A stretch of 64,000 bases of DNA from an uncultured bacterium. Lineage in GTDB: Bacteria > Patescibacteriota > Patescibacteriia > Magasanikbacterales > GWA2-37-8. The notes under the pieces are model-generated. The model made no database searches and was not told the origin of the DNA. It saw only the letters and a program-made list of their open reading frames with translations. Positions 1-64,000 of the stretch are shown in pieces (positions within the stretch are counted from its first letter, which is position 1; every line of letters starts with the position of its first letter). The position numbers were made by a program, and so were the translations under genes. The stretch covers positions 70,680 through 134,679 of the forward strand of contig CALCZC010000028.1 in NCBI GenBank assembly GCA_937903605.1. Reading direction: 5' to 3'.

Positions 1-648
1 ATCTTCCCCTATCAAACTATTGAAAAGTGTAGATTTTCCAACATTTGGTTTTCCAATCAGAGCTACTTTTATCGGGTTAAAATCTTTTTCTTGTTTCGGG
101 CGAATTTTTGTTTTATTGAGTTGTTTATAAAGTAGATCCAAAAAATCTCCGATATTACTGCCATTACCTGCGGAAACCGGAACTGGTTCTCCTAAACCAA
201 GTTTGAGCCAATCTCCGTCATGGGCACGTAAACGAAAAGACGCATTGTCGGCTTTGTTGGCTACTAAAATAACTGGTTTATTTTTTGCTTTTTGTCTGAG
301 GTGGCGGGCCAATTCTTTTTCTTGCGGTAAAAGTTCATCCTGAATATCTACGACAAAAACTATCACATCGGCTTCGTTTAGAGCAATTTCGGTTTGGGTT
401 ATAATCTCTTTTTCCAAAGGAACATTTTCATCAAAAGTAAGTCCGCCAGTGTCAATCAAGCGAAATTGTTTGCCGCGCCAAGAAGCAGTGCCGATGTTAC
501 GAGTGCGTGTGGTGCCGGGAATATTGGAAACTAGAGCATGTGCTGTTTCAGTGATTTTATTAAAAAGTGTGGATTTGCCAACATTAACTCTCCCGACCAA
601 AGCAACGGCAGGTAAATTTGTATTTATAATTTTTGCGGGAGTAGACAT
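1..648 (-). CDS. der: GTPase Der/EngA, N-terminal part (gene continues beyond window start)
   Basis: Reverse-strand translation from ATG at 648 gives MSTPAKIINTNLPAVALVGRVNVGKSTLFNKI...TGGL, then a second G-domain start IKVALIGKPNVGKSTLFNSLIGE. Two tandem P-loop GTPase domains are the Der hallmark. Confidence 0.85.
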   Translation of the reverse strand, partial: MSTPAKIINTNLPAVALVGRVNVGKSTLFNKITETAHALVSNIPGTTRTRNIGTASWRGKQFRLIDTGGLTFDENVPLEKEIITQTEIALNEADVIVFVVDIQDELLPQEKELARHLRQKAKNKPVILVANKADNASFRLRAHDGDWLKLGLGEPVPVSAGNGSNIGDFLDLLYKQLNKTKIRPKQEKDFNPIKVALIGKPNVGKSTLFNSLIGED

Positions 649-654
649 ATAACC

Positions 655-732
655 AATTTTTAATTTTTAATTTTCAATTTTTAATTCCGCAGGTTCGTAA
701 TTTCGTAGTATTTTCGTAGTTCGTAGGTAATT
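655..732. repeat. short tandem low-complexity repeats (AATTTTT x4; TTCGTAG x4) in der/LCP intergenic spacer
   Basis: Direct reading: aatttttaatttttaattttcaatttttaatt followed by ttcgtaatttcgtagtattttcgtagttcgtagg. Confidence 0.5.
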
Positions 733-2292
733 TTATTCTTTCGCATCCGTGCCAAGAACGATAAGAATATCAGAAATTAGCGGATTTGTCAAGGTTTTTT
801 CTTCGTTTTCTTCATCTTCCAATCCCTCGTAATTATTGGGTAAACTAGAAGTAGGGGTAGAAAATTTTACCAAATACCATTGGGGTAATGAACTTACTAT
901 TTTACCTGGTATTTCTTTGGTTAAAGCATCCAAAATTTCTTGTTGTAAATCTTTTGTAGCCAAATAAATTGTAGTTTTTTCTACTGGTCTATTATCAGCA
1001 TTACCGACATTGATCACGTTAAACCCTTCGTCGCTAAGTTTACTTTGATAACGAGAAGCTAGACCAGCACGCCAGGTGCCATTATAAATTTCTATTTTTA
1101 CATTTGGCCAAATAGGAATAGTGTGGCGTTTGTCGGTAGAGGAAACATTATCTTTTTCTTCGTTAAACTTATAGACAGACTCATCATTGATAACCGCTGT
1201 CCAATTGGGAGTAGTAGTAACATTAAGAAATATTTTGGCGATGGCATAATTGATATAATCCATTTTTCCGCCACGCGGAGCCAACATAAATGCTCCGTTG
1301 TTACCAATATATGGAACAGTAAAACCATTTATTCCACTATCAAGTACCAGATTTTTTACATCATCTGTTCCGGTATTTTTTACCAAATTTCCCAAATAAA
1401 TAATTTGTCCAATATTTAGATTGGTTTTGATATGGGCGGCAAGCGAATCAAAAATTTCTTTGACTTTTATGGGATTGCTATAAGTTTCAAAAGATAATAG
1501 TTTGTCTTTGAGTAAAGACATGATTTGTTGTTGACGACGAGATCTGGCAAAATCAGAATTTTCACCATTGGTGCCATGTCGAGAACGAGAGTAAATCAAG
1601 GCTCTGGCTCCATCCATCAATTCTGTTCCTTTTATAAATTCTATGGTTTGATAAGAATAATTTGGACCGGGATAAGCTTGATCGACAAATGAATTTTTTA
1701 TTTCAACATCAAGTCCGCCAACTAAGTTTATTATTTCTTCAAAAGCTTTGAAATCAACACGTACATAATAGGGGATAGAAATTCCAAAATTTTCTTCAAA
1801 TACTTTTCGCGCATATTCACCGCCTTGTCCGGGGGTAATCATTTCACCCAAAGCGCTAGCATAATTTATTTTATTGATACCTTTATCCGCGATTTGTACA
1901 GCCAAATCGCGCGGAATAGAAACCATGGCCACTTCTTTGGTGCTGGGTTTGATGCTGACGATGATATTGGTATCGGATAGATAAGGTCCGTCGTGACCTT
2001 CTCCGCCGATACCGAGTAATAAAATATTTATACGATCCTCTTTTTGACCTTCTAGTAGTTCATTATTGTGAAATAATAGATTTTTAACCGAAGAAAAAAT
2101 TCCGAATTTTTTCGGTTCCAATATTTCCAAACCGCCATTTTTAGCGGTTTTGATATTTTGATAAGCCAGAAAAGAAAGTAAAACTAAAAAAATACCGGTC
2201 AGTAAATACCAGAGCCAAATTTTTTTAGGTTTTTTTAAAGTAAAACCGCCGATTTTTTCCTCTAGAATCGGCTTTTCTTCATTACTTTCCAT
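733..2292 (-). CDS. LytR-Cps2A-Psr (LCP) family cell-envelope transferase, N-terminal TM anchor
   Basis: INILLLGIGGEGHDGPYLSDTNIIVSIKPSTKEVAMVSIPRDL motif block typical of LCP. TM helix WLWYLLTGIFLVLLSFLAY. Start likely ATG at 2292 (MESNEEKP); the ORF track extends to 2316. Confidence 0.8.
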   Translation of the reverse strand: MESNEEKPILEEKIGGFTLKKPKKIWLWYLLTGIFLVLLSFLAYQNIKTAKNGGLEILEPKKFGIFSSVKNLLFHNNELLEGQKEDRINILLLGIGGEGHDGPYLSDTNIIVSIKPSTKEVAMVSIPRDLAVQIADKGINKINYASALGEMITPGQGGEYARKVFEENFGISIPYYVRVDFKAFEEIINLVGGLDVEIKNSFVDQAYPGPNYSYQTIEFIKGTELMDGARALIYSRSRHGTNGENSDFARSRRQQQIMSLLKDKLLSFETYSNPIKVKEIFDSLAAHIKTNLNIGQIIYLGNLVKNTGTDDVKNLVLDSGINGFTVPYIGNNGAFMLAPRGGKMDYINYAIAKIFLNVTTTPNWTAVINDESVYKFNEEKDNVSSTDKRHTIPIWPNVKIEIYNGTWRAGLASRYQSKLSDEGFNVINVGNADNRPVEKTTIYLATKDLQQEILDALTKEIPGKIVSSLPQWYLVKFSTPTSSLPNNYEGLEDEENEEKTLTNPLISDILIVLGTDAKE

Positions 2293-2558
2293 ACGAAAAT
2301 GATTATAACACAGCAAATTTTTTAATTCAACCCTATTGATTTAAGCCAAAAAATCCTATTGATAACTTTTTGGTGATGTGTTAAAATTAGGTAGAGAAGG
2401 GGGTTTTTGTTTTTATAACCAGAGGAGCAAAATAGGATTCATAGCCTGCCTGCCGGCAGGCAGGCTCAGTGGTTACCAACCCGAACGTACCATTCGGTGC
2501 GGACGGGGAGCGCTGCAACCTTAAATAATAATGAAGTCTGGAGGGAATGAATTATTCT

Positions 2559-2632
2559 GGATGATTAGCTCAGTTGGTTAGAGTGTTGCATTCACATTGC
2601 AAAGGTCACTGGTTCGAATCCAGTATCATCCA
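2559..2632 (+). tRNA. tRNA-Val (anticodon CAC)
   Basis: GGATGAT acceptor pairs with ATCATCC. D-arm GCTCAGTTGGTTAGAGT. Anticodon stem TTGCA/TGCAA with loop TTCACAT. T-arm GGTTCGAATCC. Confidence 0.8.
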
Positions 2633-2647
2633 CATAAATATTTAAAT

Positions 2648-3154
2648 ATGTCACAAGATTTAACCAAAGAACAAGTCAATTTTGGAGAAATAGTCTTCTC
2701 TTGGAGTTTCAAAGAATATGAAAAACACGTACGTTCAACTCGTTGGTATTGGCTGATGAGTATTATTGGTTTGGCGATGCTAATTTTTGCGATTCTATCA
2801 CAAAATTATTTGTTTGCGATTATTATAGTTTTGTTTTCCATTATTATTTTTTTGCAGGATAAAAACGATCCCATTGAAATACCTTTTGCCATTGCAGAAA
2901 CAGGCATCATTATAGGTAATAAATATTATAGATTTAGCGAATTAAAAGATTTTTGGGTTATCTACAATCCGCCGGAAGTGAAAGTTTTATATTTTGGTCT
3001 TAAAGAGGTTTTTAAACACCGTTTACATATACCTCTGGGCGATATTGATCCCAGGCCAATTCACGAATATATTAGTCGATTTGTAACTGAAAATTTGGAA
3101 GAGGAAGACGAACCGTTTTCCGATAAAATGGGTCGCCTCTTGAAATTACATTAA
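2648..3154 (+). CDS. hypothetical membrane protein (two TM helices)
   Basis: ORF MSQDLTKEQ... with hydrophobic stretch WYWLMSIIGLAMLIFAILSQNYLFAIIIVLFSIIIF. The ORF-track start at 2597 overlaps the tRNA, so the ATG at 2648 is preferred. Confidence 0.55.
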   Translation: MSQDLTKEQVNFGEIVFSWSFKEYEKHVRSTRWYWLMSIIGLAMLIFAILSQNYLFAIIIVLFSIIIFLQDKNDPIEIPFAIAETGIIIGNKYYRFSELKDFWVIYNPPEVKVLYFGLKEVFKHRLHIPLGDIDPRPIHEYISRFVTENLEEEDEPFSDKMGRLLKLH

Positions 3155-3222
3155 AATTGTGCTAAGATAAACACGCTCCAAAAATAGGTGCTTAAAAGCA
3201 TCTATTTTTAAGCCAAAATTTT

Positions 3223-3294
3223 GGTCTCGTCGTTCAACGGATAGGACGCAAGCTTGCGGAGCTTGCAATCTAGGTTCGATTCCTAGCGAGATCA
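3223..3294 (+). tRNA. tRNA-Arg (anticodon read as GCG; unusual, verify)
   Basis: Acceptor GGTCTCG/CGAGATC (one GU pair). D-arm GTTC..GGAC. Anticodon stem CAAGC/GCTTG with loop TTGCGGA. T-arm CTAGGTTCGATTCCTAG. Confidence 0.7.
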
Positions 3295-3298
3295 CAAA

Positions 3299-3340
3299 AA
3301 TAATACCGCCCAAATAGGGGCGGTATTATTTTTGTTTTTC
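3299..3340 (+). terminator. rho-independent terminator (perfect palindrome AATACCGCCC-AAATAG-GGGCGGTATT plus T-run), bidirectional
   Basis: Sequence aaaataataccgcccaaataggggcggtattatttttgttttt directly after tRNA-Arg. Confidence 0.7.
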
Positions 3341-3362
3341 TCTCGCTCGGAGTCGAACTTGA
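3341..3362 (-). repeat. inverted partial copy of a tRNA 3' half (T-arm plus acceptor); right arm of an extended palindrome centred on the tRNA-Arg terminator
   Basis: Reverse complement is AAGTTCGACTCCGAGCGAGAGA, against tRNA-Arg GGTTCGATTCCTAGCGAGATCA. Confidence 0.5.
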
Positions 3363-3368
3363 AAGGGT

Positions 3369-3977
3369 TTAAAGTTCTTCCAAAAATTTATTTAAGTGAG
3401 TTAGAGTATCTGATTTTTGATTTACTTTTAAAGCGTTGCCCCCCAATCTAGAAAACACTTCGCAAGTATTTGCCGAATCTTCAATTAAATAAGCATCTGA
3501 TATTTTGCTGTTAAAAGATGTTAAAGAATCAATAAATTGTTTTCCGTTATCATCTGTTTTCAACATGCCGGTGTCATAAGAATTAATCACATGATCAAAT
3601 AATTTATCTAATTTTAAAGAGGGGACAGTAAAACGACTAAAACAATCCATATTGCCGGTAATAAGAACAGCATGATGTTTTTTTCTTAATTTTTGGATTA
3701 TTTCAATTGTTTTATTATCTACTTTCATTTTTTGGCAATCTGAGACAAACGATTCCCAAACTTCCTTTTCAGGTAAGTTGGCCCTCTCGCTTAATAATTT
3801 ATTAATTTCCTCCGAAGTATGTTTGCCTCGCATCCAATTTTTTATCATTTCTTTTTCCGTAACAAAAAAATCGGCCACAACCTGAGAAAATGTGGGGTTT
3901 TTTGCGCTTAAAGTTTCCCAGAAACGGGAAAAACAAAGCGTGCCGTCCCAATCTATAAAAACTACTTTTCTTTTCAT
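3369..3977 (-). CDS. HAD-superfamily hydrolase-like protein
   Basis: N-terminal FIDWDGTL (DxDGT motif I of HAD hydrolases). 202 aa. Confidence 0.65.
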   Translation of the reverse strand: MKRKVVFIDWDGTLCFSRFWETLSAKNPTFSQVVADFFVTEKEMIKNWMRGKHTSEEINKLLSERANLPEKEVWESFVSDCQKMKVDNKTIEIIQKLRKKHHAVLITGNMDCFSRFTVPSLKLDKLFDHVINSYDTGMLKTDDNGKQFIDSLTSFNSKISDAYLIEDSANTCEVFSRLGGNALKVNQKSDTLTHLNKFLEEL

Positions 3978-4172
3978 ATCTTTTATTATATCACGATAGT
4001 GCCCTTTAGCGTCTCATTTGCCTCATTTTTAATCGTTTTTTGGCTAATCTTAGACCCCGACCGAGGTGCTTAGCAAAATAAAATGAGACATATCCAAAAA
4101 AGCTCTCAACACATTGATTTTTACCTGTTCTAGACCGTAGTAGTTCATATAATTAAAATCGCCTAGTTTGTG

Positions 4173-4216
4173 GACGGTTTTATTTTTGTTTTTTCTCGAT
4201 AGGAATCGAACTTTTT
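4173..4216 (-). repeat. second copy of the tRNA-Arg trailer/3'-half-like unit, direct repeat of 3318-3362
   Basis: ggacggttttatttttgttttttctcgataggaatcgaactt versus ggcggtattatttttgtttttctctcgctcggagtcgaactt, about 80% identity. Reverse complement GTTCGATTCCTATCGAGA matches the tRNA-Arg T-arm/acceptor at 17 of 18 positions. Confidence 0.5.
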
Positions 4217-4252
4217 ATTTCAATTCTTTATGCTATAATATCAGCAGTAAAT

Positions 4253-6361
4253 ATGCTTTTATCCACCCCTGTTTCTCAATTGAATAAAGTCGGGAAAAAG
4301 ACCGCCGGCCATCTCAAACGTCTCAACATCAAAAATGTCGGAGATCTTTTGTCATACTTTCCTTTCCGCTACGAAGATTACCGCCAGATTTACAAAATAC
4401 GAGATTTACAAGAGGGGATGACTGCTACGGTTTTGGCGCGAGTGGAATTTATAAATAGTAAAAGAAGTAGACGACGTGGAAAAAACATTACTGAGGCTAT
4501 GGTGGGTGATGACAGCGGGTCTTTGCGCTTGATTTGGTTTAACCAACCGTATATTGCCAAGATTTTGCAAACAGGGGATCAAATATATTTATCCGGTAAA
4601 ATAAGCTCTGACATTTTTGGGGTCAAAATGAACAGTCCCCAATACGAGAAATTTAAAGAACGCCAAGCGCACACCGCGAGATTAGTGCCTATGTATCCGC
4701 TAACCCACGGTGTATCACAAAAACAGATGCGATTTTTGATGGAGCAGGTCTTACCTTTGACAGATAAAATGAAGGATTGGCTTCCTGAAAAGTTTATTGA
4801 AAAATATGATTTTGTACCTTTATCCGGAGCGGTGCGCGGAATTCATTTTCCAAACGATGAAATTGAACTAAAACAAAGCACAGACAGATTAAAATTCAAT
4901 GAATTGTTGCTTTTACAACTCAAAGCTGAAATCACGCGCGCTAGCAGGGCAAAAAGAAACGCGCCAAAGATGGAGTTTTTTGAAAACGAAATAAAAAATT
5001 TTGTTTTGGGTTTGCCTTATAAATTAACTGATACACAAAGAAGATCAGCCTGGGAGATTTTACAGGATTTACAAAAAGATATACCTATGAACAGATTACT
5101 TTCTGGAGATGTAGGTTCGGGAAAAACAATAGTGGCCGGTATTTGCTTGCTCAATGTGATTTTAAATGGTTATCAAGGTGTTTTGATGGCACCCACTGAA
5201 ATATTGGCCAATCAGCACTACAATACTCTTTGTAAATTACTTGGCGACAAAGTAAAAATCGCGATTTTAACAAATTCTAAATCTGAAATCATAAATCATC
5301 AATCTAAAATTGGGACAAAATTAGGCCAGAAGAAAGAAGTACTTGATAAGATTGGGCATGGTGAAGTAGACATCGTTGTCGGTACCCATGCACTGCTCGG
5401 TGACAAGGTGGGTTTTTCCAAATTGGGCATGGTGGTGGTGGATGAGCAACACCGATTCGGAGTAAATCAGAGAAAAACCATTAAAGAAAAAAGCGAAGGC
5501 ACGCATTTTTTGAGCATGACGGCTACGCCGATACCGCGATCTTTCGCTCTGATGGTTTATGGCGACTTGGATGTTTCTATTATTTCGCAAATGCCAATGG
5601 GGCGAAAAAAAATATTGACCAGGTTGGTGGAGGAGCATAACCGCCAAAAGGCTTATGAATTTATTCGCACCCAAGTGAAGCAGGGAAGGCAGGTTTTCGT
5701 GATTTGTCCGCTTATTGAAGAAAAAAAGAAAGAAGATGAAATAGAAATAACCAACTATCGTCCGGTTTGGAGCGCGTTGCTCGAGAAAAAAAGTGTGGTA
5801 AAAGAATTTGAAAAATTAAGCAAGACAGTGTTTCCCGATTTGAAAGTTGTTTATTTACACGGCAAAATGAAAACTGATGAAAAGGACGCGGTTATGGAAA
5901 AGTTTAAAAACAAAGAAGCTGATATTTTGGTGTCTACTTCCGTGGTGGAAGTCGGAGTGGATATTCCAAATGCTACGGTAATGATGATAGAAAATGCGGA
6001 AAGATTCGGATTGGCACAGTTGCATCAATTCCGCGGACGCGTCGGCAGGAGTGCTTACCAGTCGTATTGTTTTCTATTTACCCAAAACAGCGGACAAAAA
6101 GTTTCAGAACGTTTAAAATATTTTGAAAAAGAAAACAGCGGTTTCAAATTGGCGGAAAAGGATTTGGAAATTAGAGGGCCCGGTGATGTTTACGGTACAG
6201 CGCAAAGCGGAGAGGAAAATTTGCGTTTAGCTAAGCTTACTGATCAAGAATTGGTAAAAAAAGCGCGCGAAGTTGCCCGTGATATTGCGGTTGATTTTGA
6301 AAAATATCCGATTATAAAAAAGAAATTTTTTTCTTGGGAGAAAAGTGTACACTTAGAATAA
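4253..6361 (+). CDS. recG: ATP-dependent DNA helicase RecG
   Basis: N-terminal wedge/OB region. Helicase motifs GDVGSGKT, VVDEQHRFGV, MTATPIPRS, QLHQFRGRVGR. 702 aa. Confidence 0.9.
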   Translation: MLLSTPVSQLNKVGKKTAGHLKRLNIKNVGDLLSYFPFRYEDYRQIYKIRDLQEGMTATVLARVEFINSKRSRRRGKNITEAMVGDDSGSLRLIWFNQPYIAKILQTGDQIYLSGKISSDIFGVKMNSPQYEKFKERQAHTARLVPMYPLTHGVSQKQMRFLMEQVLPLTDKMKDWLPEKFIEKYDFVPLSGAVRGIHFPNDEIELKQSTDRLKFNELLLLQLKAEITRASRAKRNAPKMEFFENEIKNFVLGLPYKLTDTQRRSAWEILQDLQKDIPMNRLLSGDVGSGKTIVAGICLLNVILNGYQGVLMAPTEILANQHYNTLCKLLGDKVKIAILTNSKSEIINHQSKIGTKLGQKKEVLDKIGHGEVDIVVGTHALLGDKVGFSKLGMVVVDEQHRFGVNQRKTIKEKSEGTHFLSMTATPIPRSFALMVYGDLDVSIISQMPMGRKKILTRLVEEHNRQKAYEFIRTQVKQGRQVFVICPLIEEKKKEDEIEITNYRPVWSALLEKKSVVKEFEKLSKTVFPDLKVVYLHGKMKTDEKDAVMEKFKNKEADILVSTSVVEVGVDIPNATVMMIENAERFGLAQLHQFRGRVGRSAYQSYCFLFTQNSGQKVSERLKYFEKENSGFKLAEKDLEIRGPGDVYGTAQSGEENLRLAKLTDQELVKKAREVARDIAVDFEKYPIIKKKFFSWEKSVHLE

Positions 6362-6403
6362 TGTCCATTGTCATTCCTGCGAAAAAAGGAATAACAAGAT
6401 TTG

Positions 6404-6435
6404 TTAATAAAGCCCTTGAACTATCAAGGGTTTTA
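6404..6435 (+). terminator. rho-independent terminator after recG
   Basis: gcccttgaactatcaagggttttatgtt: stem CCCTTGA/TCAAGGG then a T-run. Confidence 0.6.
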
Positions 6436-6469
6436 TGTTAGAGTATTTGCGGTTCATTATTGTTTTTTA

Positions 6470-6900
6470 ATGGAGGCGGTTTATGCCAAGAGGTTCTGAA
6501 ATTTCCACTGCGGCCGAGGCGGTAGATGCTTTGTTCAAAAAAGCTTCTCCGTGCCGGCACCGCGAGTTGAAGGGAAAAGAAGCTGCATGCCATTTGACCC
6601 AGGTCGGAGCTATTGCCGAGTTTGTCGGCGAAGCTTCTGATTTGAAGGTCATTCCCGAAGGGGAAGTGACCGTCATGTTCTTTGACGGTTCCAAGGCCAG
6701 GCTTTTTTTCAGAAATTTGGTCTGCACAAGTGTCCAGGTGCTCGAAATGGGTACCCCGCCGAAGGAATTTTCGGACAAAGGGAAAAGAAAAGAAGCTGAA
6801 CAACTTTTTTATTTCACTAAACAGCAGGCTATTAAACCCTGCAACTGTTCCAGGTCTCTTCCCGGACTCAAACCCCTCTAACTAGAGGATTATTAGTTAC
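6470..6900 (+). ncRNA. candidate structured non-coding RNA of unknown class (GC-rich, hairpin-dense island ending in a strong terminator)
   Basis: Local GC is far above the window background. Three mutually overlapping ORFs of 100-130 aa on both strands have GC-rich codon usage unlike neighbouring genes. Many hairpins are visible: GTGCCGGCAC; GAAGC...GCTTC enclosing GCCGAgtttgtCGGC; ACCGTCatgttctttGACGGT; CCGAAggaattTTCGG. The 3' end is ACCACCCttgcGGGTGGTTTTTTT at 6872-6898. Confidence 0.3.
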
Positions 6901-6928
6901 TTTAAAACCACCCTTGCGGGTGGTTTTT

Positions 6929-8272
6929 TTATGTATGTTTTATAATTTCTTGAATATTTTTTATTTCCATTATCTTGATTTTATCCGTCGGCTTAAGCTT
7001 GTTTTTTGTTCCCAAATTTGTAATCACCGCTTTCATCCCGAGTTGTTCGCATTCTTTTATTCTTTTTTCCGTATAGGGGACAGGTCTTATTTCACCGTTC
7101 AAACCGACTTCGCCAAAAGATGCCAGGCGCGCATCCAACGGTTTATCTTTGAAGGCGCTTGCAATGGCCAGTGCTGCGGCCAGATCTGCCGCCGGTTCGT
7201 CAGCTGTCAATCCACCAACGACATTTAGGTGAATATCATAAGATTCCAAATTCAGGCCAACTCTTTTTTGCAATACTGCTATCAAAACATGTAAACGATT
7301 GAGGTCAAATCCGCTGGCTTTGCGCACCGGATAACCAAAAGATGTTTTACTAACAAGGGCTTGGATTTCCAGGAGCATGGGACGTGTGCCTTCCATGAGA
7401 CAAGTAATAACATTGCCAGATAAATTTTCTTGTCGTTCGGAAAGGAAAGAAGCAGACGGGTTTTTTACTTCCTCTAATCCGTTTTGCGCCATATTGAAAA
7501 CTCCAACTTCATCCGTACTACCGAAACGATTTTTGACTGTGCGTAAAATGCGATAAAAATGATGGCGATCGCCTTCAAGATAAAGCACTGTATCAACTAA
7601 GTGTTCTAGGGTTTTTGGCCCGGCCACTTCGCCGTCTTTGGTCACATGACCAACTAAAACAATAGCTGTATTAGTAGTTTTGGCTACTTCCATTATTTTG
7701 GTAGCACACACACGAATTTGAGATAAACCACCAGCTTCGCCGTCTGATTCCGCGGAATATATTGTCTGGGCGGAATCAATCACGGCCAAGGTTGGTTTCT
7801 TTTCTTTGAGCGTGGCGATAATTTTTTCTACGTGCGTTTCGTTGGCGAGCATCAGTCCGTTGTTTTTTATATCCAATCTGTCGGCGCGCATTTTTATCTG
7901 TTCAATGGATTCTTCACCGGAAATATAAATAGTGTTTTTTATGGCGTTGGCCAATTGTAGGGCGATGGTGCTTTTGCCTATCCCGGGTTCACCGCCAAGA
8001 AGCACAAAACTTCCCGGAACCAATCCGCCTCCCAAAACTCTATCCATTTCACCAATGCCAGTCGCGATTCTTTTTGTTTCCGAACTCTTAATTTCATTTA
8101 ACGATACTGTTTTGATACTTGGATATGCCACTTCGTCTTTTTGGTCATTGGTCATTGGGGCTTGGGATTTATCGATAGTTCCCCATTTTCCGCATTCCAA
8201 ACAACGCCCAACCCATTTTTGAAATTGTGCGCCGCAATTGGAACAGATAAAAATCGTTTGGTTTTTGGACAT
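6929..8272 (-). CDS. radA: DNA repair protein RadA/Sms
   Basis: N-terminal zinc ribbon CSNCGAQFQKWVGRCLECGKWGT. Walker A GEPGIGKST. KNRFG motif. Lon-like C-terminal domain. ATG for MSKNQ at 8272. Confidence 0.9.
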   Translation of the reverse strand: MSKNQTIFICSNCGAQFQKWVGRCLECGKWGTIDKSQAPMTNDQKDEVAYPSIKTVSLNEIKSSETKRIATGIGEMDRVLGGGLVPGSFVLLGGEPGIGKSTIALQLANAIKNTIYISGEESIEQIKMRADRLDIKNNGLMLANETHVEKIIATLKEKKPTLAVIDSAQTIYSAESDGEAGGLSQIRVCATKIMEVAKTTNTAIVLVGHVTKDGEVAGPKTLEHLVDTVLYLEGDRHHFYRILRTVKNRFGSTDEVGVFNMAQNGLEEVKNPSASFLSERQENLSGNVITCLMEGTRPMLLEIQALVSKTSFGYPVRKASGFDLNRLHVLIAVLQKRVGLNLESYDIHLNVVGGLTADEPAADLAAALAIASAFKDKPLDARLASFGEVGLNGEIRPVPYTEKRIKECEQLGMKAVITNLGTKNKLKPTDKIKIMEIKNIQEIIKHT

Positions 8273-8277
8273 AATAA

Positions 8278-9666
8278 TTACCAAGTGCCGTAACCGGCTA
8301 TAAATTCCGCTTCTTCATGAATAAAGTAACCTGTCAAAAGAATATTGTTTTTTGCCCAATAAGGTTTGCTAGGTCTAGTTTTATTTGTTAATTTTTTTAA
8401 TATTAATGGATCTTCAACAACAGGTCCGATTTGGTGATAAATTTTTCCATTATAATACACCCCAATATGAGTCACCGGGGGCATCCCTTTGGGACTTCTA
8501 AATACCGGGGTAGTTGGTTGAGCAACTCCACTTTTAATAGTAACTGGTTTGCTTGAAGCATCAGCGATGGTACAACCATTGTTTCCTGTACGAAAATTTT
8601 CCCAAAGGCCTATCCAATTACTTCCCATACTTGTCATAAATACTAAATCCCCATCTTTTATTCCATCCAAATCGCAAGGGTGAAATTTTCCACCAGATAC
8701 AAATTTAGACGCTACATCCCAAGCTCCGTTGGAATTGGTAACATCTGGGATAGATCCGCAAGCATCGGCTAAAGATTTTTTTACCCAACCAAGACATAGT
8801 CCTGCAGTAGTACCAAAAAGTTCATTTTTTTTTGCATATTCCGGATATTTATTTAATGAACAGCTGCTAATGTTAAAAGAAGAAGTAAAAGTATAACCTA
8901 CAGAGGGGTTTGTTTCAGGAGCCCCTTCAGTATCTATAGTTAACGGTTCAATTAAAGTAACCCCCAAACTTCTCAAATTAACCAATTGAGGATTTATCAT
9001 ATAAAGCAAAGAATAAGAACCCCAGGCCAAAATCAAACCGATAATGGATTGAGTTATCCTTTTATAAGCTTCTTTGCGATCTCCGCCAAGTCCGGAAAAA
9101 ATAATTTTTATTCCGGAAATAATTATCATCAAAACCGCTAAAATACTTATAGCGGTTAATCCAAAATTATAAATTGCTCGAATATATTCGCCCATCCAAG
9201 GAAAATAAGCACGACCACTATCATCTGACATTTCGGGTGGATCTGAAAATTTATCAAATCCAGGGATCCTTACCTGTAAGGTTGGAGCTTGAAGTTTAAA
9301 TTCGTCTTCAATTTTTGTTGTTAAAGGTACTTTATTACTGTCTTTACACTGGGCGTTTCCTAATCCTTTTTTTAAAGCTGTGGCTTGACAAGTTGCATTT
9401 ATTAATTCATCGGTAATTTTAGATCCTGAAAGATAGGTGACTTCAGCAGTGAAAGAAGTTTCAAAAGTATCAGTTGGATTTGCATCCGGGTTGTAATATT
9501 CCGATTCCTGATCCTGAATAACCTGTGTTATTTGATATGTGCACTTACATTGTACTGGTGCCTTCAAAGGAATTGGATCAAAATCAGAATCTATTCTTTG
9601 GGCAAACAATAGTTGTGCTTTAAATAAATAACAAACAATAAATAATATTAAAAATATTTTTTTCAT
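8278..9666 (-). CDS. secreted/membrane-anchored protein with C-terminal CHAP/NlpC-P60-like Cys-His hydrolase domain and a central pilin-like hydrophobic hairpin
   Basis: Signal peptide MKKIFLILFIVCYLFKAQLLFA. Central TM pair LTAISILAVLMIIISGIKIIFSGLGG...IIGLILAWGSYSLLYMI. C-terminal region has Cys...His spacing (CLGW...C...HIGVYYNGKIYH) consistent with a CHAP-type amidase. Call is from motif spacing only. Confidence 0.5.
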   Translation of the reverse strand: MKKIFLILFIVCYLFKAQLLFAQRIDSDFDPIPLKAPVQCKCTYQITQVIQDQESEYYNPDANPTDTFETSFTAEVTYLSGSKITDELINATCQATALKKGLGNAQCKDSNKVPLTTKIEDEFKLQAPTLQVRIPGFDKFSDPPEMSDDSGRAYFPWMGEYIRAIYNFGLTAISILAVLMIIISGIKIIFSGLGGDRKEAYKRITQSIIGLILAWGSYSLLYMINPQLVNLRSLGVTLIEPLTIDTEGAPETNPSVGYTFTSSFNISSCSLNKYPEYAKKNELFGTTAGLCLGWVKKSLADACGSIPDVTNSNGAWDVASKFVSGGKFHPCDLDGIKDGDLVFMTSMGSNWIGLWENFRTGNNGCTIADASSKPVTIKSGVAQPTTPVFRSPKGMPPVTHIGVYYNGKIYHQIGPVVEDPLILKKLTNKTRPSKPYWAKNNILLTGYFIHEEAEFIAGYGTW

Positions 9667-9667
9667 A

Positions 9668-10315
9668 TTATTTTGACAAAACCCCGTTTAAAATATCTGC
9701 TATTTTTACATCCTCTGTTAGATTAAGTTTTTTATTATTTATAAAAATGTTTGGCACTTGAGATAAACCTAGATTTTTTAAACTGATTTGTTCTTTTTCA
9801 ATTGTGTTTTTATAAAATTCATTTTGTAAACAATCTTTGAACGTGGCTGAATTTAAGTTCAAAGTAGATATTATTTCATCAACAGTCGACTCATTAAACT
9901 TGTTAGGTTTGATGGCCAAATTTAAAAAATTCCAATATTGATTTTGGTCCTGAGCACACTGTAGTGCTAGCAAAGGAAAAATATTCTTGTGTCCCAGCCA
10001 ATTTTCTTGAGCGATACCTTTGACCAGAAGGCGAACCGTTCCGGGATTTTTTTCTATATAAGAAATGATTTCTGCATGTCTTTTTGCACAAGAAGGACAT
10101 TCTAGAGAAAAAAACTCTGTTACGGTTATTGGTGAACCTGGACTGCCAAACATCGGATCTTCTTCGGTTACCGGTAAATAAACAGACAGTTCTTCAACCA
10201 GTGGTTTTTCAACCGGTTTCACATTTATTTTACTGCTTTGTTTAATCACTGAAAAAGAAATAAAAACCATCAAGATTAGAATAAGCGTCCCAAGTAAAAA
10301 TATTTTTTTATTCAT
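9668..10315 (-). CDS. DsbA-like thiol:disulfide oxidoreductase (thioredoxin fold, CPSC active site)
   Basis: Signal anchor followed by FFSLECPSCAKRH, the CxxC motif in DsbA context. Confidence 0.7.
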   Translation of the reverse strand: MNKKIFLLGTLILILMVFISFSVIKQSSKINVKPVEKPLVEELSVYLPVTEEDPMFGSPGSPITVTEFFSLECPSCAKRHAEIISYIEKNPGTVRLLVKGIAQENWLGHKNIFPLLALQCAQDQNQYWNFLNLAIKPNKFNESTVDEIISTLNLNSATFKDCLQNEFYKNTIEKEQISLKNLGLSQVPNIFINNKKLNLTEDVKIADILNGVLSK

Positions 10316-10352
10316 AAACGAAAATTATAAAAAGGTTGATGATCAAACAAAA

Positions 10353-11591
10353 CTATTGTTTAGCCTCAAATAACCCAGATTGATTATAGTCTGAAAAAAA
10401 TAGTTTATTTTCATTTTTATCAAAATAAATATTTTTTATAGAATAATCGCCATTTAAATTTATGACTGATTTAAAACCTGTAAATAAATCTATTTTATAA
10501 AGATCGTCAGGTGTGCCATCAGCGATTTTTGGTGATATGCCGGCGCCTTGCGGTAAGGATCGGGGAACTGCACAATAAAGTGTGTTGTCGTCAGCAAAAG
10601 TACATTTGTCAGCCCAAGTATTTAATTTCAATAACTCTCTTCCCGATCCTATATAATCTCCGGAAGAATTTACTACCCATAATTCCGGTTTATAATCACT
10701 TGCTGGACTATAAACATTATAAATTAATTTTTGTCCGGTCGGGGACCACTGTGAGTCAAATCCTAAGCCCTCAACAGTAATAGATTTGAAATTTTCACTA
10801 TTTTGTCCAACTAATAAAATTTCTTTTCGATAAGCTCCAAGATCGTTTGAACCCGTTTTACTAAAAGCGATTACTTGTCTATTTGGCGACCAAGAAACCG
10901 TAACCTTGTCGGCGTTTTCACCCATTGGTTCTATGAGACGAGTATCTGTGCCATCATCGTCAACGGTTAAAAGCCAACGATTTTCTGGGGAATACCCAAT
11001 ACTTTTGGCAGCGATTTTGTCATCATCGGGTGAAAAAGAAAATTCTTCCCAATGAGAAGGTACGGTGTACTGTTTGTCTTTTTCAAAATTATAAATAATC
11101 TTTGATTTATCAGGAAACTCAAGTACGGCTTTGTCGGAATTATTTGCCCAAGTAGTTTGAGAAACGCCATAAAAAACTTTTTCAGACAAACTTTCTGTTG
11201 TGCCGTCTTTTTTAACATGATAAAATTTTCCATCACTTTCATTATAAAAACGCATTTCTCCGTTGGTATTGTTGATAGAGGTGTAAGAAACTGGTCGGTC
11301 TACAATTTTATTTACCACTTCCGGCTGAGAAACACCGGCTCCGATGTCGGGCAATACTCCGGCAGTAGGTAGAGTAGTGGTTATTATTTGTCCTCCCGGA
11401 CCAGTAGTAGTAACAATTCTCTCTCCAGAAGGAGTAAAACCGGGAACCGTAATTCCAGGAATTTCTTCCGTTGGTGGTAAAGCCTCTTTTGGTAGTGTTT
11501 TTGAAAAGAGAAAATAAAGACCAAATCCCAAAAGGATAGTGACTAAAATCAAAACAATAATTAAAAGAATTTTTTTGGTAGCAACTGTCAT
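10353..11591 (-). CDS. membrane-anchored TolB-like/PD40 beta-propeller protein
   Basis: N-terminal TM helix then a repetitive beta-rich sequence with W/Y..D..G..F periodicity typical of PD40 propellers. Weak motif-level call. Confidence 0.45.
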   Translation of the reverse strand: MTVATKKILLIIVLILVTILLGFGLYFLFSKTLPKEALPPTEEIPGITVPGFTPSGERIVTTTGPGGQIITTTLPTAGVLPDIGAGVSQPEVVNKIVDRPVSYTSINNTNGEMRFYNESDGKFYHVKKDGTTESLSEKVFYGVSQTTWANNSDKAVLEFPDKSKIIYNFEKDKQYTVPSHWEEFSFSPDDDKIAAKSIGYSPENRWLLTVDDDGTDTRLIEPMGENADKVTVSWSPNRQVIAFSKTGSNDLGAYRKEILLVGQNSENFKSITVEGLGFDSQWSPTGQKLIYNVYSPASDYKPELWVVNSSGDYIGSGRELLKLNTWADKCTFADDNTLYCAVPRSLPQGAGISPKIADGTPDDLYKIDLFTGFKSVINLNGDYSIKNIYFDKNENKLFFSDYNQSGLFEAKQ

Positions 11592-11619
11592 ATATTTATA
11601 TATTATATATTTATATATT

Positions 11620-12180
11620 TTATTTTTTTGTTATATCTATTTTTCCTGCTTGTTCCATAAAAGGTTTGATTTTTGGCCATATCATAGGAGTTGCAATCAG
11701 AGAAGCGCAAGGAGGTATTATAATAAATAAAATAGTGCCAACTATCGGTAATAAGTTTAAAAAAGCAAAAAGAAAACTCAGTAAAAACCAGACCGCTAAA
11801 AAACTAGCTACTTTTTCTCCGGTTATTTTTTTTAAAACATTAACTATAGTGGCTATCAATTTTATATACCAGCCTATACCTGGAATATTTGTAGCGGCTG
11901 CAGCGGCTAATTTAGCTGCTTCTTCTTCCTGAGTAGAGACTTTTCTTTCTTGTTTTTCTTGGTTAAAACGAGGAGAAAGCTCGTTTTGTTGCTCCGGCGA
12001 CAAATCCGAATTGGCTTGTTTTTCTTGATCTTCTTGCTGTTTTGTTTCTTTTTGCTGTTTTTGTTGTTTAAAAGCTTCTTCACTGGCATTGGCGGTTGAA
12101 GATGGTAAATCCGGCTGTTCGTATTCAAAAGGCTGTGGCGGTTGGTATGGTTTTTTGTTGTCGGGTAGATTGTCCGCCAT
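11620..12180 (-). CDS. hypothetical protein: Pro/Gln/Glu-rich disordered N-terminus with C-terminal double TM
   Basis: QQKQQKETKQQEDQEKQ low-complexity region followed by two hydrophobic helices. Confidence 0.4.
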   Translation of the reverse strand: MADNLPDNKKPYQPPQPFEYEQPDLPSSTANASEEAFKQQKQQKETKQQEDQEKQANSDLSPEQQNELSPRFNQEKQERKVSTQEEEAAKLAAAAATNIPGIGWYIKLIATIVNVLKKITGEKVASFLAVWFLLSFLFAFLNLLPIVGTILFIIIPPCASLIATPMIWPKIKPFMEQAGKIDITKK

Positions 12181-12218
12181 ATCCTTTTATTTAAAATTTA
12201 AGATTTAAAATTCAAAAG

Positions 12219-14747
12219 TTAAATGACTATCAGTTTTTCTTTTTGTAATTTCAAACTGTAGTGCTTTTTAATTTTGCCTTTTAGTATAATCTCCGTCATT
12301 AATTCTTCCACTTGGTTTTCAATGAGAGTTTTTAGTTCGCGAGCGTTTTGATTTTGCGGTTTAAGTTGGTCTATCACCCAGGAGAGAGTTTTTTCCGGTG
12401 CTGTGATTTTAGTTTTATAATTCTTCAGTCTTTCGTTGAAAAGCTCTATTTCCAAGCGAGCTATCTTTTCCAAATGTTTTTTATCAAGTTGATTAAAAAG
12501 ACATATTTTATCCAAGCGATTGATAAACTCCGGAGAAAATCTTTCTTTTAGTTTTTCGGAAAGTTTATTTTGAGCGTCAAACCCTTTTTCTTTGGTATCA
12601 CCAAAACCGACCGCTCCTTTTTGTAGCTCGTCGGCAAACAGGGAAGTGGTCAATATTATTATAGCATGTTTTAGAGAAATTTTCTTCCCTGTAGAATCGG
12701 TGATAGATCCGTTTTCCAGCATCTGCAAAAGTAGCTTGGTAACGTCACGATGAGCTTTGTCTATTTCATCAAATAAAACAATACAATATGGATTCATCTT
12801 TATTCTATCGGTAAATTGGTTGGCTTCTTTATAACCCACATAACCGGCAGGGGAGCCTAACAATTTGGATACTCCGAAAGATTCGTTAAATTCACTCATA
12901 TCCAGTTTTATCAGAGCTTCGGATCCAGGATAAAGATTTTGTGCCAAAAGTTTGGCCAGTTCGGTTTTACCGGTTCCGGATACGCCGACAAATAAAAACG
13001 AGGCCAGTGGTTTTTGCGGGTCAGTCAAACCAAGTTGAGATTTTTCTATGGTTTTGACAATATTTTCTATGATATCATCTTGACCGACCAGTCTTTTTTT
13101 GAGATTTTCTTTGATTTTGGCAAAGCGATCTCTGTTGTCCAAAATCAATTCATTGGGTTGAGTGTTTATAATCTTGGCGATAGTTTGAAGAACATCCTTT
13201 TCCGTGACTGTGCCAAGATATTTTTCTTTTTGTTGAGTAATTTCTCTTTCTAAATTTTTTATTTCATGAGCTATTTTTATTTCATCTTCTTTCATAGTCA
13301 TGGCCAAACCAAAATCATTATCCAAGGCCGCCTTTTCTTTGTCAAAAGTTATTTTGTTTAATTTTTTACGCAATTGCCAAAGACGACTTTGTTTGGGGTC
13401 TGCGCCAAAACTCAGTCTTTTGGCCGAAGCTGTTTCGTCAATAAGGTCAATAGCTTTGTCAGGTAAAAATTTATCATTGATATAGCGATTGGCGAGATTA
13501 ACCGCGGAAACTATGGCTTTGTCGTTGATTTTTACTTGATGATATTTTTCATAATTTTTTTTCAGACCACTCAGAATTTTTACGGTTTCTTCCGGACTTG
13601 GTTCACGTACTATTATCGGTTGAAAACGGCGTTCCAACGCCGCATCACTCTCAATAAATTTTTTGAACTCCGCTCCGGTAGTACTACCGATACAACGGAT
13701 TTGTCCGCGCGCTAAAGCCGGTTTCAATATATTGGCCGCATCCATCGTTCCTTGCGAACTGCCGGCTCCGACAATATTGTGCAGCTCATCAATAAACAAA
13801 ATAATATTAGGATTTTGTAGAGTTTCTTCAATCACTTGTCGCAAACGTGATTCAAATTCTCCGCGATACATGGTGCCGGCGATGAGTAATCCCATATCAA
13901 GTGCATATATTTTTTTATATTTCATTATTTCCGGCACATCACCCTGTGTAATTTTTTTGGCCAAACCCTCAACAATCGCTGTTTTACCGACTCCCGGATC
14001 ACCAAGCAATATCGGATTATTTTTATTACGGCGACAGATTATCTGAACGAGACGATCAAGCTCTTTTTCTCGACCAATAACAGGGTCAATGTTTTTTTGT
14101 ATTTCTGGATTGGTTAATTCGGTCGCAAAAAAATCCAAGGCTGATTCTTGTTTTTGACCTATGGATTTTTTATTTTGTTTAGGCATGATTTCCGGAGGTA
14201 ATGGCATATCACTTTCAAAATTTTCTGAAATTTTATCCATGGTTTGGGATATCTCATCCATTTGCGGGAATTGCGAGGTGCCAACTAAAATATTTTTTAA
14301 TTGTGATTCTATGTCTGTGATAGAAATTTTACTTTGTTGCAGTATTTCCGAGATATCTCCGTCATTGGCTTGTAGTAGTGCGCTAAGTAAGTGTTCGGTA
14401 CCCAAAAAATTATGGTTATTTTCCGAAGCTATCAAAAAAGCTTTTTCCAAAATGGTTTTAGCAGACGGTGATAGCGGAGATAGTGATGCTTGGGCTGTTG
14501 TTTGAGAGGGGATTTGTCCGGGATTTTTACCATCTTCAGAAGGAATACTGAGAATTTTATTTTCCAGTAAATTTTCTTGTAGTTTGGCTTTATCCAATAT
14601 TTCATGAGCCAGTGAACCCTTTTCTTTAAACAGTGAAAACAAGAGATGAACAGGCCTAACCTCTTTTTGTTTGAGCTCTGTAGCCAGCTGGATGGCTTTT
14701 ACCAAAACATTTTTGAGATGATTGCTAAAACGTTCAGAAAGATGCAT
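12219..14747 (-). CDS. clpC: Clp/Hsp100 AAA+ chaperone ATPase (ClpC-like; ClpP-docking VGF loop present)
   Basis: Clp_N repeats. AAA-1 Walker A GDPGVGKTAIVEGLA. AAA-2 Walker A GVSGTGKTELAK. VGFG loop. Sensor-2 region. 842 aa. Confidence 0.85.
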   Translation of the reverse strand: MHLSERFSNHLKNVLVKAIQLATELKQKEVRPVHLLFSLFKEKGSLAHEILDKAKLQENLLENKILSIPSEDGKNPGQIPSQTTAQASLSPLSPSAKTILEKAFLIASENNHNFLGTEHLLSALLQANDGDISEILQQSKISITDIESQLKNILVGTSQFPQMDEISQTMDKISENFESDMPLPPEIMPKQNKKSIGQKQESALDFFATELTNPEIQKNIDPVIGREKELDRLVQIICRRNKNNPILLGDPGVGKTAIVEGLAKKITQGDVPEIMKYKKIYALDMGLLIAGTMYRGEFESRLRQVIEETLQNPNIILFIDELHNIVGAGSSQGTMDAANILKPALARGQIRCIGSTTGAEFKKFIESDAALERRFQPIIVREPSPEETVKILSGLKKNYEKYHQVKINDKAIVSAVNLANRYINDKFLPDKAIDLIDETASAKRLSFGADPKQSRLWQLRKKLNKITFDKEKAALDNDFGLAMTMKEDEIKIAHEIKNLEREITQQKEKYLGTVTEKDVLQTIAKIINTQPNELILDNRDRFAKIKENLKKRLVGQDDIIENIVKTIEKSQLGLTDPQKPLASFLFVGVSGTGKTELAKLLAQNLYPGSEALIKLDMSEFNESFGVSKLLGSPAGYVGYKEANQFTDRIKMNPYCIVLFDEIDKAHRDVTKLLLQMLENGSITDSTGKKISLKHAIIILTTSLFADELQKGAVGFGDTKEKGFDAQNKLSEKLKERFSPEFINRLDKICLFNQLDKKHLEKIARLEIELFNERLKNYKTKITAPEKTLSWVIDQLKPQNQNARELKTLIENQVEELMTEIILKGKIKKHYSLKLQKEKLIVI

Positions 14748-14749
14748 AG

Positions 14750-14850
14750 AGTAAGTTAATAATTGTTTTAAATGTTAATAATTGTTCTAGATGTTTTAAA
14801 AAACAAGTGAAGCGATAAAACAATTAGAACAAGCGCTTTAGCGCGATAAA
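14750..14850. repeat. R1 dispersed intergenic repeat (TTGTTCTAGATGTT ... AACAAGTGAAGCGATAAAA ... CAATTAGAACAAGCGCTTTAGCGCGATAAA)
   Basis: Same motifs recur at 23822-23975, 24361-24415 and, inverted, at 49008-49095. Confidence 0.55.
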
Positions 14851-14853
14851 TCT

Positions 14854-15315
14854 TTAAGATACTTCTTCCACTTCATGCCTGAGCATGATGTTATAATCCA
14901 TAAATTCAAAATAGCCGTTGAATTTTTTACCGGCAAAAAGCAAAGGCAGCCAATATTTGTCATCAGCCCACATTTTGTCATAAGGTACTTCACTTTTATT
15001 AAACCAATGGGGGCGCATTTCCTCGGTTTCGCTCGGGATGCCGTCAAAATCAGTAACGGAAAAAACCGAAACCTCCATTTCTTCACTTGCGCCATCTTGA
15101 AATTTGAAATTCAGTTTACCGATCAATTCCATTTTGGTCGGAGTTATACTGGCTTCCTCTTGTGTTTCACGAATAGCCGCTTGTTCTATAGTTTCACCCT
15201 GCTGCACTTTACCGCCAAAACCGTTCCAACGATCAGCGCCAAATCCTCTTTTTTTCATACCTAAAAGCACCCTACCTTCATCATGAACGATACAGAGAGT
15301 TAATATTTTTTGCAT
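14854..15315 (-). CDS. NUDIX hydrolase
   Basis: Nudix box GGKVQQGETIEQAAIRETQEEASI. Confidence 0.8.
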   Translation of the reverse strand: MQKILTLCIVHDEGRVLLGMKKRGFGADRWNGFGGKVQQGETIEQAAIRETQEEASITPTKMELIGKLNFKFQDGASEEMEVSVFSVTDFDGIPSETEEMRPHWFNKSEVPYDKMWADDKYWLPLLFAGKKFNGYFEFMDYNIMLRHEVEEVS

Positions 15316-15401
15316 AATATCAAAAATAAGAAATTTGCTTAATTCTTGGGGTTATTATATAATTTTTTTAGATAAAAAACAAGTTTTAAATATCAATTTT
15401 T

Positions 15402-16757
15402 ATGTCAATTTATAAAGCTTACGATATTCGCGGTATTTACCCGGATGAATTAAACGAAGAGTTAGCCAAAAAAATCGCTCAAGCTTTTGCTGTGATGCGT
15501 AAAAAAGAGCTCAACAAAGAGCAAATTACTCTTGTGGTTGGTGCTGATATGAGATTGTCTTCTCCGAGTTTGAAAAAACAAGTGATTGAAGGATTGTTTG
15601 AAAGCGGGGTTAGAGTGATTGATATTGATTTGGTTTCCACTCCGACCTTTTATTTTGCCGTTTCTTATTTTGGTTATGACGGCGGGTTGATGGTATCTGC
15701 TTCTCACAATCCAGCCCAATACAATGGGATAAAACTAGTACGTGAAGGCGCCAAACCTTTTGGTCAAGGCAATGGTATGGAAGAACTACAAAAAATAGTT
15801 GAACAGAACGAGTTTGTTATTTCAGAAAACAAGGGTAACATAATTTCAAAAGAAGAAATGCTTTTTACTCAAACCAAAGAAGAAGAAAAATTTGCGGATT
15901 TGAAAAAAATTAAATCCATGAAAATCGTAGCTGATGCAGCCAATGCCATGGGGGCGCAATATTTGTCAGAGTTATTTGCCGACCTGCCGCAAATAGAACT
16001 TATCAAAATGAATTTTGACTTAGACGGCACATTTCCCTCTCACGAAGCCGATCCGTTCAAAGATGAAAATATAGCGGATTTGAAAAAATGCGTTTTGCAA
16101 GAAAAAGCGGATTTGGGAATTGCGACCGATGGTGATGGGGATAGAATATTTTTTATTGATAATAAAGGCGAATTGGTAGAACCCTCTATAATCCGAGGAA
16201 TTATGGCGGAATTATTTTTGCGTGATAATCCGGGGAGTACAATTTGTTATGATATTCGTCCGGGTAAGATTACTCGCGATATGATAGAGCAAAACGGCGG
16301 TGTGCCAAGCGTCACCAGAGTTGGGCATTCGCTTATCAAAAAACAAATGCTTGAAACTGGCGCGGTTTTCGGCGGAGAATCATCCGGACATTTCTTTGTT
16401 AAATTTCCTTATGGCGTTTTTGAAGCCCCGATGGTTGTCACTTTGAAGCTTTTGCAAGAGCTTTCGGAAAAAAATATTTCACTTGCCGATTATACCGAGC
16501 CTCTTAAAAAATACTTTCACTCCGGAGAAATAAATTTCAAAGTTGCGGACAAAAATGTGGTGATGCAAAAACTCAAAGAAAAATTTGCGGACGCCGAGAT
16601 TTCTGATTTGGACGGGTTAACTTTTGAATATCCTGATTTTTGGTTTAATGTCCGGGCCAGTAACACGGAATCACTTTTACGGTTAAATTTGGAAGGTATA
16701 GATAATAAAATTGTTGAAGAAAAAACTGCTAAAATTAGCGAAATTATTAGTAAATAA
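15402..16757 (+). CDS. phosphomannomutase/phosphoglucomutase (alpha-D-phosphohexomutase family)
   Basis: Active-site loop VSASHNPAQYNGIKL. Metal-binding DGDGDR. Sugar-binding GGESSGH. Confidence 0.85.
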   Translation: MSIYKAYDIRGIYPDELNEELAKKIAQAFAVMRKKELNKEQITLVVGADMRLSSPSLKKQVIEGLFESGVRVIDIDLVSTPTFYFAVSYFGYDGGLMVSASHNPAQYNGIKLVREGAKPFGQGNGMEELQKIVEQNEFVISENKGNIISKEEMLFTQTKEEEKFADLKKIKSMKIVADAANAMGAQYLSELFADLPQIELIKMNFDLDGTFPSHEADPFKDENIADLKKCVLQEKADLGIATDGDGDRIFFIDNKGELVEPSIIRGIMAELFLRDNPGSTICYDIRPGKITRDMIEQNGGVPSVTRVGHSLIKKQMLETGAVFGGESSGHFFVKFPYGVFEAPMVVTLKLLQELSEKNISLADYTEPLKKYFHSGEINFKVADKNVVMQKLKEKFADAEISDLDGLTFEYPDFWFNVRASNTESLLRLNLEGIDNKIVEEKTAKISEIISK

Positions 16758-16777
16758 TAACAAAAATACATAAAAAG

Positions 16778-16810
16778 ACCTTGCTTACCTAAAGTAAGGT
16801 TTTTTATTAT
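16778..16810 (+). terminator. rho-independent terminator after phosphomannomutase
   Basis: aagaccttgcttacctaaagtaaggttttttatt. Confidence 0.5.
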
Positions 16811-16947
16811 TGACTTTTTCGTTAATCTATGTTATTTTTGACCGGATTAGTACCTTGATAATTAAACAAAGAAAAAATATTACGATTACGGTTAAAAAGA
16901 AATTGTAAATAAGTCCGATTACTTAATTTTTTGTGGAGGTTATTACC

Positions 16948-17514
16948 ATGAATTCCTATGTTAAAGATCCAAAAGTAGATGCTATTGCTGAGAAAATATT
17001 GGCAGCGTTTCCTAAAAGAAAACTGTCAAGAATACTCGGTTTGACCAGACCGTTGTGGCACAGGGCGGTGTTTGATGACACCGCGGAAGAGATTGTGCTT
17101 TTGAACGAAGAAATTTTGAAAGCAAGAACTAGAAGATCTACCGCCAACAAGTTTTATCATGTCGGTAAGGCGGAAACTTGCAACGATCTTTGCCGGATTT
17201 TGCTTGATGGCAAGGTATTTTTCAAGGAGGAAATGTTGGATTTTTTGAATAGACCGTTCGTCGGTTTGGAATTCACCAAAAGTACTTTTGAAAAATGCAG
17301 TTGGGGAATTTTTATCACCACTTCGGAAATTCTCACGGCATGCAGGAAGTCAGATCGTGATCATGAGAAATTTGCGTTTTTTGCTCCGATAAAAAGGTAC
17401 GAGGCGATTTTGCTTCCTACTCCTCTGGTTCAAGTTGTAGCCGGGGAATTTCCTCAGTACAAAAATTTACTCAAAGGGTACCGTAAATTCGCCGAAGAAC
17501 TGTCCAAACTTTGA
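16948..17514 (+). CDS. hypothetical protein (no recognisable motif)
   Basis: RBS GGAGG 7 nt before the ATG at 16948. 189 aa. Terminator hairpin AGGAAAGGTtaatcACCTTTCCTTTTTT at 17529-17560. Confidence 0.5.
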   Translation: MNSYVKDPKVDAIAEKILAAFPKRKLSRILGLTRPLWHRAVFDDTAEEIVLLNEEILKARTRRSTANKFYHVGKAETCNDLCRILLDGKVFFKEEMLDFLNRPFVGLEFTKSTFEKCSWGIFITTSEILTACRKSDRDHEKFAFFAPIKRYEAILLPTPLVQVVAGEFPQYKNLLKGYRKFAEELSKL

Positions 17515-17580
17515 TCGTAATTTTTTCTCAAGGAAAGGTTAATCACCTTTCCTTTTTTATTGAGTTTAAGATTAAAGGGA

Positions 17581-17609
17581 TTGACATTTTATTGGAAATG
17601 TACTATACT
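17581..17609 (+). promoter_or_regulatory. consensus sigma70-type promoter TTGACA-N17-TATACT
   Basis: ttgacattttattggaaatgtactatact, 22 nt upstream of a GGAGGTG RBS. Confidence 0.6.
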
Positions 17610-17641
17610 GGTGCAAGTCCTTTTTATTTTTGGAGGTGTCT

Positions 17642-17782
17642 ATGAAAAGAAAACGGTTTGAAGCTATCTTGGGATTTTGTCTGGGTTTTCTGTTTCAGGT
17701 CATTTTTATTTACGCAATGAAATTCGGCAAATTCACGGAAAGATGGGAGAGGAAAATCCCGTCTTTTAGGACCGTAAGATAA
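17642..17782 (+). CDS. small hydrophobic peptide (46 aa): MKRKRFEAILGFCLGFLFQVIFIYAMKFGKFTERWERKIPSFRTVR
   Basis: Not in the ORF track (under 60 aa). Has a consensus promoter, RBS GGAGGTG 4 nt before the ATG, one predicted TM helix, and a terminator CCAAGGCTaacaAAGCCTTGGTTTTTTT at 17791-17818. Confidence 0.45.
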   Translation: MKRKRFEAILGFCLGFLFQVIFIYAMKFGKFTERWERKIPSFRTVR

Positions 17783-17893
17783 TTATTTACCAAGGCTAAC
17801 AAAGCCTTGGTTTTTTTATGGAGTAAACCCCGTGAAATGGCGCTTCGCGCCAATTTTTACCTTGAGGTAAAAATTATTTTACAGGGGTAAATA

Positions 17894-17925
17894 TTGACAT
17901 ATTTCTTATTTTATGCTTAAATAAT
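17894..17925 (+). promoter_or_regulatory. promoter of ankyrin-like gene 1 (TTGACA, 17-nt spacer, TTAAAT/TAAATA)
   Basis: ttgacatatttcttattttatgcttaaataat. Nearly identical architecture recurs at 18524-18552 upstream of the paralog. Confidence 0.5.
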
Positions 17926-17960
17926 CTATTCGTTCCCTAACATTTTAAAAGGAGGGTTAG

Positions 17961-18476
17961 ATGAAGAAAATCGACCAGGCTCTTTGTACCGCTCTAAAAA
18001 GTCGACATTACCATGAAGCGAAAGATCTTCTCAAAAAAGGCGCCGACGCCAATGCTGTTTTCGAAGATAAGCACCATAGTCTGGAGGACTATTTTGCTCA
18101 TGGCAATGTCGTAAAGATGCTTGAACTTCTCTGCGACTATGATCTGGACATCAACCGCAAAGACCATTACGACCATACCTTGCTGGAAACGGCTATTTAT
18201 CTTTGCGATAAAAAGATGTTCCAGTTTTTGCTCAAGACCGGCAAACAAAACCTGAAGATCAAAACTTCGTTTGGCACCAGCTATCTTTGCCTGGCGCTCA
18301 AGGCGCGGCAGAAATATGCTTGTGACAAATGTTTTGTGGTAGGGTTGCTCGAAGCCGGGGCTGATTGGAGACAGGACAAATGTTTCGCCATAGATGAGGT
18401 GGAAGCGGTGGAATACGGAGATAATTTCTCCAGACTCGCTTCGTTCCTTATAAAAAAAGCGGTTTTTTTCAAATAG
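17961..18476 (+). CDS. ankyrin-repeat-like protein
   Basis: LLKKGADANAV and LLEAGADWRQD match the ANK consensus LLxxGADxNA. Own promoter, RBS GGAGGG, and terminator AGGCCCTgacaAAGGGCCTTTTTT at 18483-18511. Confidence 0.6.
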   Translation: MKKIDQALCTALKSRHYHEAKDLLKKGADANAVFEDKHHSLEDYFAHGNVVKMLELLCDYDLDINRKDHYDHTLLETAIYLCDKKMFQFLLKTGKQNLKIKTSFGTSYLCLALKARQKYACDKCFVVGLLEAGADWRQDKCFAIDEVEAVEYGDNFSRLASFLIKKAVFFK

Positions 18477-18523
18477 TTTCACAAGGCCCTGACAAAGGGC
18501 CTTTTTTCTTACTCTAGTGAACC

Positions 18524-18552
18524 TTGACTCTTGTTTCATTTTATGCTTAAAT
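18524..18552 (+). promoter_or_regulatory. promoter of ankyrin-like gene 2 (TTGACT-N17-TTAAAT), paralogous to 17894-17925
   Basis: ttgactcttgtttcattttatgcttaaat. Shares the block ttttatgcttaaat with the upstream paralog. Confidence 0.5.
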
Positions 18553-18593
18553 TAACTGTTAGTTCTTATAAATAACAAACAGGAGATTTGCCC

Positions 18594-19175
18594 ATGTGGA
18601 AAAAACTTTGGCAATGTCTTTTCCCCGGAAAAAATTCAAAGAGAAAGAAAACTCCATGTACGAAGGAAGAAACAGTGTTAGCAGAATTCATCAAAGTAGG
18701 CGAACTTTTCAAAGCAGAAGAGCTGTTGGTTAAAGGCGCTAGTGCTAATGCGATTTTTTATCACGAACATCTTGGAGTTTGTGATATCTTTTCAAAAACA
18801 GATACTTTCTACGGTCTTTGCTTGTTGCTTCGTTATGATCTGAATATCAATCTCAAAGATCGTGGCGGTGAAACATTGTTTGAAGCCGCTATTGTCAACC
18901 GTGATATCCGGATGTTTGAGAAACTTCTCAAAGATGCGGTAGATCCGAATACTATCACATCTGAGGATGTGGGTTTGGTGTGTTATGCTGCCAGACACAC
19001 GACCTTGAGGGGGGACAAAGTTTTCGTGGAAAAGCTCTTGGAACGCAATATCAAATGGCTCAAAGGAGAATTTCCCGAAATCGACAAGAAGAAAGTTTAT
19101 GAGTTTTCGCTCGACCTTATCAACGGTCGCAAGAAACTCGCCAGCTATCTTGTCGAGCTGGCTCACAAAAAATAA
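18594..19175 (+). CDS. ankyrin-repeat-like protein, tandem paralog of 17961-18476
   Basis: ELLVKGASANAIF, LLKDAVDPNT and similar ANK-like turns. RBS AGGAG 8 nt before the ATG at 18594 (the ORF-track TTG at 18588 is less likely). Terminator at 19176-19210. Confidence 0.6.
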   Translation: MWKKLWQCLFPGKNSKRKKTPCTKEETVLAEFIKVGELFKAEELLVKGASANAIFYHEHLGVCDIFSKTDTFYGLCLLLRYDLNINLKDRGGETLFEAAIVNRDIRMFEKLLKDAVDPNTITSEDVGLVCYAARHTTLRGDKVFVEKLLERNIKWLKGEFPEIDKKKVYEFSLDLINGRKKLASYLVELAHKK

Positions 19176-19828
19176 AGCAGGTCGTTTATCGACCTGCTTC
19201 TTTTTATATTTATAAACACTTCACCCTAGGGCGAAGTGTTTATTTCGGCTAAAATAATGGATTTTTCTTGAATATCCAACATCCTTCTCTCGTACTAGTA
19301 TTATTATTTTTTCTTTTCCACTTTTTGTAACCAAAAACTGGAGGAAAAAGTTTCCTCGCGGTTGAACCAAATACTGCCAGTTGTCTTCTTCGCTGTCTCT
19401 TTTGTTCAAAACTCCCCCGCCCTTGCGCGCAAGGGCGGGGTCAAACAGTTGAACAAATTCCGCTAAGGCGGAAACGCTCCAGCTCATCGCAACTGTTAAT
19501 TATTTGGTTCAAATGCTCGGACCTCCGAACCGTTGGCCAACAATCACAAAGGCGAGCATTTAAAAATACGAACAAATTTTGTTAAGGAGCGAAGCGTTAA
19601 GAAATTCTACTGTTTGAGGAATGTAATGACGAGTTTAGAATTTTAGCGTAGCGAGCTTTACAAAATTGTGAGGATTTTTAACAGTGAGCGATTTTCTTTC
19701 TGTCCACTTTCTTTTCTAAAAAGAAAGTGGACAAATCTGCGATAGCAGAATTAAAGTTTTTAGCAAGAAGGATGTGGAAATAATAAAGAAAACAAAACCC
19801 ACCATCTTCAGGTGAGCTTTTTTATTTT

Positions 19829-19867
19829 ATAAACTTTATGAACTTTATAACTTTATAACTTTATAAA
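19829..19867. repeat. tandem repeat (CTTTATAA-like unit x4) abutting the htpX stop
   Basis: aactttatgaactttataactttataactttataaact. Confidence 0.5.
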
Positions 19868-20761
19868 CTACTTTCCCATCATTCGAAGCCTCTTTATCCT
19901 TTCTTCTACCGGCGGATGAGTGGAAAACATAGCAGAAAGTTTTTTACCGGAAAACGGCGACGCGATGAAAAGGTGGGCAGTAGCTGAAGAGGCTTTTTGC
20001 ATAGGCCTATTTTCTTGGGATATTTTCTCTAGCGCGCTAGCTAATCCTTCAGGATAACGAGTTAGAAGTGAGCCGGAAGCATCAGCGAGATATTCACGTT
20101 GGCGAGAAATCGCTAATTTGATAAGCTCAGCAATAATAGGTGAAAGCACGGCAATGATTATACCGATAATCAAAAAAATCAAAGCAAATTGATTGCCTTC
20201 ACGGCGATTATCTCTAGAGTTTATAAATCCGCCGGAGCGTAAAAAAATATCCGATAACATCACGATAGATCCGACCATAACAGCCACCAGCATCATAAAA
20301 CGAATATCGTAATTTTTGATATGTGAAAGTTCATGAGCCAATACCCCTTCCAATTCTTCATTGGTAAGTTTTTCTAGTGCTCCGCGAGTGACGGCGATAG
20401 AAGCCAATTCCGGTTTTCGACCGGTAGCAAAAGCGTTTATTGTCGGATCTTCTATTATGTAGAGTTTCGGCATGGGCATGCCGTTTCCGATACAAAGATT
20501 TTCCACCAAGTGATAATAATATTTATTGTCATCATGTTCTATCAATTTAGCCCCGGTAGTACTCAACGCCACTTTATCGCCCGCAAAATAAGAAAAAGCG
20601 GTCATACAAAGAGAAAAAATAACGGCAAAACTAACTCCGCTCCAAGCTTGCCCTTGACCATAAGCCAAATCAAAAATATAACCTAAAAAGATAATAAAAG
20701 CGATGAAAAATGTCATCAATATGACGGACTTTCTTTTGTTTGAAGATATTTCGTTGTACAT
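19868..20761 (-). CDS. htpX: zinc metalloprotease HtpX (M48 family)
   Basis: HELSHIKNYD zinc-binding HExxH motif. Multiple TM helices. 297 aa. Confidence 0.85.
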   Translation of the reverse strand: MYNEISSNKRKSVILMTFFIAFIIFLGYIFDLAYGQGQAWSGVSFAVIFSLCMTAFSYFAGDKVALSTTGAKLIEHDDNKYYYHLVENLCIGNGMPMPKLYIIEDPTINAFATGRKPELASIAVTRGALEKLTNEELEGVLAHELSHIKNYDIRFMMLVAVMVGSIVMLSDIFLRSGGFINSRDNRREGNQFALIFLIIGIIIAVLSPIIAELIKLAISRQREYLADASGSLLTRYPEGLASALEKISQENRPMQKASSATAHLFIASPFSGKKLSAMFSTHPPVEERIKRLRMMGK

Positions 20762-20833
20762 AAAAATTAAATCTCAAATCTCAAAATGCAAATCTCAAAA
20801 CTAAAGTATCGCTTCGCGATATCTAATTAAATT

Positions 20834-20888
20834 GTCCCGTAGGGACACCAAAGTTTTGACTTTTGACATTTGAGTTTTGAGTTTGACC
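20834..20888. repeat. R2 repeat (GTCCCGtagGGGAC hairpin plus CACCAAAGTTTTGACTTTTGA...)
   Basis: Inverted homolog at 31214-31268. Preceded by an ATCTCAAA x3 tandem at 20765-20800. Confidence 0.55.
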
Positions 20889-20898
20889 AAGTTATATT

Positions 20899-21465
20899 TT
20901 AAAATTTGACTTGTACATTCTGTCTTTCACCCTCCGCTGCTTGAAAAAATTCATATTTGGTGAATTTCAACATTCCAGCGATAAGATTGGTAGGAAAGAC
21001 TTGAATTTTGGTGTTGAAATCGCGAACATTGCCGTTATAAAATCGGCGAGAAGCTTGGATTTTATTTTCAGTGTCGGAAATTTCATCTTGAAGTTGTAAA
21101 AAATTTTGACTTGCTTTGAGATCAGGATAATTTTCAGATACTGCAAAAATGGTTTTGAGAGTAGAAGACAGGGCATTTTCTGCTTGTTCTTTTTGCGCAA
21201 AAGTAGCGTCTTTTTTGTCATGCGTGGTCATAGCTGCGGTACGAGCTTCGGTTAGTTTGACCAAAGTTTCACGTTCGTGAGTCATATAACCCTTGACGGT
21301 TTCGACCAAATTTGGGATTAAATCATAGCGACGTTTGAGTTGGACATCAATATCGCTATATGCTTCATCCACGCGATTTTTTACGGTAATTAAGCCATTA
21401 TATGTAGCAATCAGCCAAATTATGGCTATTGCCAAAACCCCCAAAACGATGTAAAGTAAAGACAT
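20899..21465 (-). CDS. lemA: LemA family membrane protein
   Basis: N-terminal TM, then the conserved LemA block ...VDEAYSDIDVQLKRRYDLIPNLVETVKGYMTHERETL...RRFYNGNVRDFN. 188 aa. Confidence 0.8.
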   Translation of the reverse strand: MSLLYIVLGVLAIAIIWLIATYNGLITVKNRVDEAYSDIDVQLKRRYDLIPNLVETVKGYMTHERETLVKLTEARTAAMTTHDKKDATFAQKEQAENALSSTLKTIFAVSENYPDLKASQNFLQLQDEISDTENKIQASRRFYNGNVRDFNTKIQVFPTNLIAGMLKFTKYEFFQAAEGERQNVQVKF

Positions 21466-21543
21466 ATACTTTTATTTAACTTTAAGTTAAAATTACTTAA
21501 ATGTTTTTTTATTGTATACAAAATCGGTCTTTCTGGCAAGTAA

Positions 21544-21628
21544 ATTGAATACTGAATATTGTATATTGGATAAAACCAAAAATCCTGACCAATATTCAAT
21601 ATTTAATATTCAATATCCACTATCTATT
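21544..21628. repeat. R3 palindromic element (arms built of AATATTCAATATT / AATATCCAATATT units)
   Basis: attgaatactgaatattgtatattggata...ccaatattcaatatttaatattcaatatcc. Homologous palindrome lies inside the truB ORF at 45841-45915. Confidence 0.5.
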
Positions 21629-21630
21629 TT

Positions 21631-22791
21631 ATGCTCACTCTCGTCATTTTCATCGCCGTCCTCGCCGTACTCGTTCTTTCTCACGAATTTGGACATTTTG
21701 TTTCTGCGCGTAAAAGCGGGATGAAAGTTTATGAATTCGGCTTTGGTTTTCCGCCCCGTGCTTTCGGTTGGTACAAGGATCCAATTACCAAAAAAATCAA
21801 ATTTGTCGGGAAAAAATATGAAGCCAAAGACTGCCCGGCTGATACATTATATAGTGTGAATTGGTTGCCATTGGGTGGGTTTGTCAGTATTCGCGGTGAA
21901 AATGAACAAGATTTGGCCCCGGACAGTTTCCAAACCAAAAGTTTTTGGCCCAAAGCCGTCACCATAGTGGCTGGTGTTGTGATGAATATAGTTTTGGCTG
22001 GAGCCCTATTCTCTATCGGTTATTTTTTTGGTTTACCGCAGATTACCGAAGAGTTGCCAAATAGTGCTAAAGTAGAAAATCGTCGAGTAGAAATTTTACA
22101 AGTTATTGCCGATAAACCGGCGGCTGTTGCTGGATTGCAGGAAGGTGATGCGGTTGTCAAAGTCGGCTCTATAGATTATCCGCGACTCAAAGAAATGCAG
22201 GATTATATCAATAAACATCAAGACGAGGAAGTAGAGATAGTTATAAAAAGAGGAGAAGAGATAGTTGTCAAAAATATTAAACCTTTTATTTACAGTGACA
22301 CCGGTAGAGCCGGTATTGGTGTGGCAATTGCAGAATTGGGTACGGTTTCTTATCCTTGGTATCTGGCTTTTTATTACGGATTTAAAAACGCTTTTCTGAT
22401 GTTTGGCGCTATTGCCATCGCTTTTTATGATTTTATCAAAGGTCTTTTTGTTGGCACCAGCGTGGCCGGCGATATGGCCGGGCCGGTTGGTATTGCGGTA
22501 ATGACCGGTAAAATTGCCAAACTTGGTTTTATTTATTTATTACAATTTACCGCCGTGCTGTCTCTCAATTTAGCTTTCATAAATATTTTGCCGATTCCGG
22601 CACTGGACGGTGGTAGATTATTATTTTTGATTTTAAATAAAATAAATAAAAAATTAGCCCCGGCAAAATTTGAACAAATCGCGCACTCGGTAGGTTTTAT
22701 GTTATTGATGATTTTGATTTTGGCAGTGACGCTAAAAGATTTGACAATGTTCAAAGGTTTTTTTATAAATTTGGTAAATAAAATATTTTAA
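21631..22791 (+). CDS. rseP: RIP metalloprotease RseP (site-2 protease) with PDZ domain
   Basis: HEFGHFVSA HExxH motif in TM1. PDZ region. C-terminal LDGG motif. 386 aa. Confidence 0.85.
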   Translation: MLTLVIFIAVLAVLVLSHEFGHFVSARKSGMKVYEFGFGFPPRAFGWYKDPITKKIKFVGKKYEAKDCPADTLYSVNWLPLGGFVSIRGENEQDLAPDSFQTKSFWPKAVTIVAGVVMNIVLAGALFSIGYFFGLPQITEELPNSAKVENRRVEILQVIADKPAAVAGLQEGDAVVKVGSIDYPRLKEMQDYINKHQDEEVEIVIKRGEEIVVKNIKPFIYSDTGRAGIGVAIAELGTVSYPWYLAFYYGFKNAFLMFGAIAIAFYDFIKGLFVGTSVAGDMAGPVGIAVMTGKIAKLGFIYLLQFTAVLSLNLAFINILPIPALDGGRLLFLILNKINKKLAPAKFEQIAHSVGFMLLMILILAVTLKDLTMFKGFFINLVNKIF

Positions 22792-22796
22792 AATTT

Positions 22797-23828
22797 ATGC
22801 AAGAAAAATTGCAACAATTGAAAAACCAAGCTTTACCCGCGATTGCCAGTAGCAAAAATGAAGCGGAGCTTACGGATTTGGAAAATAAATATTTAGGTCG
22901 CAAAAACGGCGAACTGACCGAATTTATGAAGGGTCTCAAAGACCTAAATCCCGAAGAAAAGAAAAATGCCGGCCAACTACTCAATGAAATCAAAAAAGAA
23001 TTGGAAGAAGCTATAAATAAAAAAAGAGAAGAGCTCAGTAATGCCGGTTTTGCCCAAGCTATTGCTGGAGAAAAAGCGGATTTGAGTCAACCTTATTTAC
23101 CCAAAAAAGAAAGAGGGCATTTGCACCCCAATTCTATCGTGCAAAAAGAATTGGAAGATTTGTTTACCTCTATGGGTTTTATGGTGCTTGACGGACCGGA
23201 ACTAGAAAGTGATTATTACAATTTTGAAGCGATAAATATTCCTGCCACCCATCCGGCCAGAGAAAGTCAGGATACTTTTTATATCAAAAATCATGAAAAC
23301 TGGTTGGTGCGTACTCACACCTCTTCCAATCAAGTTCGTGCTATGGAAAAATATGGCGCGCCTTTGAAAATGATTACTCCAGGTCGTTGTTTTCGTAATG
23401 AAGCCACAGACGCCAGACACGAACATACTTTTTATCAATTGGAAGGTGTGGTGGTGGACAAAGATATTAATTTTGGTCACATGAAAGCGGTTTTGGAAAC
23501 CGTAGCGCAAAAATTATTTGGACCGGAGATCAAAGTTCGTTTGCGTCCGAAATTTTATCCGTTCGTTGAACCTGGGGTAAATGGAGAAGTGACTTGTTTG
23601 CTCTGTGGTGGTAAAGGATGCAATGTTTGTAAACATACCGGTTGGATGGAAATTTTTGGCGCTGGCATGATTCACCCTAACGTATTGCGAGCCGGCGGTC
23701 TTGATCCGCAAATTTATAGTGGTTTTGCTTTTGGTTTTGGTTTAACTCGTTTGGTGATGCTCAAATACGGGATAGATGATGTGAGATTATTACAGAGTGG
23801 AGACCTACGATTTGTGAGACAGTTCTAG
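22797..23828 (+). CDS. pheS: phenylalanine--tRNA ligase alpha subunit
   Basis: Class II aaRS motifs FRNEATDARHEHTFYQLEG and GAGMIHPNVL. 343 aa. Confidence 0.9.
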   Translation: MQEKLQQLKNQALPAIASSKNEAELTDLENKYLGRKNGELTEFMKGLKDLNPEEKKNAGQLLNEIKKELEEAINKKREELSNAGFAQAIAGEKADLSQPYLPKKERGHLHPNSIVQKELEDLFTSMGFMVLDGPELESDYYNFEAINIPATHPARESQDTFYIKNHENWLVRTHTSSNQVRAMEKYGAPLKMITPGRCFRNEATDARHEHTFYQLEGVVVDKDINFGHMKAVLETVAQKLFGPEIKVRLRPKFYPFVEPGVNGEVTCLLCGGKGCNVCKHTGWMEIFGAGMIHPNVLRAGGLDPQIYSGFAFGFGLTRLVMLKYGIDDVRLLQSGDLRFVRQF

Positions 23829-23975
23829 ATGTTGTAAATGTTCTAGGTGTTATAGATGTTGTAAATGTTCTAGATGTTCTAGATGTTATAGATTATCAAT
23901 TACAACAAGCGCTTTAGCGCGATAAAACAAACATAGTGGTAGAACAATTATAACAAGGGCTTTAGCCTGATAAAT
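23822..23975. repeat. R1 repeat block: tandem 12-18-mers (GTTCTAGATGTT / GTAAATGTT) then ACAACAAGCGCTTTAGCGCGATAAAA and TAGAACAATTATAACAAGGGCTTTAGCCTGATAAATT
   Basis: Direct reading. Left flank of the four-helix-bundle gene. Confidence 0.6.
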
Positions 23976-23987
23976 TATTTAATAAAT

Positions 23988-24359
23988 ATGGGAGGGTTAA
24001 ATTTTAGCTATCAAAATCTTGAAGTTACTATTTTAGCAAAAAAATTAATAAAAGAAATTTATTTTTTTACAAAAAACTTTCCAGCATCTGAAATTTACGG
24101 ACTTACAAACCAGTTAAGAAGAGCGGTAATATCAGTAGCTTTAAACATCGCAGAAGGAAGTAGTAAAAAAAGTTTTACAGATTTTAATAGGTATGTAAGA
24201 ATTGCAATAGGTTCTTTGGTAGAAGTCAATTGTGCTTTGGAAATATCTATAGAATTAGGGTATTTAAAAACAGAAGATTATGAAAAGATAAAATTAGATG
24301 TTCAGCCTCTTTATTTCAAATTAGTATCTTTATCAAAATATTTAACAAACAAGATTTAA
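23988..24359 (+). CDS. four-helix-bundle protein (23S rRNA intervening-sequence protein family)
   Basis: LTNQLRRAVISVALNIAEGSSKKSFTDFNRYVRIAIGSLVEVNCALEISIELGYL matches the conserved QLRRAAISIxSNIAEG...AxGSxxExxTxLxIA pattern of this family. 123 aa. Sits between pheS and pheT. Confidence 0.75.
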   Translation: MGGLNFSYQNLEVTILAKKLIKEIYFFTKNFPASEIYGLTNQLRRAVISVALNIAEGSSKKSFTDFNRYVRIAIGSLVEVNCALEISIELGYLKTEDYEKIKLDVQPLYFKLVSLSKYLTNKI

Positions 24360-24360
24360 A

Positions 24361-24415
24361 AATAACAAGCGCTTTAGCGCGATAAATCAATTAGAACAAG
24401 CGAAAAGCGATATAA
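24361..24415. repeat. R1 repeat (AACAAGCGCTTTAGCGCGATAAATCAATTAGAACAAGCGAAAAGCGATATAA), right flank of the four-helix-bundle gene
   Basis: Direct reading. Same core as 14821-14850 and 23903-23926. Confidence 0.6.
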
Positions 24416-24429
24416 CTATCATTAATTTT

Positions 24430-26892
24430 ATGAATATATCATACAACTGGCTGAAAAAACACGTCACTTTGCCTGATTCCATCACTCCTGAAATAGTGGC
24501 GGAAAAATTGAAATTGAGCACAGTAGAAGTGGAAAATATCATCAAACAAGGTGATAACTTGGAAAATATCGTAGTTGGTAAAGTGCTCAAAGCCGACAAA
24601 CATCCCAATGCTGATAAATTGAAACTTTGCCAAGTGGATTTGGGAAAAGAAAAAGTCCAGATTGTTTGTGGTGGCAGTAATGTTACTACTGATATGCTCG
24701 TAGCGGTGGCCAAAGTTGGTGCCAAAGTTTCTTGGCACGGCGAGGGGGAGTTGGTGGAAATCGTACCGACCAAAATCAGAGATATAGATTCCTATGGCAT
24801 GATTTGCGCGGGGAGTGAGATCGGACTGGCCGAAATGTTTCCGCCCAAAGATGAAAAAGAAATTTTGGATTTGACCGCACTGAATTTGAAAGTTGGGGCG
24901 GAGTTAAAAAAAGCGCTTGGACTCGATGATGTGATTTTGGAAATTGACAATAAATCTCTTTCCAATCGTCCCGATCTCTGGGGACACTACGGTATCGCTC
25001 GCGAAGTAGCCGTGCTTTTTCCGCGTGATTTTGGAGTTTACGAAACAAAAGATATAACTCCGGGTAAAGAAATAAAATTGAAAGTTACAGTAGAGGACGA
25101 ACCGCTTTGTCCGCGTTATATGGCGGTGGCGATAAGCGGAGTACAAGTCGGTCCGTCGCCTCTGTGGTTACAAAGAGCACTGTCATCTATCGGTTTGCGC
25201 AGTATCAATAACATCGTGGATATCACCAATTATATAATGTTTGATTTGGGGCAACCCCTTCATGCTTTTGATGCTCAAACTCTACAAACAAAAAACAAAA
25301 ATCAAAAACACATCATTGTTCGCACGGCAAATGACAAAGAAAAATTCAAACTATTGGATGAAAAAGAATTGTCCTTGACGGAAAATGATTTGGTAATTGC
25401 AGATGATGAAAAACCTATCGCGCTTGCCGGGGTAATGGGCGGATTTTATAGCGGGATAAACGACAAAACAACAGAAATTATTTTTGAAGCCGCAACTTTT
25501 GATCCGGTGTGTGTGCGTAAAACCGCGTTGCGCTACGATAGTCGCACAGATTCTTCCGCTCGTTTTGAAAAAAGCTTGGATCCCAATATGGCGGAAATAG
25601 CTTTGAAAAAAGCGGTAGAGATGGCACTGGAGCTTTGTCCGCAGGCTAAAGTGTCTAGCAATGTTGAAGATAAAAAGAATTTTCACTTAGCTACCGGACC
25701 ACTGCAAACAAGTGTGAATGACATTTGTAAAAAACTCGGAGTGCAAATTGAGAAAAAAGAAATTGTCGGCATCTTGCAAAGATTGGGTTTTGAAGTTAAA
25801 GAAAAAGGTAAAGACGGTCTGAGTGTCAAAATTCCGACTTGGCGCGCTACCAAAGATATATCGCTTTCCGAGGATTTGATTGAAGAGGTTGGTAGGATTT
25901 ACGGTTATGACAAGATAGATAGTTTCATGCCGGAATTTGAAATTACTCCGCCGGAAAAAAATATTTTACGCGATTTGGAACATAACTTGCGAAATATCTT
26001 GACCAAAGAACTTGGTTATGATGAAGTTTATAACTATTCTTTTGTCAGCGGTTTGCAAATAGATCGTCTGGGTGAAGGTAAAAATAAATATTTGGAATTA
26101 GATAATCCGCTTTCCAGTGAAAAACCTTATTTACGTCGAGAGTTGTTGCCAAACTTATTGGAAAACATTCAAAAAAATATAGAAAATTTTGATCGCGTGA
26201 ATATTTTTGAAATCGGCAAAACATATTTATCCGAATTTCCCGGTGCCAGAGCCGTGGCCAACGAAGACGATCTATTGCCACGTCAAGATACTTTTTTGAG
26301 TGTTGTAAATTATGAGAAAAAAAGCGATAACGGTTTTATCAAAGCTCGTTTGGCTTTGGAAAAAGTGATGGAAAATTTGCAACTTAGTTTTGTAGTGCGA
26401 GAGATCAAAGAAATCAAAGGTTATATGCATCCGGGCAGAGCCGGGGAGATAGTGGTAGGAGATCAAAAAATAGGTTTTATCTACGAGCTCAATCCGCTCA
26501 TTGCCAAAAAATGGGATTTAAACGACAGAGTTGGAATAGTGGAAATAAATCTCAGTGATTTGCGAGATATTTTGAAAACCAAAAAAGATTTTGTTTATCA
26601 AACATTATCTCAATTTCCGGAACCGACTCGAGACTTGGCTTTTGTGGCGGAGAAAAAAGTTACACATCAAGAAATTTTGGAAGCGTTAAAACACATTTCG
26701 CCGATTTTGAAATCCTTAGAATTGTTTGATGTTTATGAAGGCGAACACGTCAAAGCCGGATTTAAAAGTATGGCGTATCATTTTGTTTTTTCCGACTCTA
26801 CTCGTACTTTGAAGAATGAAGAGGTAGATGATGTGATGGGGGAGATAATAAAAATATTGAAAGATAAGTTTGGGGTGGAAGTGAGAGGGTAA
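24430..26892 (+). CDS. pheT: phenylalanine--tRNA ligase beta subunit
   Basis: N-terminal tRNA-binding (OB) domain VGKVLKADKHPNADKLKLCQVD. B3/4 and B5 domains. C-terminal FDVYEG motif. 820 aa. Confidence 0.9.
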   Translation: MNISYNWLKKHVTLPDSITPEIVAEKLKLSTVEVENIIKQGDNLENIVVGKVLKADKHPNADKLKLCQVDLGKEKVQIVCGGSNVTTDMLVAVAKVGAKVSWHGEGELVEIVPTKIRDIDSYGMICAGSEIGLAEMFPPKDEKEILDLTALNLKVGAELKKALGLDDVILEIDNKSLSNRPDLWGHYGIAREVAVLFPRDFGVYETKDITPGKEIKLKVTVEDEPLCPRYMAVAISGVQVGPSPLWLQRALSSIGLRSINNIVDITNYIMFDLGQPLHAFDAQTLQTKNKNQKHIIVRTANDKEKFKLLDEKELSLTENDLVIADDEKPIALAGVMGGFYSGINDKTTEIIFEAATFDPVCVRKTALRYDSRTDSSARFEKSLDPNMAEIALKKAVEMALELCPQAKVSSNVEDKKNFHLATGPLQTSVNDICKKLGVQIEKKEIVGILQRLGFEVKEKGKDGLSVKIPTWRATKDISLSEDLIEEVGRIYGYDKIDSFMPEFEITPPEKNILRDLEHNLRNILTKELGYDEVYNYSFVSGLQIDRLGEGKNKYLELDNPLSSEKPYLRRELLPNLLENIQKNIENFDRVNIFEIGKTYLSEFPGARAVANEDDLLPRQDTFLSVVNYEKKSDNGFIKARLALEKVMENLQLSFVVREIKEIKGYMHPGRAGEIVVGDQKIGFIYELNPLIAKKWDLNDRVGIVEINLSDLRDILKTKKDFVYQTLSQFPEPTRDLAFVAEKKVTHQEILEALKHISPILKSLELFDVYEGEHVKAGFKSMAYHFVFSDSTRTLKNEEVDDVMGEIIKILKDKFGVEVRG

Positions 26893-27087
26893 AAAAACAA
26901 AGCCCTAAGCTCTAATTTCTAATCTCTAAACAAGTTCAAATATAAAATTTTAAAATTTGATATTTAATATTAAATATTGTTTAGGATTTAGAATTTAGGA
27001 TTTAGTTATTAAGCTTTTTTACAAAATTTTTAAAAAGTGTTATAATATTTACAAGATAATAAATAATTAATTTAACAAGGAGGATCT

Positions 27088-27474
27088 ATGTTAGAAAATT
27101 CAAAAGATATTTTATATATCGTCATTTCGTTTTGTATTATCTGGGTTACGGCGTTTATTTGTTACATGTTTTATTACGCCGCCAGGATTTTGAAAAATGT
27201 AAATACAATTGTAGAAGAATTTCGTCTTCGTCTTCAGAGAATCACAGATACTATAAATTCTATCCAAGACAAAGTGGAGGGGATAGTTAGTTTGCTTGGG
27301 ATGGCCAGAGAAACTACCGGTGGGATGGTAAAAAATTTCATCACCAAAAAGGCTAGAGATTTTATGGATGACAAAGTGGAGGATTTTGGCGATATTGCCA
27401 AAGATGCGGTGGATAAAGCTATGGCTGTAGCGCAAAAGAAAGTGAAGAAAGTAGCGAAGAAAATGAAAAAATAA
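27088..27474 (+). CDS. hypothetical small membrane protein with basic coiled-coil tail
   Basis: TM helix ILYIVISFCIIWVTAFICYMFYY. Lys-rich C-terminus. Followed by terminator AAACCTCGCTATAGCGAGGTTTTTT at 27478-27508. Confidence 0.45.
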   Translation: MLENSKDILYIVISFCIIWVTAFICYMFYYAARILKNVNTIVEEFRLRLQRITDTINSIQDKVEGIVSLLGMARETTGGMVKNFITKKARDFMDDKVEDFGDIAKDAVDKAMAVAQKKVKKVAKKMKK

Positions 27475-27710
27475 ATAAAAAAACCTCGCTATAGCGAGGT
27501 TTTTTAATAGTTGCCAAAAGTTAAATTTTTAGTTATTATGAAGTAGCCAAAGGGAGGGTCTTTTTGGTTTATTTTTTTGTAGTATAACTTGGTTGTCATC
27601 CTGAACCCAAAGGGTGAAGGATCTATAAGTAAGATAAAATTATGAATTAAACGCATTGCTTTTTACAGATTCTTCGTTTCACCCAGAATGACAAAATGGT
27701 TTCGTTATTC

Positions 27711-27738
27711 AAAAATCTAAAATCTAAAATCTAAAATT
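27711..27738. repeat. tandem heptamer AAATCTA x4 immediately upstream of dnaE
   Basis: aaaatctaaaatctaaaatctaaaattg. Confidence 0.5.
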
Positions 27739-27743
27739 GTCTT

Positions 27744-30700
27744 GTGTCGTTCACTCACCTCCACGTCCACAGCCATTACTCGCTTTTGGACGGACTGCCA
27801 AAAATCAAAGAACTGGTAAAGACCGCGAAGAAACGCGGTTTTTCGGCGTTGGCTCTGACTGATCACGGCAATATGTATGGCGCGATTGAGTTTTATGAAG
27901 CTTGTCTCAAAGAAGAAATCAAACCAATCATTGGTATGGAAGGATATATTGCCAGCGGATCGCGATTTGAAAAAAATCCTCAAGATAAATATTTTCATAT
28001 TTTATTATTGGCGGAAAATTATACAGGATATAGAAATCTGATGAAACTTTCATCTCTGGCGCATACCGAAGGGTTTTATTATAAACCGCGCATGGATAAA
28101 GAGTTGTTGCGACAATATAGCGAAGGACTTATTTGCAGTACCGCTTGTATGGGTGGAGAAATCCCGCGAATTTTGCATAAAGAAAACAATTATGAAAAAG
28201 CCAAAGCTACGGCTCTGGAGTATGACGAGATTTTTGGTCGTGGAAATTTTTTCTTGGAACTTCTGGATGTGCCGGCGCTCGAAGGTCAAGCTGAAGTCAA
28301 TAATCAACTTATCCAAATCAGCAAGGAAACCGGGATACCTCTTATCGTGACGCGCGATGTCCACTATCTCAACCCCGAAGACGCGGAAGCTCAAGACACT
28401 TTGACCTGTATTCGCGACGGTAAAACCTTGGAGGATACGGATAGAAATACTATGGTCGGGATGGATTTTTCTCTTTGCGAAGAAAAAGAAATCGCCACGC
28501 GTTTCAAACATGTGCCGGAAGCCATAGAAAACACCGGTAAAATCGCACAGCGAGTAAATCTGGTATTGGAGCTCAACAAATGGCATTTTCCGCCGATTGA
28601 ACTGCCGCCGGGTAAAACCGCCGATGAATATCTCAGAGACGAGGTTTATACCAGATTACCCAAACTCATTGAATTTACAGATACTGTCAAAGAAAGAGCT
28701 GATTATGAACTCGGTATTATTGCTAAAAAAGGTTACTCGCCTTATTTTATTGCCGTAGCCGAATATGTAAATTATGCTCGTGAAAACGGAATCATGGAAA
28801 CCACCAGAGGTTCGGGTGCCGGCTCTATAGTTTCTTACGCCATGGGTATTACGACGGTCAATCCTTTATTTTTTAAACTTCCTTTTGAACGTTTCTTGAA
28901 TCCTTATCGTCCATCGCCTCCGGATATTGATGCGGATTTTGCCGACGACAGACGCGATGAGATGATAGCATATGTGACCAAAAAATACGGCGAGGACAAA
29001 GTGGCACAGATTATCACTTTTGGTACCATGATGGCGCGCGGTGCGATACGAGATGTGGGTAGAGCTTTGGGTTACGCTTATTCTTTTTGCGATCAAGTGG
29101 CCAAACTTATTCCCGCCGGGGCGCAAGGCTTCCAAGTGACTATCGCCAAAGCGCTGGAACTGGAGCCTGACCTCAAAGATTTATACAACAAAAACGCGCA
29201 AGTAAAACGTTTGTTGGATTTGGCACAAAAGATAGAAGGTTGCGCGCGACATACTTCAATACACGCGGCCGGGGTAGTTATTTCACCGACTCCGTTGACC
29301 GATTTCACACCCGTGCAAAGAGAAACCGGCGGGGAAAGGATAGTTACTCAATACGAGATGCACACTGTAGAAGCGGCCGGTGTTTTGAAAATGGATTTCT
29401 TGGGTATCCGCAACCTGTCTATTTTAGGTCGGGCGGTTGAAATTATTGAAAAAACTGCGGGAGTGAAAATAGATGTTTTCAATATCCCTTGGGATGATAA
29501 AAAAACTTATGAAATGTTGGCGCGCGGAGAAACTGTCGGTGTATTTCAGTTGTCTAGCTCCGGCATGACTCGATATCTCAAAGAATTAAAACCAAGTTCT
29601 ATATTTGATATCATGGCGATGGTGGCGCTTTTTCGCCCGGGTCCGATGGCTGTGATTCCGGATTATATCGCGCGTAAACAAAATCCCGATCTCATCAAAT
29701 ATTTGGATCCTCGCATGGAAAGTTATCTTGATCAGTCGCTTGGTTTGATTGTTTATCAAGACGATGTTTTGCTCACGGCCATTAATCTCGCCGGTTACAA
29801 TTGGGAAGAAGCCGATAAATTTCGTAAAGCCATGGGTAAAAAAATTCCCGAAGAAATGGAAAAACAAAAAGAGAAATTTTTCAAAGGTTGCAAAGAAGTC
29901 GGTAAGCTCAAACCGGAACTTATTGAAGAACTGTGGCATCTCATCGAACCGTTTGCAGCCTATGGTTTCAACAAAGCGCACGCCGCCTCTTATGCGGTGG
30001 TAGCTTATCAAACTGCGTATCTCAAAGCCAATTATCCTATCCAATATATGACCGCTATCTTGATAGCCGAAAGCGGGGATATGGATAAAGTGCCGGAAGT
30101 TATTCACGAATGCGAGAAAATGGGGATAAAAGTTTTACCGCCGGATGTGAACCAAAGTTTCAAAAGTTTTGCCATGATTACGCCTGATGACGGCAGTACT
30201 CCCTACATACGTTTTGGACTTAACGGAGTAAAAAATTTGGGCGAACATATTGCCGAAGTTATATATCGTACGCGTAAAGATGGTGGAAAATACCAGACTC
30301 TGGAAGATTTTATCAAACGTGTTAACGATAAAGATCTCAACAAAAAATCTCTGGAAGCGCTCATCAAATGCGGGGCATTGGACGCTTTTGGTTATGATAG
30401 AGGAGTGTTGCTGAATAATATTGAAAATTTGTTGAATTTTATTAAACAAAATAATGAACAAAACAATTCTAATCAAAATTCTCTTTTTGCTGGCAGTAGT
30501 ATCGGTTTTAGCAATAAAATAAAAATCAAAGATGCGCCCCCTGCAACCAAAGAAGAAATGCTAAAGTGGGAAAAAGAATTGCTTGGCGTGTATGTTACCG
30601 CGCACCCGTTTGAATTTTACGCCAAAAAGATGGAAAAATGTTTGACTCCAATAAAAGAATTAACAAATTTAGGTAAAAAACAATGGGTTGTAATTGGCGG

Positions 30701-31214
30701 AATTATTGAATTCGCCAAGAAAAAAATTACGCGTAGCGGTAAAACTATGATGTTTGCAACTATTGGCGATTTGACCGATAAATTGGAGCTTTTGATTTTC
30801 CCAAAAACTTACGAAACCACCAAGGATGTTTGGGTAGAAGGAAGAAATGTTTGTGTGATAGGGCGTACCAGCGAAGAAGAAGGGGATAATAAATTGTTTG
30901 TGGAAAAAGCATATGAGATAACACCGGAAAATTATATGGAGCTTACACAACAATTGGCAATGGGTAAAGAGCTTGGTTCTTCAAACGAAGAAAATAGTTT
31001 AAGAGAAGAAAGTATTACTTTGATTTTAAGTCTTGCGCAAGTCAAAGAAAAAGCCGATGTTATAAAAAGTATTTTGGCTAAATATCCGGGCGATATGCAG
31101 GTTTATCTTCGTGTCGGAGATAAGACGATAAAGACGCAATATCAAATAACATTTGACGATAATCTTAAAAAAGAGTTGGAAGATTTGTTGGGAGAGGGGA
31201 AGATAGTTATATAA
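27744..31214 (+). CDS. dnaE: DNA polymerase III alpha subunit (GTG start)
   Basis: PHP domain start SFTHLHVHSHYSLLDGL. Polymerase core and OB fold. 1156 aa. Confidence 0.9.
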   Translation: MSFTHLHVHSHYSLLDGLPKIKELVKTAKKRGFSALALTDHGNMYGAIEFYEACLKEEIKPIIGMEGYIASGSRFEKNPQDKYFHILLLAENYTGYRNLMKLSSLAHTEGFYYKPRMDKELLRQYSEGLICSTACMGGEIPRILHKENNYEKAKATALEYDEIFGRGNFFLELLDVPALEGQAEVNNQLIQISKETGIPLIVTRDVHYLNPEDAEAQDTLTCIRDGKTLEDTDRNTMVGMDFSLCEEKEIATRFKHVPEAIENTGKIAQRVNLVLELNKWHFPPIELPPGKTADEYLRDEVYTRLPKLIEFTDTVKERADYELGIIAKKGYSPYFIAVAEYVNYARENGIMETTRGSGAGSIVSYAMGITTVNPLFFKLPFERFLNPYRPSPPDIDADFADDRRDEMIAYVTKKYGEDKVAQIITFGTMMARGAIRDVGRALGYAYSFCDQVAKLIPAGAQGFQVTIAKALELEPDLKDLYNKNAQVKRLLDLAQKIEGCARHTSIHAAGVVISPTPLTDFTPVQRETGGERIVTQYEMHTVEAAGVLKMDFLGIRNLSILGRAVEIIEKTAGVKIDVFNIPWDDKKTYEMLARGETVGVFQLSSSGMTRYLKELKPSSIFDIMAMVALFRPGPMAVIPDYIARKQNPDLIKYLDPRMESYLDQSLGLIVYQDDVLLTAINLAGYNWEEADKFRKAMGKKIPEEMEKQKEKFFKGCKEVGKLKPELIEELWHLIEPFAAYGFNKAHAASYAVVAYQTAYLKANYPIQYMTAILIAESGDMDKVPEVIHECEKMGIKVLPPDVNQSFKSFAMITPDDGSTPYIRFGLNGVKNLGEHIAEVIYRTRKDGGKYQTLEDFIKRVNDKDLNKKSLEALIKCGALDAFGYDRGVLLNNIENLLNFIKQNNEQNNSNQNSLFAGSSIGFSNKIKIKDAPPATKEEMLKWEKELLGVYVTAHPFEFYAKKMEKCLTPIKELTNLGKKQWVVIGGIIEFAKKKITRSGKTMMFATIGDLTDKLELLIFPKTYETTKDVWVEGRNVCVIGRTSEEEGDNKLFVEKAYEITPENYMELTQQLAMGKELGSSNEENSLREESITLILSLAQVKEKADVIKSILAKYPGDMQVYLRVGDKTIKTQYQITFDDNLKKELEDLLGEGKIVI

Positions 31215-31268
31215 CTCAAAAGTCAAAACTCAAAAGTCAAAACTTTGGTGTCCCGATAAATCGGGACG
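31214..31268. repeat. R2 repeat, inverted copy of 20834-20888 (CTCAAAAGTCAAAACTCAAAAGTCAAAACTTTGGTGTCCCGataaatCGGGAC)
   Basis: Reverse complement aligns to gtcccgtagggacaccaaagttttgacttttga. Confidence 0.55.
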
Positions 31269-31332
31269 ATTAATTTTAAATTTTTAATTGCAATTTTGCA
31301 TTTTTAATTTTAACTTTTAAATTTTTTGCATT

Positions 31333-32148
31333 GTGCCCGAACTACCTGAAGTTGAAACAATCAAAAGACAGTTGGATAAGCTAACAGCCGGCAAAAAGAT
31401 TGTTTCCGCCGAGTTTTTTGGTCCGCAAAAAATGATAAATTTACCCAAAAATAAATTTTTGAAAATATTGACTGGAGCAAAAATCGTTGGTGTAAATCGT
31501 CGGGCGAAATTATTGATTTTGGAGTTAAATAACGATTATTTTTTACTGACTCATTTGAAAATGACCGGTAAATATCTTTGGAATATGCCCAAAGATAAAC
31601 ACACTCATCTGGTTTTAAGATTAAATGGTAAAAACCAACTTAATTTCAAAGATGTGCGAAAATTCGGTTATTTGAAATTAGTCAAAAAAGAAGAAATGTT
31701 GGAAATTTTGAAAAATACTTATGGTCCGGAACCGCTTGGCAGGGGTTTTACTTTTTCACAATTTGAAAAAATGTTATTACAAAAACCTAAAAGTAAAATA
31801 AAGCAATTATTACTCGACCAAAAATTTATTGCTGGAATTGGTAATATTTATGCCGGAGAAGCTTGTTTTTATGCCAATATTTTACCGGATAGAAAAGTCG
31901 CGACTTTGAAGCGTCAAGAAATTCAAAAATTATTTCAAGGATTAAAAAGTATTTTAACCATGGCGGTTAAATGTGGCGGGACTACGGCGGATGATTATCT
32001 AGATTGTTATGGTAACAGGGGAAATTATGCGGCTAAATTAAAAGTCTACGGACGTAAAGGTTTATCATGTTACAAATGTAAAACTATTTTGCAGGAAAGT
32101 AGACTTGGTGGTAGGGGAACAGTCTATTGTCTCAAATGTCAAAAATAA
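31333..32148 (+). CDS. mutM: formamidopyrimidine-DNA glycosylase (Fpg/MutM)
   Basis: N-terminal PELPEVE with catalytic Pro2 and Glu3. H2TH region. C-terminal zinc finger CYKCKT...CLKCQ. Terminator AATACTCCACTTAAATGGAGTATTTTTTT at 32152-32180. Confidence 0.85.
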   Translation: MPELPEVETIKRQLDKLTAGKKIVSAEFFGPQKMINLPKNKFLKILTGAKIVGVNRRAKLLILELNNDYFLLTHLKMTGKYLWNMPKDKHTHLVLRLNGKNQLNFKDVRKFGYLKLVKKEEMLEILKNTYGPEPLGRGFTFSQFEKMLLQKPKSKIKQLLLDQKFIAGIGNIYAGEACFYANILPDRKVATLKRQEIQKLFQGLKSILTMAVKCGGTTADDYLDCYGNRGNYAAKLKVYGRKGLSCYKCKTILQESRLGGRGTVYCLKCQK

Positions 32149-32176
32149 AAATACTCCACTTAAATGGAGTATTTTT

Positions 32177-33235
32177 TTAACCTATTTCCCAAGTCGGATT
32201 TGCTTGTAGTTTTTTCCAAGGAATAAATTTTTTATTTTTGGCTTTGTAATATCCGGCTACTGCCAGCATGGTGGCGTTATCCATACAATATTTTAATTCC
32301 GGTATTAGCAACAGCACGCCTAAAGGTTTGATTTTTTCTTCCATAGTTTGACGCAATTTGGTGTTAGCTGTGACTCCGCCTCCCATCACAACAGTTTTGG
32401 GTTTATATTTTTTGATAGCGCGAACGGTTTTTTCTGTGAGCACATCAATGATAGCTTGTTCAAAACTTGCGCAAAAATCTTGTAGTTTCTTTTTGTTGTT
32501 AGCTGGATTTTTTTGTAGATGATAAAGTACAGCGGTTTTCAGACCCGAGAAACTAAAGTTGAAATTATCTTGATTGAGCATAGGTCGTGGAAAATCTATT
32601 GCTTTACCATTTCCTTTTTGAGCCAAGATAGAAATTTTTGGTCCACCAGGATAAGAGAGTTTGAGCATTTTAGCAACTTTATCAAAACATTCTCCGGCTG
32701 CATCATCCAATGTCGCGCCGATTAATTTATAATTGCCTGGTTTTTTCATCAAAACGAGTTCAGTGTGCCCACCGCTGACAATCAGAGCCAGAGCGGGATA
32801 TTGTATGGACTTCGGACTTCGGACTTCGGACTTCGCTCGGTTATTTTTTTGAAGTCTGTAGTCTGTAGACTGAAGACCGATCTCCACCGAATGGATATGA
32901 CCTTCGAGGTGATTCACGGAAACCAAAGGTTTTTTTAGGAAGTAAGAAAGATTTCGAGCAGTTTCTACTCCGACAATCAATCCAGTGATAAGTCCTGGAC
33001 CGGAAGCCACAGTTATGATATCCGGTTTTCCTTCTTTGCTTATCTCTTCAACCAAAGGGATAATTTTTTCCGCGTGCATGCGGCCGGCGATTTCCGGTAT
33101 AACTCCGCCGAATTTTTTATGTAAATCTATTTGTGAAGCGGTTTTTTCCGCAATTACAAAAAAACCCTTATTCGAGCATTCGACTAGGGCAACAGATGTG
33201 TCATCACATGAACTTTCAATCGCTAAAATTTTCAT
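32177..33235 (-). CDS. tsaD: tRNA N6-adenosine threonylcarbamoyltransferase TsaD (Kae1/YgjD family), with about 20-aa insertion
   Basis: MKILAIESSCDDTSVALV. HLEGH metal-binding motif. SGGHTELV block. 352 aa. Confidence 0.85.
   Translation of the reverse strand: MKILAIESSCDDTSVALVECSNKGFFVIAEKTASQIDLHKKFGGVIPEIAGRMHAEKIIPLVEEISKEGKPDIITVASGPGLITGLIVGVETARNLSYFLKKPLVSVNHLEGHIHSVEIGLQSTDYRLQKNNRAKSEVRSPKSIQYPALALIVSGGHTELVLMKKPGNYKLIGATLDDAAGECFDKVAKMLKLSYPGGPKISILAQKGNGKAIDFPRPMLNQDNFNFSFSGLKTAVLYHLQKNPANNKKKLQDFCASFEQAIIDVLTEKTVRAIKKYKPKTVVMGGGVTANTKLRQTMEEKIKPLGVLLLIPELKYCMDNATMLAVAGYYKAKNKKFIPWKKLQANPTWEIG
32807..32872. repeat. R4 palindromic element (GGACTTCG x3 ... T-run ... GAAGTCTGTAGTCTGTAGACTGAAGACC) lying in frame inside tsaD
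   Basis: Encodes IGLQSTDYRLQKNNRAKSEVRSPKS between the HLEGH and SGGHT blocks. Homolog at 45429-45488. Confidence 0.55.
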
Positions 33236-33239
33236 AAAA

Positions 33240-33509
33240 TCAATTTAAATACTTTTTGCTTCGAAGAGTTTTTTCCAGTTGAATTTTTAATTCATTGTGA
33301 CCTTTACCGCCTTTAAAAAATAATTCGCGTTTTTTTGCATCATCCCTACTTAAGTATGCTTCGTAATAAATCAATTTCAAAGGTCTTCGAAATTTTGTTG
33401 CTTTTACTAAACCGTTGGAATGGTTTAAATACCTTTGCTTTAAATTATTTGTATAACCAATATACAATTTTTTGTCTTTTTGACTGTATAATATATAAAC
33501 GTAAAACAT
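33240..33509 (-). CDS. GIY-YIG nuclease superfamily protein (UPF0213-like)
   Basis: MFYVYILYSQKDKKLYIGYTNNLKQRYLNHSNG: GIY...YIG spacing plus R and N residues. 89 aa. Confidence 0.8.
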   Translation of the reverse strand: MFYVYILYSQKDKKLYIGYTNNLKQRYLNHSNGLVKATKFRRPLKLIYYEAYLSRDDAKKRELFFKGGKGHNELKIQLEKTLRSKKYLN

Positions 33510-33526
33510 ACCCTCCTAAAGTTTAA

Positions 33527-33649
33527 GGACGCTAAGCGTCCTTTTAAGATTACGTTAATTTAATTGTGGAGTGGGACGCTAAGCGTCCCTATTACAACGC
33601 TCAGCTTAGAGTGGGACGCTAAGCGTCCCGAATACGACGCTAAGCGTCG
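33527..33649. repeat. cluster of four palindromic hairpins GGGACGCTAAGCGTCCC between tRNA-Met and the GIY-YIG gene
   Basis: Copies at 33527-33541, 33573-33589, 33613-33629 and 33636-33649 (GACGCTAAGCGTCG). Confidence 0.6.
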
Positions 33650-33650
33650 T

Positions 33651-33724
33651 GTCAGGGGGGAGAGTCGAACTCCCGACCTAAGGGTTATGAATCCTTCGCT
33701 CTTACCAACTGAGCTACCCTGACA
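33651..33724 (-). tRNA. tRNA with CAT anticodon (elongator Met or Ile2/lysidine)
   Basis: Reverse strand GTCAGGGTAGCTCAGTTGGTAAGAGCGAAGGATTCATAACCCTTAGGTCGGGAGTTCGACTCTCCCCCCTGACA. Acceptor GTCAGGG/CCCTGAC. Anticodon loop TTCATAA. T-arm GGGAGTTCGACTCTCCC. Confidence 0.8.
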
Positions 33725-33946
33725 AATTTTGTTTTATATTTATATCAAAATTGATTTGATTATAAATAACCATTGTCTTCAGGCAAGTCCTGCCCGTCCG
33801 CAGTTCTGCAGGAACGGAGGCGGGAGCTACCCTGACATAAGTGTAAATATTATAGCTTATTTTATGAAAAAGTCAAGACGAGGAGTATCCTTTACAAAAT
33901 AACTATTTTGTGCTAATTTAAAGTAAATAATAATTAAAAATTTTTT

Positions 33947-34588
33947 ATGGAACCATATAATCAAAATGAAGGAGAAAATAAGATTTTTAAGGAAAATTTA
34001 GAAAATCAGGCGATTAAAAAAGAAGAAGCCCCGTTGGTTAATAGCAAGATTCCTAAAATCGTAATATCTCTGATAATTTTCTTGGCCGTTGTCGTTTTAA
34101 TTTTTGTAATAAATAAAGTTATACAAAAAAATGATAAAAATAAGCCTGAAGACGATTATTTAACTTGGAAAAATAATAGCACTACGACGATAGAAGCTGG
34201 GCTGACAACTACAACTTTAGAAACAGCAACTACTACACAGACAGCAGTTAAAAAAACAATTACCAAAAAAATTATCTCTCCTACAAAACCAGCTTCTACT
34301 TCTTTGTCGGCTACAAATGATTATTTGAAAGCGCGAAATACTTACCAAACCTCCGGTTATTATTTTCAGTTCTTAAATTGTAAAGGTACCCCAGGTATTT
34401 TGACGGTTAAAAAAGGCGCCAAATTGATGCTTGATAATCGTGATGATAAAACGAGAAAAATAGTTTTTATCGGTAAGCTTTATAATATCAACGCTTATGG
34501 TTATGTGATAGTTACCGCGGATAAACTTGGTAAACACTATATAACTTGTGATGGTGGTGGTGCAGCGCAAATAACCGTGCAACCATAA
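33947..34588 (+). CDS. hypothetical membrane-anchored Thr-rich protein
   Basis: TM helix IVISLIIFLAVVVLIFVI then a T/A-rich linker (TTTLETATTTQTAV). Terminator ACCCCGCCCtttataaggaGCGGGGTTTTTATT at 34655-34687. Confidence 0.5.
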   Translation: MEPYNQNEGENKIFKENLENQAIKKEEAPLVNSKIPKIVISLIIFLAVVVLIFVINKVIQKNDKNKPEDDYLTWKNNSTTTIEAGLTTTTLETATTTQTAVKKTITKKIISPTKPASTSLSATNDYLKARNTYQTSGYYFQFLNCKGTPGILTVKKGAKLMLDNRDDKTRKIVFIGKLYNINAYGYVIVTADKLGKHYITCDGGGAAQITVQP

Positions 34589-35396
34589 AAATTTAATTTA
34601 GTCATAGTGATCCCGTCCCTAAAATTTGAATTAAATAGAACGACCCCGCCCTTTATAAGGAGCGGGGTTTTTATTAAAAAAATTTTTAATAAAAAAACCG
34701 GCAAAAATGCCGGGTAAAATAGTAATGAGAAAGAATAAGAATTAAGTTTTTAGGTTGTGATAAACAAGGAGGAGAGAGGTGATAATTTCTTGCAGTCAAA
34801 ATTGACGCAAGGAATTATCAAAAGTCTCAACGCTGTTTATAGTTCAACCTTCGATTTTTCGGCAATCGATTTGCCGGCTTTTTTCAGAAATACTAAACTG
34901 TTTTAGACGGAATAAACCGGAAGCAAAGCGCTCTTCAAACGAAAACTTTTTGAAGACAGTTTTCATCTTGGACCTAACGGGTCTTATATCGAAAACTTTT
35001 AGTTAGTTTTCAACTGAAGTTTGACGATTTTCAACCGAGGACATTGCAAGCAAGTTCTCGGCTTATATCGGTTATAAAATAAAAGTTGTTTTTTGGACAC
35101 CTGTCCAGATCATACAGAAGAGGACAAGAAGAGCAAAAAATTTAAGAGAAGAAGAAAATAAAATATTCAAAAATGATTGGAAGGGCAAAAAGACAACTCT
35201 GAACTTAAACTTATTCGGTACTATTTTTTCGGGGGATAAAGAACGAATCAGTTCTAGCTATGCCCCCTGGACATAGCAGAACTTTAGCTAAAAGGTATTA
35301 TATCACAAATTAGCCAAATTTTAAATATGCAAAAACATTTTTGGCTTTATTTTCTCTAATTTTAGAGAAAATTTAGCTTGGGGATAACTTACAAAA

Positions 35397-35430
35397 AAAT
35401 CCGACTCAAGGTCGGATTTTTTTGTTTTAT
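35397..35430. terminator. bidirectional terminator (AAAAAAATCCGACctcaagGTCGGATTTTTTT)
   Basis: Perfect hairpin flanked by an A-run and a T-run, downstream of the minus-strand anti-sigma gene. Confidence 0.6.
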
Positions 35431-35441
35431 TTTAGCTGTTT

Positions 35442-36665
35442 TTATGGTAATTCTATTTCTTTTTGTTTTCTACCAAATAAGAAATAACCGATGATAATCA
35501 GAATACAAATTATAATAATTGTTTTATAAACTGGAATATACAAATTTACTATTTCAAACAAGCTTATAAAACGCAAAGTGATTGTGCCGTTTACCGTTTC
35601 CACGTTATTTATTAATTGTGTGTCTTGTTTACCAAGTTCAATTAAATTATTTTCTACGTTTTTTATTTGATTATCAAAATTTTCCAGATCTTTTTCATGC
35701 TGAGTCATGGTTCTCAATAATTCGGATACAAAATTGTTGTGAGTTTGGCGCGCATCATTTAATTGATCATCTAATTTTTTGGCAGTCTCTTTTTCGGTTG
35801 AAGAAACTGTTTTTCTTTGTTCCACTATATTTTCCATTATTCTTTGTAATCTACTTATTTCTTTATTTAATGAAGCATATTTTTCATCATATTTTTTGAT
35901 ATTGTCCGTGCGTTCCATTTTCAAATTATCCAAAGAGGTACTGGCGTATTCAGTTTGTTGTTCAATATTTTGTTTTTGTCCCAGTAAGTTGGTACTATTT
36001 TCATGGAGAGTAATAAATTTTTCTGGAAACATTTCAGTAACTTCTTCTATAAAAGATTCATAAGTTGATTTTGGTAGAACAAAATTGATGTTGGCGTATC
36101 TTTCATTCAAGTTGGCGCTGTCTATACGACCGTCATAACCGCGAATCATGGTTTTGAGACGAGTGTGCATCTTTTCCACTTTTCTGGTTTTGATATCCAA
36201 ACCAAAATTGGTTTTGAGATATTCGCGTGTATCGGTAATATCTACAGTTTTTGGAGAAGGAAAACGAAAAGATTCTGTATATTCGGAAACAGTATTTACT
36301 ATTTTTTCCGATAACGATTCTGATTCACCCAATCCGACGTGAGAGGCGGCCATTATCCCAAAGTCTCCTCCGGCTCCAGCTATATTAGATTCTGATGTCA
36401 ATCCTGTATCAAATTGATTTTCTACATAACTGATAGGAATTTCTCTCATTGTTTTGTTATAGCTTATCATCAGAAGTACTGCCAAAGCCGGCACAGCGGC
36501 AACCATTAGCCAACGCCAGGTAAAATGGTGTTTAGTTTTTGTTTCTTCCAAAGTTGGGCGTAGTGAATCTAGCACATTTTGTTTGATAATATCATTGTTG
36601 GGAGAAATTTTTTGAGATTTTTTTCCCCAACGTGTCAAATTGTCGGATATTTTTTTGTAAAACAT
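35442..36665 (-). CDS. putative anti-sigma factor / membrane protein (cytoplasmic N-domain, TM, extracytoplasmic domain, C-terminal coiled coil and TM)
   Basis: Located immediately downstream of the ECF sigma gene on the same strand. TM WRWLMVAAVPALAVLLMISY. Heptad-rich C-terminus. Confidence 0.5.
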   Translation of the reverse strand: MFYKKISDNLTRWGKKSQKISPNNDIIKQNVLDSLRPTLEETKTKHHFTWRWLMVAAVPALAVLLMISYNKTMREIPISYVENQFDTGLTSESNIAGAGGDFGIMAASHVGLGESESLSEKIVNTVSEYTESFRFPSPKTVDITDTREYLKTNFGLDIKTRKVEKMHTRLKTMIRGYDGRIDSANLNERYANINFVLPKSTYESFIEEVTEMFPEKFITLHENSTNLLGQKQNIEQQTEYASTSLDNLKMERTDNIKKYDEKYASLNKEISRLQRIMENIVEQRKTVSSTEKETAKKLDDQLNDARQTHNNFVSELLRTMTQHEKDLENFDNQIKNVENNLIELGKQDTQLINNVETVNGTITLRFISLFEIVNLYIPVYKTIIIICILIIIGYFLFGRKQKEIELP

Positions 36666-36689
36666 ATAATTGAGATTTTAGATCAATAT

Positions 36690-37217
36690 TTATATTACCG
36701 CTTTAGCTCTAGAGAGAGCCCGAAAAACTCGGACACGAGCGGTGATAGGGGATAGATTTAATATTTGTGCGACTTCTTTGAATGAAAATTCGGAAATATA
36801 ACGTAGTCTCAAAATTTCTTTATCATCTTGTGGAAGTTTTTCCAAAATTTCATCTACAAATATTTTGTCATTTAGATTTTCTCTGGCGATAAGATGATCA
36901 GGCACTTTTTCTGTTTCATCATTTTCTTCCAAAACCACAGTTTTGTTATTTTTGCGCCAATGCTGTCGGCATTCGTTGCGGGCGATAGCAAAAAGCCAAG
37001 CGCTAAATTTGACCCCTTTGGGTTCAAATTTGTGAAGCGATGTTATGGCTTTGAGCCAGGTTTCCTGCAGGATGTCATCGGCCAAAGCATTATCACGCAA
37101 TGTGTTTACCAGATAGCCGTAAAGTTTTGGGGTGATATCGTCCCAAAGCAAGGATACGGCGTTTTTACTGCCGGCTTTGGCGTTTTCCACCAAAGACAGC
37201 TCTTCTTTTAGGGTCAT
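36690..37217 (-). CDS. ECF (sigma-70 family group IV) RNA polymerase sigma factor
   Basis: Region 2 ILQETWLKAITSLHKF. Region 4 HTH RLRYISEFSFKEVAQILNLSPITARVRVFRALSR. 175 aa. Confidence 0.8.
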   Translation of the reverse strand: MTLKEELSLVENAKAGSKNAVSLLWDDITPKLYGYLVNTLRDNALADDILQETWLKAITSLHKFEPKGVKFSAWLFAIARNECRQHWRKNNKTVVLEENDETEKVPDHLIARENLNDKIFVDEILEKLPQDDKEILRLRYISEFSFKEVAQILNLSPITARVRVFRALSRAKAVI

Positions 37218-37307
37218 AGATTGGTAGGGGTTAAATTTGTATTTTACTACAAAAGTATAATACAGTAGGGTAGGTGAATGTTACAAGTTACGATCCTTGT
37301 TTTAATC

Positions 37308-37335
37308 TTGACATTTTTTATATTTATGGTATAAT
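37308..37335 (+). promoter_or_regulatory. consensus promoter TTGACA-N16-TATAAT driving tRNA-Glu
   Basis: cttgacattttttatatttatggtataat, about 20 nt upstream of the tRNA 5' end. Confidence 0.6.
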
Positions 37336-37354
37336 AGCCCTCGACAATTTATTT

Positions 37355-37426
37355 GGCCTCATCGTCTAATGGTTAGGACACCACGCTTTCAATGTGGTAA
37401 TAGGGGTTCGATTCCCCTTGGGGCTA
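37355..37426 (+). tRNA. tRNA-Glu (anticodon TTC)
   Basis: GGCCTCATCGTCTAATGGTTAGGACACCACGCTTTCAATGTGGTAATAGGGGTTCGATTCCCCTTGGGGCTA. Anticodon loop CTTTCAA. T-arm AGGGGTTCGATTCCCCT. Confidence 0.85.
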
Positions 37427-37432
37427 CATAAT

Positions 37433-37470
37433 AACAAAAGACCCCTGTTCATCAGGGGTCTTTTGTTATT
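37433..37470 (+). terminator. palindromic terminator AACAAAAGACCCCTGttcaTCAGGGGTCTTTTGTT
   Basis: Direct reading. Immediately after tRNA-Glu. Confidence 0.7.
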
Positions 37471-37795
37471 ATTATAGTTTTTCAAGGGGAATCGAACAAG
37501 GAAAGGGAGAAAACGTGAGTTTTCTCTTGCTGAGGAAAGGTTGTTGGAAAACCCGAAGGTTTTCCAAATAGGAGGCCGAAGGACGACGACGTGAGTATTC
37601 CCCTTGGGCTACATAAAATAAAATACTCCGACTTGCTCGGGGTATTTTATTTTATCTAGTCGTAAAGCGAGAATCGAAGGGTGCGAGCGAGCAAGGAGTG
37701 ATAGCGACGTAGCGAGGCGACGAAAATATGCCGGTGGCATATTTTCGGGCACCCCGGACGCGATTCCCCTTGGGGTTACATAAAATAACACACTC
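37471..37795. repeat. degenerate tandem copies (about 170-185 bp unit) of the tRNA-Glu trailer: direct 3'-end fragments ATTCCCCTTGGG(G)CTACATAA(A)ATAA at 37593-37616 and 37763-37787, and inverted T-arm fragments at 37478-37495 and 37668-37685
   Basis: gtattccccttgggctacataaaataaaatactccgacttgctcggggtattttatttt and cgcgattccccttggggttacataaaataa compared with the genuine cgattccccttggggctacataataa. Inverted copy caaggggaatcgaac is the reverse complement of GTTCGATTCCCCTTG. Confidence 0.6.
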
Positions 37796-37898
37796 ATTAT
37801 AAGCTGGATTTTTTGTATTGTCTTCAAATAGCCAAAAGAGTATAATATCCATATAAGCCAAATGGCTAAATTAAAGGCCTTTTTTGTCGACTTAAGAT

Positions 37899-39833
37899 AT
37901 GAAAGTCAAAAAGTTTAAAAAACCCATAGATAAAAATAAAGAACAGGAGAATGTCCAAGAATTGCTTTTTAAAAAAATGCCTATAGGGTGTATTTTGTGG
38001 GATGAAAAATTTAGAGCCAAATTATGGAATCCGGCGGCCGAGAAAATTTTTGGTTATTCTGCCAAAGAAGCCTTGGGTAAACACCCTTATGATATTATAG
38101 TTCCCAAATCCGCCCAAAAACAGGTAACTACAATTTGGCGCCGTCTTTTGCGGGGCGACACTTCTGCCAATTTGATTAATGAAAATAACACCAAAAAAGG
38201 AAATAAGATTATTTGCAGTTGGACCAATACACCAATAAAAAAAGAAAAAAATAACGTGATCGGTGTTTTGTCAATGGTAAAAAACATAAGTGAAGAACAA
38301 AAAAATAAAAACGCTTTAATTGAATCAGAAAGACGTCTTGCTGAAGTGATTGATTTTTTACCGGATGCCACTTTTGTTTTAAATAAAGAAGGCAAAGTTA
38401 TTGCTTGGAATAGAGCAGTTGAAAAAATGACCAAAACCAAAGCAAAAAAAGTTTTGGGTAAAGGAGATTATACTCATGCGATGCCTTTTTATGGCAGGCG
38501 TAGACCGGTTTTGGCCGATCTTATTTTGCAACCGGAACTTTTGCAGAAAATTATTCAAAATAAAAAATATCCTTTTATTAAAAAAGAAAAAGATACTTTG
38601 GTTACAGAAATTTTGTTAAAAAATGTTGGTGGTAAAGATATTTTTGTCTGGGCAAAAGCCGCCCCTCTTTATAACGCAGCTGGTAAAGTTTCCGGTGTTG
38701 TAGAATCTGTACGTGACATTACGGATAAGAAAAAATTGGAAAAAGAATTGCACGAGCGAGCCAACAGATTAGAAGAGTTGACTGCCAAAGACGAGGCAAT
38801 CCTTTGGTCATTGGGAGAAAGCTTGCGAGTATTTGACATTACGGGAAAAATTTTGAAAGTTAATCGAGCCTTTGAGAAATTGACCGGTTGGACCATGGAG
38901 GAAGTTTTGGGTAAAAAAGTTGAAGAAATTTTACCCCAAGAAGACGAGAGAGGTAAAAAGATTTCTTTGGGTGCACGCAATGTTTTTAAGGTTTTATCCG
39001 GTAAAGTCGGACAAATAGAAATTTCCGGTTTTTATATTCGTAAGGATAAGACAAAATTTCCAATGAGCGGGGTGATTACTCCGGTTTATTTGAAAAATGA
39101 AATTATTGGTGCGATTGAGGTTTTTCGTGATATTACCAAAGAAAAGGAGCTTGATAAAGCCAAAAGCGAATTTGTCTCATTAGCCTCGCACCAGTTACGT
39201 ACCCCACTGTCAATTATCAAATGGACTTTAAATTCTCTGGATAAACAAGATGAATTTTTTCAAAAAAATCAAGAAAAAATAAAAGACGTATATGAATCAA
39301 ACGAGCATTTGATTGCGCTGGTAAACAACCTTTTAAATATTACTAGGATAGAATCAGGAAAAATAATCGTTAATAAAAAGAAAGTCGGTTTATTAAATTT
39401 GGTAAAAGAGGCTTGTAAAAATTGTCAAAAACAAGCGCAAAATAGAAAACAAAAATTAAAATTTATTTTTGAAGGTAAAATAGACCATGTTTTTGTTGAT
39501 CCGATTCTTTTTTCCGAAGCTTTCTGTAATGTTTTGGGTAATGCTTTCAATTACGGTTTGGATAAATCAACGGTTACGGTTAAAGTAAAAAGAATTAACG
39601 GAGATTATCTGATTTCTGTTCATAATTTCGGTCCTGTTATTGGAGAGCAAGAAAAAAAGAAAATTTTTACCAAATTTTATCGCGGTCCAGCTTCTCCTGC
39701 TAGAAATTTTTCCGGGAGTGGTTTAGGTTTATTCTTTACCAAAGCCACGGTAGAAGCTAATGGTGGTAAAATCTGGTTTGAATCTATAAAAAACAAAGGT
39801 ACGACTTTTTATTTTACTGTGCCCATAAAATAA
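37899..39833 (+). CDS. PAS-domain sensor histidine kinase
   Basis: Several PAS-like segments. H-box FVSLASHQLRTPLSII. HATPase N/G boxes (NAFNYG, GSGLGL). 644 aa. Confidence 0.8.
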   Translation: MKVKKFKKPIDKNKEQENVQELLFKKMPIGCILWDEKFRAKLWNPAAEKIFGYSAKEALGKHPYDIIVPKSAQKQVTTIWRRLLRGDTSANLINENNTKKGNKIICSWTNTPIKKEKNNVIGVLSMVKNISEEQKNKNALIESERRLAEVIDFLPDATFVLNKEGKVIAWNRAVEKMTKTKAKKVLGKGDYTHAMPFYGRRRPVLADLILQPELLQKIIQNKKYPFIKKEKDTLVTEILLKNVGGKDIFVWAKAAPLYNAAGKVSGVVESVRDITDKKKLEKELHERANRLEELTAKDEAILWSLGESLRVFDITGKILKVNRAFEKLTGWTMEEVLGKKVEEILPQEDERGKKISLGARNVFKVLSGKVGQIEISGFYIRKDKTKFPMSGVITPVYLKNEIIGAIEVFRDITKEKELDKAKSEFVSLASHQLRTPLSIIKWTLNSLDKQDEFFQKNQEKIKDVYESNEHLIALVNNLLNITRIESGKIIVNKKKVGLLNLVKEACKNCQKQAQNRKQKLKFIFEGKIDHVFVDPILFSEAFCNVLGNAFNYGLDKSTVTVKVKRINGDYLISVHNFGPVIGEQEKKKIFTKFYRGPASPARNFSGSGLGLFFTKATVEANGGKIWFESIKNKGTTFYFTVPIK

Positions 39834-39868
39834 TTAAAAAATAAATAAAAATTTAATTTTTTTAAAAT

Positions 39869-40252
39869 ATGAAAAAAATTCTAATTGTGGAAGACGAAGA
39901 AATAATGCTCAAAGCCTTGGTGGAAAAATTTTCCTCAGAAGGTTTTGAAGTGGTAAAAGCTATAGATGGTGAAGAGGGTTTAAAAAAAGCTTTGCATGAA
40001 AAACCAGATATCATATTGCTTGATATTTTGTTACCAAAAATGGACGGAATGGCGGTGTTGAAGAAACTTCGTGAAGATGCTTGGGGTAAATATGCCAAAG
40101 TAATTTTACTGACCAATGTTAGTGATGCGGAAACCGTAGCCACGGGCGCGGAGTTTGGCACTGGTGAGGGTGAAGTTTATGAGTATTTGGTTAAAACCGA
40201 CTGGACTTTGGATGAGGTTGTACAAAAAGTAAAAAATAGATTGAAAAGTTGA
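39869..40252 (+). CDS. stand-alone response-regulator receiver domain (CheY-like)
   Basis: ILIVEDEEIMLKAL. Phospho-acceptor Asp in DIILLDILLPKMDG. Conserved Lys near the C-terminus. 127 aa. Confidence 0.8.
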   Translation: MKKILIVEDEEIMLKALVEKFSSEGFEVVKAIDGEEGLKKALHEKPDIILLDILLPKMDGMAVLKKLREDAWGKYAKVILLTNVSDAETVATGAEFGTGEGEVYEYLVKTDWTLDEVVQKVKNRLKS

Positions 40253-40259
40253 TTAGCAT

Positions 40260-42002
40260 ATGGCATTTTTTGCAAATCACAAAACAATTAAAAAACAAAA
40301 TTCCGATACTTATCGGCAATTTTTTGAAGATAATGATTTGGTGATTTCTACAGATGCTAATTTTTTTTGGGGTGGTGAGTATGGGGTGATGGACGGCGGG
40401 CCGGCGATTGTAAATCTTTTTCCGCGTAAAATTTTTTTAGGCATATCAAAAATTTCACAAAAAAAAGTGAAAGCTGATTATTATCAATATTATCAAAATG
40501 ATAAAAATAGGTTTAATGAATGTTCCGGCGATTTGTTTTTTGGTATATATGGCAAAGATAAATTTGATGTTTGGTACAAATATCTACTTTCTCAAGGGTT
40601 TGATTCCGGCTTAAAAATAAATATTTTAACCGAAGTCCCCTTAGATGTTTCTGCTGGCACTCAAGGAAATGTCGCTTATTTATTTGCTTTAGCCGGCTTT
40701 TTATTGCTTGAAAAAATAGAAAAGAGAGATATGGAAGAATGGAAAAATAAAAGTTTGGAATGGCGCTTGAAAGACGAAAATTTTTTGGAAGTTCTTTATT
40801 TTGCTTGGAGTCTGGAAGCTTTGTTTAATGGTTATAATGTTTCCGGGGTTCACAGCTTTACGGCATCACTTTTTGAAAAAGAGCCGGTAGTTTTTTTGAA
40901 AGATGGAAATGTACAACAAGACCTAAATAAATATTTAGAAAATAGTCGCATAAAATTTTCGGCTTTAAAATTAGATAGATTGGAAAGCGGATTAAATTTT
41001 GATACAGCCGTTATTTTTTCCGGAAAAACCAAAAAGACCGGACAAAATGTTTTGAAAAGTTTGCAAAATTTATACGAAAGAGAGGACTTTAAAAAAGAAA
41101 AATTGGTTTTTTTGAAAGAAAATGAATTTTTGGCGAAATCCGCAGAATATAATGAATTAAAAAGTAGTTATTTTGGTACAGCCAAAGCATTGTCTTGGGA
41201 AATAGTAGCTTCATTAAAAGATGTTTTGGAAAAAAACAAGAAAGCGGAAGAATATTTTTTTAATAGTATAAATAACTATCAAAATATCTTTTCTTTACTG
41301 GGTATTTTGGGAGAAGGGGATGTGTTAAATTATATTTACGAACAGTTGCGTGCTTTAAAAATAAATTTTAAACCCATAGGTTCAGGCGGTGGCGGGTCTT
41401 TACTTTTGGTTGATAAATATGGAGAGTTAGAAATAAAATTAGCAAGATTAGAAAAAAAAGTAAAAGAACAAGAGTTGGATTTGGAAATTTATTTTTTTTC
41501 CAATACAGATGGTTGGGAAATAGACGGACCAACGGTAGAACAGTTTTTATCAGTCGGCTCCAGAGCGGATCATATCAAAGGTAGAATTTTCAAAGGTTTT
41601 GTTTATGATTGTGCACAAAGTAAAAAAGAAGAAATAATTGCTACTGATTTTGAAAAAATTATCAAAGAAAACGAATTTGTTTTAGATCTGGATAATAAGA
41701 AAATATTTATCAAAGGCAAAAAAATAACTTCCAAAGATTTACATAGTGCCAAAGTAGCAGTAGAAATTTTAGAGAAATTGATTTTGGATGATTTTCATAT
41801 GATTACGGCGGAAAAAATAGAAACTTCTTCTTACCGGGATCGTTATGAAATACAGAGTAAGATTATTTCCCCGCTTATCAAATTGGTAAAAGAAAAGCTC
41901 GGCAAAAAAATGCCTTTGGAAATAAAAGGGGAGTTAAGTAGGTTTAATTTGAAATTGAGTAAAGCGAATTTGAAGATAGTTTTAGGGAAAGAGGTTTTAT
42001 AA
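40260..42002 (+). CDS. divergent GHMP-kinase-family-like protein (long, 580 aa)
   Basis: N-terminal STDANFFWGGEYGVMDGGPAIVNLF resembles the APGKxxLFGEHxVVYGxPAIA signature. PLDVSAGTQGNVAYLFALAG resembles motif 2 (PxGSGLGSSAA). KPIGSGGGGSLLLV resembles motif 3 (KxxGAGGGG). Confidence 0.45.
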   Translation: MAFFANHKTIKKQNSDTYRQFFEDNDLVISTDANFFWGGEYGVMDGGPAIVNLFPRKIFLGISKISQKKVKADYYQYYQNDKNRFNECSGDLFFGIYGKDKFDVWYKYLLSQGFDSGLKINILTEVPLDVSAGTQGNVAYLFALAGFLLLEKIEKRDMEEWKNKSLEWRLKDENFLEVLYFAWSLEALFNGYNVSGVHSFTASLFEKEPVVFLKDGNVQQDLNKYLENSRIKFSALKLDRLESGLNFDTAVIFSGKTKKTGQNVLKSLQNLYEREDFKKEKLVFLKENEFLAKSAEYNELKSSYFGTAKALSWEIVASLKDVLEKNKKAEEYFFNSINNYQNIFSLLGILGEGDVLNYIYEQLRALKINFKPIGSGGGGSLLLVDKYGELEIKLARLEKKVKEQELDLEIYFFSNTDGWEIDGPTVEQFLSVGSRADHIKGRIFKGFVYDCAQSKKEEIIATDFEKIIKENEFVLDLDNKKIFIKGKKITSKDLHSAKVAVEILEKLILDDFHMITAEKIETSSYRDRYEIQSKIISPLIKLVKEKLGKKMPLEIKGELSRFNLKLSKANLKIVLGKEVL

Positions 42003-42027
42003 AAATAAAAAAGCCGGCATTTGCCGG

Positions 42028-42669
42028 CTAACGGTCGTTTCCATTGTCTCCTTCTGGTTCTGGCCAGCCATCACCATCTTTTTTTAGAAAATTACTGGTT
42101 TTTATGAGCCATGCGGCTCCTATCAAAAAAATGTCTAATAAACTAACTACATACCCTGTGCATAAATATATAACTAAGGTAATAATGGTAAAAATTGCCA
42201 GATAAATAATAAATTCCCACTCACGACTGCTGAGTGTGTTTTTTTGAGCCCTTATTTTTTCAAATAAAGTATTACTTTCTTGGTAATTAGTCATTTGATT
42301 TTTTTTCCAAGCTACCATGCTTTTTGGCCCCCATTTCCCATCAACAGTAAGCTTTGAATCAATCTTCTGTTTAAGATTGGTTTGAATCACTTTTATTTTG
42401 GGAATAAATTTCTCCCAAGCTTTTTGAGTTTTTAGCCCCCATTTACCATCAATCTTGAGACTAGGTGCAACCTCTTTTTTCAAGAGATATTGAAATTCTT
42501 TGACTTGTTCCCTTGTCATCTTTTTTTCGATTGGAGTAGGATTATAATTTTTTGCTTTCAAAAATACTCCTTCCTTTTCACGAATTATTTCTTTATGATG
42601 TTTAAAATGACCGCCCCAGCAAGAGAAAAAAAATCCAAAAAAAATAAAAAAAACGATTACCCTTTTCAT
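42028..42669 (-). CDS. membrane protein with two peptidoglycan-binding-like repeats
   Basis: Signal peptide. Repeats IDGKWGLKTQKAWEKF and VDGKWGPKSMVAWKK match the DGxxGxxTxxAv pattern of the PG_binding_1 domain. C-terminal TM helices. Confidence 0.5.
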   Translation of the reverse strand: MKRVIVFFIFFGFFFSCWGGHFKHHKEIIREKEGVFLKAKNYNPTPIEKKMTREQVKEFQYLLKKEVAPSLKIDGKWGLKTQKAWEKFIPKIKVIQTNLKQKIDSKLTVDGKWGPKSMVAWKKNQMTNYQESNTLFEKIRAQKNTLSSREWEFIIYLAIFTIITLVIYLCTGYVVSLLDIFLIGAAWLIKTSNFLKKDGDGWPEPEGDNGNDR

Positions 42670-42692
42670 GGCACACCCCCTTATTTTGGTTG

Positions 42693-42896
42693 TTAAAGAA
42701 CATTATTTATTGAAGGAACCAATGATTTTGACTGGTAAATAGATTTTTGACAATTTGGACAATAAATTTTAGGAATTAAACAGTAATTATCTTTACATAA
42801 AAAACAGGTGTCTTCACCGCAAATAGGGCAACTTCTGTTTCCCAAGGAAATAACGCTTTGAATTGTTTCTTCATTATTGTCCATATAATAAAGCAT
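42693..42896 (-). CDS. small zinc-ribbon protein (CPICG...CFLC...CPNC)
   Basis: Four Cys pairs in 67 aa. Confidence 0.4.
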   Translation of the reverse strand: MLYYMDNNEETIQSVISLGNRSCPICGEDTCFLCKDNYCLIPKIYCPNCQKSIYQSKSLVPSINNVL

Positions 42897-42949
42897 TTCA
42901 TTGATAAATATAAAATACTTTATCTATCCCCTGACAACAAAGGACAAAA

Positions 42950-42985
42950 ATAAAACCCCGCCCTTAGGTAAGGGCGGGGTTATCT
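42950..42985 (-). terminator. terminator downstream of hup (AACCCCGCCCTTAcctAAGGGCGGGGTT plus T-run on the minus strand)
   Basis: Perfect hairpin in the spacer. Confidence 0.6.
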
Positions 42986-42999
42986 TTAAGCTCTATAAA

Positions 43000-43281
43000 T
43001 TATGAAGCTTTTAAAGCGTCTTTGAGAGCTTTGCCAGCTTTGAATTTTGGAACCTTAACAGCCGGAATTTGAATTTTTTCGGTCGGGTTTTGTGGGTTTA
43101 CCCCAGTGCGTCCGGCACGAACTTTGACGGAAAAAGCGCCAAAACCGGTCAAAACCACTTCTTCACCTTTTTTCATAGTGTCGATGATGGTGTCAACGGT
43201 TGTGTTAACAAATTCCTCAGCCTCCTTTTTGGAAATGTTTAATTTTTCCGATAGAACTTGAGCTAATTCTGCTTTGTTCAT
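43000..43281 (-). CDS. hup: DNA-binding protein HU
   Basis: MNKAELAQVLSEKLNISKKEAEEFVNTTVDTI...GFGAFSVKVRAGRTGVNPQNP...IPAVKVPKFKAGKALKDA. 93 aa. Confidence 0.9.
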   Translation of the reverse strand: MNKAELAQVLSEKLNISKKEAEEFVNTTVDTIIDTMKKGEEVVLTGFGAFSVKVRAGRTGVNPQNPTEKIQIPAVKVPKFKAGKALKDALKAS

Positions 43282-43371
43282 AGTAGAATAAATTAAATTA
43301 AATACTTAAATTTCTATTATTAGAATATCATAGATTAAAGATTTTGGCTATAGATAGGCAAAATTGTTATC

Positions 43372-43416
43372 CACAGGGTGGTAGAAGCTAAAGCTTCACC
43401 ACCCTGCAGGCAGGAT
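43372..43416. other. long perfect hairpin CAGGGTGGTagaaGCtaaaGCttcACCACCCTG downstream of rny
   Basis: Direct reading. A bidirectional terminator AAAAAACTTCCCagtaGGAAGTTTTTT is at 43502-43530. Confidence 0.5.
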
Positions 43417-43584
43417 GTATAGTTAAAAGTTATAAAGTTACCCGCCAGAGGCAGATTCATCTTTGGTGAAAAAGTTTTTAAAGTTCTTTATATCGTATTA
43501 AAAAACTTCCCAGTAGGAAGTTTTTTAATTTAAAATTAATTTTTAAGACCTATAACTTTTTATTTTCAACTTTATACTTTTCAC

Positions 43585-45114
43585 TTATTTAGCGTATTCC
43601 ACAACTCGAGTTTCGCGAATTATGGTAACACGGATTTCACCGGGATATTGTAATTCTTGCTCAATACGACGGCAAACATCTTTGGCCAATTGATAAGCGG
43701 CATAATCATCAATTTCGCTAGGTTTGACAAAAATCCTGACTTCTCTACCAGCCTGAATAGCGTAAACTTTTTCAATACCCATGAAACTGCTGGCAACTTT
43801 TTCCAATTCTTCCAAACGAGCGACAAACTGTTCGTAACTGTCTTTGCGAGCTCCGACTCGAGAAGAAGAAATAGCGTCCGCCGCTTTCGCAATAGACGAA
43901 TATACATTATATGGTTTATCCATATGATGGGTGAGAGCAGCTTGAGCAATTTCTTCGTCAATATTGAATTTTTTAAGCAGTGCATAACCGATTTCTGGAT
44001 GAGAACCTTGAGTTTCTTGATCAACTGCTTTACCGATATCATGGAAGAAACCGCATTTTTTAGCTTTTGCTTCGTCCAATTTTAATTCTCCGGCAATGAT
44101 GGACGATAGATAGGCCACCTCAATGGAGTGATTAAGAATATTTTGACCGTAAGAAGTACGATATTTCAAACGTCCAACAATACTGACCATTTTTGGGTCA
44201 AGTCCGGTAATACCGAGTTTATATAGCGCTTCCTCACCGGCTTTTTTGATATCAATAGCCAAGTCTTGTTTGGCTTTTTCTACAAATTCTTCAATACGTG
44301 CCGGTTGAATACGTCCATCTTCTATCAATTTTTCCAAAGCTAATTTAGCTACTTGACGACGGATGGGGGAGAAACCGGAAACTGTAATAGTTTCCGGAGT
44401 ATCATCAATAATCAGTTCGCAGCCAGTTAATTTTTCGATTGTTTTAATATTGCGACCTTCTTTACCAATAATACGCCCTTTCATTTCTTCGCTTGGCAAG
44501 GTTACGGCAGTTGATGTGGTTTCTGCGGCATGAGAAGAAGCGCAACGTTGAATTGCGGTGGTGATTATTTCTCTGGCTTTATCTTCATAAACTTCACTGG
44601 CTTCTTTTTCTACTTTCATAACTCGACTTATCAAATCTGCTTGAGAGTCAGTTTCTATTTTATGAAAAAGTTGTTCCTTAGCTTGTTCCGGAGTCATACC
44701 GGCAACTTGTTGCAACTTTTGTTCCTGTTGTAGTTTGATTTTTTCAATATCTTCTTTGACTTTGTTTACCAACTCTACTTTTTCTTGAATTTTTTGTTGT
44801 TTATCCTGTAACTCCAAAAGTTTTTGGTCAAACATGCTTTCTCTTTTTTCCAAACGTTGTTGGGTGGCAGAAAGATCTTGACGTATTTGCCTTTCTTCTT
44901 TTTTGGTTTCGTCAATGATTTGGACCGCTTTTTCTTTGGCTTCCAAAATCAAAGTTTGATATTTGCTTTTAGCTTCTTCAAGCATTTTTTCCGCCTTAGC
45001 TTCGGCTGAATTAGCGGCTTTAAGAGCGGTTTTTTTACGCCAATAATAACCGACAAAAACCCCACCTATCAAGCAGACGATTGATCCGCCGATAGTATAG
45101 ATTACGATATTCAT
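43585..45114 (-). CDS. rny: ribonuclease Y
   Basis: N-terminal TM. Coiled-coil region. KH domain (IIGKEGRNIKTIEKLTG). HD domain (HSIEVAYLSSIIA...FHDIGKA). 509 aa. Confidence 0.9.
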   Translation of the reverse strand: MNIVIYTIGGSIVCLIGGVFVGYYWRKKTALKAANSAEAKAEKMLEEAKSKYQTLILEAKEKAVQIIDETKKEERQIRQDLSATQQRLEKRESMFDQKLLELQDKQQKIQEKVELVNKVKEDIEKIKLQQEQKLQQVAGMTPEQAKEQLFHKIETDSQADLISRVMKVEKEASEVYEDKAREIITTAIQRCASSHAAETTSTAVTLPSEEMKGRIIGKEGRNIKTIEKLTGCELIIDDTPETITVSGFSPIRRQVAKLALEKLIEDGRIQPARIEEFVEKAKQDLAIDIKKAGEEALYKLGITGLDPKMVSIVGRLKYRTSYGQNILNHSIEVAYLSSIIAGELKLDEAKAKKCGFFHDIGKAVDQETQGSHPEIGYALLKKFNIDEEIAQAALTHHMDKPYNVYSSIAKAADAISSSRVGARKDSYEQFVARLEELEKVASSFMGIEKVYAIQAGREVRIFVKPSEIDDYAAYQLAKDVCRRIEQELQYPGEIRVTIIRETRVVEYAK

Positions 45115-45428
45115 ATGTTATAAATAAAAAAATCCCAAGATTTTGGGAAGTTAAACATGTTTTAGCTTTATTTTAGCTAAAAAATCACTTATTTTACTTA
45201 TCCTTGGTACTTAAATTACAAAACTGCCAAAAATATTTTTTGGCTCAATACAGCTAAATTTGAAGTTTTGTTATTAAGATTGAAATTTGACATAACCTGT
45301 CGGTTTTCTATTACAAAAGGATAAATTCACAAACAGTGATAAGGCAGTTTAACTTCCGGAATCAAGATTGTTAATGAATTAATTTTGTATCTCCATTATA
45401 GCAATAATTTGTCTTTTTGTCAAACTGG

Positions 45429-45488
45429 TTGGTCTTCAGTCTGCGGTCTTCAGTTTTTTGTAGCCTGAGGTCTGAGGACCGAAGTCAA
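45429..45488. repeat. R4 palindromic element overlapping the last 13 codons and stop of truB
   Basis: ggtcttcagtctgcggtcttcagttttttgtagcctgaggtctgaggaccgaagtc. Homologous to 32807-32872. Confidence 0.5.
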
Positions 45489-46256
45489 ACACATTGCATC
45501 TTTTAAGTCGTAGTCGCCAATTTTAGTTCGTTTTAGTTCTTGGCAATAGGCCCTGGTATTCAATTTTTTTCCAATATCTTCCGCCAGAGTACGGATATAT
45601 GTTCCGGGGGAACAGGTGACGGTTATTTTTAAAACAGGATATTGATAACCCAAAATTTGTAAGTCAAATATTTCAATCTTGTTTGCTTTTCTTTTTATCT
45701 TTTTTCCTAAGCGCGCCAGTTTATAAAGTCGTTGCCCGTCTATCTTTTTAGCGGAAAACATTGGGGGAATCTGGTTTTGAGAGCCGATAAATTTTATCAG
45801 AATTTTTTCTATTTCAAGTTTTGAAGGAACATAAGGATGGATACTGGATATTGGATACTGGATATTATTTGAAAATATTTTTAATATCCAATATTTAATA
45901 TCCAATATTATTTTTTTGAGGGAACTTAATTTAAAAGGTGTGATAACCCCTGTTTTATCCCCAGTGTTTGAAACTTCACCCAACTTTATCGTCGCTTCAT
46001 AAGTTTTCGGCAGATTTTTGAAGTTTTCAATTTCTCGTGTAGCTTCGCGTCCGATTGCGACAATGAGCAATCCGGTGGCAAAAGGATCCAGCGTCCCGGC
46101 ATGTCCCACACGCGGTTTTTTAACTTCCGGATTTTGTTGGCGAAATATTTTTCGGATATATCCAACCACATCAAAACTGGTCCAGCCTTCGGGCTTGTTA
46201 ATTAGTAAAAAAGTATTTGATTCAAGTTTGAAATTGTTTTTAGTAATTATATTCAT
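45450..46256 (-). CDS. truB: tRNA pseudouridine(55) synthase TruB (no PUA domain) carrying an in-frame palindromic insertion
   Basis: Catalytic HAGTLDPFATGLL. FIGSQNQIPPMFSAKKIDGQRLYKLAR. 268 aa. Confidence 0.85.
   Translation of the reverse strand: MNIITKNNFKLESNTFLLINKPEGWTSFDVVGYIRKIFRQQNPEVKKPRVGHAGTLDPFATGLLIVAIGREATREIENFKNLPKTYEATIKLGEVSNTGDKTGVITPFKLSSLKKIILDIKYWILKIFSNNIQYPISSIHPYVPSKLEIEKILIKFIGSQNQIPPMFSAKKIDGQRLYKLARLGKKIKRKANKIEIFDLQILGYQYPVLKITVTCSPGTYIRTLAEDIGKKLNTRAYCQELKRTKIGDYDLKDAMCLTSVLRPQATKN
45841..45915. repeat. R3 palindromic element inside truB, 75 bp (25 codons, encodes IILDIKYWILKIFSNNIQYPISSIH)
   Basis: atactggatattggatactggatatt-atttgaaaatattttt-aatatccaatatttaatatccaatatt. 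Arms are reverse complements. Reading frame is maintained. Confidence 0.6.
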
Positions 46257-46376
46257 ATTGCTTGTATTGTATCATTCGTGCAGATTCGTGTAAAAAATCG
46301 TGTTTTCTGTTTTGTCTTTTTTCATTTATCTATATATTTGTGCAGATTAGTGCAAAGATTCGTGTTTTCTAAAACA

Positions 46377-46410
46377 AAAGCCCCTTATGCAGGGGCTATA
46401 AAATAAAGAA
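46377..46410 (-). terminator. terminator (AGCCCCTTatgcAGGGGCT) downstream of the 46411-46734 gene
   Basis: Hairpin followed by a T-run on the minus strand. Confidence 0.55.
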
Positions 46411-46734
46411 CTATTTTCGGCGACTTGTTTCCGGCTTGTCTTTGAGTACCGGTAATTTATAACCGGAGTTGACAAAGAGCTGGGCAGCCAGATGTCGCGG
46501 AATAGTCGTGTAGTCAAGTACTCCCACTACTCCCGCCTGTCTTTCCATGATGGAGGTAATGCGATAAGGAACGGGGCTAAGCCGAAGGGTTTTGGCCGCC
46601 GTCTCAACCGCTTCTCTGGAAAGAAAGACGACTTCCTCCCTGCCTTTGAAGCGAATCACTTCTGCTCCCTTGAGCTTTTTACCAGTGATGGGACAACAGC
46701 CTTGTTTTTCAAGGGCTTTGATCAATTCATCCAT
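46411..46734 (-). CDS. hypothetical protein, possibly L7Ae/YlxQ-like RNA-binding protein; GC-rich codon usage
   Basis: RBS AGGTGA before the ATG. Loose pattern match to YlxQ/L7Ae (KALEKQG...GKKLKGAEV...VVFLSREA...VPY...GVVGVLD). An overlapping antisense ORF and high GC mean an RNA alternative is not excluded. Confidence 0.4.
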   Translation of the reverse strand: MDELIKALEKQGCCPITGKKLKGAEVIRFKGREEVVFLSREAVETAAKTLRLSPVPYRITSIMERQAGVVGVLDYTTIPRHLAAQLFVNSGYKLPVLKDKPETSRRK

Positions 46735-46979
46735 TTTTTCACCTGCTAACGAAAGTTGTTAAAATAACTTTTGCTCCAAAATCGGAACTGGAATATTTTA
46801 ATATATTTTTCTAATTTTGTCAACTAGACAGTAAAAAAGACTGTTTTTAGGCAAATCTTTTCTAATCCCAGCTGAAATATTTGACTTTTTTGTCAATTAC
46901 CTTTATAATTTCAATTACTTTTAATTTTTATTATTATTCTTACTGCTTACAAGCTTACTAGCTTACTGGCTCAACAAGT

Positions 46980-48995
46980 ATGAATGTTTCCGAATTAGCT
47001 CGACAACTTAGAGTACCACCGCAAAAACTTTTGCAAATATTGCCTGAGTTTGGTTTTGATATTGGTGCTCGTGCGGTAAAAGTTGACGATAGGGTTGCAG
47101 AACGTATCAAGAAAGAATGGCGCAGGATCAAATTTGTTCTAGAAGAACGAGAACGTAAAGAAAAAGAAAAACAAAAAGAATTGGAAAAAGAGATGCGTCA
47201 ACAAAGTGATACAGTGGTACAAATTCCCGCCAAAGTGACAGTAAAAGAACTGTCATTACTTTTGGATTTGCCACTTAATAAGTTAATAGTTGAATTGATG
47301 AAAAATGGTATTTTGGTTTCGCAAAATGAAAATTTAGATTATGACACAGCTGTGATTATTGCCGAGGATTTGGGTTTCAAAGTTGATAGAGCTGATGATA
47401 AAAAAGAAACAGAAGACAACCACCATGTTACAAATTTAGAAAATATTTTATCCAAAGAAGCTATTGCTCCGCGTGCCCCGGTAATCGTGGTGATGGGTCA
47501 TGTTGATCACGGTAAAACCAAATTATTGGACGCTGTTCGCAATACCAATGTTATAGATACGGAATCTGGCGGTATTACCCAGCATATCGGTGCTTATCAA
47601 GTTGTATGGACAGATCCGAAATCCAAAGAAAAACGTCCGATTACTTTTATTGACACTCCGGGTCACGAAGCTTTTACTGTGATGCGTAGTCGTGGCGCTA
47701 AAGTTGCCGATATTGCTATTTTGGTGGTAGCGGCTGACGATGGAGTTAAACCCCAAACTGTGGAAGCTATCAATATTATCAAAGCCGCCAAACTTCCGTT
47801 TATCGTGGCGGTAAACAAAATTGATAAAGAAGGAGCTGATCCGCAGAGGGTGCGTACTGATTTGTCTCAATACAGCATTATTCCGGAAGAATGGGGTGGA
47901 GAAGTGCCGATGGTGGATATTTCCGCCAAACAAAATTTACATATTGATAAATTGCTTGATACTTTATTGTTATTGGCTGACGTTAATAATGAACAAATTC
48001 GTGCCAATGCGGACAGGTCTGCGGCCGGTACGGTTATCGAAGCTCATGTGGATAAAGGCGAAGGACCGGTAGCCACCATTTTGGTTCAAGTTGGAACTCT
48101 GAATTTGAATGATCCGCTAGTAGTTAACGGTGAGATTTATGGTAAAGTTCGAGCAATGAAAAATTATCGCGGAGAAAATATTTTGCAAGCCGGTCCTAGT
48201 TGTCCGGTTAGGATTTTGGGTTTCAAAGTTGCCCCGCAAGTCGGTGATGTGCTGGATGTCGGTTCAGCTGGAACATCATCTTTGATAGATGTTAAAGCCA
48301 AGAAAACTCAACAATCTGGTGCGGAAAAAATACATAATCATCAAACGGATTCTGGAGAAGACGAAGAAGGTAAAAAATATTTTAACGTAGTTATTAAAGC
48401 TGACACCCTCGGATCACTCGAAGCGATCATCGGTTCTTTTGAAAAAATGAAAAATGACGAAGTTTCTGTTCGAGTGGTTGGAAAAGGTTTGGGAAATATC
48501 ACAGCTGATGATGTAACCTTGGCGCAAACCACAGGAGCTAAACTTTTTTCTTTTCATGTAGCGGTCACACCGGTGGCGCATGACATGATTCAAAGCACTG
48601 GAATTGATTTCAAAGAATATAAAGTAATTTATGACATGTTTAATTATATTGAGGTAGAGTTGGAAAAAATGTTGAATCCGGAAGTAACGATTACAGAACT
48701 TGGAACTTTCAAAGTTTTACAAATCTTCCGTTCCGATAAAAACAGTCAGATTTTGGGCGGTCGAGTAGAAAAAGGAAAAATCCAAAAAGATACCAAAGTT
48801 CGTATTAAACGCAAAGGTGAACATATTGGAATCGGTAAATTACCGCAAATCCAGATGGGACGTCAAGCGGTTTCTGAAATTGAACAAGGTAACGAATGCG
48901 GTGCACAGTATGAAGGTAAATTGCATGTGGAAGTCGGAGATATTTTGGAAGTATATAAGGAAGAAAGTAAAAAGAAGAAGTTAGAATTTAATTAG
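46980..48995 (+). CDS. infB: translation initiation factor IF-2
   Basis: G-domain [26 protein letters not shown]-terminal beta-barrel domains. 671 aa. Confidence 0.9.
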
Positions 48996-49007
48996 GAAGT
49001 TTTAACT

Positions 49008-49095
49008 GTTTTATCGCGCTAAAGCGCTTGATATAAATGATTTATCACTTCGTTTGTTTATATAACATTTAGAACAATTATAACATTTAACAACT
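49008..49095. repeat. R1 repeat, inverted orientation (TTATCGCGCTAAAGCGCTTG ... ATTTATCACTTCGTTTGTT ... TAGAACAATTATAACA)
   Basis: Reverse complement of CAAGCGCTTTAGCGCGATAA and AACAAACGAAGTGATAAAT; compare 14802-14850. Confidence 0.55.
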
Positions 49096-49102
49096 TTTAA
49101 TT

Positions 49103-49423
49103 ATGGAAAACAATATAAATTCAACAAATTTTAAGGAGGAAGTTTTGGATAGTAATATCCCTGTATTAGTAGATTTTTGGGCGCCATGGTGTGGTCCTTG
49201 CCAGATGATGCTTGGAGTTTTGGGGGAGTTAATTGAAGATAACAAAGACAAAGCGGTCAAAATCGTTAAATGCAATGTTGATGAAAACGGAGATGTAGCC
49301 GGACAATATAATGTTATGAGCATCCCGACCTTCATAATGTTCAAAAATGGAGAAATTGTAGAAACTATGACCGGGGGAGTGCAGAAGGAAAAGTTGCAAG
49401 GATTAATAGACAAAAGCCTGTAA
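49103..49423 (+). CDS. trxA: thioredoxin
   Basis: WAPWCGPC active site. 106 aa. Confidence 0.9.
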   Translation: MENNINSTNFKEEVLDSNIPVLVDFWAPWCGPCQMMLGVLGELIEDNKDKAVKIVKCNVDENGDVAGQYNVMSIPTFIMFKNGEIVETMTGGVQKEKLQGLIDKSL

Positions 49424-49434
49424 AATTACAAAAT

Positions 49435-49513
49435 GTCATCCCCGCGAAGGCGGGGATCCAGGAAAATTAAGATAGCCACTGGATTCCTCCGCCAAAGGCG
49501 GACGGGAATGACA
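49435..49513 (+). ncRNA. R5 structured element, copy 1 (three hairpins closed by a terminal GTCATCC/GGAATGAC stem); candidate small RNA or structured repeat
   Basis: gtcatccccgcgaaggcggggatccaggaaaattaagatagccactggattcctccgccaaaggcggacgggaatgaca. Followed by terminator AAACCCACTagttAGTGGGTTTTTTG at 49518-49545. Confidence 0.4.
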
Positions 49514-49562
49514 GTAGAAACCCACTAGTTAGTGGGTTTTTTGTTTTATTATCATATATCTT

Positions 49563-49580
49563 TATATTGATATCAATATA
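49563..49580. promoter_or_regulatory. 18-bp perfect palindrome TATATTGATATCAATATA (GATATC core) at the left edge of the R-M locus
   Basis: Direct reading. Related TTGATA/GATATC palindromes cluster at 52957-53080. Confidence 0.4.
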
Positions 49581-49833
49581 ATCATAGTAAAAAAAGTGTA
49601 ATTTTTGGTGGAATAAGGGATTAGATTAAACAGTTTTTTGTGTCAATGTTTGTTCAAAAATTAGGTAACCGTGTTTATCTAGTTAAAATCTGGTCGAGTT
49701 GGTTTATTTTTGGTAAAAATTTTTGGAGAGCCTATTTTTAAGCGTAATGGTTGTTGTTACAGGGGTTTATCCACTTGTTTTTCAATTATATATCATGTAT
49801 ACTAAAATTATCGTTATCATTTGAAAACGCGCT

Positions 49834-52014
49834 ATGAAAAAAAAGCAAAAAACAACAACTAAATTCGACGTAGAAAAAGATGTTGAGCTATCCGACTTAA
49901 CTAAAGAAATTCTTAGCAATGAAATTTCAAAGTTTGACGAGTACCAGGCTTGGAAAAATTTTTTTGTCAGATATATCGATCCAGATGTTGTTCATAGAAA
50001 AAAAGATATAAAGGAGTTTGAAAGAAAATTAGGCGCTGATTTTTTTGAAATTCTTTATACAATTCATTTAATAGTTTATTTAGTTGCCAATAAATTTATT
50101 ATCCAAATACAAGTACCCGATAAATTTAATGTTTCGGAAGTTATATTTGAAAATGTTTTTAAAAATTTTTCTGAAGAATCTAAAAATAAGATTGATAAAA
50201 AAATTGGCGATTTATTTATACAATTGTGTAAAGAAAATCTACACGCATATGATCTATTCGAAAATATTTATAGAACTATTTCTCCAAGAGAGATAAGAAA
50301 ACCTTTGGGTGAATATTTTACCCCCCTTTCACTTGCAGAAAAAATGGTTTCCGAAGTGGATAAAAAATATTCTGATGAAAGATGGCTAGACAACTCAAGC
50401 GGATTCGGTGTATTCTTATTTGCATATCTTGATAAATTTGGAATTAAAAATATTGAAAAATTTAGTTGCATAGATGTAAATCCGCTATCTGTTTATGTAA
50501 CCAAGGTAGCTATTTTACTAGAGTACAGGACACAATTAAATAAAATAGCTGACCTTAAAATTTATTGGGGCGATGTTCTCTTAAACGAAAGATATGAGTT
50601 TAGAGATGGGAAAATATTGGTATCAGGTAATTTTTCTGAACTTCAAAGTAATGTTGGGGTTGTGATTGGCAACCCTCCATGGGTGAGCTGGAAATCAATG
50701 ACCAAAGAATATCAAAAACTGATTGGGGATGATTGGAGAAGTTACGATATTTTTGAGAAAAATATTACAAGAAAAACACTAGGGGCTTGTAATGATGATT
50801 TGTCAAGCTATTTTGTTTATTTCTCTATAGACAAATTTTTAAAAAAACAAGGATTACTTAAGTATGTGATAAATCTCTCTTTGTTCAAGAGTAATTTAGC
50901 AGGAAAAGAATTTAGAAAATTTAATATTCAAAAAACCAACACTCCTTTCAGAATTGAAAAAATTTATGATCTTTCAAATTATAAAGTTTTTCCCGGCATA
51001 GCCAATTCATACTGTGTTTTTGATGCGACCAAAGGCGAGAAAACAATTTTTCCAGTACCTTACTCAATCATTAATGGTAAAAAAGGCAAAGAAATAGAAA
51101 GCACTATAGAAACTGGCGCTCGACCAGTAAACAATCAAGACAATGGCGCTTTGATAACAATAAACGGCAACGACCAGCAGTTCGATTCTATTGAGGGAAT
51201 TTGTGAATACAAAGCACGGGCCGGCGTGTGTACTTGGCTCAACAGTGTTTATTGGATTAGAAAAATTGAGGATGCTGGTGAATTAACTTTGGTATCCAAC
51301 CTCGGGACTATAGGTAAAAAGAAAGTAGCAGAAATAGAGAATAAAATTGAAAAAGATCTAATATTTCGCTTATTAAGAGCAAGGAATCTTAATGATTTTA
51401 ACCCGGTAATTGAAAATTATATTATTGTTCCCCAACAAAAAGATGAAATGTCAAAGCCTATTGATGAAAAAGAAATGAAGGCAAAATATAAAAATACTTT
51501 TGTATTCTTTAAAAATTTCGAAAACGAATTAATAGAAAGAAGTGGCTATAAAAAGTTTTTAAAAGGACAGCCTTTTTATGGTCTTTATAATATTGGTCCG
51601 TATACAACTGCGCCCATAAAACTTGGTTGGCAGTTCGTATCTAAAAAATTTCAAGTTTATTTAATTGATAATGCGGAAGACATAATACCGGACCTAAATG
51701 TGATGTTTATCCCTCTAGAAGATATAAATGAGGCCTATTATTTGCATGCTCTTTTGAACTCTAAATATGCTACGAAAAAAATTGAATCAAGCTCTAACTG
51801 GACATTTCCAAGTGGGTCAATACAAAAAATATATTTAGAAAAATATAATTCTAAAGATGATCTTCACACTAGTATATCGTCATTACAGCAGAAGATTTTA
51901 TCTCAAAAAATAATCGGATTAGAAGAAGAAATGGAGAAACTATTTAAGGAATATTGGTTCAATGGGAGAAAAAAGAAGCGTGAAATTACCCAAATTCAAT
52001 TATCGTTTGTATAA
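49834..52014 (+). CDS. N6-adenine DNA methyltransferase, gamma class (Eco57I/TaqI-like) with a large target-recognition region
   Basis: Motif order X then IV: GEYFTPLSLAEKMV upstream of VIGNPPWVSW (NPPW catalytic motif IV), then a long TRD. 726 aa. Confidence 0.8.
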   Translation: MKKKQKTTTKFDVEKDVELSDLTKEILSNEISKFDEYQAWKNFFVRYIDPDVVHRKKDIKEFERKLGADFFEILYTIHLIVYLVANKFIIQIQVPDKFNVSEVIFENVFKNFSEESKNKIDKKIGDLFIQLCKENLHAYDLFENIYRTISPREIRKPLGEYFTPLSLAEKMVSEVDKKYSDERWLDNSSGFGVFLFAYLDKFGIKNIEKFSCIDVNPLSVYVTKVAILLEYRTQLNKIADLKIYWGDVLLNERYEFRDGKILVSGNFSELQSNVGVVIGNPPWVSWKSMTKEYQKLIGDDWRSYDIFEKNITRKTLGACNDDLSSYFVYFSIDKFLKKQGLLKYVINLSLFKSNLAGKEFRKFNIQKTNTPFRIEKIYDLSNYKVFPGIANSYCVFDATKGEKTIFPVPYSIINGKKGKEIESTIETGARPVNNQDNGALITINGNDQQFDSIEGICEYKARAGVCTWLNSVYWIRKIEDAGELTLVSNLGTIGKKKVAEIENKIEKDLIFRLLRARNLNDFNPVIENYIIVPQQKDEMSKPIDEKEMKAKYKNTFVFFKNFENELIERSGYKKFLKGQPFYGLYNIGPYTTAPIKLGWQFVSKKFQVYLIDNAEDIIPDLNVMFIPLEDINEAYYLHALLNSKYATKKIESSSNWTFPSGSIQKIYLEKYNSKDDLHTSISSLQQKILSQKIIGLEEEMEKLFKEYWFNGRKKKREITQIQLSFV

Positions 52015-52511
52015 ACCTCTTCGCCGTTTGTTTTTGCCCATTTTATAGTAAAACCCACGTGAGAAATATCGTTTGAACTGATTGATAATTGACGCTCGGT
52101 TTCTTTTAAAATATTTTCAGTTGGAACCTTATAAATTACTTTTATATCTAAAGGAGCTTCTTGTTTAAATACAGCACAATAAAAACAACTGTTTCTACTA
52201 ATTCTTAGTAGGGATTTTTTTTTCTTCTCTTCTGGACTTTTGAACATTCTGTCTAATTGAAAAGTTCCATTTTCCCAACAAGACAAATATTCATACAAGT
52301 TGCTAGGATTTTTTGGGTCCCAGGCGTCCGCTTCATGTTTTGTGGTATGGACTTCATGACCAAGGGCTGAGCCGATAATCAGTTCTTTGACTAGTCCTGG
52401 TTGGAATAAATTAGCATAACCCAAACCAGAAGCAATTTTTTGCGCCTCTTTTACAAGTGAGACAATTTGTTTTAATTTCTCTTGTTTTGTTTTGGTATCT
52501 ATTTTACTCAT
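51996..52511 (-). CDS. putative Type II restriction endonuclease (downstream of, and overlapping, the C-protein gene)
   Basis: Genomic context only: 4-bp overlap with the controller-like HTH gene and convergent with the MTase. Acidic/Lys residues (EADAWDPKN...E...K) are compatible with PD-(D/E)xK but no motif is secure. Confidence 0.45.
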   Translation of the reverse strand: MSKIDTKTKQEKLKQIVSLVKEAQKIASGLGYANLFQPGLVKELIIGSALGHEVHTTKHEADAWDPKNPSNLYEYLSCWENGTFQLDRMFKSPEEKKKKSLLRISRNSCFYCAVFKQEAPLDIKVIYKVPTENILKETERQLSISSNDISHVGFTIKWAKTNGEEVYTNDN

Positions 52512-52735
52512 AATTCTTTCATTAGTTTATCGATCTCAATTTTTAGTGCTTTGCTGATTTTTTCGATATTTTTTAAGGTTATATTTTTTTCTGCACGCTC
52601 AATCATGCCGATATATGTTCTGTGAACACCCGCTCGATTAGCTAATTCTTCTTGAGACAAACCTAACTCAGCACGTCTTTTGCGCAATTGTTGACCAAAT
52701 TTAATTAAGATTTCGGTCTTCATAAGAATAATCAT
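52508..52735 (-). CDS. XRE-family HTH protein, likely R-M controller (C) protein
   Basis: LRKRRAELGLSQEELANRAGVHRTYIGMIERAEKNITLKNIEKISKALKIE. 75 aa. Translationally coupled to the downstream ORF. Confidence 0.7.
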   Translation of the reverse strand: MIILMKTEILIKFGQQLRKRRAELGLSQEELANRAGVHRTYIGMIERAEKNITLKNIEKISKALKIEIDKLMKEL

Positions 52736-52956
52736 AGTATATCAATCTGCTAATTCTAGTTCTACATACTATAGTTAGCATATACAACTTTAATAATTTT
52801 AGGAAGCTTCTAATATTTTTTATGTTAGGAGGTGCGGGACGGGGGATCTGGTTAAATGGCGCTTTGCGCCAATTTTTTGAATAAAAATTATTTAACCGGG
52901 TAAACTTATCCACACCCCCTATTTTGTAGTTTTTGGAATTTCTGTGTTATTATTAA

Positions 52957-53080
52957 ACTATCAATCTATATATTGATAGTTATAAAAAGCTATTTATAAG
53001 TTGATATCTACAAATAACTATTTAAAAATTGATAGGTATAAATAGATATCTATAAATAACTATCATTATATTGATATTTT
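52957..53080. promoter_or_regulatory. cluster of operator-like palindromes and iterons (AACTATCAATctatatATTGATAGTT; GTTGATATCTAC; ATAGATATCTAT; ATAACTAT repeats)
   Basis: Direct reading. Upstream of the 53092 HTH gene and between the C-R operon and the surface-protein array. Confidence 0.45.
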
Positions 53081-53091
53081 AACGTATTTGT

Positions 53092-53304
53092 GTGAAAGTG
53101 GACGCAAAAAAATTCAGCGCCAATCTCAAGCGCTTGCGCTTGGGTAGGGGAATGTCCCAGGAGATGTTGGCGCGCAATGCGGATTTACGGCTTTCCAATT
53201 TAGCAAAATTGGAGGGTGGTTTTAACGTTAATCCGACTTTGCAAACATTATCGTCACTGGCACATGTTTTGACCGGGGACAGTATAGACAGGCTTTTACA
53301 ATAA
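53092..53304 (+). CDS. small XRE-family HTH regulator (GTG start)
   Basis: LKRLRLGRGMSQEMLARNADLRLSNLAKLE is a Cro/C1-type HTH. 70 aa. No clear RBS. Confidence 0.5.
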   Translation: MKVDAKKFSANLKRLRLGRGMSQEMLARNADLRLSNLAKLEGGFNVNPTLQTLSSLAHVLTGDSIDRLLQ

Positions 53305-53454
53305 AAGTGAAAATTATTAATTATTGTTTATTGATTATTAATATTTCTTTATTTCTTTCTTTAAGGGAGGGAGAAAGAAGTATTTTAAAATAATCAATAA
53401 ACAAGAGTTAAAAATAAATAAGGATAAATAAACAATAAATAATAAACAATAATT

Positions 53455-54408
53455 ATGTTTATTGGAAAGAAAAAAAATTATTTTTTGATTGGATTGATTG
53501 TACTTGGGACAGTCTTGGTTTTGTTATCCTTAAATTCTAATGCCGCGACCCCTCCTTCTGTAATCAGTTATCAAGGTAAAATTTTGGAAAACGGAGTTTC
53601 AGCTTCCACCTCTTTGACTATGACTTTTGAACTTTTCAATACATCTACCGGAGGATCCGCACTTTATACATATACAGAAGCAATTGTTCCAAGTAGTGGT
53701 TTATTTTCTGTTTTGATAGGAGATAGTTTGATAAATCCACTAGATCCGGAAATTTTCAAAAACAATAGCGAACTTTATTTACAAGTAACAGTCGGTATAG
53801 AAACACTTTATCCACGTAAACGTATTGTTACCGTGCCTTATGCTTTCAATGCTAAATATTTGGACGGATATGGAGTTTCACTTACTCCAACCAATACAAA
53901 TTATATACCGGTAGCCGACAGTGATGGTGGATTTACTTTTGGCAATGTGACGACAACGGGGGATTTATATGTGAGTGGAACGGTGAGAGTAGGTGATATT
54001 TGTAGCAAGGATGGAAGTTTTTGTTTTAATATTGATGAATTAAATATAACAGTCAAAGAGATGCGAACCACTTCGGTTAAATATATAGGCAACGTAACCA
54101 CTACACCTTCTTTGAGAGGTTATCAAGCCGCCAATGCTATTTGTAATGCTTTTTGGAGCGGAAGTCATTTTTGCAAAACCGAGGAAATAATGACAATTAT
54201 AGAAAAACAAAATATAAATTATTTTTCCGGAACAGCTTGGTTGGCAAATGGACCTCCGGGTTATACTGCGCCAGCAAATGATTGTAGCGGTTGGACCAGT
54301 TCTGACGGAAATAGGTATGGTGCAATTTGGCAATTTAATAGCGATGGTGGTGGTAGTGGATATCTAACCACTTGCAACCAACCGCTGCCTTTGGCGTGTT
54401 GTAAATAG
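53455..54408 (+). CDS. membrane-anchored secreted protein carrying the shared Cys-rich C-terminal ...ACCK module (paralog 1, short)
   Basis: TM YFLIGLIVLGTVLVLLSL. C-terminal GYQAANAICNAFWSGSHFC...GPPGYTAPANDCSGWTSSDGNRYGAIWQFNSDGGGSGYLTTCNQPLPLACCK. Confidence 0.6.
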   Translation: MFIGKKKNYFLIGLIVLGTVLVLLSLNSNAATPPSVISYQGKILENGVSASTSLTMTFELFNTSTGGSALYTYTEAIVPSSGLFSVLIGDSLINPLDPEIFKNNSELYLQVTVGIETLYPRKRIVTVPYAFNAKYLDGYGVSLTPTNTNYIPVADSDGGFTFGNVTTTGDLYVSGTVRVGDICSKDGSFCFNIDELNITVKEMRTTSVKYIGNVTTTPSLRGYQAANAICNAFWSGSHFCKTEEIMTIIEKQNINYFSGTAWLANGPPGYTAPANDCSGWTSSDGNRYGAIWQFNSDGGGSGYLTTCNQPLPLACCK

Positions 54409-54479
54409 AAAACACTAATTTGAAAACACGAATTTTTACACTAATCAACACAGATAAACAAAAATAAAAAATACAAAGT

Positions 54480-54552
54480 GTCATCCCTGCGAAAGCAGGG
54501 ATCCAGGAAAAGTTAAACAAGCCACTGGATTCCTGCTTTCACAGGAATGACA
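54480..54552 (+). ncRNA. R5 structured element, copy 2, with compensatory substitutions relative to copy 1
   Basis: gtcatccctgcgaaagcagggatccaggaaaagttaaacaagccactggattcctgctttcacaggaatgaca. The CCCCGC/GCGGGG stem becomes CCCTGC/GCAGGG, and TCCGCC/GGCGGA becomes TCCTG/CAGGA. Confidence 0.4.
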
Positions 54553-54563
54553 AAAACAAAACT

Positions 54564-57500
54564 ATGTATTCACGAACAGTAACACAATTTGATCTGATGA
54601 TGAAAACGATAATGATCGTGTTGTTTGTGTTTGGTTTGTTCGTATTTTTTGTTGATGTTACCAAAGCCGCACAGTGGGTAAATAATCCGGCTAATTGTGC
54701 GACCCAATCTCCCGGTGGAGAAGTTGTTTGTCAAACAAGCGAAACTCCGGATTCTCGTGTTTGTGGGGTCAGCGGAGTTCAATATTATTGTTTTTCAAGT
54801 GTGGCTGTATTTAGCGCTCCTGGATATACACAAAATAATAATCAAAATAGAAGCGGTTTAGGTGGTGGTTATATTATGGATTGTGAAGCAAACGATGGCG
54901 TTCCGCCAAGTGGGCCATTTTGTGACAATAGCACAGCTTTTTGGTGCAATAGTGATGTTACTTGTAATGATAAATTTAGAATTACTCGATGTAGCTCTAG
55001 TAAATGGGCTTATGAAGCAAATGCTTTTTCTTGTACAGATTGTATTTCAACCAGATTGGATTGTAGTGGAGATGATGTGTGTGAGGTGGTAAAAGGTGCA
55101 ACAACTTCATCCACTGTTCCAAATGCAAATTATGGAAATACTTGTGATAGCGTTGTTTGTAAAAGTGGTTATGAAAATTGCAACACTAGCACCTTGGATT
55201 GGAGTGATGGTTGCGAAATACAATTTAATGTTAGTACTTGTACAACAGGCGGAGGTGAACCGGGAGTTTGGACAGCTTGCGGAGTTTGTACAGCTTTACC
55301 GCCAAAATATTTCTTGACTGCTAGTAATACGGATTATTATTCAGACAAACCACTTCTTTGGGGAACACAACTGGGAAATGGTGATCTTGTCAGTTTCAGC
55401 AACGCAACTTCTTCAAATATTTTTGTAGTGAAAAACGATGCTTCTGTGTTTATGAGTTCCACCTTAGCCACAACCACGGATAAATATTTTTATAATTACA
55501 ACGGAGATTTATATTGGGGTGATATGAAATTGGGAACTGGTGGGGGAGTAACATATACTGCTGGCAGTGGACTAAATTTAGCCGGATATGAATTTACCAT
55601 TGATACTTCTACTGATTTTAATTGGACAGGACAGCATACTTTTAATACAACTACGACATTTCCGCTTGGAGTTTGGGGCGCGGATGGCAGGGTTGGTATT
55701 GGTACAACTACCCCTACCTCTAGTTTATCGTTAGTGGTTGGTGATTATGATGGGATTACTTTGTTTGATGCTACCGGACAAATGGCAGCGGGCTTGGGAG
55801 CCGGTGGTAGTGCAAACGCAGGACTATCTTTGTTTAATCGTATTTCTGGTGATATGAGTGTTTCTTTAAATTCTGATTCTAATTCATATATAAATAATGA
55901 TTATAATTTTGGTATTGGGACCACAACACCGGATTATAAATTTACTTTAGATGGAGATGGGTTTTTTATGGCGAGAGGATTGACTCATAATCCAATTATT
56001 TATGGTTATCAAGGTGAAATATTGGGGCAAACAGGAGAAGGTTCTAGAACATTTTTTTATCCAAGAAAATCAGCTTTTAGAAGTGGTGTAATTACTGATA
56101 TGTCAGTATTTGGTATGGCTTTTGGTTATCCATTTTCAAATGAAGTTGATCAATGGGATGATAATAATATTGGCTCGGCTTCTTTTGCAGCTAATGTAAA
56201 TAATAAAGCCAGTGGACTTTCTTCAGCGGCTTTTGGAACACACAACATTGCTTCAGGGACATCTTCTTTCGTGGGCGGTGGTAATGCTAATGAAGCCGCT
56301 GGATTAACCTCTATAGTTTTAGGCGGAACCGGTAATTTTGTTGGAGCTGAAGGATCAGGTATTGTAGGTGGTTGGTCAAACACTTCAACAGGTTTTAGTG
56401 CTTTTATCGGTGGTGGTAGATATAATATAACTTCAGGTGATTACTCTTTTATTGGTGGTGGTAGATATAATGTAGCTTTAAGTGATTATTCTGTTGCTTT
56501 TGGTAGTTATATGACGGTTTCCGGAACAAATTCTTTTGGTATAAATCTTTTTGGTGGTGGTATTTCTTCTACTCTAGCTCAAGATAATACTTTTGCAGTT
56601 ATGGGTGGAAATGTGGGGATTGGAACAACTACTCCGCAGCATACATTAACTTTGGCCGGAGATTTTGATATTGCTGAAAATGGCCTGTTAAAATTTAACG
56701 GAATTTCAGGTTCTGTTGATCAAGTTATCAAAATAAACACCTCCGGTTTTCCAGAATGGGTGGATGTTGATTCTCTTTTCATAAACAATACAACATTTAA
56801 TAGCAGCACCGAGTTTAACAGCACCAGCACTTTTAATAGCACCGCGATTTTTGAAGGGCCTTCATATTTCAATAATGATGTTTTTGTCAGCGGAACAATT
56901 TCTTCAACCAATTTATATGTAAATGGTAACAGTACAACAACCGGTGATCTGTATGTTCTCGGTCAAGCTATATTTCACGATATTTTACCAGCGGATAATT
57001 TAGCTTATGCGATAGGAACTTCTACGTTTGTTTGGAAAGAAGGTTGGTTTGGAAAAATATTTACTCCGGAAATTGATTTTACAAATAATTGGAAATTATC
57101 TACTACGACCGACGGAGGATTGGTATTTACTAGCTCTACCCAAGTGGCGTTGGCGATACTTTCTACCGGACAAGTGGGAATAAATACTACAACAATAGAA
57201 GCGAATTTAAAGATTAAGGTAGATGGAAATATTGGTTCCAAACTATATTGCGATGTAAATGGAAATAATTGTTTTGATCCGAACGCTTTCGGCTGGGCCA
57301 CTCCTCAAGCTAGATATATGAATACCACAACTGCTAATTATAATGGAAATTTTGGTAGTTTTCCGGCGGCTAGTGGGACAATTGGTTATGAAGCCGCAAA
57401 TCATATCTGTAGCTCTACGGTTGGTGTTGGTTATCATATTTGTCAGGCAAATGAAATTTTGGATATTATCAGAATTTATGGCACTAGCACGTTTGCCAGT

Positions 57501-57689
57501 AAAACAAACGGATGGGTAGCAAATGGTCCTCCAGGGTATGTCACGGTATCTACAAATGATTGTGAAGGATATACCACCTCTACCGTTAGTTTTTATGGAG
57601 CATGGTGGAAATTTAACGACAGTAGTGGTGGAGGAAGTGGAAAAATGACCAATTGCAGTACTCTCCAACCAATAGCGTGTTGTAAATAA
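54564..57689 (+). CDS. large secreted surface protein (paralog 2): signal anchor, Cys-rich N-module, Gly-rich tail-fibre-like repeats, shared C-terminal ACCK module
   Basis: N-module GGGYIMDCEANDGVPPSGPFCDNSTAFWCNSDVTCNDKFRITRC ... TCTTGGG. Repeats of type SFVGGGNANEAAG / YSFIGGGRYN. Motif MGGNVGIGTTTPQ. C-term GYEAANHIC...GPPGY...NDCEGYTT...GAWWKFNDSSGGGSGKMTNC...IACCK. 1041 aa. Confidence 0.65.
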   Translation: MYSRTVTQFDLMMKTIMIVLFVFGLFVFFVDVTKAAQWVNNPANCATQSPGGEVVCQTSETPDSRVCGVSGVQYYCFSSVAVFSAPGYTQNNNQNRSGLGGGYIMDCEANDGVPPSGPFCDNSTAFWCNSDVTCNDKFRITRCSSSKWAYEANAFSCTDCISTRLDCSGDDVCEVVKGATTSSTVPNANYGNTCDSVVCKSGYENCNTSTLDWSDGCEIQFNVSTCTTGGGEPGVWTACGVCTALPPKYFLTASNTDYYSDKPLLWGTQLGNGDLVSFSNATSSNIFVVKNDASVFMSSTLATTTDKYFYNYNGDLYWGDMKLGTGGGVTYTAGSGLNLAGYEFTIDTSTDFNWTGQHTFNTTTTFPLGVWGADGRVGIGTTTPTSSLSLVVGDYDGITLFDATGQMAAGLGAGGSANAGLSLFNRISGDMSVSLNSDSNSYINNDYNFGIGTTTPDYKFTLDGDGFFMARGLTHNPIIYGYQGEILGQTGEGSRTFFYPRKSAFRSGVITDMSVFGMAFGYPFSNEVDQWDDNNIGSASFAANVNNKASGLSSAAFGTHNIASGTSSFVGGGNANEAAGLTSIVLGGTGNFVGAEGSGIVGGWSNTSTGFSAFIGGGRYNITSGDYSFIGGGRYNVALSDYSVAFGSYMTVSGTNSFGINLFGGGISSTLAQDNTFAVMGGNVGIGTTTPQHTLTLAGDFDIAENGLLKFNGISGSVDQVIKINTSGFPEWVDVDSLFINNTTFNSSTEFNSTSTFNSTAIFEGPSYFNNDVFVSGTISSTNLYVNGNSTTTGDLYVLGQAIFHDILPADNLAYAIGTSTFVWKEGWFGKIFTPEIDFTNNWKLSTTTDGGLVFTSSTQVALAILSTGQVGINTTTIEANLKIKVDGNIGSKLYCDVNGNNCFDPNAFGWATPQARYMNTTTANYNGNFGSFPAASGTIGYEAANHICSSTVGVGYHICQANEILDIIRIYGTSTFASKTNGWVANGPPGYVTVSTNDCEGYTTSTVSFYGAWWKFNDSSGGGSGKMTNCSTLQPIACCK

Positions 57690-57713
57690 TTAATAAGTTA
57701 TAAAGCAAACAGT

Positions 57714-59615
57714 ATGCGATTAAAAGCTAAAACAACAATGAAAATAAATTTCTTGGTCAAAATGATAATGATCGTGTTGTTTGTGCTCGGCGCATTTGTA
57801 TTTTTTGTTGATATTTCCAAGGCGGCTGAATCTGAATGGAAAAATAATCCCGCTGAATGTAGCACTAAACTTGGTGCTGTGGAATGTTCTAGCGGATATA
57901 GAATTTGCGGGGTATTTAATAATTCCGGTTTGTGTTTTACTCCGATGACAAGAGAAAGATTATCCTCAACCAATGATGGTTTGTCACAAACAAGGTACTC
58001 TCCTTCTTTTGGTGGCGGTTTTATTTTAGATTGTAATGCAACTGTTACACAAACAAAAGGGGAAACCGAACCACATTGTAATAATTCTAATACAATTGGA
58101 GTAAACAGTCTTTGGTGTAATGCTAGCACCACTTGTTCGAATGATCATGTGTTAACTAGATGTTTTGCCGGAATTTGGGAAGGACAATCCGGATCACACG
58201 AATGTGTTGTTCCGGGGATGACTCCTACGACTACCGGATGTGTGAGTGGTTATGCAAATTGTAATTTAGGAGAACCAAATAGCCCTATTGACCCCAGTGA
58301 TTGTGAAGTTAGAATCGGTTTTACTACATGTACAGGCGCTGGTGGTTTGCAAGGAACTTACAATGCTTCTTGTCAATGTGTAGTTGCGACCTCCACATTT
58401 GTTACTGGTGTACAAACACATTTTGCCACTTCTTCACCCCTCCTTTGGGGGACACAATATGGAGATGGTGATCTTATAAAATTTTCAAAAAACAATATCT
58501 CCACCAATACCTTTATGGTAAAAAATGACGGCTCGGTGGGAATAGGAACAGATTCATTTGATAGTAATGTCGCCGCTTTGGTTGTATCTTCTACCAGTAA
58601 AGGAATTTTAATTCCAAGATTGACCGTCAGTCAGAGAGACGCGATTAGTGGAGCGCCGGAAGGCTTACTGCTTTATAATATGGATGATCATGAATTCAAT
58701 TATTATAATGGCTCGGGATGGGAAAGTGTTGGTAAAACTTATTCCGCTTCTAGTACCGGTGGTTTAAATTTAAGTGGAACAAGTTTTTCGGCTAATGTTG
58801 ATAATTTGACAATTGAAATTTCCGGAAGTAATCAATTGAAAGTAAAATATGATCCGATTTTCTTTGCGACAAACACTACTGGTTTGACATTTATGTACGA
58901 CGATGGATTCTTTGCTACCAGTAGTTTTGGTTTAATGCTCAAAGATATGGGTGTTGTCAGTAGTACCTATGGGAGCGAAAACACAGCGGTTACTTTGGGT
59001 ATTGATAATTATGGTCGAGTATATTTCGTCGCTACAAGCGCTATTATGATTGGAATAGAAAATATTACGAATTCATCTTCTCTGGCAAGAGTTGATATGG
59101 AAAACACTTTCACCTCGCCGACGATTTTCAGCGCCAGCACGACATTTAATGCGACGACAACTCATAATGCTGGGGTAAGAGCGAATTTGTATTGTGATTC
59201 TTCCGGAACGAATTGTTTTGATCCGAGTTTGGGTTGGGTTACTACGGTTCTTGACGTAACAACCACACCGGCTACAACAACAGGTTCATTTACCTTTACA
59301 ACAGGAACTCTACGAGGATATCAAGCAGGAAATGCAATTTGTAATCATTATTATCCAGGATATCATTTCTGTTTTAGTGGAGAAATAATTTCTTATATAA
59401 GAACGGCTTCCAATATTAATAAATTTGCGGGATTGCCTCAAGCATGGATATCTGAGGGTCCGCCAGGATTTACTTCTGATTCAAATGATTGCGGTGGATA
59501 TACCACGGCTGACTTAGAACCTCTGGGAGCATTTTGGGAATTTGATAGTGATGGTGGTGGTAGAGGTTGGCTATCTACTTGTGGTTCAGCAAAAAATATT
59601 GCTTGTTGTAAATAA
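57714..59615 (+). CDS. secreted surface protein (paralog 3) with the same N- and C-terminal Cys-rich modules
   Basis: MIMIVLFVLGAFVFFVDISKAA signal. GGGFILDCNAT...WCNASTTCSNDHVLTRC. TTGCVSGYANCN...DCEVRIGFTTCTGAGGLQGTYNASCQCVV. C-term GYQAGNAICNHYYPGYHFC...GPPGF...NDCGGYTT...GAFWEFDSDGGGRGWLSTCGSAKNIACCK. 633 aa. Confidence 0.65.
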   Translation: MRLKAKTTMKINFLVKMIMIVLFVLGAFVFFVDISKAAESEWKNNPAECSTKLGAVECSSGYRICGVFNNSGLCFTPMTRERLSSTNDGLSQTRYSPSFGGGFILDCNATVTQTKGETEPHCNNSNTIGVNSLWCNASTTCSNDHVLTRCFAGIWEGQSGSHECVVPGMTPTTTGCVSGYANCNLGEPNSPIDPSDCEVRIGFTTCTGAGGLQGTYNASCQCVVATSTFVTGVQTHFATSSPLLWGTQYGDGDLIKFSKNNISTNTFMVKNDGSVGIGTDSFDSNVAALVVSSTSKGILIPRLTVSQRDAISGAPEGLLLYNMDDHEFNYYNGSGWESVGKTYSASSTGGLNLSGTSFSANVDNLTIEISGSNQLKVKYDPIFFATNTTGLTFMYDDGFFATSSFGLMLKDMGVVSSTYGSENTAVTLGIDNYGRVYFVATSAIMIGIENITNSSSLARVDMENTFTSPTIFSASTTFNATTTHNAGVRANLYCDSSGTNCFDPSLGWVTTVLDVTTTPATTTGSFTFTTGTLRGYQAGNAICNHYYPGYHFCFSGEIISYIRTASNINKFAGLPQAWISEGPPGFTSDSNDCGGYTTADLEPLGAFWEFDSDGGGRGWLSTCGSAKNIACCK

Positions 59616-59620
59616 AATAA

Positions 59621-62600
59621 TATGAATATTCAGAAAATGGTACAATTTATTTCTTTTAAAAAAGCATTCTTTATTGCTTTGCTTGTATTTAGTTTTTCAA
59701 TAATTTTTGTAGATTCTGCAAAAGCCGCTGATTGGAAAAAAACCCCAGCCCAATGTCCCAGTGTATATGAAGGATACGGTCAAACCGGCGGTCCGGGAGA
59801 GGGTATGTGTGGTGTGTTGGGTAATACAGCTTTATGGTTTAGTACTTCATCTTTAGTGCTGTTAGTACCAACTGTTTCTACAAACACCAATAATACACCA
59901 GGAGTAAATTTAGGAGGATATGTTGTTGATTGCCATGCTTACGATGCAAGCCCTTTGCCAGACGGTCCTTTTTGCGATAATAATACAAATTTTTGGTGCA
60001 GTCCAGATCCATCTTGTAATAGTTTATATGTAAAAACAACATGTAATGCAAGTAAGTGGGCAATTGATTCCGGTGCTTTTACTTGTGTTACTCCTGGGGC
60101 AGCTCCCTCAACCACTGGGTGTATTAGTGGTTATGCAAATTGTAATATAGGAACTTCTGATCCTAATAATTGCGAGGTAAGAATAGGCGTTACAACCTGT
60201 ACCGGAGCCGGAGGTTTGCAAGGTACTTTCAATGCTTCCTGTGACTGTATTGTTCCGGCCTCTAATTTTAGAACTGGAATTCAAGCTGAATTTTTAACTT
60301 CTTCGCCTTTACTTTGGGGTAAACAATACGGTGATGGCGATCTAATCCGTTTTACAAATAACAAAGTTTCTACTTCTTCATTTGTAGTTTTTAATTCCGG
60401 ACAAGTTGCGATTGGACATAATATAAATGTTTCTACCACTTCCGTGGCGTTTGAAGTTTCGTCAACCCAGCGCGGTATCTTAATTCCGAGATTAGGCGGA
60501 ACAAATCCTATTACAAATGGCGTAGATGGTGAATTATATTACAATACAACATCAAAAAAATTCATGTATTACAATGGTCTTGCTTGGGGTGAGTTGGGTA
60601 GTGGTGGGTCTTCTTGGGTAACCACAACTTTATTGTCTGTTTCAGGTAATGCTACAGGGCTTTATCCAGCAGGAACAGTTTCTACTACGATTGGTATTGG
60701 AAGCACGGGTACGGATATTTGGTTACAAACCAGTAGTACTCCGAGATTATACGTAGCGGAAAATGGGAATGTGGGGATTGGGACGACTTCGCCTCAAGAA
60801 AAATTATCAGTGGTGGGGAATATTTCGAATTTAATAACAAATCAATCCGGAGTAGGTCGTATTTCTTTTGTTAATTTAACTGTTGGAAGTGTTGGAGATT
60901 ATGGTATATATTCTATTGATGTTTCTGGTCGTTATGCTTATGTAGGTGGTCCTGGATTAGGATCAACAGCCGCAAATTTTTCAATTATAGATATAAATGA
61001 TATTTATAATCCAGAGCCAATTTTTACCACTTCTGGTTTTGCAACTTATCTCAGAGATATAAAAGTAGCGGGGAAATATGCTTATTTAGGAAGAGGAACA
61101 TCAAGTGGCAATTTTAAAATATTAGATATTTCTAATCCTAAAAATCCTGTAGAAATATCCTCATCTACGTTTGGTACTAGTTTGCGCACTTTAGAAATTG
61201 TTGGCAACTATGCATATGTTGGTAATAATGCAAGTTCAAATAATTTTAGGATTATTGACATTTCCAATCCACGTAGTCCAATAAATATCTCAACAATAAC
61301 TATCGGTAGTACAGTTATTAATTCTATACAAATTGTTGGTAATTATGCATATATAACAAATATTCAAGGAGCAAATAATTTTAGTGTTGTTGATATCTCT
61401 GATCCGTATAATCCAATAAATATTTCAACAATAACCGCTGGTCTTTATAGTATTTATTCTGTCCAGGTATCGGGTCGGTATGCTTACATAGGGAATGGCA
61501 CAGGAGCAGCAGATAATTTTAGAATAATTGATATTTCTGATCCATATAATCCGGTAGTAACATCGACCTTGAAGGTTGGTAGCGCTAGTATTACGTCTAT
61601 AAAAATTTCTGGTCGTTATGCTTATATAGGAAGTTTTGCAACTACCGATAATTTTCACATAGTTGATATTTCCAACCCATCTTCTCCAATAAATATTTTT
61701 TCCGATAGTATTGCTGGAAGCAATGTTAGAGCTGTAAATGTGTCGGGTCGTTATGCATTTGTTGGAACCATGACTCAAACAAATGGAACTTTTAATATAA
61801 TTGATATTTCAGGAACAGAAGTTTCTTCTCTTATTGCGCACTCATCAGAAATCGGCAATTTACAAGTTCGTAATAACATTATCACACAAGGTATTGGTCA
61901 ATTTGGATCTCTTAATGTTGGTGCTGGAGGCTTACTTGTAAATGGGTCTTTGTCAGTGAGTGCCACGAATAGCCCATCTTATTTTGGAGGAAATGTTGGA
62001 ATTGGAACAACTTCTCCAATTTTTAAATTAACTCTTGGTGAAGATGGTGGTATTTATTCCGCTTGGCCAGATTATACTCCTCTTGGTTCATTGGAAGGGG
62101 CTGTTTTACCTTCGACTTCGTCTGGAACATTGATGTTTTGGTATCCGCGTAAAGCCGCTTTTAGAGCTGGTGTTATGGATAGGTCTCAACCAAACAGTGA
62201 TGCCTGGGATGAATCTAATATAGGTCTGTTGTCGTTTTCTTTTGGTGGTAATAATGTCGCTTCAGCCACTGGAACATTTGTAGTCGGAGGAGCCAATACA
62301 TCTTCAGGGCAATATTCATCAATTACTGGTGGTACATTTAATAATATAACGGGAAATGTTTCTTTTATTGGCGGTGGTTTTACTAACACCATTTCTTCAG
62401 GAAACTCTGCTATTGGCGGAGGATCTTATAATACTATTTCTGGTGCCTATTCATTTATTGGCGCTGGTAGAGATAATGTTGCTTCAGGATACGCTTCTTT
62501 TGTAGGGGGCGGTCGCAATAACACATCTTCAGGACAATATTCAGTTTCGTTTGGTTATGACAATGAAGTATCTGGTAACTATTCTTTTGTTAGTGGTCAG

Positions 62601-64000
62601 ATGAATGAAGTGAGCGGGTATAATTCTGTGGCATTTGGAAACAAAATGAATGTTAGTGGTGCTTATTCTTTTGGTATAAATTTAGAACCAGACGATGAGG
62701 GAGGTGTTGTTAATTTGTCAAATGATAGAGTTTTGGCAGTTATGGGCGGGAACGTGGGGATTGGGACCAGTAATCCTCTTGCGAAATTATCTCTTGATAA
62801 CGATGGTTCAATTTTAGCTCAAGGAACCTCTGGATCTGGTTGGAATGGTGGAACTCTTGGCGCTGGGTCTAGAATGATGTGGATAGCGAGTAAAGGTGCT
62901 TTTAGGGCGGGTAAAACTTGGGGAACAAATTGGGATACAACTAAAATAGGTTTTAATTCTATTGCTCTTGGTGAGGATCATTTAGTAACAAGCTCTTTTG
63001 GATTTGCTGCTGGGGGTAGAAGTCATGAAATAACAGGGGATTCTTCAGTTGTAATAGGTGGAGAAAATAATATTATTTCTGATAGTAATTCAGGTATTAT
63101 TGCTGGTTGGAATAATATTATATCAGATAGGTATTCTGTTATTTCTGGTGGTCAGGATAATTTAATTTCAAATGAATTTTCATTTATTGGTGGTGGTACT
63201 AACAACACTGTTTCAGGAGCTGGTTCTGTAATATTTGGTGGTTATAACAACACTGTTTCAGGAAATTATTCTTCTGCTTTTGGTTATAATATGAATGTTT
63301 CGGGAGGTTATTCTTTTGGTATTAATGTTAGTACTACAGCTGCAACACTTTCTCGAGATAATACCATTGCTTTGATGGGAGGTAATGTGGGGATTGGGAC
63401 GACCTCGCCACAATCTTTATTGGATGTATCTGGCGACAGTGCTACAATTAGAATTTCAGATCATTCTTCCACAAGAATACCAGCATTAATTTTTATGAGA
63501 GGTACTAGTACTGTATTTGGAGAAGATATTTGGACAGATTGGAAAATTGAAAATAATTCTGGTGAGCTTAGGTTTAGTGCTAACGCAAATGGAGTTTCTA
63601 CAACATCTTTATATTTAGGTTCATCAGGTAAGATAGGTATGAATACTATTCCTTTAACCTCGCTACACCTTGCTGGTGATGGAGCGATTTTGGCGACAGG
63701 AACTTATGGATCTGGCTGGGATGGAGGATCTCTTGGTGCAGGAACAAGATTGATGTGGATACCAAGTAAAGGTGCTTTTAGAGTAGGATATGTGAATGGA
63801 ACAGAATGGGACGAGACGAATATAGGCGCTTACTCTGCGGTTTTTGGTTATAATAGTTTAGCATCAGGCAGTCGTTCTTTTATTGGCGGTGGTTATAATA
63901 GTAGTGTAACTGGAAATTATTCCTCTGTAATTGGAGGTTTTAATAATAAGGTTGCAGGTGCAAATTCATTTATTGGTGCAGGTTCAAGTAATTTTGTTTC
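59621..64000 (+). CDS. giant secreted surface protein (paralog 4), 5' portion only (frame stays open to the window end; over 1450 aa in window)
   Basis: Not in the ORF track because no stop falls in the window. Signal MNIQKMVQFISFKKAFFIALLVFSFSIIFVDSAKAA. Same Cys-rich N-module (GGYVVDCHAYDASPLPDGPFCDNNTNFWCSPDPSCNSLYVKTTC; TTGCISGYANCNIGTSDPNNCEVRIGVTTCTGAGGLQGTFNASCDCIV). Seven LVIVD-type repeats (RYAYVGN...NNFRIIDISNP). Many Gly-rich YSFIGGGxNNxVSG repeats. Recurrent MGGNVGIGTTSPQ motif. Confidence 0.6.

Follow-up and report, generated by a model that had tools for sequence, protein, structure and literature searches.

Two candidate RtT-like trailer modules behind a tRNA-Glu gene in a Patescibacteria genome

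The window (the whole 64,000-nt stretch of DNA that was analysed) contains four tRNA genes according to ARAGORN. One of these, a tRNA-Glu(UUC) gene with its own promoter and terminator, is followed on its strand by two modules, at 37483-37612 and 37669-37779, each of which begins with an inverted fragment (IR) of the tRNA and ends with a direct copy (DR) of the tRNA 3' end. The features of the locus are as follows.

37308-37335, + strand: consensus sigma-70-type promoter of the tRNA-Glu cassette (TTGACA-16-TATAAT, with TG)
37355-37426 (end given also as 37427), + strand: tRNA-Glu(UUC) gene without encoded CCA (ARAGORN; Rfam RF00005, 63 bits)
37409-37427, + strand: DR0, the tRNA portion copied downstream, which runs from the 3' half of the T-loop through the 3' strands of T-stem and acceptor to the discriminator and position +1
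37428-37472, usable in both directions: T1, palindromic intrinsic terminator with 20-nt arms, 100% complementary
37428-37612, + strand: unit 1 (T1, IR1, interior and DR1; 185 nt), the insertion/deletion unit that is missing from relatives L025/L027 and L020
37483-37497, + strand: IR1, CAAGGGGAATCGAAC, 15/15 complementary to the tRNA at 37406-37420; it forms the 5' side of the helix that closes module 1
37498-37596, + strand: interior of module 1, with two hairpins (a GNRA-type GUGA loop and a CCGAAGG loop) and a purine-rich 3' junction ending in AGGAGGCCGAAGGACGACGACGUGAGU
37597-37612, + strand: DR1, ATTCCCCTTGGG-CTAC, which repeats the 3' end of tRNA-Glu minus one G and forms the 3' side of the helix that closes module 1
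37609-37659: T2, second terminator-type hairpin with 23-nt arms (91%), core ACUCCGA-cuugc-UCGGGGU and a U-rich tail
37669-37678, + strand: IR2, GAGAATCGAA, a degenerate fragment antisense to the T-arm, which forms the 5' side of the helix that closes module 2
37679-37760, + strand: interior of module 2, with a GGGUGC/GCACCC helix around a G.A-rich irregular helix (motif GCAAGGAGUGAUAGCGACG) and a 12-bp hairpin
37761-37779, + strand: DR2, CGATTCCCCTTGGGGTTAC, which repeats the 3' end of tRNA-Glu apart from one mismatch and forms the 3' side of the helix that closes module 2
37780-37825, + strand: decayed remnant of the ancestral tRNA-Glu trailer and terminator, seen by alignment (compare the terminator ending in ACTCAGCGTAAGCTGGGTTTTTTGT in L007 and L022)

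Several of these features had been described in an earlier note on this DNA. The consensus promoter was recovered with all 12 of 12 bases matching, and its -35 region (aatcTTGACA) is kept in the relatives L006, L007, L022 and L025; no further promoter-like site was found on the + strand between 37336 and 37818. The palindromic terminator and the inverted T-arm fragment behind it were likewise borne out. T1 is similar to the hairpin that follows the L006 element, and the T2 hairpin is identical in L025. Both downstream copies of the tRNA end are real (the chance expectation for the tRNA-end 21-mer with at most three mismatches is 0.00 in the window), although the one that starts at 37597 had been placed at 37593. 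Start to start, the tRNA ends are 185 and 167 nt apart. A hairpin and an inverted fragment had been said to follow each copy. They do follow DR1 (37609-37659 and 37669-37678), but DR2 is followed by no inverted fragment and its supposed hairpin is only the decayed remnant of a terminator that stands directly behind tRNA-Glu in L007 and L022.

The modules share one order of parts: a terminator hairpin, an IR that is antisense to T-loop, T-stem and acceptor, a GC- and purine-rich interior of 80-100 nt (99 nt in module 1, 82 nt in module 2), and a DR. In the predicted folds each IR pairs with the next DR downstream. This pairing, which had been overlooked, is the key to the anatomy of the locus. 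The complementarity of the IR extends to T-loop bases that are missing from the DR, which pairing with the DR leaves unexplained. Each module is predicted to be a multi-branch fold of approximately 115-130 nt behind a terminator-type hairpin. The module 1 fold has a predicted energy of -45.4 kcal/mol (z = -3.0), which none of 200 shuffled sequences equalled. On the tRNA strand all elements have an excess of purines (G 31-38%, T 10-20%), and their interiors have 48-57% GC in a genome with 36% GC.

The earlier note had read the locus as three tandem units. Tandem Repeats Finder detected nothing there, and the interiors of modules 1 and 2 have no similarity outside their tRNA-derived ends, so a plain tandem repeat was rejected. 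To judge from their sequences, the modules are members of different subfamilies and not duplicates of each other. No further module copies were found within the window. The absence of tRNA pseudogenes downstream was confirmed, as ARAGORN and the Rfam tRNA model (even at E<=10) match only 37355-37426 in the region, with no cloverleaf among the copies.

Comparison with homologous loci, which had been proposed as a check, revealed that unit 1 is not always present. In L025/L027 and in L020 exactly 37428-37612 is missing, with the junction inside the tRNA-end copy (as seen in alignments and in the identity profile), and over 37100-37899 the rest of the tract matches the window at 98-100% identity. 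L001-L005, which come from other assemblies of this strain, show no difference from the window; three contigs simply stop within unit 1. These sequence comparisons show that whole units have been gained or lost at the tRNA-end copies.

Module 2 could be compared with an element behind tRNA-Glu in L006 (Patescibacteria RA.bin39), to which it is 88-90% identical over 110-118 nt. The adjoining 407-aa protein is 62% identical, the genomic context differs, and the counterpart of IR2 is GGGGAATCGAA. Among three variants of module 2 (window, L006 and L020), 3 of the 31 predicted pairs have compensatory changes on both sides; there are also two U.G pairs on the + strand and one A.C. At alignment columns 23-24/53-54, a 2-bp helix takes the forms GC/GC, GU/AC and AU/AU. 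The L010/L014 subfamily has 35 pairs, 5 of them changed on both sides and none broken. These covariation counts come from two or three sequences per subfamily. High conservation together with compensatory changes in the alignment shows that the predicted structure of module 2 is under selection. The predicted structure of module 1 rests on one sequence, because our data contain no homologue of this module.

To place the design more widely, metagenomes were scanned for the IR...DR arrangement. The scan returned ten stretches representing approximately seven distinct loci, on host contigs of 34% to 69% GC. Nine of the ten lie directly behind a detected tRNA-Glu (UUC or CUC), and the remaining one is L006 again in truncated form. 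On one contig (L013) the IR/DR design stands behind tRNA-Lys. In L022 the DR bears the lineage-specific CCCG variant of its own tRNA. Interior motifs link elements into subfamilies (L015E and L022E, z = 9.6; L014E and L015E, z = 7.8) and give lower scores for the window modules (winE2 and L015E, z = 3.9, sharing the motif GCAAGGAGUGAUAGCGACG; winE1 and L013K, z = 3.4, at the 3' junction); in a MAFFT alignment of all elements only the ends align. At the level of sequence design, these loci show that the arrangement recurs behind tRNA-Glu, and once behind tRNA-Lys, in very different organisms.

Because the modules are built like the RtT repeats of E. coli tRNA-Tyr genes (Rfam RF00391), we place the locus as a distant variant of a tRNA-trailer element that is itself already known. 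An orphan RNA since 1991, RtT is known mainly from enteric and related gammaproteobacteria, in Rfam as well. In both cases the unit lies directly behind a tRNA gene on the same strand (tyrT and tyrV in E. coli) and ends in a copy of the last 16-19 nt of that tRNA, with a repeat period of 178 bp in E. coli compared to 185 and 167 here. The tyrT/tyrV unit consists of an IR GGGGAAGGAT, an interior of approximately 90 nt and a 19-nt DR that includes CCA; the DR AATCCTTCCCCCACCACCA occurs three times after tyrV. The IR:DR closing helix pairs in one and the same register, from the 3' bases of the T-loop through the 3' strand of the T-stem to the first two to four acceptor bases, leaving the remaining acceptor strand and the discriminator unpaired, as the RF00391 consensus leaves ccaCCACCA free. 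Also shared are a GC- and purine-rich interior with two or three hairpins, CCGAAGG-type loops included, a purine-rich 3' junction that seems to end likewise in CGACG-N-GAG(U)A beside the tRNA-end copy, and a U-run ahead of the unit, which is part of the Rfam consensus.

The two systems also differ. The partner tRNA is Glu (and Lys or Arg) here but Tyr for E. coli RtT, and the host is a Patescibacteria/Magasanikbacteria-like genome rather than a gammaproteobacterium. Every unit here is preceded by an intrinsic terminator hairpin, whereas tyrT has an unstructured 59-nt spacer, and the window has two units of different subfamilies in place of four near-identical RtT units. CCA is unencoded in the window copies but encoded in those of L010, L013, L017 and L019. 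While the E. coli RtT units score 133-138 bits with the RF00391 model, it has no match in the window at the gathering threshold (45 bits), nor at E<=10 in the window region, on six related loci or on L015E alone, even with a target of 161 bases. Since the model matches no window or related element, homology with RtT is only putative, and the likeness could be convergent. In pairwise comparisons with the RtT consensus, L015E (a metagenomic relative of the L022 element) reached z = 5.1 (p ~0.002-0.003) at the equivalent 3' junction, winE1 reached p = 0.02 but at a non-equivalent position, and winE2 had no significant interior similarity.

Our preferred reading, to which we give a probability of roughly 0.6, is that 37428-37779 comprises two RtT-like tRNA-trailer modules, and neither tandem duplicates nor prophage scars. 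By analogy with the E. coli rtT RNA, the modules would be transcribed together with the tRNA by read-through of leaky terminators, and the enzymes of tRNA 3' maturation would trim them at their tRNA-like 3' ends. The trimmed modules, again following the E. coli case, might accumulate as small stable RNAs that present a free, uncharged tRNA-like acceptor tail, and recombination between tRNA-end copies may make the arrays grow, shrink and reshuffle. Transcription of the modules could be very low, given the strong intrinsic terminator ahead of each. Egan and Landy reportedly found, in 1978, that RtT copy number in E. coli changes through unequal homologous recombination. The rtT RNA is reported to be freed from the transcript of tyrT (Bosl & Kersten 1991, relayed in PMC3318445 and bioRxiv 10.1101/2024.07.17.603846). 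In Actinobacillus, RNAs of the RtT family near Asn- and Lys-tRNA genes have been seen on Northern blots (PMC4986893); beside the E. coli Asn tRNA genes we found no RtT in 26 kb. The earlier suggestion of a tandemly duplicated regulatory trailer comes closer to this evidence than its other suggestion of serial att duplication, except that units 1 and 2 are not duplicates.

An alternative that we consider unlikely takes the modules for miniature integrative elements of a non-autonomous kind (CIME- or MITE-like), inserted at the T-loop or 3' end of tRNA genes by site-specific recombination catalysed in trans. The direct copies would then be attL and attR, the inverted fragment a second core site that also permits inversions, and the structured interior would serve recombination, for example by folding as a single strand or by offering arms to bind proteins, and not as RNA. 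What survives of the serial att reading points in this direction. The copies bound discrete indel units such as the 185-nt unit 1, which is precisely present or absent between near-identical sequences (L025/L027, L020) with the junction within the repeat. They flank the insert as direct repeats of the tRNA 3' end, begin in the T-loop and extend beyond the tRNA end. Att scars and tandem integrative arrays of the T-loop crossover class (CIME-type) likewise have direct repeats that begin in the T-loop, adjoin a tRNA gene and have whole units present or absent between strains. In 2002 Williams reportedly described T-loop-type att sites as having their left edge in the T-loop, as do the copies here. 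The window, L006, L007 and L022 differ in how their terminators and IR-interior-DR blocks are put together. The tRNA-Glu cassette occurs at differing places and in both orientations in relatives, with the break always at the equivalent of window position 37287, and an HAD gene is flanked by two tRNA-Arg inverted fragments. The L012 DR matches another tRNA-Glu than the adjoining one, and in L010, L013 and L017 the DR continues into CCA while the adjoining tRNA gene has none.

Against these points, the copies enclose a compact, conserved module of constant size and not decayed element DNA: approximately ten independent elements have interiors of 84-132 nt with no integrase, ORF or gene remnant. 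Neither integrase, remnant nor cargo was found between the window repeats, where there are only mechanical minus-strand ORFs of 69-72 aa with no periodic substitution pattern, and no integrase lies near any related element. The att core, which the earlier note had suggested looking for on another element of the assembly, had 0 matches in viral contigs, as did the IR...DR design, so a phage or viral source of either was rejected; no dispersed copy exists in the 64-kb window. Unlike att arrays, the units here measure only ~170-185 bp, have conserved, compensating structure and include an inverted copy of the core site in every unit. A circle of 167-185 bp is very small for recombination, and the IR and DR sequences track the local tRNA and not the element. 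The design recurs behind tRNA-Glu in unrelated organisms and matches E. coli RtT, whose units are transcribed and vary in copy number by unequal homologous recombination; homologous recombination between 16-19 nt copies can explain the loss or gain of units here.

A broader extension of the preferred reading, which we put forward as speculative and quite doubtful, is that RtT-like modules form a very widespread superfamily of small cassettes that spans Gammaproteobacteria, Patescibacteria and GC-rich phyla. Its members would home to tRNA 3' ends, adapt both their antisense and their sense termini to whichever tRNA hosts them, travel as complete units, and drive the relocation and inversion of tRNA cassettes through copies of the core, and their RNA would mimic the acceptor end of an uncharged tRNA.

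It is improbable, in our judgement, that the modules are neutral leftovers, i.e., tandem duplicates of tRNA-Glu and its trailer (arisen by slippage or unequal crossing-over) that have decayed without function while gene conversion kept their 3' ends alike. Three observations would fit such decay: in our reading of the sequence, the E. coli RtT interior retains a likeness to the tRNA-Tyr 5' half; L013 (tRNA-Lys) and L019 contain a tRNA end, hairpin and inverted fragment in exact duplicate; and DR1 has a deletion and DR2 a mismatch. Decay is hard to reconcile with an interior of module 2 that is ~90% conserved next to a neighbouring protein at 62%, with compensatory changes and helices unbroken except for one A.C. 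The GC-rich and strongly purine-skewed interiors, the identical IR:DR register in distant phyla and the lack of any detectable cloverleaf remnant also argue against it.

There is very little chance that the elements act as DNA or through a minus-strand RNA, for example a small RNA convergent to the tRNA from the promoter-like site at 37824->37796, the first 18-20 nt of this RNA being antisense to the 3' end of tRNA-Glu. This AAGACA-17-TATAAT site puts the start just outside DR2, the minus-strand folds are as stable as the plus-strand ones (z ~ -3), the terminators are bidirectional, and the single A.C mismatch becomes G.U on the minus strand. However, L006 has a terminator hairpin between its element and any downstream promoter, purine richness and the two U.G pairs favour the plus strand, and RtT RNA has the same strand as its tRNA. 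The strand signal is weak, with two G.U against one A.C and similar folding of both strands.

Other identities were tried and rejected. The gene caller's 66-aa ORF over module 2 is unsupported as a small protein, because the differences from L006 show no codon periodicity. Rfam, both at gathering thresholds and at E<=10, gave only chance-level hairpin matches to known RNA families. A MITE does not fit terminal repeats that are tRNA-specific (Glu, Lys, Arg, Tyr), a 'duplication' of at least 16-19 nt and the lack of another window copy. On anatomy, integron attC sites have their R''/R' boxes wrongly ordered and incomplete here, IS200/IS605-type and IS110-type elements do not produce direct repeats of 16-19 nt and a transposase is lacking, and retrons and group I or group II introns are of the wrong size, with no reverse transcriptase; tmRNA-like RNAs, T-boxes and retroviral-type primer-binding sites were dropped on the same basis. 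The tRNA 3' external transcribed spacer RNAs (such as 3'ETS-leuZ of E. coli) are alike in logic only: a functional small RNA could likewise be cut from the trailer by tRNA-processing enzymes, but such spacers have no tRNA-end copy or antisense fragment.

That one design stands behind tRNA-Glu and tRNA-Lys, in a genome of the candidate phyla radiation as well as in unrelated metagenomic organisms, suggests that it is old or has been re-invented repeatedly. For any functional model, the invariants are the fixed-register pairing of antisense fragment and tRNA end, the free acceptor tail and the purine-rich junction beside the copy. The new elements bring the diversity of sequence that a proper covariation model requires. 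They also caution against taking every repeat of a tRNA 3' end behind a tRNA gene for an att scar left by an integrated element.

A partial case of the same design lies elsewhere in the window, behind a tRNA-Arg gene (3223-3294).

3342-3358, + strand: inverted fragment CTCGCTCGGAGTCGAAC, 15/17 complementary to the T-arm and acceptor of its own tRNA-Arg

The likeness of the two trailers that the earlier note had pointed out is genuine: the tRNA-Arg gene has its own terminator (3296-3335) ahead of CTCGCTCGGAGTCGAAC, which is followed by TTGAAAGGG, like the start of module 1, before the element is cut off by the end of the HAD-hydrolase gene.

The tRNA-Glu gene of this AT-rich window (GC ~36%) has a promoter that matches TTGACA-16-TATAAT perfectly and is followed by terminator-type hairpins (T1, T2), segments antisense to the tRNA T-arm and acceptor (IR), and direct copies of the tRNA 3' end (DR), arranged as follows.

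37355-37426, tRNA-Glu(UUC)
37428-37472, terminator T1, with 20-nt arms of perfect complementarity
37483-37497, IR1, CAAGGGGAATCGAAC, complementary at 15/15 positions to the tRNA from the T-loop through the T-stem into the first part of the acceptor strand
between IR1 and DR1, interior of module 1, 99 nt
37597-37612, DR1, ATTCCCCTTGGG-CTAC, copy of the tRNA 3' end
37609-37659, second hairpin, T2
37669-37678, IR2, GAGAATCGAA, degenerate inverted fragment
between IR2 and DR2, interior of module 2, 82 nt
37761-37779, DR2, CGATTCCCCTTGGGGTTAC, third copy of the tRNA end

The tRNA-end copies are real (0.00 are expected by chance in the window) and no downstream copy is a tRNA-like gene, in agreement with an earlier note on this DNA that saw no 5' halves by eye. 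The same note described three tandem units, which were not recovered: Tandem Repeats Finder sees no repeat and the interiors of the two modules are mutually unrelated. Its observation that the inverted fragment mirrors the tRNA across the terminator holds but is incomplete, as each IR also pairs with the next DR downstream. The predicted fold of 37478-37620 (-45.4 kcal/mol, z = -3.0) has a closing helix, CAAGGGGAAU/AUUCCCCUUG, that encloses two hairpins and a purine-rich 3' junction, and the fold of 37664-37785 has an analogous closing helix, inside which lie the helix GGGUGC/GCACCC, a G.A-rich irregular helix and a hairpin of 12 bp. Since IR pairs with the following DR in both folds, the true unit is IR-interior-DR with a terminator-type hairpin ahead. 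No plus-strand promoter-like site was seen ahead of either module, and a strong terminator precedes each. A minus-strand promoter-like site (AAGACA-17-TATAAT, 37796-37824) aims from downstream into module 2, where the kinase gene has an overlapping promoter-like site on the plus strand.

Both modules have 48-57% GC in a genome of 36% GC and are purine-rich on the tRNA strand. By the relatives of its genes, the window belongs to Patescibacteria, near Candidatus Magasanikbacteria. We compared the modules with related loci (L-numbers). The tRNA-Glu gene of L006 (Patescibacteria RA.bin39) lies elsewhere, after an HU gene, and behind it come a terminator and an element sharing 88-90% identity with module 2 over 110-118 nt, whereas the adjoining 407-aa protein is only 62% identical and the terminators flanking the element are not conserved alongside it. 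Among the 31 predicted pairs of module 2 in the window, L006 and L020, three changed on both sides, two are U.G on the plus strand and one is A.C, and among the 35 pairs of the L010/L014 subfamily five changed on both sides and none is broken, counts that are indications rather than statistics with two or three sequences per subfamily. One 2-bp helix of module 2 reads GC/GC, GU/AC and AU/AU across the variants. The structure under selection holds the tRNA-end copy in a helix and leaves the acceptor tail free. Purine skew and G.U counts lean towards the tRNA strand, while fold energies favour neither.

A metagenome scan for GGGGAATCGAA-N(75-105)-ATTCCCCTTGGG, a pattern that fixes both ends only and imposes neither a place after a tRNA nor the structure nor the size of the interior (84-132 nt), returned 10 stretches on contigs of 34% to 69% GC. 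Nine lie directly behind a detected tRNA-Glu (UUC or CUC), mostly after a terminator, and the remaining one is L006 again in truncated form. The arrays of L014 and L019 contain a second unit. Behind tRNA-Lys(UUU) of L013 (9815-10051), the design is repeated but made from the tRNA-Lys's own sequence, with an interior that starts GUUGAAAGGGG and ends GCGACGUGAG, resembling module 1. There, a 62-nt block (tRNA end, hairpin lacking a U-run, inverted fragment) flanks a 112-nt structured interior as an exact repeat. The DR of L022 has the CCCG T-stem variant of its own lineage, and that of L012 fits another tRNA-Glu, not the neighbouring one. Judging by these sequences, the IR-interior-DR design is general.

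The same build is found in the E. coli tyrT locus. In each of its 178-bp repeats, a spacer is followed by GGGGAAGGAT, the complement of tRNA-Tyr ATCCTTCCCC, an interior of ~90 nt, rich in GC and purines, whose hairpins include CCCGAAGGG, and the last 19 nt of tRNA-Tyr, CCA included. Against the Rfam model RF00391 (RtT), these units reach 133-138 bits. The consensus structure of the model is closed by the same IR:DR helix, with ccaCCACCA unpaired and a U-run at the start, and the register is shared with the window modules: pairing takes in the 3' bases of the T-loop, the 3' strand of the T-stem and the first acceptor bases, leaving the rest free. With a threshold of E<=10 on 161 bases, RF00391 still detected none of the elements described. 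Local alignments of interiors, scored against dinucleotide shuffles, matched the L015 tRNA-Glu element to the RtT consensus (z = 5.1, p ~0.002-0.003, one of 11 tests) at the equivalent 3' junction (GCCC-AGGGCAAGGAGCGAAGCGACG aligned to GCCCGAAGGGCGAGGCGCGAAGCGACG). The L015 element is in turn linked to the tRNA-Glu elements of L022 (z = 9.6) and L014 (7.8) and to module 2 (3.9), as is module 1 to the L013 tRNA-Lys element (3.4). The window modules themselves show weak similarity to the consensus at best. We therefore file them as built like RtT and probably working like it. We class the window element as a novel, distant form of the RtT type of tRNA-trailer repeat whose membership of RF00391 is not demonstrable. 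With it, a long-known and unexplained RNA reaches a remote branch of the bacteria, and the element and its relatives provide comparative material.

One paper, citing Bosl & Kersten 1991, gives rtT RNA as the product of one tyrT repeat unit (PMC3318445), and another suggests a part in tyrT transcript processing and stringent response modulation (bioRxiv 10.1101/2024.07.17.603846). Actinobacillus expresses RtT-family RNAs adjoining Asn- and Lys-tRNA genes (PMC4986893). By analogy, the strong tRNA promoter would drive read-through transcription into the modules, the module RNA would be trimmed at its tRNA-like 3' end, and a small RNA displaying an uncharged tRNA-like tail would accumulate. Weak points of this model are the strong terminators and the lack of plus-strand promoter-like sites noted above, and that IR stays complementary to T-loop bases missing from DR. 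The last hints at an added role for IR in pairing with the tRNA, or at the level of the DNA.

Units are gained and lost whole at the tRNA-end copies. L025/L027 and L020 have tRNA-Glu-T2-module 2-DR2 and lack exactly 37428-37612 (185 nt; T1 plus module 1, or unit 1). Outside this gap, window and L025 are 98-100% identical over 37100-37899 and 92-94% over 37900-38199, falling to 75-83% further left and 74% further right. The gain or loss of unit 1 was therefore very recent, within what these identities indicate is a recent recombination tract centred on the tRNA-Glu cassette. The trailer 3' of DR2 is a decayed version of the terminator directly behind tRNA-Glu in L007 and L022, thus newer units lie closer to the tRNA. 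Same-strain contigs from other samples stop within unit 1 (L004 at 37486, L003 at 37544, L005 at 37559). Palindromes, or heterogeneity of the population in this unit, may explain these ends. Unequal recombination reportedly alters repeat number in E. coli, as Egan & Landy in 1978 and Rossi et al. in 1981 are said to have found.

The whole cassette, from promoter to trailer (37287-37790), occupies varied positions in both orientations among close relatives: after HU in L006 and L022/23, between a PAS kinase and a sigma factor in the window and L025 (one orientation) and L007 (the opposite), and beside other genes in L020. Sigma-side homology invariably ends at 37287 in the relatives compared. 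CCA follows the DR in L010 (3106-3125), L013 (358-377) and L017 (1497-1516), where the adjacent tRNA genes have no encoded CCA (for example, GGGGCTAtgaaa in the L010 tRNA and GGGGCTACCAtc in the copy). The boundaries, shuffling, inversions and CCA would all follow from a miniature integrative cassette that acts at the T-loop, but no recombinase, cargo or free copy was found in the modules, related loci or viral contigs, and we consider this main rival to the RtT-like reading unlikely. The earlier note is thus partly right: serial att-site duplication fits the unit-wise gain and loss but not these absences, and its second reading, a duplicated regulatory trailer, comes closer, but the two interiors are unrelated.

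Related features adjoin other tRNA genes. The tRNA-Arg of the window is followed by a terminator and inverted T-arm fragment (3342-3358), 'TTGAAAGGG' and the end of a HAD-hydrolase gene (3369-3977, minus strand). A second, better inverted fragment, CTCGATAGGAATCGAAC (4195-4211, 16/17), lies with a decayed terminator on the far side, thus this gene sits between direct repeats of terminator plus fragment (3296-3358 and 4150-4211). Directly upstream of tRNA-Val, a GC-rich structured stretch of ~120 nt (2436-2555, -49 kcal/mol, z = -3.6) folds with a closing helix GGAUUCAU/AUGAAUU, a hairpin GCCUGCCUGCC and a purine-rich 3' side. It has no Rfam match and may be a further such trailer/leader module. 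ORFs for small GIY-YIG nucleases (84-89 aa) also adjoin tRNA genes, in the window (33240-33509, minus strand) next to tRNA-Met (33649-33723), and in L010 (3338-3674) between a duplicated 36-nt tRNA-Glu 5' fragment with promoter and a complete tRNA-Glu. The latter arrangement resembles a homing-type insertion within the anticodon loop.

Follow-up and report, generated by a model that had tools for sequence, protein, structure and literature searches.

Hairpins of heptanucleotide repeats in frame within truB and tsaD of an uncultured Candidatus Magasanikbacteria

Two hairpins inside genes for tRNA modification

We analyzed a 64-kb stretch of DNA (the window) from an uncultured member of Candidatus Magasanikbacteria, an ultra-small bacterium of the Candidate Phyla Radiation (CPR, also known as Patescibacteria). 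The names of the closest relatives of its proteins point to this lineage. The GC content of the window is low, at about 0.31-0.44. Two of its genes have a hairpin-forming inverted repeat within the reading frame: R3 lies in truB and R4 lies in tsaD (Table 1). In both of the predicted proteins, the match to the expected Pfam family is interrupted. The truB product matches TruB_N (3.4e-43) in two stretches that are separated by the R3 insert, and it also matches TruB_C_2; the tsaD product matches TsaD (3.8e-84), also in two stretches.

Table 1. Positions of the genes, hairpins, and heptamer arrays in the window
Feature	Positions	Strand	Description
truB	45450-46256	minus	tRNA pseudouridine-55 synthase, 268 aa; contains R3; identified by ORF, Pfam, and PDB matches
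tsaD	32177-33235	minus	tRNA t6A transferase subunit, 352 aa; contains R4; identified by ORF, Pfam, and PDB matches
R3 insert, as translated	45837-45911	minus	75 nt; encodes the 25-residue peptide IILDIKYWILKIFSNNIQYPISSIH
R3 arm 1	45841-45867		(TGGATAY)n in the plus-strand reading; repeat finder (I6); TRF, period 7, 3.9 copies
R3 loop	45868-45881		14 nt
R3 arm 2	45882-45908		(YAATATY)n in the plus-strand reading; repeat finder (I6); TRF; repeat family D17
R4 arm 1	32807-32835		perfect (GGACTTC)4.1 in the plus-strand reading; TRF, 100% matches
R4 loop	32836-32850		CTCGGTTATTTTTTT, T-rich
R4 arm 2	32851-32878		degenerate complementary array GAAGTCT GTAGTCT GTAGACT GAAGACC
R4-like heptamer hairpin	45429-45488		spans the final 12 codons of truB plus its stop codon; lies a short way upstream of the rny promoter
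Intergenic R3 copy	21544-21617		heptamer arrays in inverted orientation; 17-nt loop, unrelated; the end is 13 nt from the start codon of rseP, which follows
Nested intergenic palindrome after pheT	26893-27010		core (26949-26978) is an R3-like AATATT array; repeat family D17, I1, TRF
recG heptamer array	5278-5308		in frame; encodes SKSEIINHQSKI
pheT heptamer array	25286-25308		in frame

As originally predicted, R3 lies inside truB without breaking its frame: the insert has no stop codons, and its 75 nt encode 25 residues. Each arm is 27 nt and consists of heptamers, (ATATTRR)n against (YYAATAT)n. The arms are 85% complementary, and the repeat finder places 14 nt between them instead of the 17 bp that had been proposed. 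The RNA of the sense strand is predicted to fold with -25.8 kcal/mol (z = -8.1), which was equaled by none of 200 shuffled sequences. As DNA, R3 folds better than shuffled sequences on both strands.

R4 also preserves the reading frame and has no stop codons. Its units are (GGACTTC)4 against (GAAGWCY)4, with a unit of 7 nt, not 8 nt as first written, and the arm is 28 nt. Together, the first arm, the loop, and the second arm encode 24 residues, GLQSTDYRLQKNNRAKSEVRSPKS. The predicted fold is better than that of shuffled sequences on the sense strand (z = -4.2) and on the antisense strand (z = -3.4).

Comparison to solved structures from Thermotoga maritima gives the size of the additional segments. 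Residues 107-146 of TruB (40 residues) correspond to 9 residues in the T. maritima protein, or about 31 extra, and residues 119-143 of TsaD (25 residues) correspond to 5, or about 20 extra, in agreement with the original estimate for TsaD. The inserts had been expected to lie in surface loops, and in the predicted structures they do fall in low-confidence loops. In the AlphaFold model of TruB, which, like that of TsaD, was built on an ortholog alignment, the insert is a lower-confidence helix (residues 112-128) followed by a coil (residues 129-145), with pLDDT of about 50-74 for the insert and about 50 for the coil. In the AlphaFold model of TsaD, the insert (residues 119-147) lies between a helix and a strand and has pLDDT of 41-52.

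The borders of R3 are CTCAAAAAAATA/ATATTGG...CCAGTAT/CCATCC and those of R4 are GAGATC/GGTCTTC...GAAGTCC/ATACAA. Neither terminal repeats nor target-site duplications were found at these borders. A search of the whole window against Rfam identified four tRNAs only, and no family matches the hairpins. We also considered whether R3 might be an intrinsic terminator: a run of T follows R3 on the plus strand, but this run is not kept in the orthologs, and a terminator scan of the window flagged neither R3 nor R4.

The loop of R3 in the window can form AUAUU-UUCAAAU-AAUAU, with a 5-bp stem and a 7-nt loop. This fits the T-loop consensus of the substrates of TruB, and a mimic of the T-arm would be striking inside truB. 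However, the match holds only for the window and one related locus (L095) and fails in three others (L092, L093, and L244), and we take it to be a coincidence.

Heptamer arrays in the window and beyond

All four arms of R3 and R4 were identified by Tandem Repeats Finder (TRF) as arrays with a period of 7, with 3.9-4.1 copies in three of them and 2.9 copies in the degenerate arm of R4 (32853-32872). Across the window, period 7 is the most common class of repeat: of the 32 arrays that have 3 copies or more, 17 have this period. The density of period-7 arrays is 26.6 per 100 kb in the window, as compared to 16.6 for related loci (about 235 kb) and 5.8 for other genomes (1.1 Mb). Most of these arrays (12 of 17) are outside long ORFs. 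Heptamer arrays are present in most of the intergenic spacers of the window, and several form inverted pairs (20769/20854, 21544/21590, and 26900/26980). Some of the intergenic arrays reach almost to a start codon, stopping a few bases away from it, and a perfect promoter is also abutted. Besides R3 and R4, there are in-frame arrays in recG and pheT (Table 1). The inserts in truB and tsaD belong to the population of heptamer arrays that fills the intergenic spacers of this genome.

Other copies of R3 are few. The original prediction reported a homologous copy upstream of rseP, and we found the same: its arms are at 21544-21572 and 21590-21617, one of the two is 92% identical to the arm from truB over 26 nt, and the gene downstream encodes a protein with Peptidase_M50 and PDZ domains. 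This copy folds with z of about -5 on both strands, and its loop is unrelated to the loop in truB. When we ran a covariance model of R3 against 674 kb (the window and loci from other Patescibacteria), it matched the truB copies and just one intergenic site, which was this copy (21535-21622, 52.6 bits, E = 1.6e-6). In addition, the core of the nested palindrome after pheT is R3-like; on either side of this core are inverted arrays, for which TRF gives consensus units of AAGCTCT and TTTAGGA. An exact 20-mer of the R3 arm also occurs in a related locus (L243), at an unrelated intergenic site, where half of an array adjoins pheT.

Searches beyond these loci yielded little. An exhaustive search of 1.84 billion representative proteins for the R3 peptide gave one match, to a protein of 4370 aa, and no occurrence in other protein families was found, including by a word-index search with the peptide doubled; given the short query, these are weak tests. 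Among viral contigs, the R3 arm had only AT-rich chance matches and one match to an unrelated phage site. As a candidate for a linked transposase, we considered an IS200-like Y1 gene in L243. However, this gene is not beside arrays in L243 and is absent from the window: tblastn with its protein found nothing in the 64-kb window, and among the other loci it found a match in L145 only.

The hairpin at the end of truB (45429-45488) had been described as a homolog of R4 that overlaps the last 13 codons. The overlap is real, at 12 codons plus the stop codon, but the homology is not borne out: this hairpin and R4 have a common family of repeat units and one shared 12-mer, and nothing further. Its predicted fold is weaker (sense strand, z = -1.1; antisense strand, z = -2.5), and the corresponding C-terminal tail of TruB is found in only some of the orthologs.

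R4 had also been considered to be a family of its own. When we scanned metagenome contigs for (GGACTTC)3, we found it in at least 120 contigs, and the GC content of these ranged from 0.31 to 0.69 among the matches listed, which points to many lineages. Thus, the similarity to R4 is only at the level of the repeat unit, and R4 is better viewed as a 7-nt simple repeat that is spread over many lineages. Among the matches listed, most of the (GGACTTC)n sequences are plain direct arrays that adjoin other heptamer arrays, and some are inverted pairs. On low-GC contigs, again among the matches listed, (GGACTTC)n is in frame within genes for a UvrD/PD-(D/E)XK helicase-nuclease, two GT4 glycosyltransferases, an EPSP synthase, and an amidase.

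The inserts in truB and tsaD are presumably translated, judging from their reading frames. R3 is open in two of the six frames, and 7.8% of composition-matched shuffled sequences are open. Neither (GGACTTC)n nor (ATATTGG)n has a stop codon in any of the six frames. In contrast, two intergenic palindromes (26893-27010 and 20769-20884) have stop codons in all six frames and the intergenic copy of R3 has them in five of six. This difference fits with translation of the inserts and filtering by selection, and it argues against removal of the inserts at the RNA level.

Variation at the insert sites and conservation of R3

We compared the interval from TGDKTGxI to FxGxQxQxPPMFSAK across 35 relatives of TruB. 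The R3 peptide is present in ten proteins, including the one from the window (P0001-P0009 and P0012; the relatives are 67-84% identical by BLASTP). Another protein (P0020, 57%) has R3 with another element nested in its loop. Five proteins of 219-225 aa have no insert (P0021, P0023, P0027, P0042, and P0048). At the R3 site, some of the other relatives have a plain stretch that is encoded by (AATCTAA)n, and the remaining relatives have other stretches that look as if they derive from palindromes, some of them apparently nested.

TsaD shows the same variability at the site of R4, between HSVEI and YPALAL, and at a second site after LQKNP. Four alleles of tsaD, which are 93-97% identical outside of the inserts, have three different states at the R4 site. 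The window and P0123 have the hairpin that is described above. P0122 has the same heptamer family in the opposite orientation and with a short loop: its insert matches the insert of the window at 52 of 69 positions when compared to the reverse complement, versus 43 of 69 when compared directly. P0124 has a plain array, (AAAAATC)4. More distantly, an ortholog with 74% identity has an empty site, GAAATT-AAATCTAAAATA-GTTTAC, in which AAATCTAAAATA is already near a short heptamer repeat. In the tsaD of L246 (63% identity), there is a (CAGACTA)3/(CYGTAGT)n hairpin at the R4 site, and two more hairpin-forming inserts lie elsewhere in the protein. At the second site, P0123 and the window differ by a 60-nt palindrome of another type. 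These comparisons bear out the claim that the segments in truB and tsaD are extra, as relatives either lack them or have something else at the site. Both insert sites are hypervariable hot spots for insertion and deletion, and the alleles at these sites resemble replacements rather than clean insertions.

R3 itself is conserved at the identical position of truB in six sequenced orthologs, with 57-85% protein identity to the window; five other species-level relatives have kept the insert. In one of these sequences (L245), the loop of R3 houses a nested GC-rich element of about 70 nt. Across all pairs of orthologs, identity at the third codon position is 0.71-0.92 within R3, as compared to 0.35-0.77 in the rest of truB. 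If we consider only the identical residues, then the codons are identical at 0.82 of positions within R3 versus 0.53 in the rest of the gene, and for the most distant pairs (those with L245), these values are 0.67-0.93 versus 0.37-0.42. Therefore, it is the DNA of R3, not the peptide, that is conserved.

The similarity of R3 does not follow the similarity of the genes. The window and L092 are the closest pair, with 0.89 identity overall, but only 0.77 in R3; the window and L095 have 0.70 identity overall, but 0.87 in R3. The arrays also differ in a coordinated way. In one arm of R3, the last base of the YAATATY unit is C in nearly all units of the window and L095, but it is T in all units of L092, L093, and L244. 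This concerted change is a signature of homogenization of the array or of exchange of the segment. No polymorphism in the copy number of R3 was seen.

Pairing between the arms is largely maintained: 91% of the counted pair cells are paired, and 15 of the 25 pairs are invariant. Just one pair is compensatory, and in a covariation test on the six orthologs, no measure exceeded the shuffle controls. The mismatches are balanced between G.U (10) and A.C (8), which favors neither RNA strand. The hairpin is weak in L093 (z = -1.4). A neutral and unstable simple repeat does not explain the conservation of synonymous sites in R3, which keeps two alternatives alive: a mobile element or a selected DNA or RNA element.

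Possible origins and comparison to known systems

We consider it somewhat more probable than otherwise that the inserts are hairpins of heptanucleotide repeats that arose by slippage, template switching or recombination, and selection, and that this describes them better than a transposon would. We favor this account because of the array architecture of the arms, the hot spots, the concerted changes of the units, the difference in stop codons between genic and intergenic copies, the in-frame arrays in further genes, the lack of transposon features, and the published abundance of heptanucleotide repeats in prokaryotes. Replication slippage would create, expand, and homogenize the heptamer arrays. 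The inverted partner might be supplied by fold-back template switching or by recombination with other arrays, whether from the same genome or from other strains, and the same processes could swap or flip alleles. Purifying selection would then pass only those versions that are stop free, that have a length that is a multiple of three, and that lie in tolerant loops.

Some of the observations fit poorly with this account. Besides the synonymous conservation of R3 and its lack of copy-number polymorphism, the exact 20-mer of R3 in L243 hints at dispersal. The element that is nested in the R3 loop of L245 and the presence or absence of an insert at the second site of TsaD among near-identical alleles are classic signs of mobile DNA.

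The original prediction was that the palindromes are mobile. In that case, the hairpins would be copied to new sites by an enzyme whose gene lies elsewhere in the genome, and survivors that are in frame would stay in genes. We view this as unlikely. Related intergenic copies do exist: R3-type arms occur in truB, upstream of rseP, in part within the nested palindrome after pheT, and as the 20-mer in L243. However, R3 has a low copy number, as the 674 kb contain a single additional copy, and its copies have loops that are unrelated to each other. The hairpin family is in opposite orientations at one tsaD site with flanks that are 97% identical, an element is nested in the loop of R3, and a 60-nt palindrome is present or absent at the second tsaD site among close alleles, all of which could result from mobility, but the borders have no target-site duplications, no terminal repeats, and no defined ends. 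Synonymous conservation would suit an element whose propagation depends on its own sequence. Searches of other protein clusters did not find the R3 peptide (with a short query, so this is weak evidence). There is a precedent in the palindromic elements of Rickettsia (PMC10969869), but the window lacks a transposase, the IS200-like gene is in one relative only, and the arrays of the R4 unit are found in many unrelated lineages and, among the matches listed, are mostly plain direct repeats.

A function of the hairpins as nucleic-acid elements is more doubtful. Under this reading, selection would keep them as a structure in DNA or RNA, or as an array that is bound by a protein, with the peptide as a tolerated by-product. 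The sequence and palindromy of R3 are maintained at one site in truB across proteins that are 57-85% identical, and the synonymous conservation (0.82 vs. 0.53) would be expected, yet covariation does not exceed that of shuffled sequences, with a single compensatory pair, and the balance of G.U and A.C mismatches favors neither RNA strand. Close relatives lack the insert or have a different one, the hairpin of L093 is weak, and no Rfam family matches. Between genes, arrays lie directly beside start codons and a perfect promoter, similarly to the TAACTGA repeats that have been proposed to be regulatory (PMC4679880).

We have similar doubts about a more radical reading, which is that the heptamer-array hairpins are a distinct class of self-maintaining element in the CPR. 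These would be neither transposons nor ordinary simple repeats: they would be kept at the DNA level in essential genes for long periods of evolution, and dedicated machinery that recognizes the hairpin or the heptamer, such as a binding protein or a nuclease, would exchange or invert them at fixed hot spots.

Finally, chimeras that form when metagenomic DNA is amplified can give rise to palindromes. All of the data are from metagenome assemblies, but it is very improbable that the palindromes are artefacts of assembly or amplification (fold-back chimeras), or that they are ancestral protein sequence that is palindromic by chance: six contigs, which represent six samples and two sources of assemblies (ENA NODE contigs and Logan), have identical truB DNA, which also settles the earlier concern about assembly error; the same insert is present in five other species-level relatives; and there are orthologs without the insert as well as solved structures with short loops.

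If the inserts are indeed hairpins of heptanucleotide repeats, this suggests a simple route by which repeats become new protein loops in essential enzymes. The states of the tsaD alleles (hairpin, inverted, plain array, or empty) could serve as strain markers, and the inserts call for caution in the alignment and phylogenomics of marker genes from the CPR. The nucleotide conservation of R3 raises a testable question: is a DNA or RNA structure under selection inside the coding region of a minimal genome?

The inserts share features with several known kinds of repeats. MITEs, or miniature inverted-repeat transposable elements, have terminal inverted repeats and target-site duplications. Like MITEs, the inserts are small, non-autonomous, palindromic DNA that can extend or alter the ORFs of the host, but R3 and R4 have neither of these features at their borders. 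Small dispersed repeats (SDRs) of cyanobacteria were reportedly described by Elhai in 2008 (named in PMC3116915). SDRs and heptameric STRR (short tandemly repeated repetitive) sequences are very short palindromic repeats that are nested and that lie in heptamer arrays and in genes. As judged from general descriptions instead of from sequences, they differ from the inserts in that SDRs have units of 21-27 nt, whereas here we have paired arrays.

REPINs are REP doublets that are mobilized by transposases of the RAYT (REP-associated tyrosine transposase) type; they also consist of two inverted repeat units around a short spacer, which form a hairpin, and are dispersed between genes (PMC3116915). 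However, REP units are imperfect palindromes of about 20 nt that are extragenic and linked to a RAYT gene (PMC3116915), while the arms in our window are tandem heptamers, two of the copies are inside genes, and no RAYT was found in the 64 kb.

The inserts are closer to long heptanucleotide repeats. According to Mrazek 2007, as cited in PMC4679880, heptanucleotides outnumber every other type of long simple repeat in most prokaryotic genomes, and polymerase slippage was proposed as the cause. In particular, arrays of TAACTGA are known from Beggiatoaceae, cyanobacteria, and Bacteroidetes; in the first two groups, they are found before start codons and occasionally in ORFs (PMC4679880). The arrays in the window are similar in that they are short, have units of 7 nt, are mostly intergenic, and are often right before start codons; also, in both cases a heptamer is shared by phyla that are not related, and no mechanism for its transfer is known. 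As in other long heptanucleotide repeats, the arrays have at least 3 copies (2.9 in the degenerate arm of R4) and show turnover and concerted change. On the other hand, all but one set of the repeats in the Beggiatoa genome are direct repeats, and those in ORFs are mostly at the ends of proteins (PMC4679880). In our window, the arrays form inverted pairs with stems of 27-28 bp, they lie in the middle of enzymes that are encoded by essential genes, and many different heptamers are involved.

The original prediction compared the inserts to the Rickettsia palindromic elements (RPEs), and much of that likeness stands. It did not recognize the arms as heptamer arrays, and it missed the hypervariability of both sites. 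RPEs, as described by Ogata et al. (2000 and 2002) and reviewed in PMC10969869, are about 150 bp and fall into ten sequence families; that review gives 44 integrations in R. conorii and a conserved peptide for each family. Like RPEs, R3 and R4 are repeats that form stable hairpins, are in frame within housekeeping genes, are absent from orthologs, and lie in loops that are compatible with the protein fold; there are intergenic copies as well, and several types coexist in one genome. What does not carry over is a multicopy family with a shared peptide. The inserts are just 72-75 nt, their arms are tandem arrays of 7 nt, what the copies have in common is limited to the unit or the arm, R3 has a low copy number, and the sites are hypervariable hot spots. 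With RPEs compared by their description, the heptamer-array nature of the arms makes it unlikely that R3 or R4 is homologous to any described RPE family. The host is a CPR bacterium, and R3 and R4 thus extend protein-coding palindromes, which are best known from Rickettsia, to the CPR and tie them to heptanucleotide simple repeats.

Repeats inside genes

Heptamer arrays (tandem repeats of 7-nt units) also lie in frame in recG and pheT (see the table). The recG array, (TAAATCA)4.6, is located within the helicase core and encodes SKSEIINHQSKI; it is plain, with no inverted partner. In pheT, the array is (AAACAAA)n, and the pheT of a relative (contig L243) has a heptamer array too, (TAGTTTT)n at L243 20603-20632. 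After truB and tsaD, a third gene that may be a hot spot for insertion is thus pheT. We also found a relative's TsaD (394 amino acids, L246 4285-5469) with three separate hairpin-forming inserts, all in frame and at three different sites, whose fold energies are -22.5, -23.4, and -45.7 kcal/mol.

Compound palindromes of the type GTCATYCC...GGRATGAC are a second, more discrete class that also enters genes. Judging from the encoded peptides, plus DNA for P0123 and for the truB ortholog L245, palindromes seemingly of this kind lie in frame in three relatives' TsaD proteins (P0123, P0126, and P0130) and in three TruB proteins (P0016, P0018, and P0020).

The loop of the truB palindrome

On the sense strand of truB, the loop (45868-45890) of R3, the in-frame palindrome, can fold as AUAUU-UUCAAAU-AAUAU, with a 5-bp stem and a 7-nt loop, which matches the consensus of the tRNA T-loop. 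The T-loop is the natural substrate of TruB. Only the window and L095, a relative's truB ortholog that also carries R3, have this fold, so the likeness is probably a coincidence.

Neighboring genes

Directly upstream of tsaD is a stand-alone GIY-YIG nuclease-domain protein of 89 amino acids. This gene also occurs in two of the three contigs with other tsaD alleles (L087/L088 and L089/L090), and the third, L091, stops just upstream of tsaD; L243 lacks the gene. L243 encodes an IS200-like Y1 transposase (16440-16886; 148 amino acids; PF01797), which has no counterpart in the window. The transposase gene is one of several additional small genes that form a block separating dnaE from pheT in L243. 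The very large ORFs of the window probably encode repetitive surface proteins; they are unrelated to the hairpins in truB and tsaD.

Repeats and hairpins between genes

The 42-nt dispersed repeat consists of a heptamer array together with a small GC hairpin (GGGAC...GTCCC). Its two sites, in intergenic spacers 10 kb apart, are 93% complementary to each other. A second dispersed element, of about 30-50 nt, has five copies, of which four are direct and one is inverted. All are intergenic, and they often adjoin 9-nt tandem arrays (23822-23893).

Repeats and associated features in the window
Feature	Position	Strand	Remarks
Array in recG	5278-5308		ORF 4253-6361 (+)
Array in pheT	25286-25308		ORF 24430-26892 (+)
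GTCATYCC...GGRATGAC palindromes	49434-49513, 54479-54552, about 27594-27697, about 6362-6400
GIY-YIG gene	33240-33509	-
Large ORFs	54564-64000		45-nt (15-residue) glycine-rich and 135-nt repeats
42-nt repeat	20842-20883, 31213-31254
Element with hairpin AAGCGCTTTAGCGCGAT	14821-14850, 23897-23926, 23945-23974, 24357-24386, 49007-49059
Run of GGGACGCTAAGCGTCCC-type GC hairpins	33520-33650		40-nt period; adjoins tRNA gene 33650-33723 (-)
Sigma-70-type promoter	45395-45423	-	TTGACA, 17 nt, TATAAT; upstream TG
Array before dnaE	27712-27737
Array before infB	46939-46971
Array before rseP	21590-21617

The sigma-70-type promoter is a perfect match and lies directly after the hairpin at the 3' end of truB, upstream of rny (RNase Y, 43585-45114). 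Before dnaE, infB, and rseP, the repeat arrays stop 6-13 nt short of the start codon, a placement like that of the TAACTGA repeats of Beggiatoaceae (PMC4679880).

Follow-up and report, generated by a model that had tools for sequence, protein, structure and literature searches.

The two elements at 49434-49513 and 54479-54552 of the 64-kb stretch of DNA that we analysed (the window) belong to a known DNA repeat that is widespread in bacteria, here in a candidate-phyla-radiation bacterium, and are not a new kind of element. Their unit is the one described as the CGTC-1 REP by Di Nocera, De Gregorio & Rocco (2013, BMC Genomics 14:522), and is also dRS3/NTS and the Ssn-related motif (SRM) of Chenal et al. 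(2025, Nat Commun 16:2388). Each element is a paired inverted hairpin repeat and not a purpose-built three-hairpin RNA. Taken as a whole, the best explanation, which we regard as probable, is that they are HH dimers of this repeat, substrates of Ssn nucleases and the non-autonomous form of an ssn cassette.

The first-pass annotation had placed the copies at 49435-49513 and 54480-54552. Both are confirmed far beyond chance, with limits extended by the T/A tag bases: a 28-nt degenerate pattern of the left part gave exactly 2 matches against 0.00 expected (100 shuffles). The shared ends (GTCATCC...GGAATGACA) and shared centre (ATCCAGG...CCACTGGATTCCT) it had reported are likewise real. The right part repeats the left in reverse complement, and the unit pattern also matches 54525-54551 on the minus strand; each element is therefore a dimer in which a ~28-nt hairpin unit stands in both orientations, on either side of a 17-18-nt spacer. 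Copy 1 consists of a left unit (49434-49461, plus strand; TGTC tag, 8-bp stem ATCCCCGC/GCGGGGAT, loop GAAG, tail CCAG), a spacer (49462-49478, GAAAATTAAGATAGCCA) and an inverted right unit of aberrant long form (49479-49513, minus strand, TGTCATTCC-CG-TCCGCC-TTT-GGCGGA-GGAATCCAG). Copy 2 has a left unit (54479-54506, plus strand, TGTCATCCCTGCGAAAGCAGGGATCCAG), a spacer (54507-54524, GAAAAGTTAAACAAGCCA) and an inverted right unit (54525-54552, minus strand, TGTCATTCCTGTGAAAGCAGGAATCCAG). The unit comprises a YGTCAT tag, an 8-bp stem starting with A-T and T-A, a 4-nt loop and an ATCCAG tail. All four units begin with TGTCAT on their sense strand, and three have the canonical 8-bp stem (A-T, T-A first), the 4-nt loop and a CCA-fitting tail; the exception, the copy 1 right unit, has a 5+6-bp stem with a 3-nt loop, a kind of length variant that other contigs also show. 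On its own sense strand the copy 2 right unit has a single T.G wobble, which reads as a C.A mismatch on the plus strand. Moreover, a degenerate single unit (6369-6392, plus strand, TGTCATTCCTGCGAAAAAAGGAAT; nhmmer E = 0.011-0.03) starts 8 nt past the stop codon of a 702-aa ORF. The density is therefore two dimers and one relic in 64 kb. The ~12 kb that adjoin the window contain no such dimer, and a second type of dimer occurs once outside it. Short-read assemblies break inside copy 1.

The annotation had read paired substitutions in the first and third hairpins as compensation under selection on structure. For hairpin 1 (CCCCGC/GCGGGG versus CCCTGC/GCAGGG) there is indeed one C-G to T-A double change, yet both variants are older family haplotypes present in many other contigs and the difference did not arise by compensation in place. 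For hairpin 3 the claim was inaccurate, as the right-hand hairpins are not positional homologues. That of copy 1, read on the plus strand (ATTCC-TCCGCC-AAA-GGCGGA-CG-GGAAT), is 7 nt longer and built differently, whereas that of copy 2 is a canonical unit with one mismatch (ATTCCTGC-TTTC-ACAGGAAT), and alignment of the two copies leaves a 7-column gap at this hairpin. Selection on structure cannot be deduced from two copies but is shown, for the unit hairpin, by the covariation of the wider family. Further copies keep the pairing: among 59 distinct units, collected with a search pattern that left the stem positions unconstrained, 98.7% of cells pair, and changes on both sides are seen in 5 of the 8 pairs; pair 9-18 occurs as CG (24), GC (19), UA (7) and AU (5). 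Slid controls were 16-52% paired and 0 of 500 shuffles attained the observed values. On this comparative evidence, covariation has maintained the unit stem in many phyla. In the proposed ~75-nt multi-hairpin RNA, the outer and central stems arise from the inversion of two units. Being invariant tags and tails joined in this way, they hold no covariation information, and the multi-hairpin RNA is unsupported as such.

Assignment to the family rests on published motif definitions and Ssn biochemistry (PMC11893778). The copy 1 left unit (49434-49461) fits the SRM expression HGTCWYN(0-2)YYVSBRHN(0-5)WNVSBRGN(0-2)RNCYNB exactly, and the copy 2 left unit misses it only at the T-A compensating pair. 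Compared with the NTS consensus, the copy 1 left unit has 3 mismatches, two of which form a compensating pair, and 54525-54552 has 4. All four units carry GTC just 5′ and C just 3′ of the palindrome, where cutting and binding are most sensitive to the base present (Chenal et al. 2025). As in CGTC-1 (Di Nocera 2013), we find a CGTC/TGTC tag, an 8-bp stem beginning A-T, T-A, a 4-nt loop, a CCA tail, a conserved 17-18-nt spacer and a dimer able to form either separate hairpins or one large stem-loop. In the window, each copy is an HH dimer (tags outside), the usual form of that family. Homodimers are frequent in CGTC-1; copy 1 departs from this as a heterodimer, and its right unit is unusually long. 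The 2013 survey covered complete genomes from 5 phyla, mostly Alphaproteobacteria and without Patescibacteria, and no associated protein was then known. The dRS3 repeats of Neisseria and RPE-6 of Rickettsia share an ATTCCC-N8-GGGAAT core, here present as ATCCCC/ATTCCT variants; they too are intergenic and near surface-protein genes, but in the window the dimers stand isolated, and no prophage context was observed.

As ssDNA, the copy 1 left unit folds at -9.7 kcal/mol (z = -3.9), its right unit forms the 5+6-bp hairpin at -8.8 kcal/mol and the copy 2 left unit reaches -8.6 kcal/mol; the best fold of copy 2 is a single long hairpin and not three. Both copies also fold well beyond shuffles as RNA (z = -5 to -9.5), as would be expected if the three-hairpin or long-hairpin fold acted at the RNA level, in a small RNA gene or in a cis-acting 3′UTR/5′UTR element for transcript stability or termination. 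Copy 1 is located after the trxA stop codon and before an intrinsic-terminator-like hairpin (49516-49541, plus strand, directly 3′ of the copy and outside the repeat), and is thus almost certainly transcribed. Moreover, copy 2 scores 47.8 bits (E = 2e-9) against the Rfam family RF02625, WsnRNA46 (Wolbachia sRNA 46), an NTS-like unit is contained in the probe used for Northern detection of FtrB, a Francisella sRNA, and Di Nocera et al. argued that many REPs are transcribed. However, the copy 2 score is below the gathering score of 65.3, copy 1 reaches only 18.2 bits, and no Rfam family is matched at its gathering score. The WsnRNA46 consensus (GUGUCAU...GGGAUCCAGAAAA...CUGGAUUCC...AUGACA) likewise represents such a dimer, shown in the form of one long hairpin and sharing the tags and tails; its stems are longer and its central region larger, and the window elements are not members by the Rfam criterion. 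Both strands fold equally well, and the ratio of sense-strand wobbles to A.C mismatches in the units (16:8, p = 0.15) leaves strand-specific folding unproven. Tag, stem and tail are conserved on opposite strands for the two units, which a DNA-level reader fits better than a single transcript. Gene context also differs, one copy following a stop codon and the other preceding a start codon, with dimers elsewhere in settings of every kind; the loops of orthologous copies accept 20-25-nt insertions; and SsnA of N. meningitidis, the sole homologue for which RNA was assayed, showed no interaction with RNA (PMC11893778). The best-matching characterised function is exerted on single-stranded DNA and not on RNA (PMC11893778). 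We therefore consider a structured RNA unlikely.

A stem-agnostic dimer pattern matched at least 120 loci in reference genomes, and the matches listed include Pseudomonadota, Planctomycetota, Nitrospirota, Chloroflexota and Patescibacteria, among others. The base preceding GTCAT in 132 dimers was C in 77, T in 49, A in 6 and G in none. Forty-seven distinct dimer-plus-flank contexts were recovered, 46 of them in metagenome contigs (mostly low-GC) and one being window copy 2; all but four have the window-type spacer (GAAAA..TTAAGATAGCCA-like), and three homodimer haplotypes predominate (11, 9 and 9 contexts). The copy 1 spacer, identical or differing by 1-3 nt, is present in dozens of metagenome contigs, again mostly low-GC.

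Orthologous sites in close Magasanikbacteria relatives differ in whether they carry the dimer. Site 2, that of copy 2, is empty in L225 and L227 (IF-2 identity 90% and 87%), whereas L223 (93%) has an ssn cassette with another hairpin unit type at the identical junction; copy 2 is lineage-specific and hence relatively recent. Site 1 holds the dimer in L223 and L227 and lacks it in L225 and L204, and L218 carries a dimer at a place that lacks one in the window; no dimer was found in 22 kb of L225. In the orthologous series of copy 1, tags, stems, tails and spacer are conserved while the loops decay, the right units of L223 and L227 bearing loop insertions other than that of the window. At one pair the series runs C-G in the window, T.G in L223 and T-A in L227, pair 9-18 having changed through a wobble, which is further support for selection on the unit hairpin. 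The trxA terminator-like hairpin is conserved beside the orthologous dimer in L223. Copy 1 has long been inherited vertically. Since the same dimer occurs in dozens of contexts, and orthologous sites either have it or lack it, the dimer with its spacer is the propagating unit; the comparative data establish it as what has spread, although no event of transposition was observed.

Propagation of this kind recalls REPIN/RAYT systems (Bertels & Rainey 2011), in which an inverted hairpin doublet replicates, presumably mobilised by a single-copy gene that the same repeats flank. The dimers share that logic and architecture: hairpin units paired in inverted orientation around a short spacer, placed between genes, with the dimer replicating as one unit. 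Nevertheless, movement by a RAYT (an IS200/IS605-type tyrosine transposase), or as a MITE of a DDE insertion sequence, is highly improbable. The tag is YGTC and not GTAG, Di Nocera et al. linked no transposase to CGTC repeats, target-site duplications are absent at 125 of the 132 dimers, and no RAYT or DDE transposase lies beside any cassette examined. In every one of these cassettes the gene between the units encodes a ~95-100-aa GIY-YIG protein, where REPIN/RAYT has an HUH tyrosine transposase; mobilisation by Ssn is unproven.

The unit → ssn ← unit arrangement was found in five contigs (L144, L190, L223, L230 and L231), and L106 has unit → ssn unit → ← unit. The ssn genes of L144, L230 and L231, the last a Magasanikbacteria record, are flanked by units identical to those of the window; in L144 and L230 this is the copy 2 left unit. 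Y6, Y17 and E64 of the L106 protein coincide in residue number with the positions that were mutated in SsnA. Moreover, the inner right end of the L231 cassette (TTTTGACCGCCA|CTGGAT) matches the ends of dimer spacers (TTAAGACCGCCA|CTGGAT and TTAAGATAGCCA|CTGGAT), and the 3′ part of the copy 1 spacer likewise matches the inner right end of ssn cassettes. The dimer therefore looks like a MITE/REPIN-like internal-deletion derivative of an ssn cassette. The motif is that of NTS/SRM, for which ssn genes flanked by such units occur in related contigs, whereas tblastn found no Ssn-type gene in the window or the ~12 kb adjoining it. The only match in the window was a divergent GIY-YIG at 33242-33509, 36-42% identical and without the C-terminal ...WKDL region. 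None of the best 120 homologues of the L144 Ssn is on a contig of the size of that carrying the window (212,710 nt).

Small GIY-YIG Ssn nucleases, single-domain proteins of the cd10448 type whose genes the motif typically flanks, bind and cut it as ssDNA (PMC11893778), and those of Neisseria and Wolbachia nick a few nucleotides 5′ of the tag. By analogy, when a unit's strand becomes single-stranded, during replication or repair or in DNA taken up or transferred, its hairpin would fold, and an Ssn nuclease may bind it and nick at that position. As the tags face outward, two nicks would bracket the dimer, which would thereby be the non-autonomous form of the unit-ssn-unit cassette from which nearly all of ssn has been lost. 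If copy 1, in the trxA 3′UTR, affects that mRNA, or copy 2 the surface-protein gene downstream of it, such effects would be secondary. The documented activity of Ssn is DNA cutting and not joining, and the further proposal that the dimer is an active REPIN-like replicator mobilised by Ssn, the GIY-YIG ssDNA nuclease, is one that we advance only tentatively. If it holds, unit-ssn-unit cassettes would be a transposon-like system of a new enzymatic class, moving between phyla and into candidate-phyla-radiation genomes. Different members of this system would also target the same intergenic nucleotide, given that the window dimer and the L223 cassette share a junction that is empty in two relatives.

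Another reading, which we consider fairly unlikely, is that the elements are inert fossils, family members that no protein of this genome recognises and that persist through slow deletion. Their low density, the lack of an Ssn-type gene in the ~76 kb examined, the aberrant right unit of copy 1, the mismatched right unit of copy 2, the degeneracy of 6369-6392 and the large loop insertions in copy 1 orthologues are all consistent with it, and from the long inheritance of copy 1 and the decayed loops of its relatives the local copies may be inactive. However, those orthologues preserve every other part of the dimer, with the 9-18 pair exchanged by way of a wobble, copy 2 is relatively recent, and the relative with 93% IF-2 identity has an intact ssn cassette at the same junction. 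Moreover, the inspected DNA is about a third of the 212-kb contig and a far smaller share of the genome.

In summary, the elements should be annotated as CGTC-tagged/Ssn-related hairpin repeat dimers, and not as novel RNAs or spurious small ORFs, and such dimers account for contig breaks in short-read assemblies. The repeat and nuclease system now extends to Patescibacteria (Magasanikbacteria); neither these bacteria nor REPIN-like doublets are mentioned by Chenal et al. 2025. The comparative evidence for the inverted dimer with its spacer as the propagating unit is not in the two key papers, and the deletion-derivative look of the dimer bears on how CGTC repeats spread. A role of Ssn in modulating transformation has been shown in Neisseria only, where there are hundreds of repeats. 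If Ssn acts on incoming ssDNA as it does there, dimers near genes for surface proteins and restriction-modification could influence how recombination proceeds in organisms believed to depend on DNA uptake.

Both copies lie where the first-pass annotation had placed them, and with the tag bases included their limits become 49434-49513 (copy 1, 3′ of trxA) and 54479-54552 (copy 2, before a surface-protein gene). A 28-nt degenerate pattern of the left part matched exactly twice in the 64 kb, where shuffles expect 0.00 matches, and pairwise alignment of the copies gave 85% identity with a single 7-column gap in the right-hand hairpin. The right part of each element, as had been missed, is the reverse complement of its left part. 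Therefore, each element consists of two inverted units of ~28 nt. A unit comprises a TGTC tag, an 8-bp stem, a 4-nt loop and an ATCCAG tail; in the dimer the tags point outward and a 17-18-nt spacer separates the units. The unit pattern GTCATYC-N12-GRATCCAG was found at 49435-49461 (+), 54480-54506 (+) and 54525-54551 (-). The "outer" and "central" stems described earlier are thus present, but are simply what the invariant tags and tails form once two units are inverted. The first hairpin differs between copies as had been described (CCCCGC/GCGGGG in copy 1, CCCTGC/GCAGGG in copy 2). However, the paired substitutions claimed for the third hairpin are not real positional changes, as the hairpin of copy 1 is longer and built differently, while that of copy 2 is canonical with one mismatch. 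As single strands, with RNA or DNA parameters and on either strand, copy 1 folds into three hairpins closed by the tags and copy 2 into one long hairpin, all folds being far beyond shuffles (z = -4.3 to -9.5). Copy number is low: a profile search of the window found no further dimers and one degenerate single unit (6369-6392). In Logan short-read assemblies of this organism, contigs break off within the copy 1 left unit (L122/L123 at their 3′ ends, L129/L130 at their 5′ ends), which shows that those samples contain the unit more than once.

A full-text literature search with the unit sequence led us to Chenal et al. 2025, who define the Neisseria Transformation Sequence (NTS) CGTCATTCCCGCGMAVGCGGGAATCYRG, within which lies the dRS3 repeat, and a degenerate "Ssn-related motif" (SRM) (PMC11893778). 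Ssn are small single-domain GIY-YIG proteins (CDD cd10448) that bind NTS/SRM hairpins and cut a few nt upstream, on ssDNA only, with neither dsDNA nor RNA being cut; the motif is typically found on both sides of ssn genes (PMC11893778). In copy 1, the left unit is an exact match to the SRM expression and departs from the NTS at 3 positions, 2 of them a compensating pair. All four units keep the bases on which cutting and binding depend most, GTC 5′ of the stem and C 3′ of it (PMC11893778). The same sequences had already been classed as "CGTC-tagged REPs" by Di Nocera et al. 2013 (PMC3733652). In their CGTC-1 family, which is dRS3 in Neisseria and RPE-6 in Rickettsia, the tag is often TGTC, an 8-bp stem starts A-T/T-A, the loop has 4 nt and the tail is CCA, and dimer partners may fold apart or as a single large stem-loop (PMC3733652). 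Each of these features is present in the window elements, the right hairpin of copy 1 being the one of different build. The element is therefore real and non-random, and belongs to a described family, the head-to-head (HH, tags outside) dimers of CGTC-1 REPs, that is, of NTS/SRM. Other identities were rejected on sequence: an integron attC site (the attC core is absent), a CRISPR repeat (there is no array) and a plain terminator (there is no T-run, and the sole terminator-like match on a unit is on the minus strand and incidental).

To the annotation, compensatory change between the two copies was evidence of selection on structure. Selection is indeed seen, but its basis is covariation across the family and not the two copies. 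We scanned reference genomes with tags and tails fixed and no constraint on the 12 inner positions of the left unit. The scan gave at least 120 loci, and the matches listed held 131 dimers from isolates and MAGs of many phyla, including Daviesbacteria, Kuenenbacteria, Roizmanbacteria and Saccharibacteria; their spacers were 10-32 nt long and unconserved between genomes. No match to the dimer pattern was found in a scan of viral contigs. Stem pairing reached 98.7% of cells across 59 distinct units, in which five of the eight stem pairs have changed on both sides, with position 9-18 being CG in 24 units, GC in 19, UA in 7 and AU in 5. None of 500 shuffles reached the observed paired fraction or covariation score, and slid controls were 16-52% paired. 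Taken together, pairing and covariation show that the unit hairpin is under selection. In a test for strand-specific folding, the ratio of G.T to A.C mismatches on the sense strand was 16:8, which is not significant (p = 0.15). Loops were identical between the two arms in 53% of dimers versus 23.5% in shuffles (78% versus 37% for the commonest stem), and arm-to-arm concordance was also high in metagenome dimers, mostly from low-GC contigs; such concordance is inseparable from within-genome homogeneity or shared descent and was left out of the choice between one long hairpin and separate hairpins.

Metagenomes were scanned with the left unit and only four spacer bases as query. This gave 93 matches and, where the right unit was the canonical 27 nt, 47 distinct dimer-plus-flank contexts (46 metagenomic plus copy 2; copy 1, with its long right unit, was left out), mostly from low-GC contigs. 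The window-type spacer (GAAAA..TTAAGATAGCCA) is essentially common to all but 4 of the 47. Three homodimer haplotypes dominate (11, 9 and 9 contexts) and mixed dimers are rare. The C-G and T-A variants that separate copies 1 and 2 are two of these pre-existing haplotypes, and therefore no in-place compensation took place between the window copies, contrary to the earlier reading. No target-site duplication was found at 125 of 132 dimers tested. In this lineage, the dimer with its spacer spreads as one unit.

The host belongs to the Patescibacteria and is Magasanikbacteria-like; its best named relatives are 87% identical in IF-2. Orthologous sites were compared in several contigs. Copy 2 lies between a 317-aa gene and the first surface-protein gene. 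At this site L225 (IF-2 90% identical) and L227 (87%) have a short AT-rich intergenic sequence without the dimer, and in L223 (93%) the site is taken by a gene for an Ssn-type GIY-YIG protein of 99 aa, with hairpins of another TGTC-tagged type (TGTCATTGCGAG...AGCAATCCCAC) on both sides. The right ends of the L223 cassette and of the window dimer meet the flank AAAAACAAAA(C)TATG at the identical nucleotide; two distinct members of the system are seen at a single junction. The 65 nt directly 5′ of copy 2 (AAAACACGAATTTTTACACTAATC..., 54409-54473) form a 71-75% inverted repeat with 46256-46372, upstream of a gene at 46411-46734, and relatives carry TTTATAAAG word repeats at this position, which the intergenic sequence of the window does not resemble at all. 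Downstream of trxA, L223 and L227 each have an orthologous dimer, followed in L223 by the same terminator. Extra intergenic modules displace it in both contigs, and L225 and the more distant L204 lack it. The three orthologues keep tags, stems, tails and spacer, with 20-25-nt insertions in loops, and stem pair 9-18 is C-G in the window, T.G in L223 and T-A in L227. In another relative (L218), an intergenic region that has no dimer in the window carries one. Between the two copies, 49834-52723 encodes an Eco57I-like methylase/endonuclease (726 aa), an HTH protein and a weak, sub-threshold match to a PvuII-like endonuclease (171 aa, minus strand). The Eco57I-like and PvuII-like genes are absent in L225, L227 and L223, where trxA is followed by the HTH gene or a 320-aa gene; leuS comes directly after trxA in L204 and ~20 kb further on in the genome of the window (L228). 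From these gene differences, the two dimers sit within a variable trxA-leuS island.

The same two units, oriented as in the dimer, flank a gene for a GIY-YIG protein of ~95-100 aa in five contigs (L144, L190, L223, L230 and L231), with exactly the window's unit type in L144, L230 and L231, the last in a Magasanikbacteria record. A saccharibacterial contig, L106, has the arrangement unit-ssn-unit-inverted unit. Identity among the cassette proteins is 53-63%, and they have in common a C-terminal ...REKxxKxW/GxRxxKxxLI...WKDL region; the L106 protein has Y6, Y17 and E64 at residue numbers mutated in SsnA. The Ssn family comprises at least 7,948 proteins at E <= 1e-10 and is unusually conserved across phyla, with homologues at 69-75% identity, mostly on short contigs, in Caldiserica, Elusimicrobia, Omnitrophota, Scalindua and Rhizomicrobium. 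An ORF scan of the 120 reference-genome dimer loci listed found an adjacent GIY-YIG ORF at L106 only, and thus most dimers are remote from ssn. Just inside the right unit of cassettes, 8-12 nt match the 3′ end of dimer spacers: the inner end in L231 reads ...TTTTGACCGCCA|CTGGAT, and dimers end ...TTAAGACCGCCA|CTGGAT or ...TTAAGATAGCCA|CTGGAT. From this match we infer that the dimer would be a non-autonomous form of the unit-ssn-unit cassette, produced by internal deletion, much as a MITE is to an IS or a REPIN to a RAYT. Upstream of the intact cassette in L230, a stray fragment (3890-3925) consisting of an ssn 3′ end (TTTTAATTGCGA) plus right unit looks like what an internal deletion left of a second cassette.

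No Ssn-type gene was found in the window (~30% of the 212-kb contig and a smaller share of the genome) or in the 5.6 and 6.6 kb adjoining its ends, and none of the best 120 of the at least 7,948 homologues of the L144 protein lay on a contig of that length. The only GIY-YIG gene in the searched sequence encodes a single-domain protein of 89 aa (33242-33509, minus strand; Pfam PF01541, E = 2.8e-15). It was rejected as the cognate enzyme, with 34-42% identity, without the C-terminal region and with different flanking hairpins. At 33528-33648, between this gene and a tRNA gene, are four hairpins of another type (GACGCTTAGCGTC core) that are unique in the window, and gene and hairpins may form a separate nuclease/hairpin pair. 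Some 2.1-2.2 kb past the left end of the window, on the same contig (L229, 16103-16205), a second-type tags-outside dimer (TGTCATTGCGAGGAGTGTAATGACGAAGCAATCCCAC ... TAATGACA), of the hairpin type that flanks the L223 ssn, is found between pth and dprA. The adjoining dprA encodes a DNA-processing protein for incoming ssDNA.

Other repeats were seen nearby. A short family with core CAAGCGCTTTAGCGCGATAAA has five window copies, at 14821-14850, 23897-23926, 23945-23974 and 24357-24386 (+) and, inverted and just upstream of trxA, at 49007-49059. A 42-nt inverted pair (20842-20883 / 31213-31254; GGGACACCAAAGTTTTGACTTTTGACATTTGAGTTTTGAGTT) is 93% complementary, and next to the second-type dimer is a similar sequence of TTTTGAC words (L229 ~16205-16260). 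A tandem array of 9-nt units (GTTCTAGAT / GTTGTAAAT variants; 23822-23902) is found at the end of ORF 22797-23828. Past the left end of the window, a reverse transcriptase (RVT_1) adjoins a bAvd-type gene (L229 18195-19576), which suggests a diversity-generating retroelement.

Lastly, transcripts of the dimer may have a secondary RNA effect. Copy 1 follows the trxA stop codon and precedes a terminator (49516-49541), and is therefore almost certainly transcribed. At permissive thresholds copy 2 matches Rfam WsnRNA46 (47.8 bits, E = 2e-9), short of the gathering score of 65.3, and copy 1 scores 18 bits; at gathering thresholds Rfam gives four tRNAs in the window and nothing else. The WsnRNA46 consensus is itself a dimer of the CGTC/NTS kind, and an NTS-like unit is part of the probe for FtrB, a Francisella sRNA; transcripts of repeats of this kind have thus entered sRNA catalogues. 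However, a DNA-level element is favoured on several counts: conservation follows the sense strand of each unit, and in a dimer these strands are opposite; loops of orthologous copies accept long insertions; the gene surroundings differ; and the sole characterised protein that reads the hairpin, Ssn, is ssDNA-specific.

In summary, these data go beyond Chenal et al. 2025 and Di Nocera et al. 2013 in placing the family in Magasanikbacteria, in a dimer that spreads with its spacer as a unit, in the match of that spacer to the inner end of ssn cassettes and in a single junction holding two different members of the system. Each is a modest extension of a known family, and not a new kind of system.
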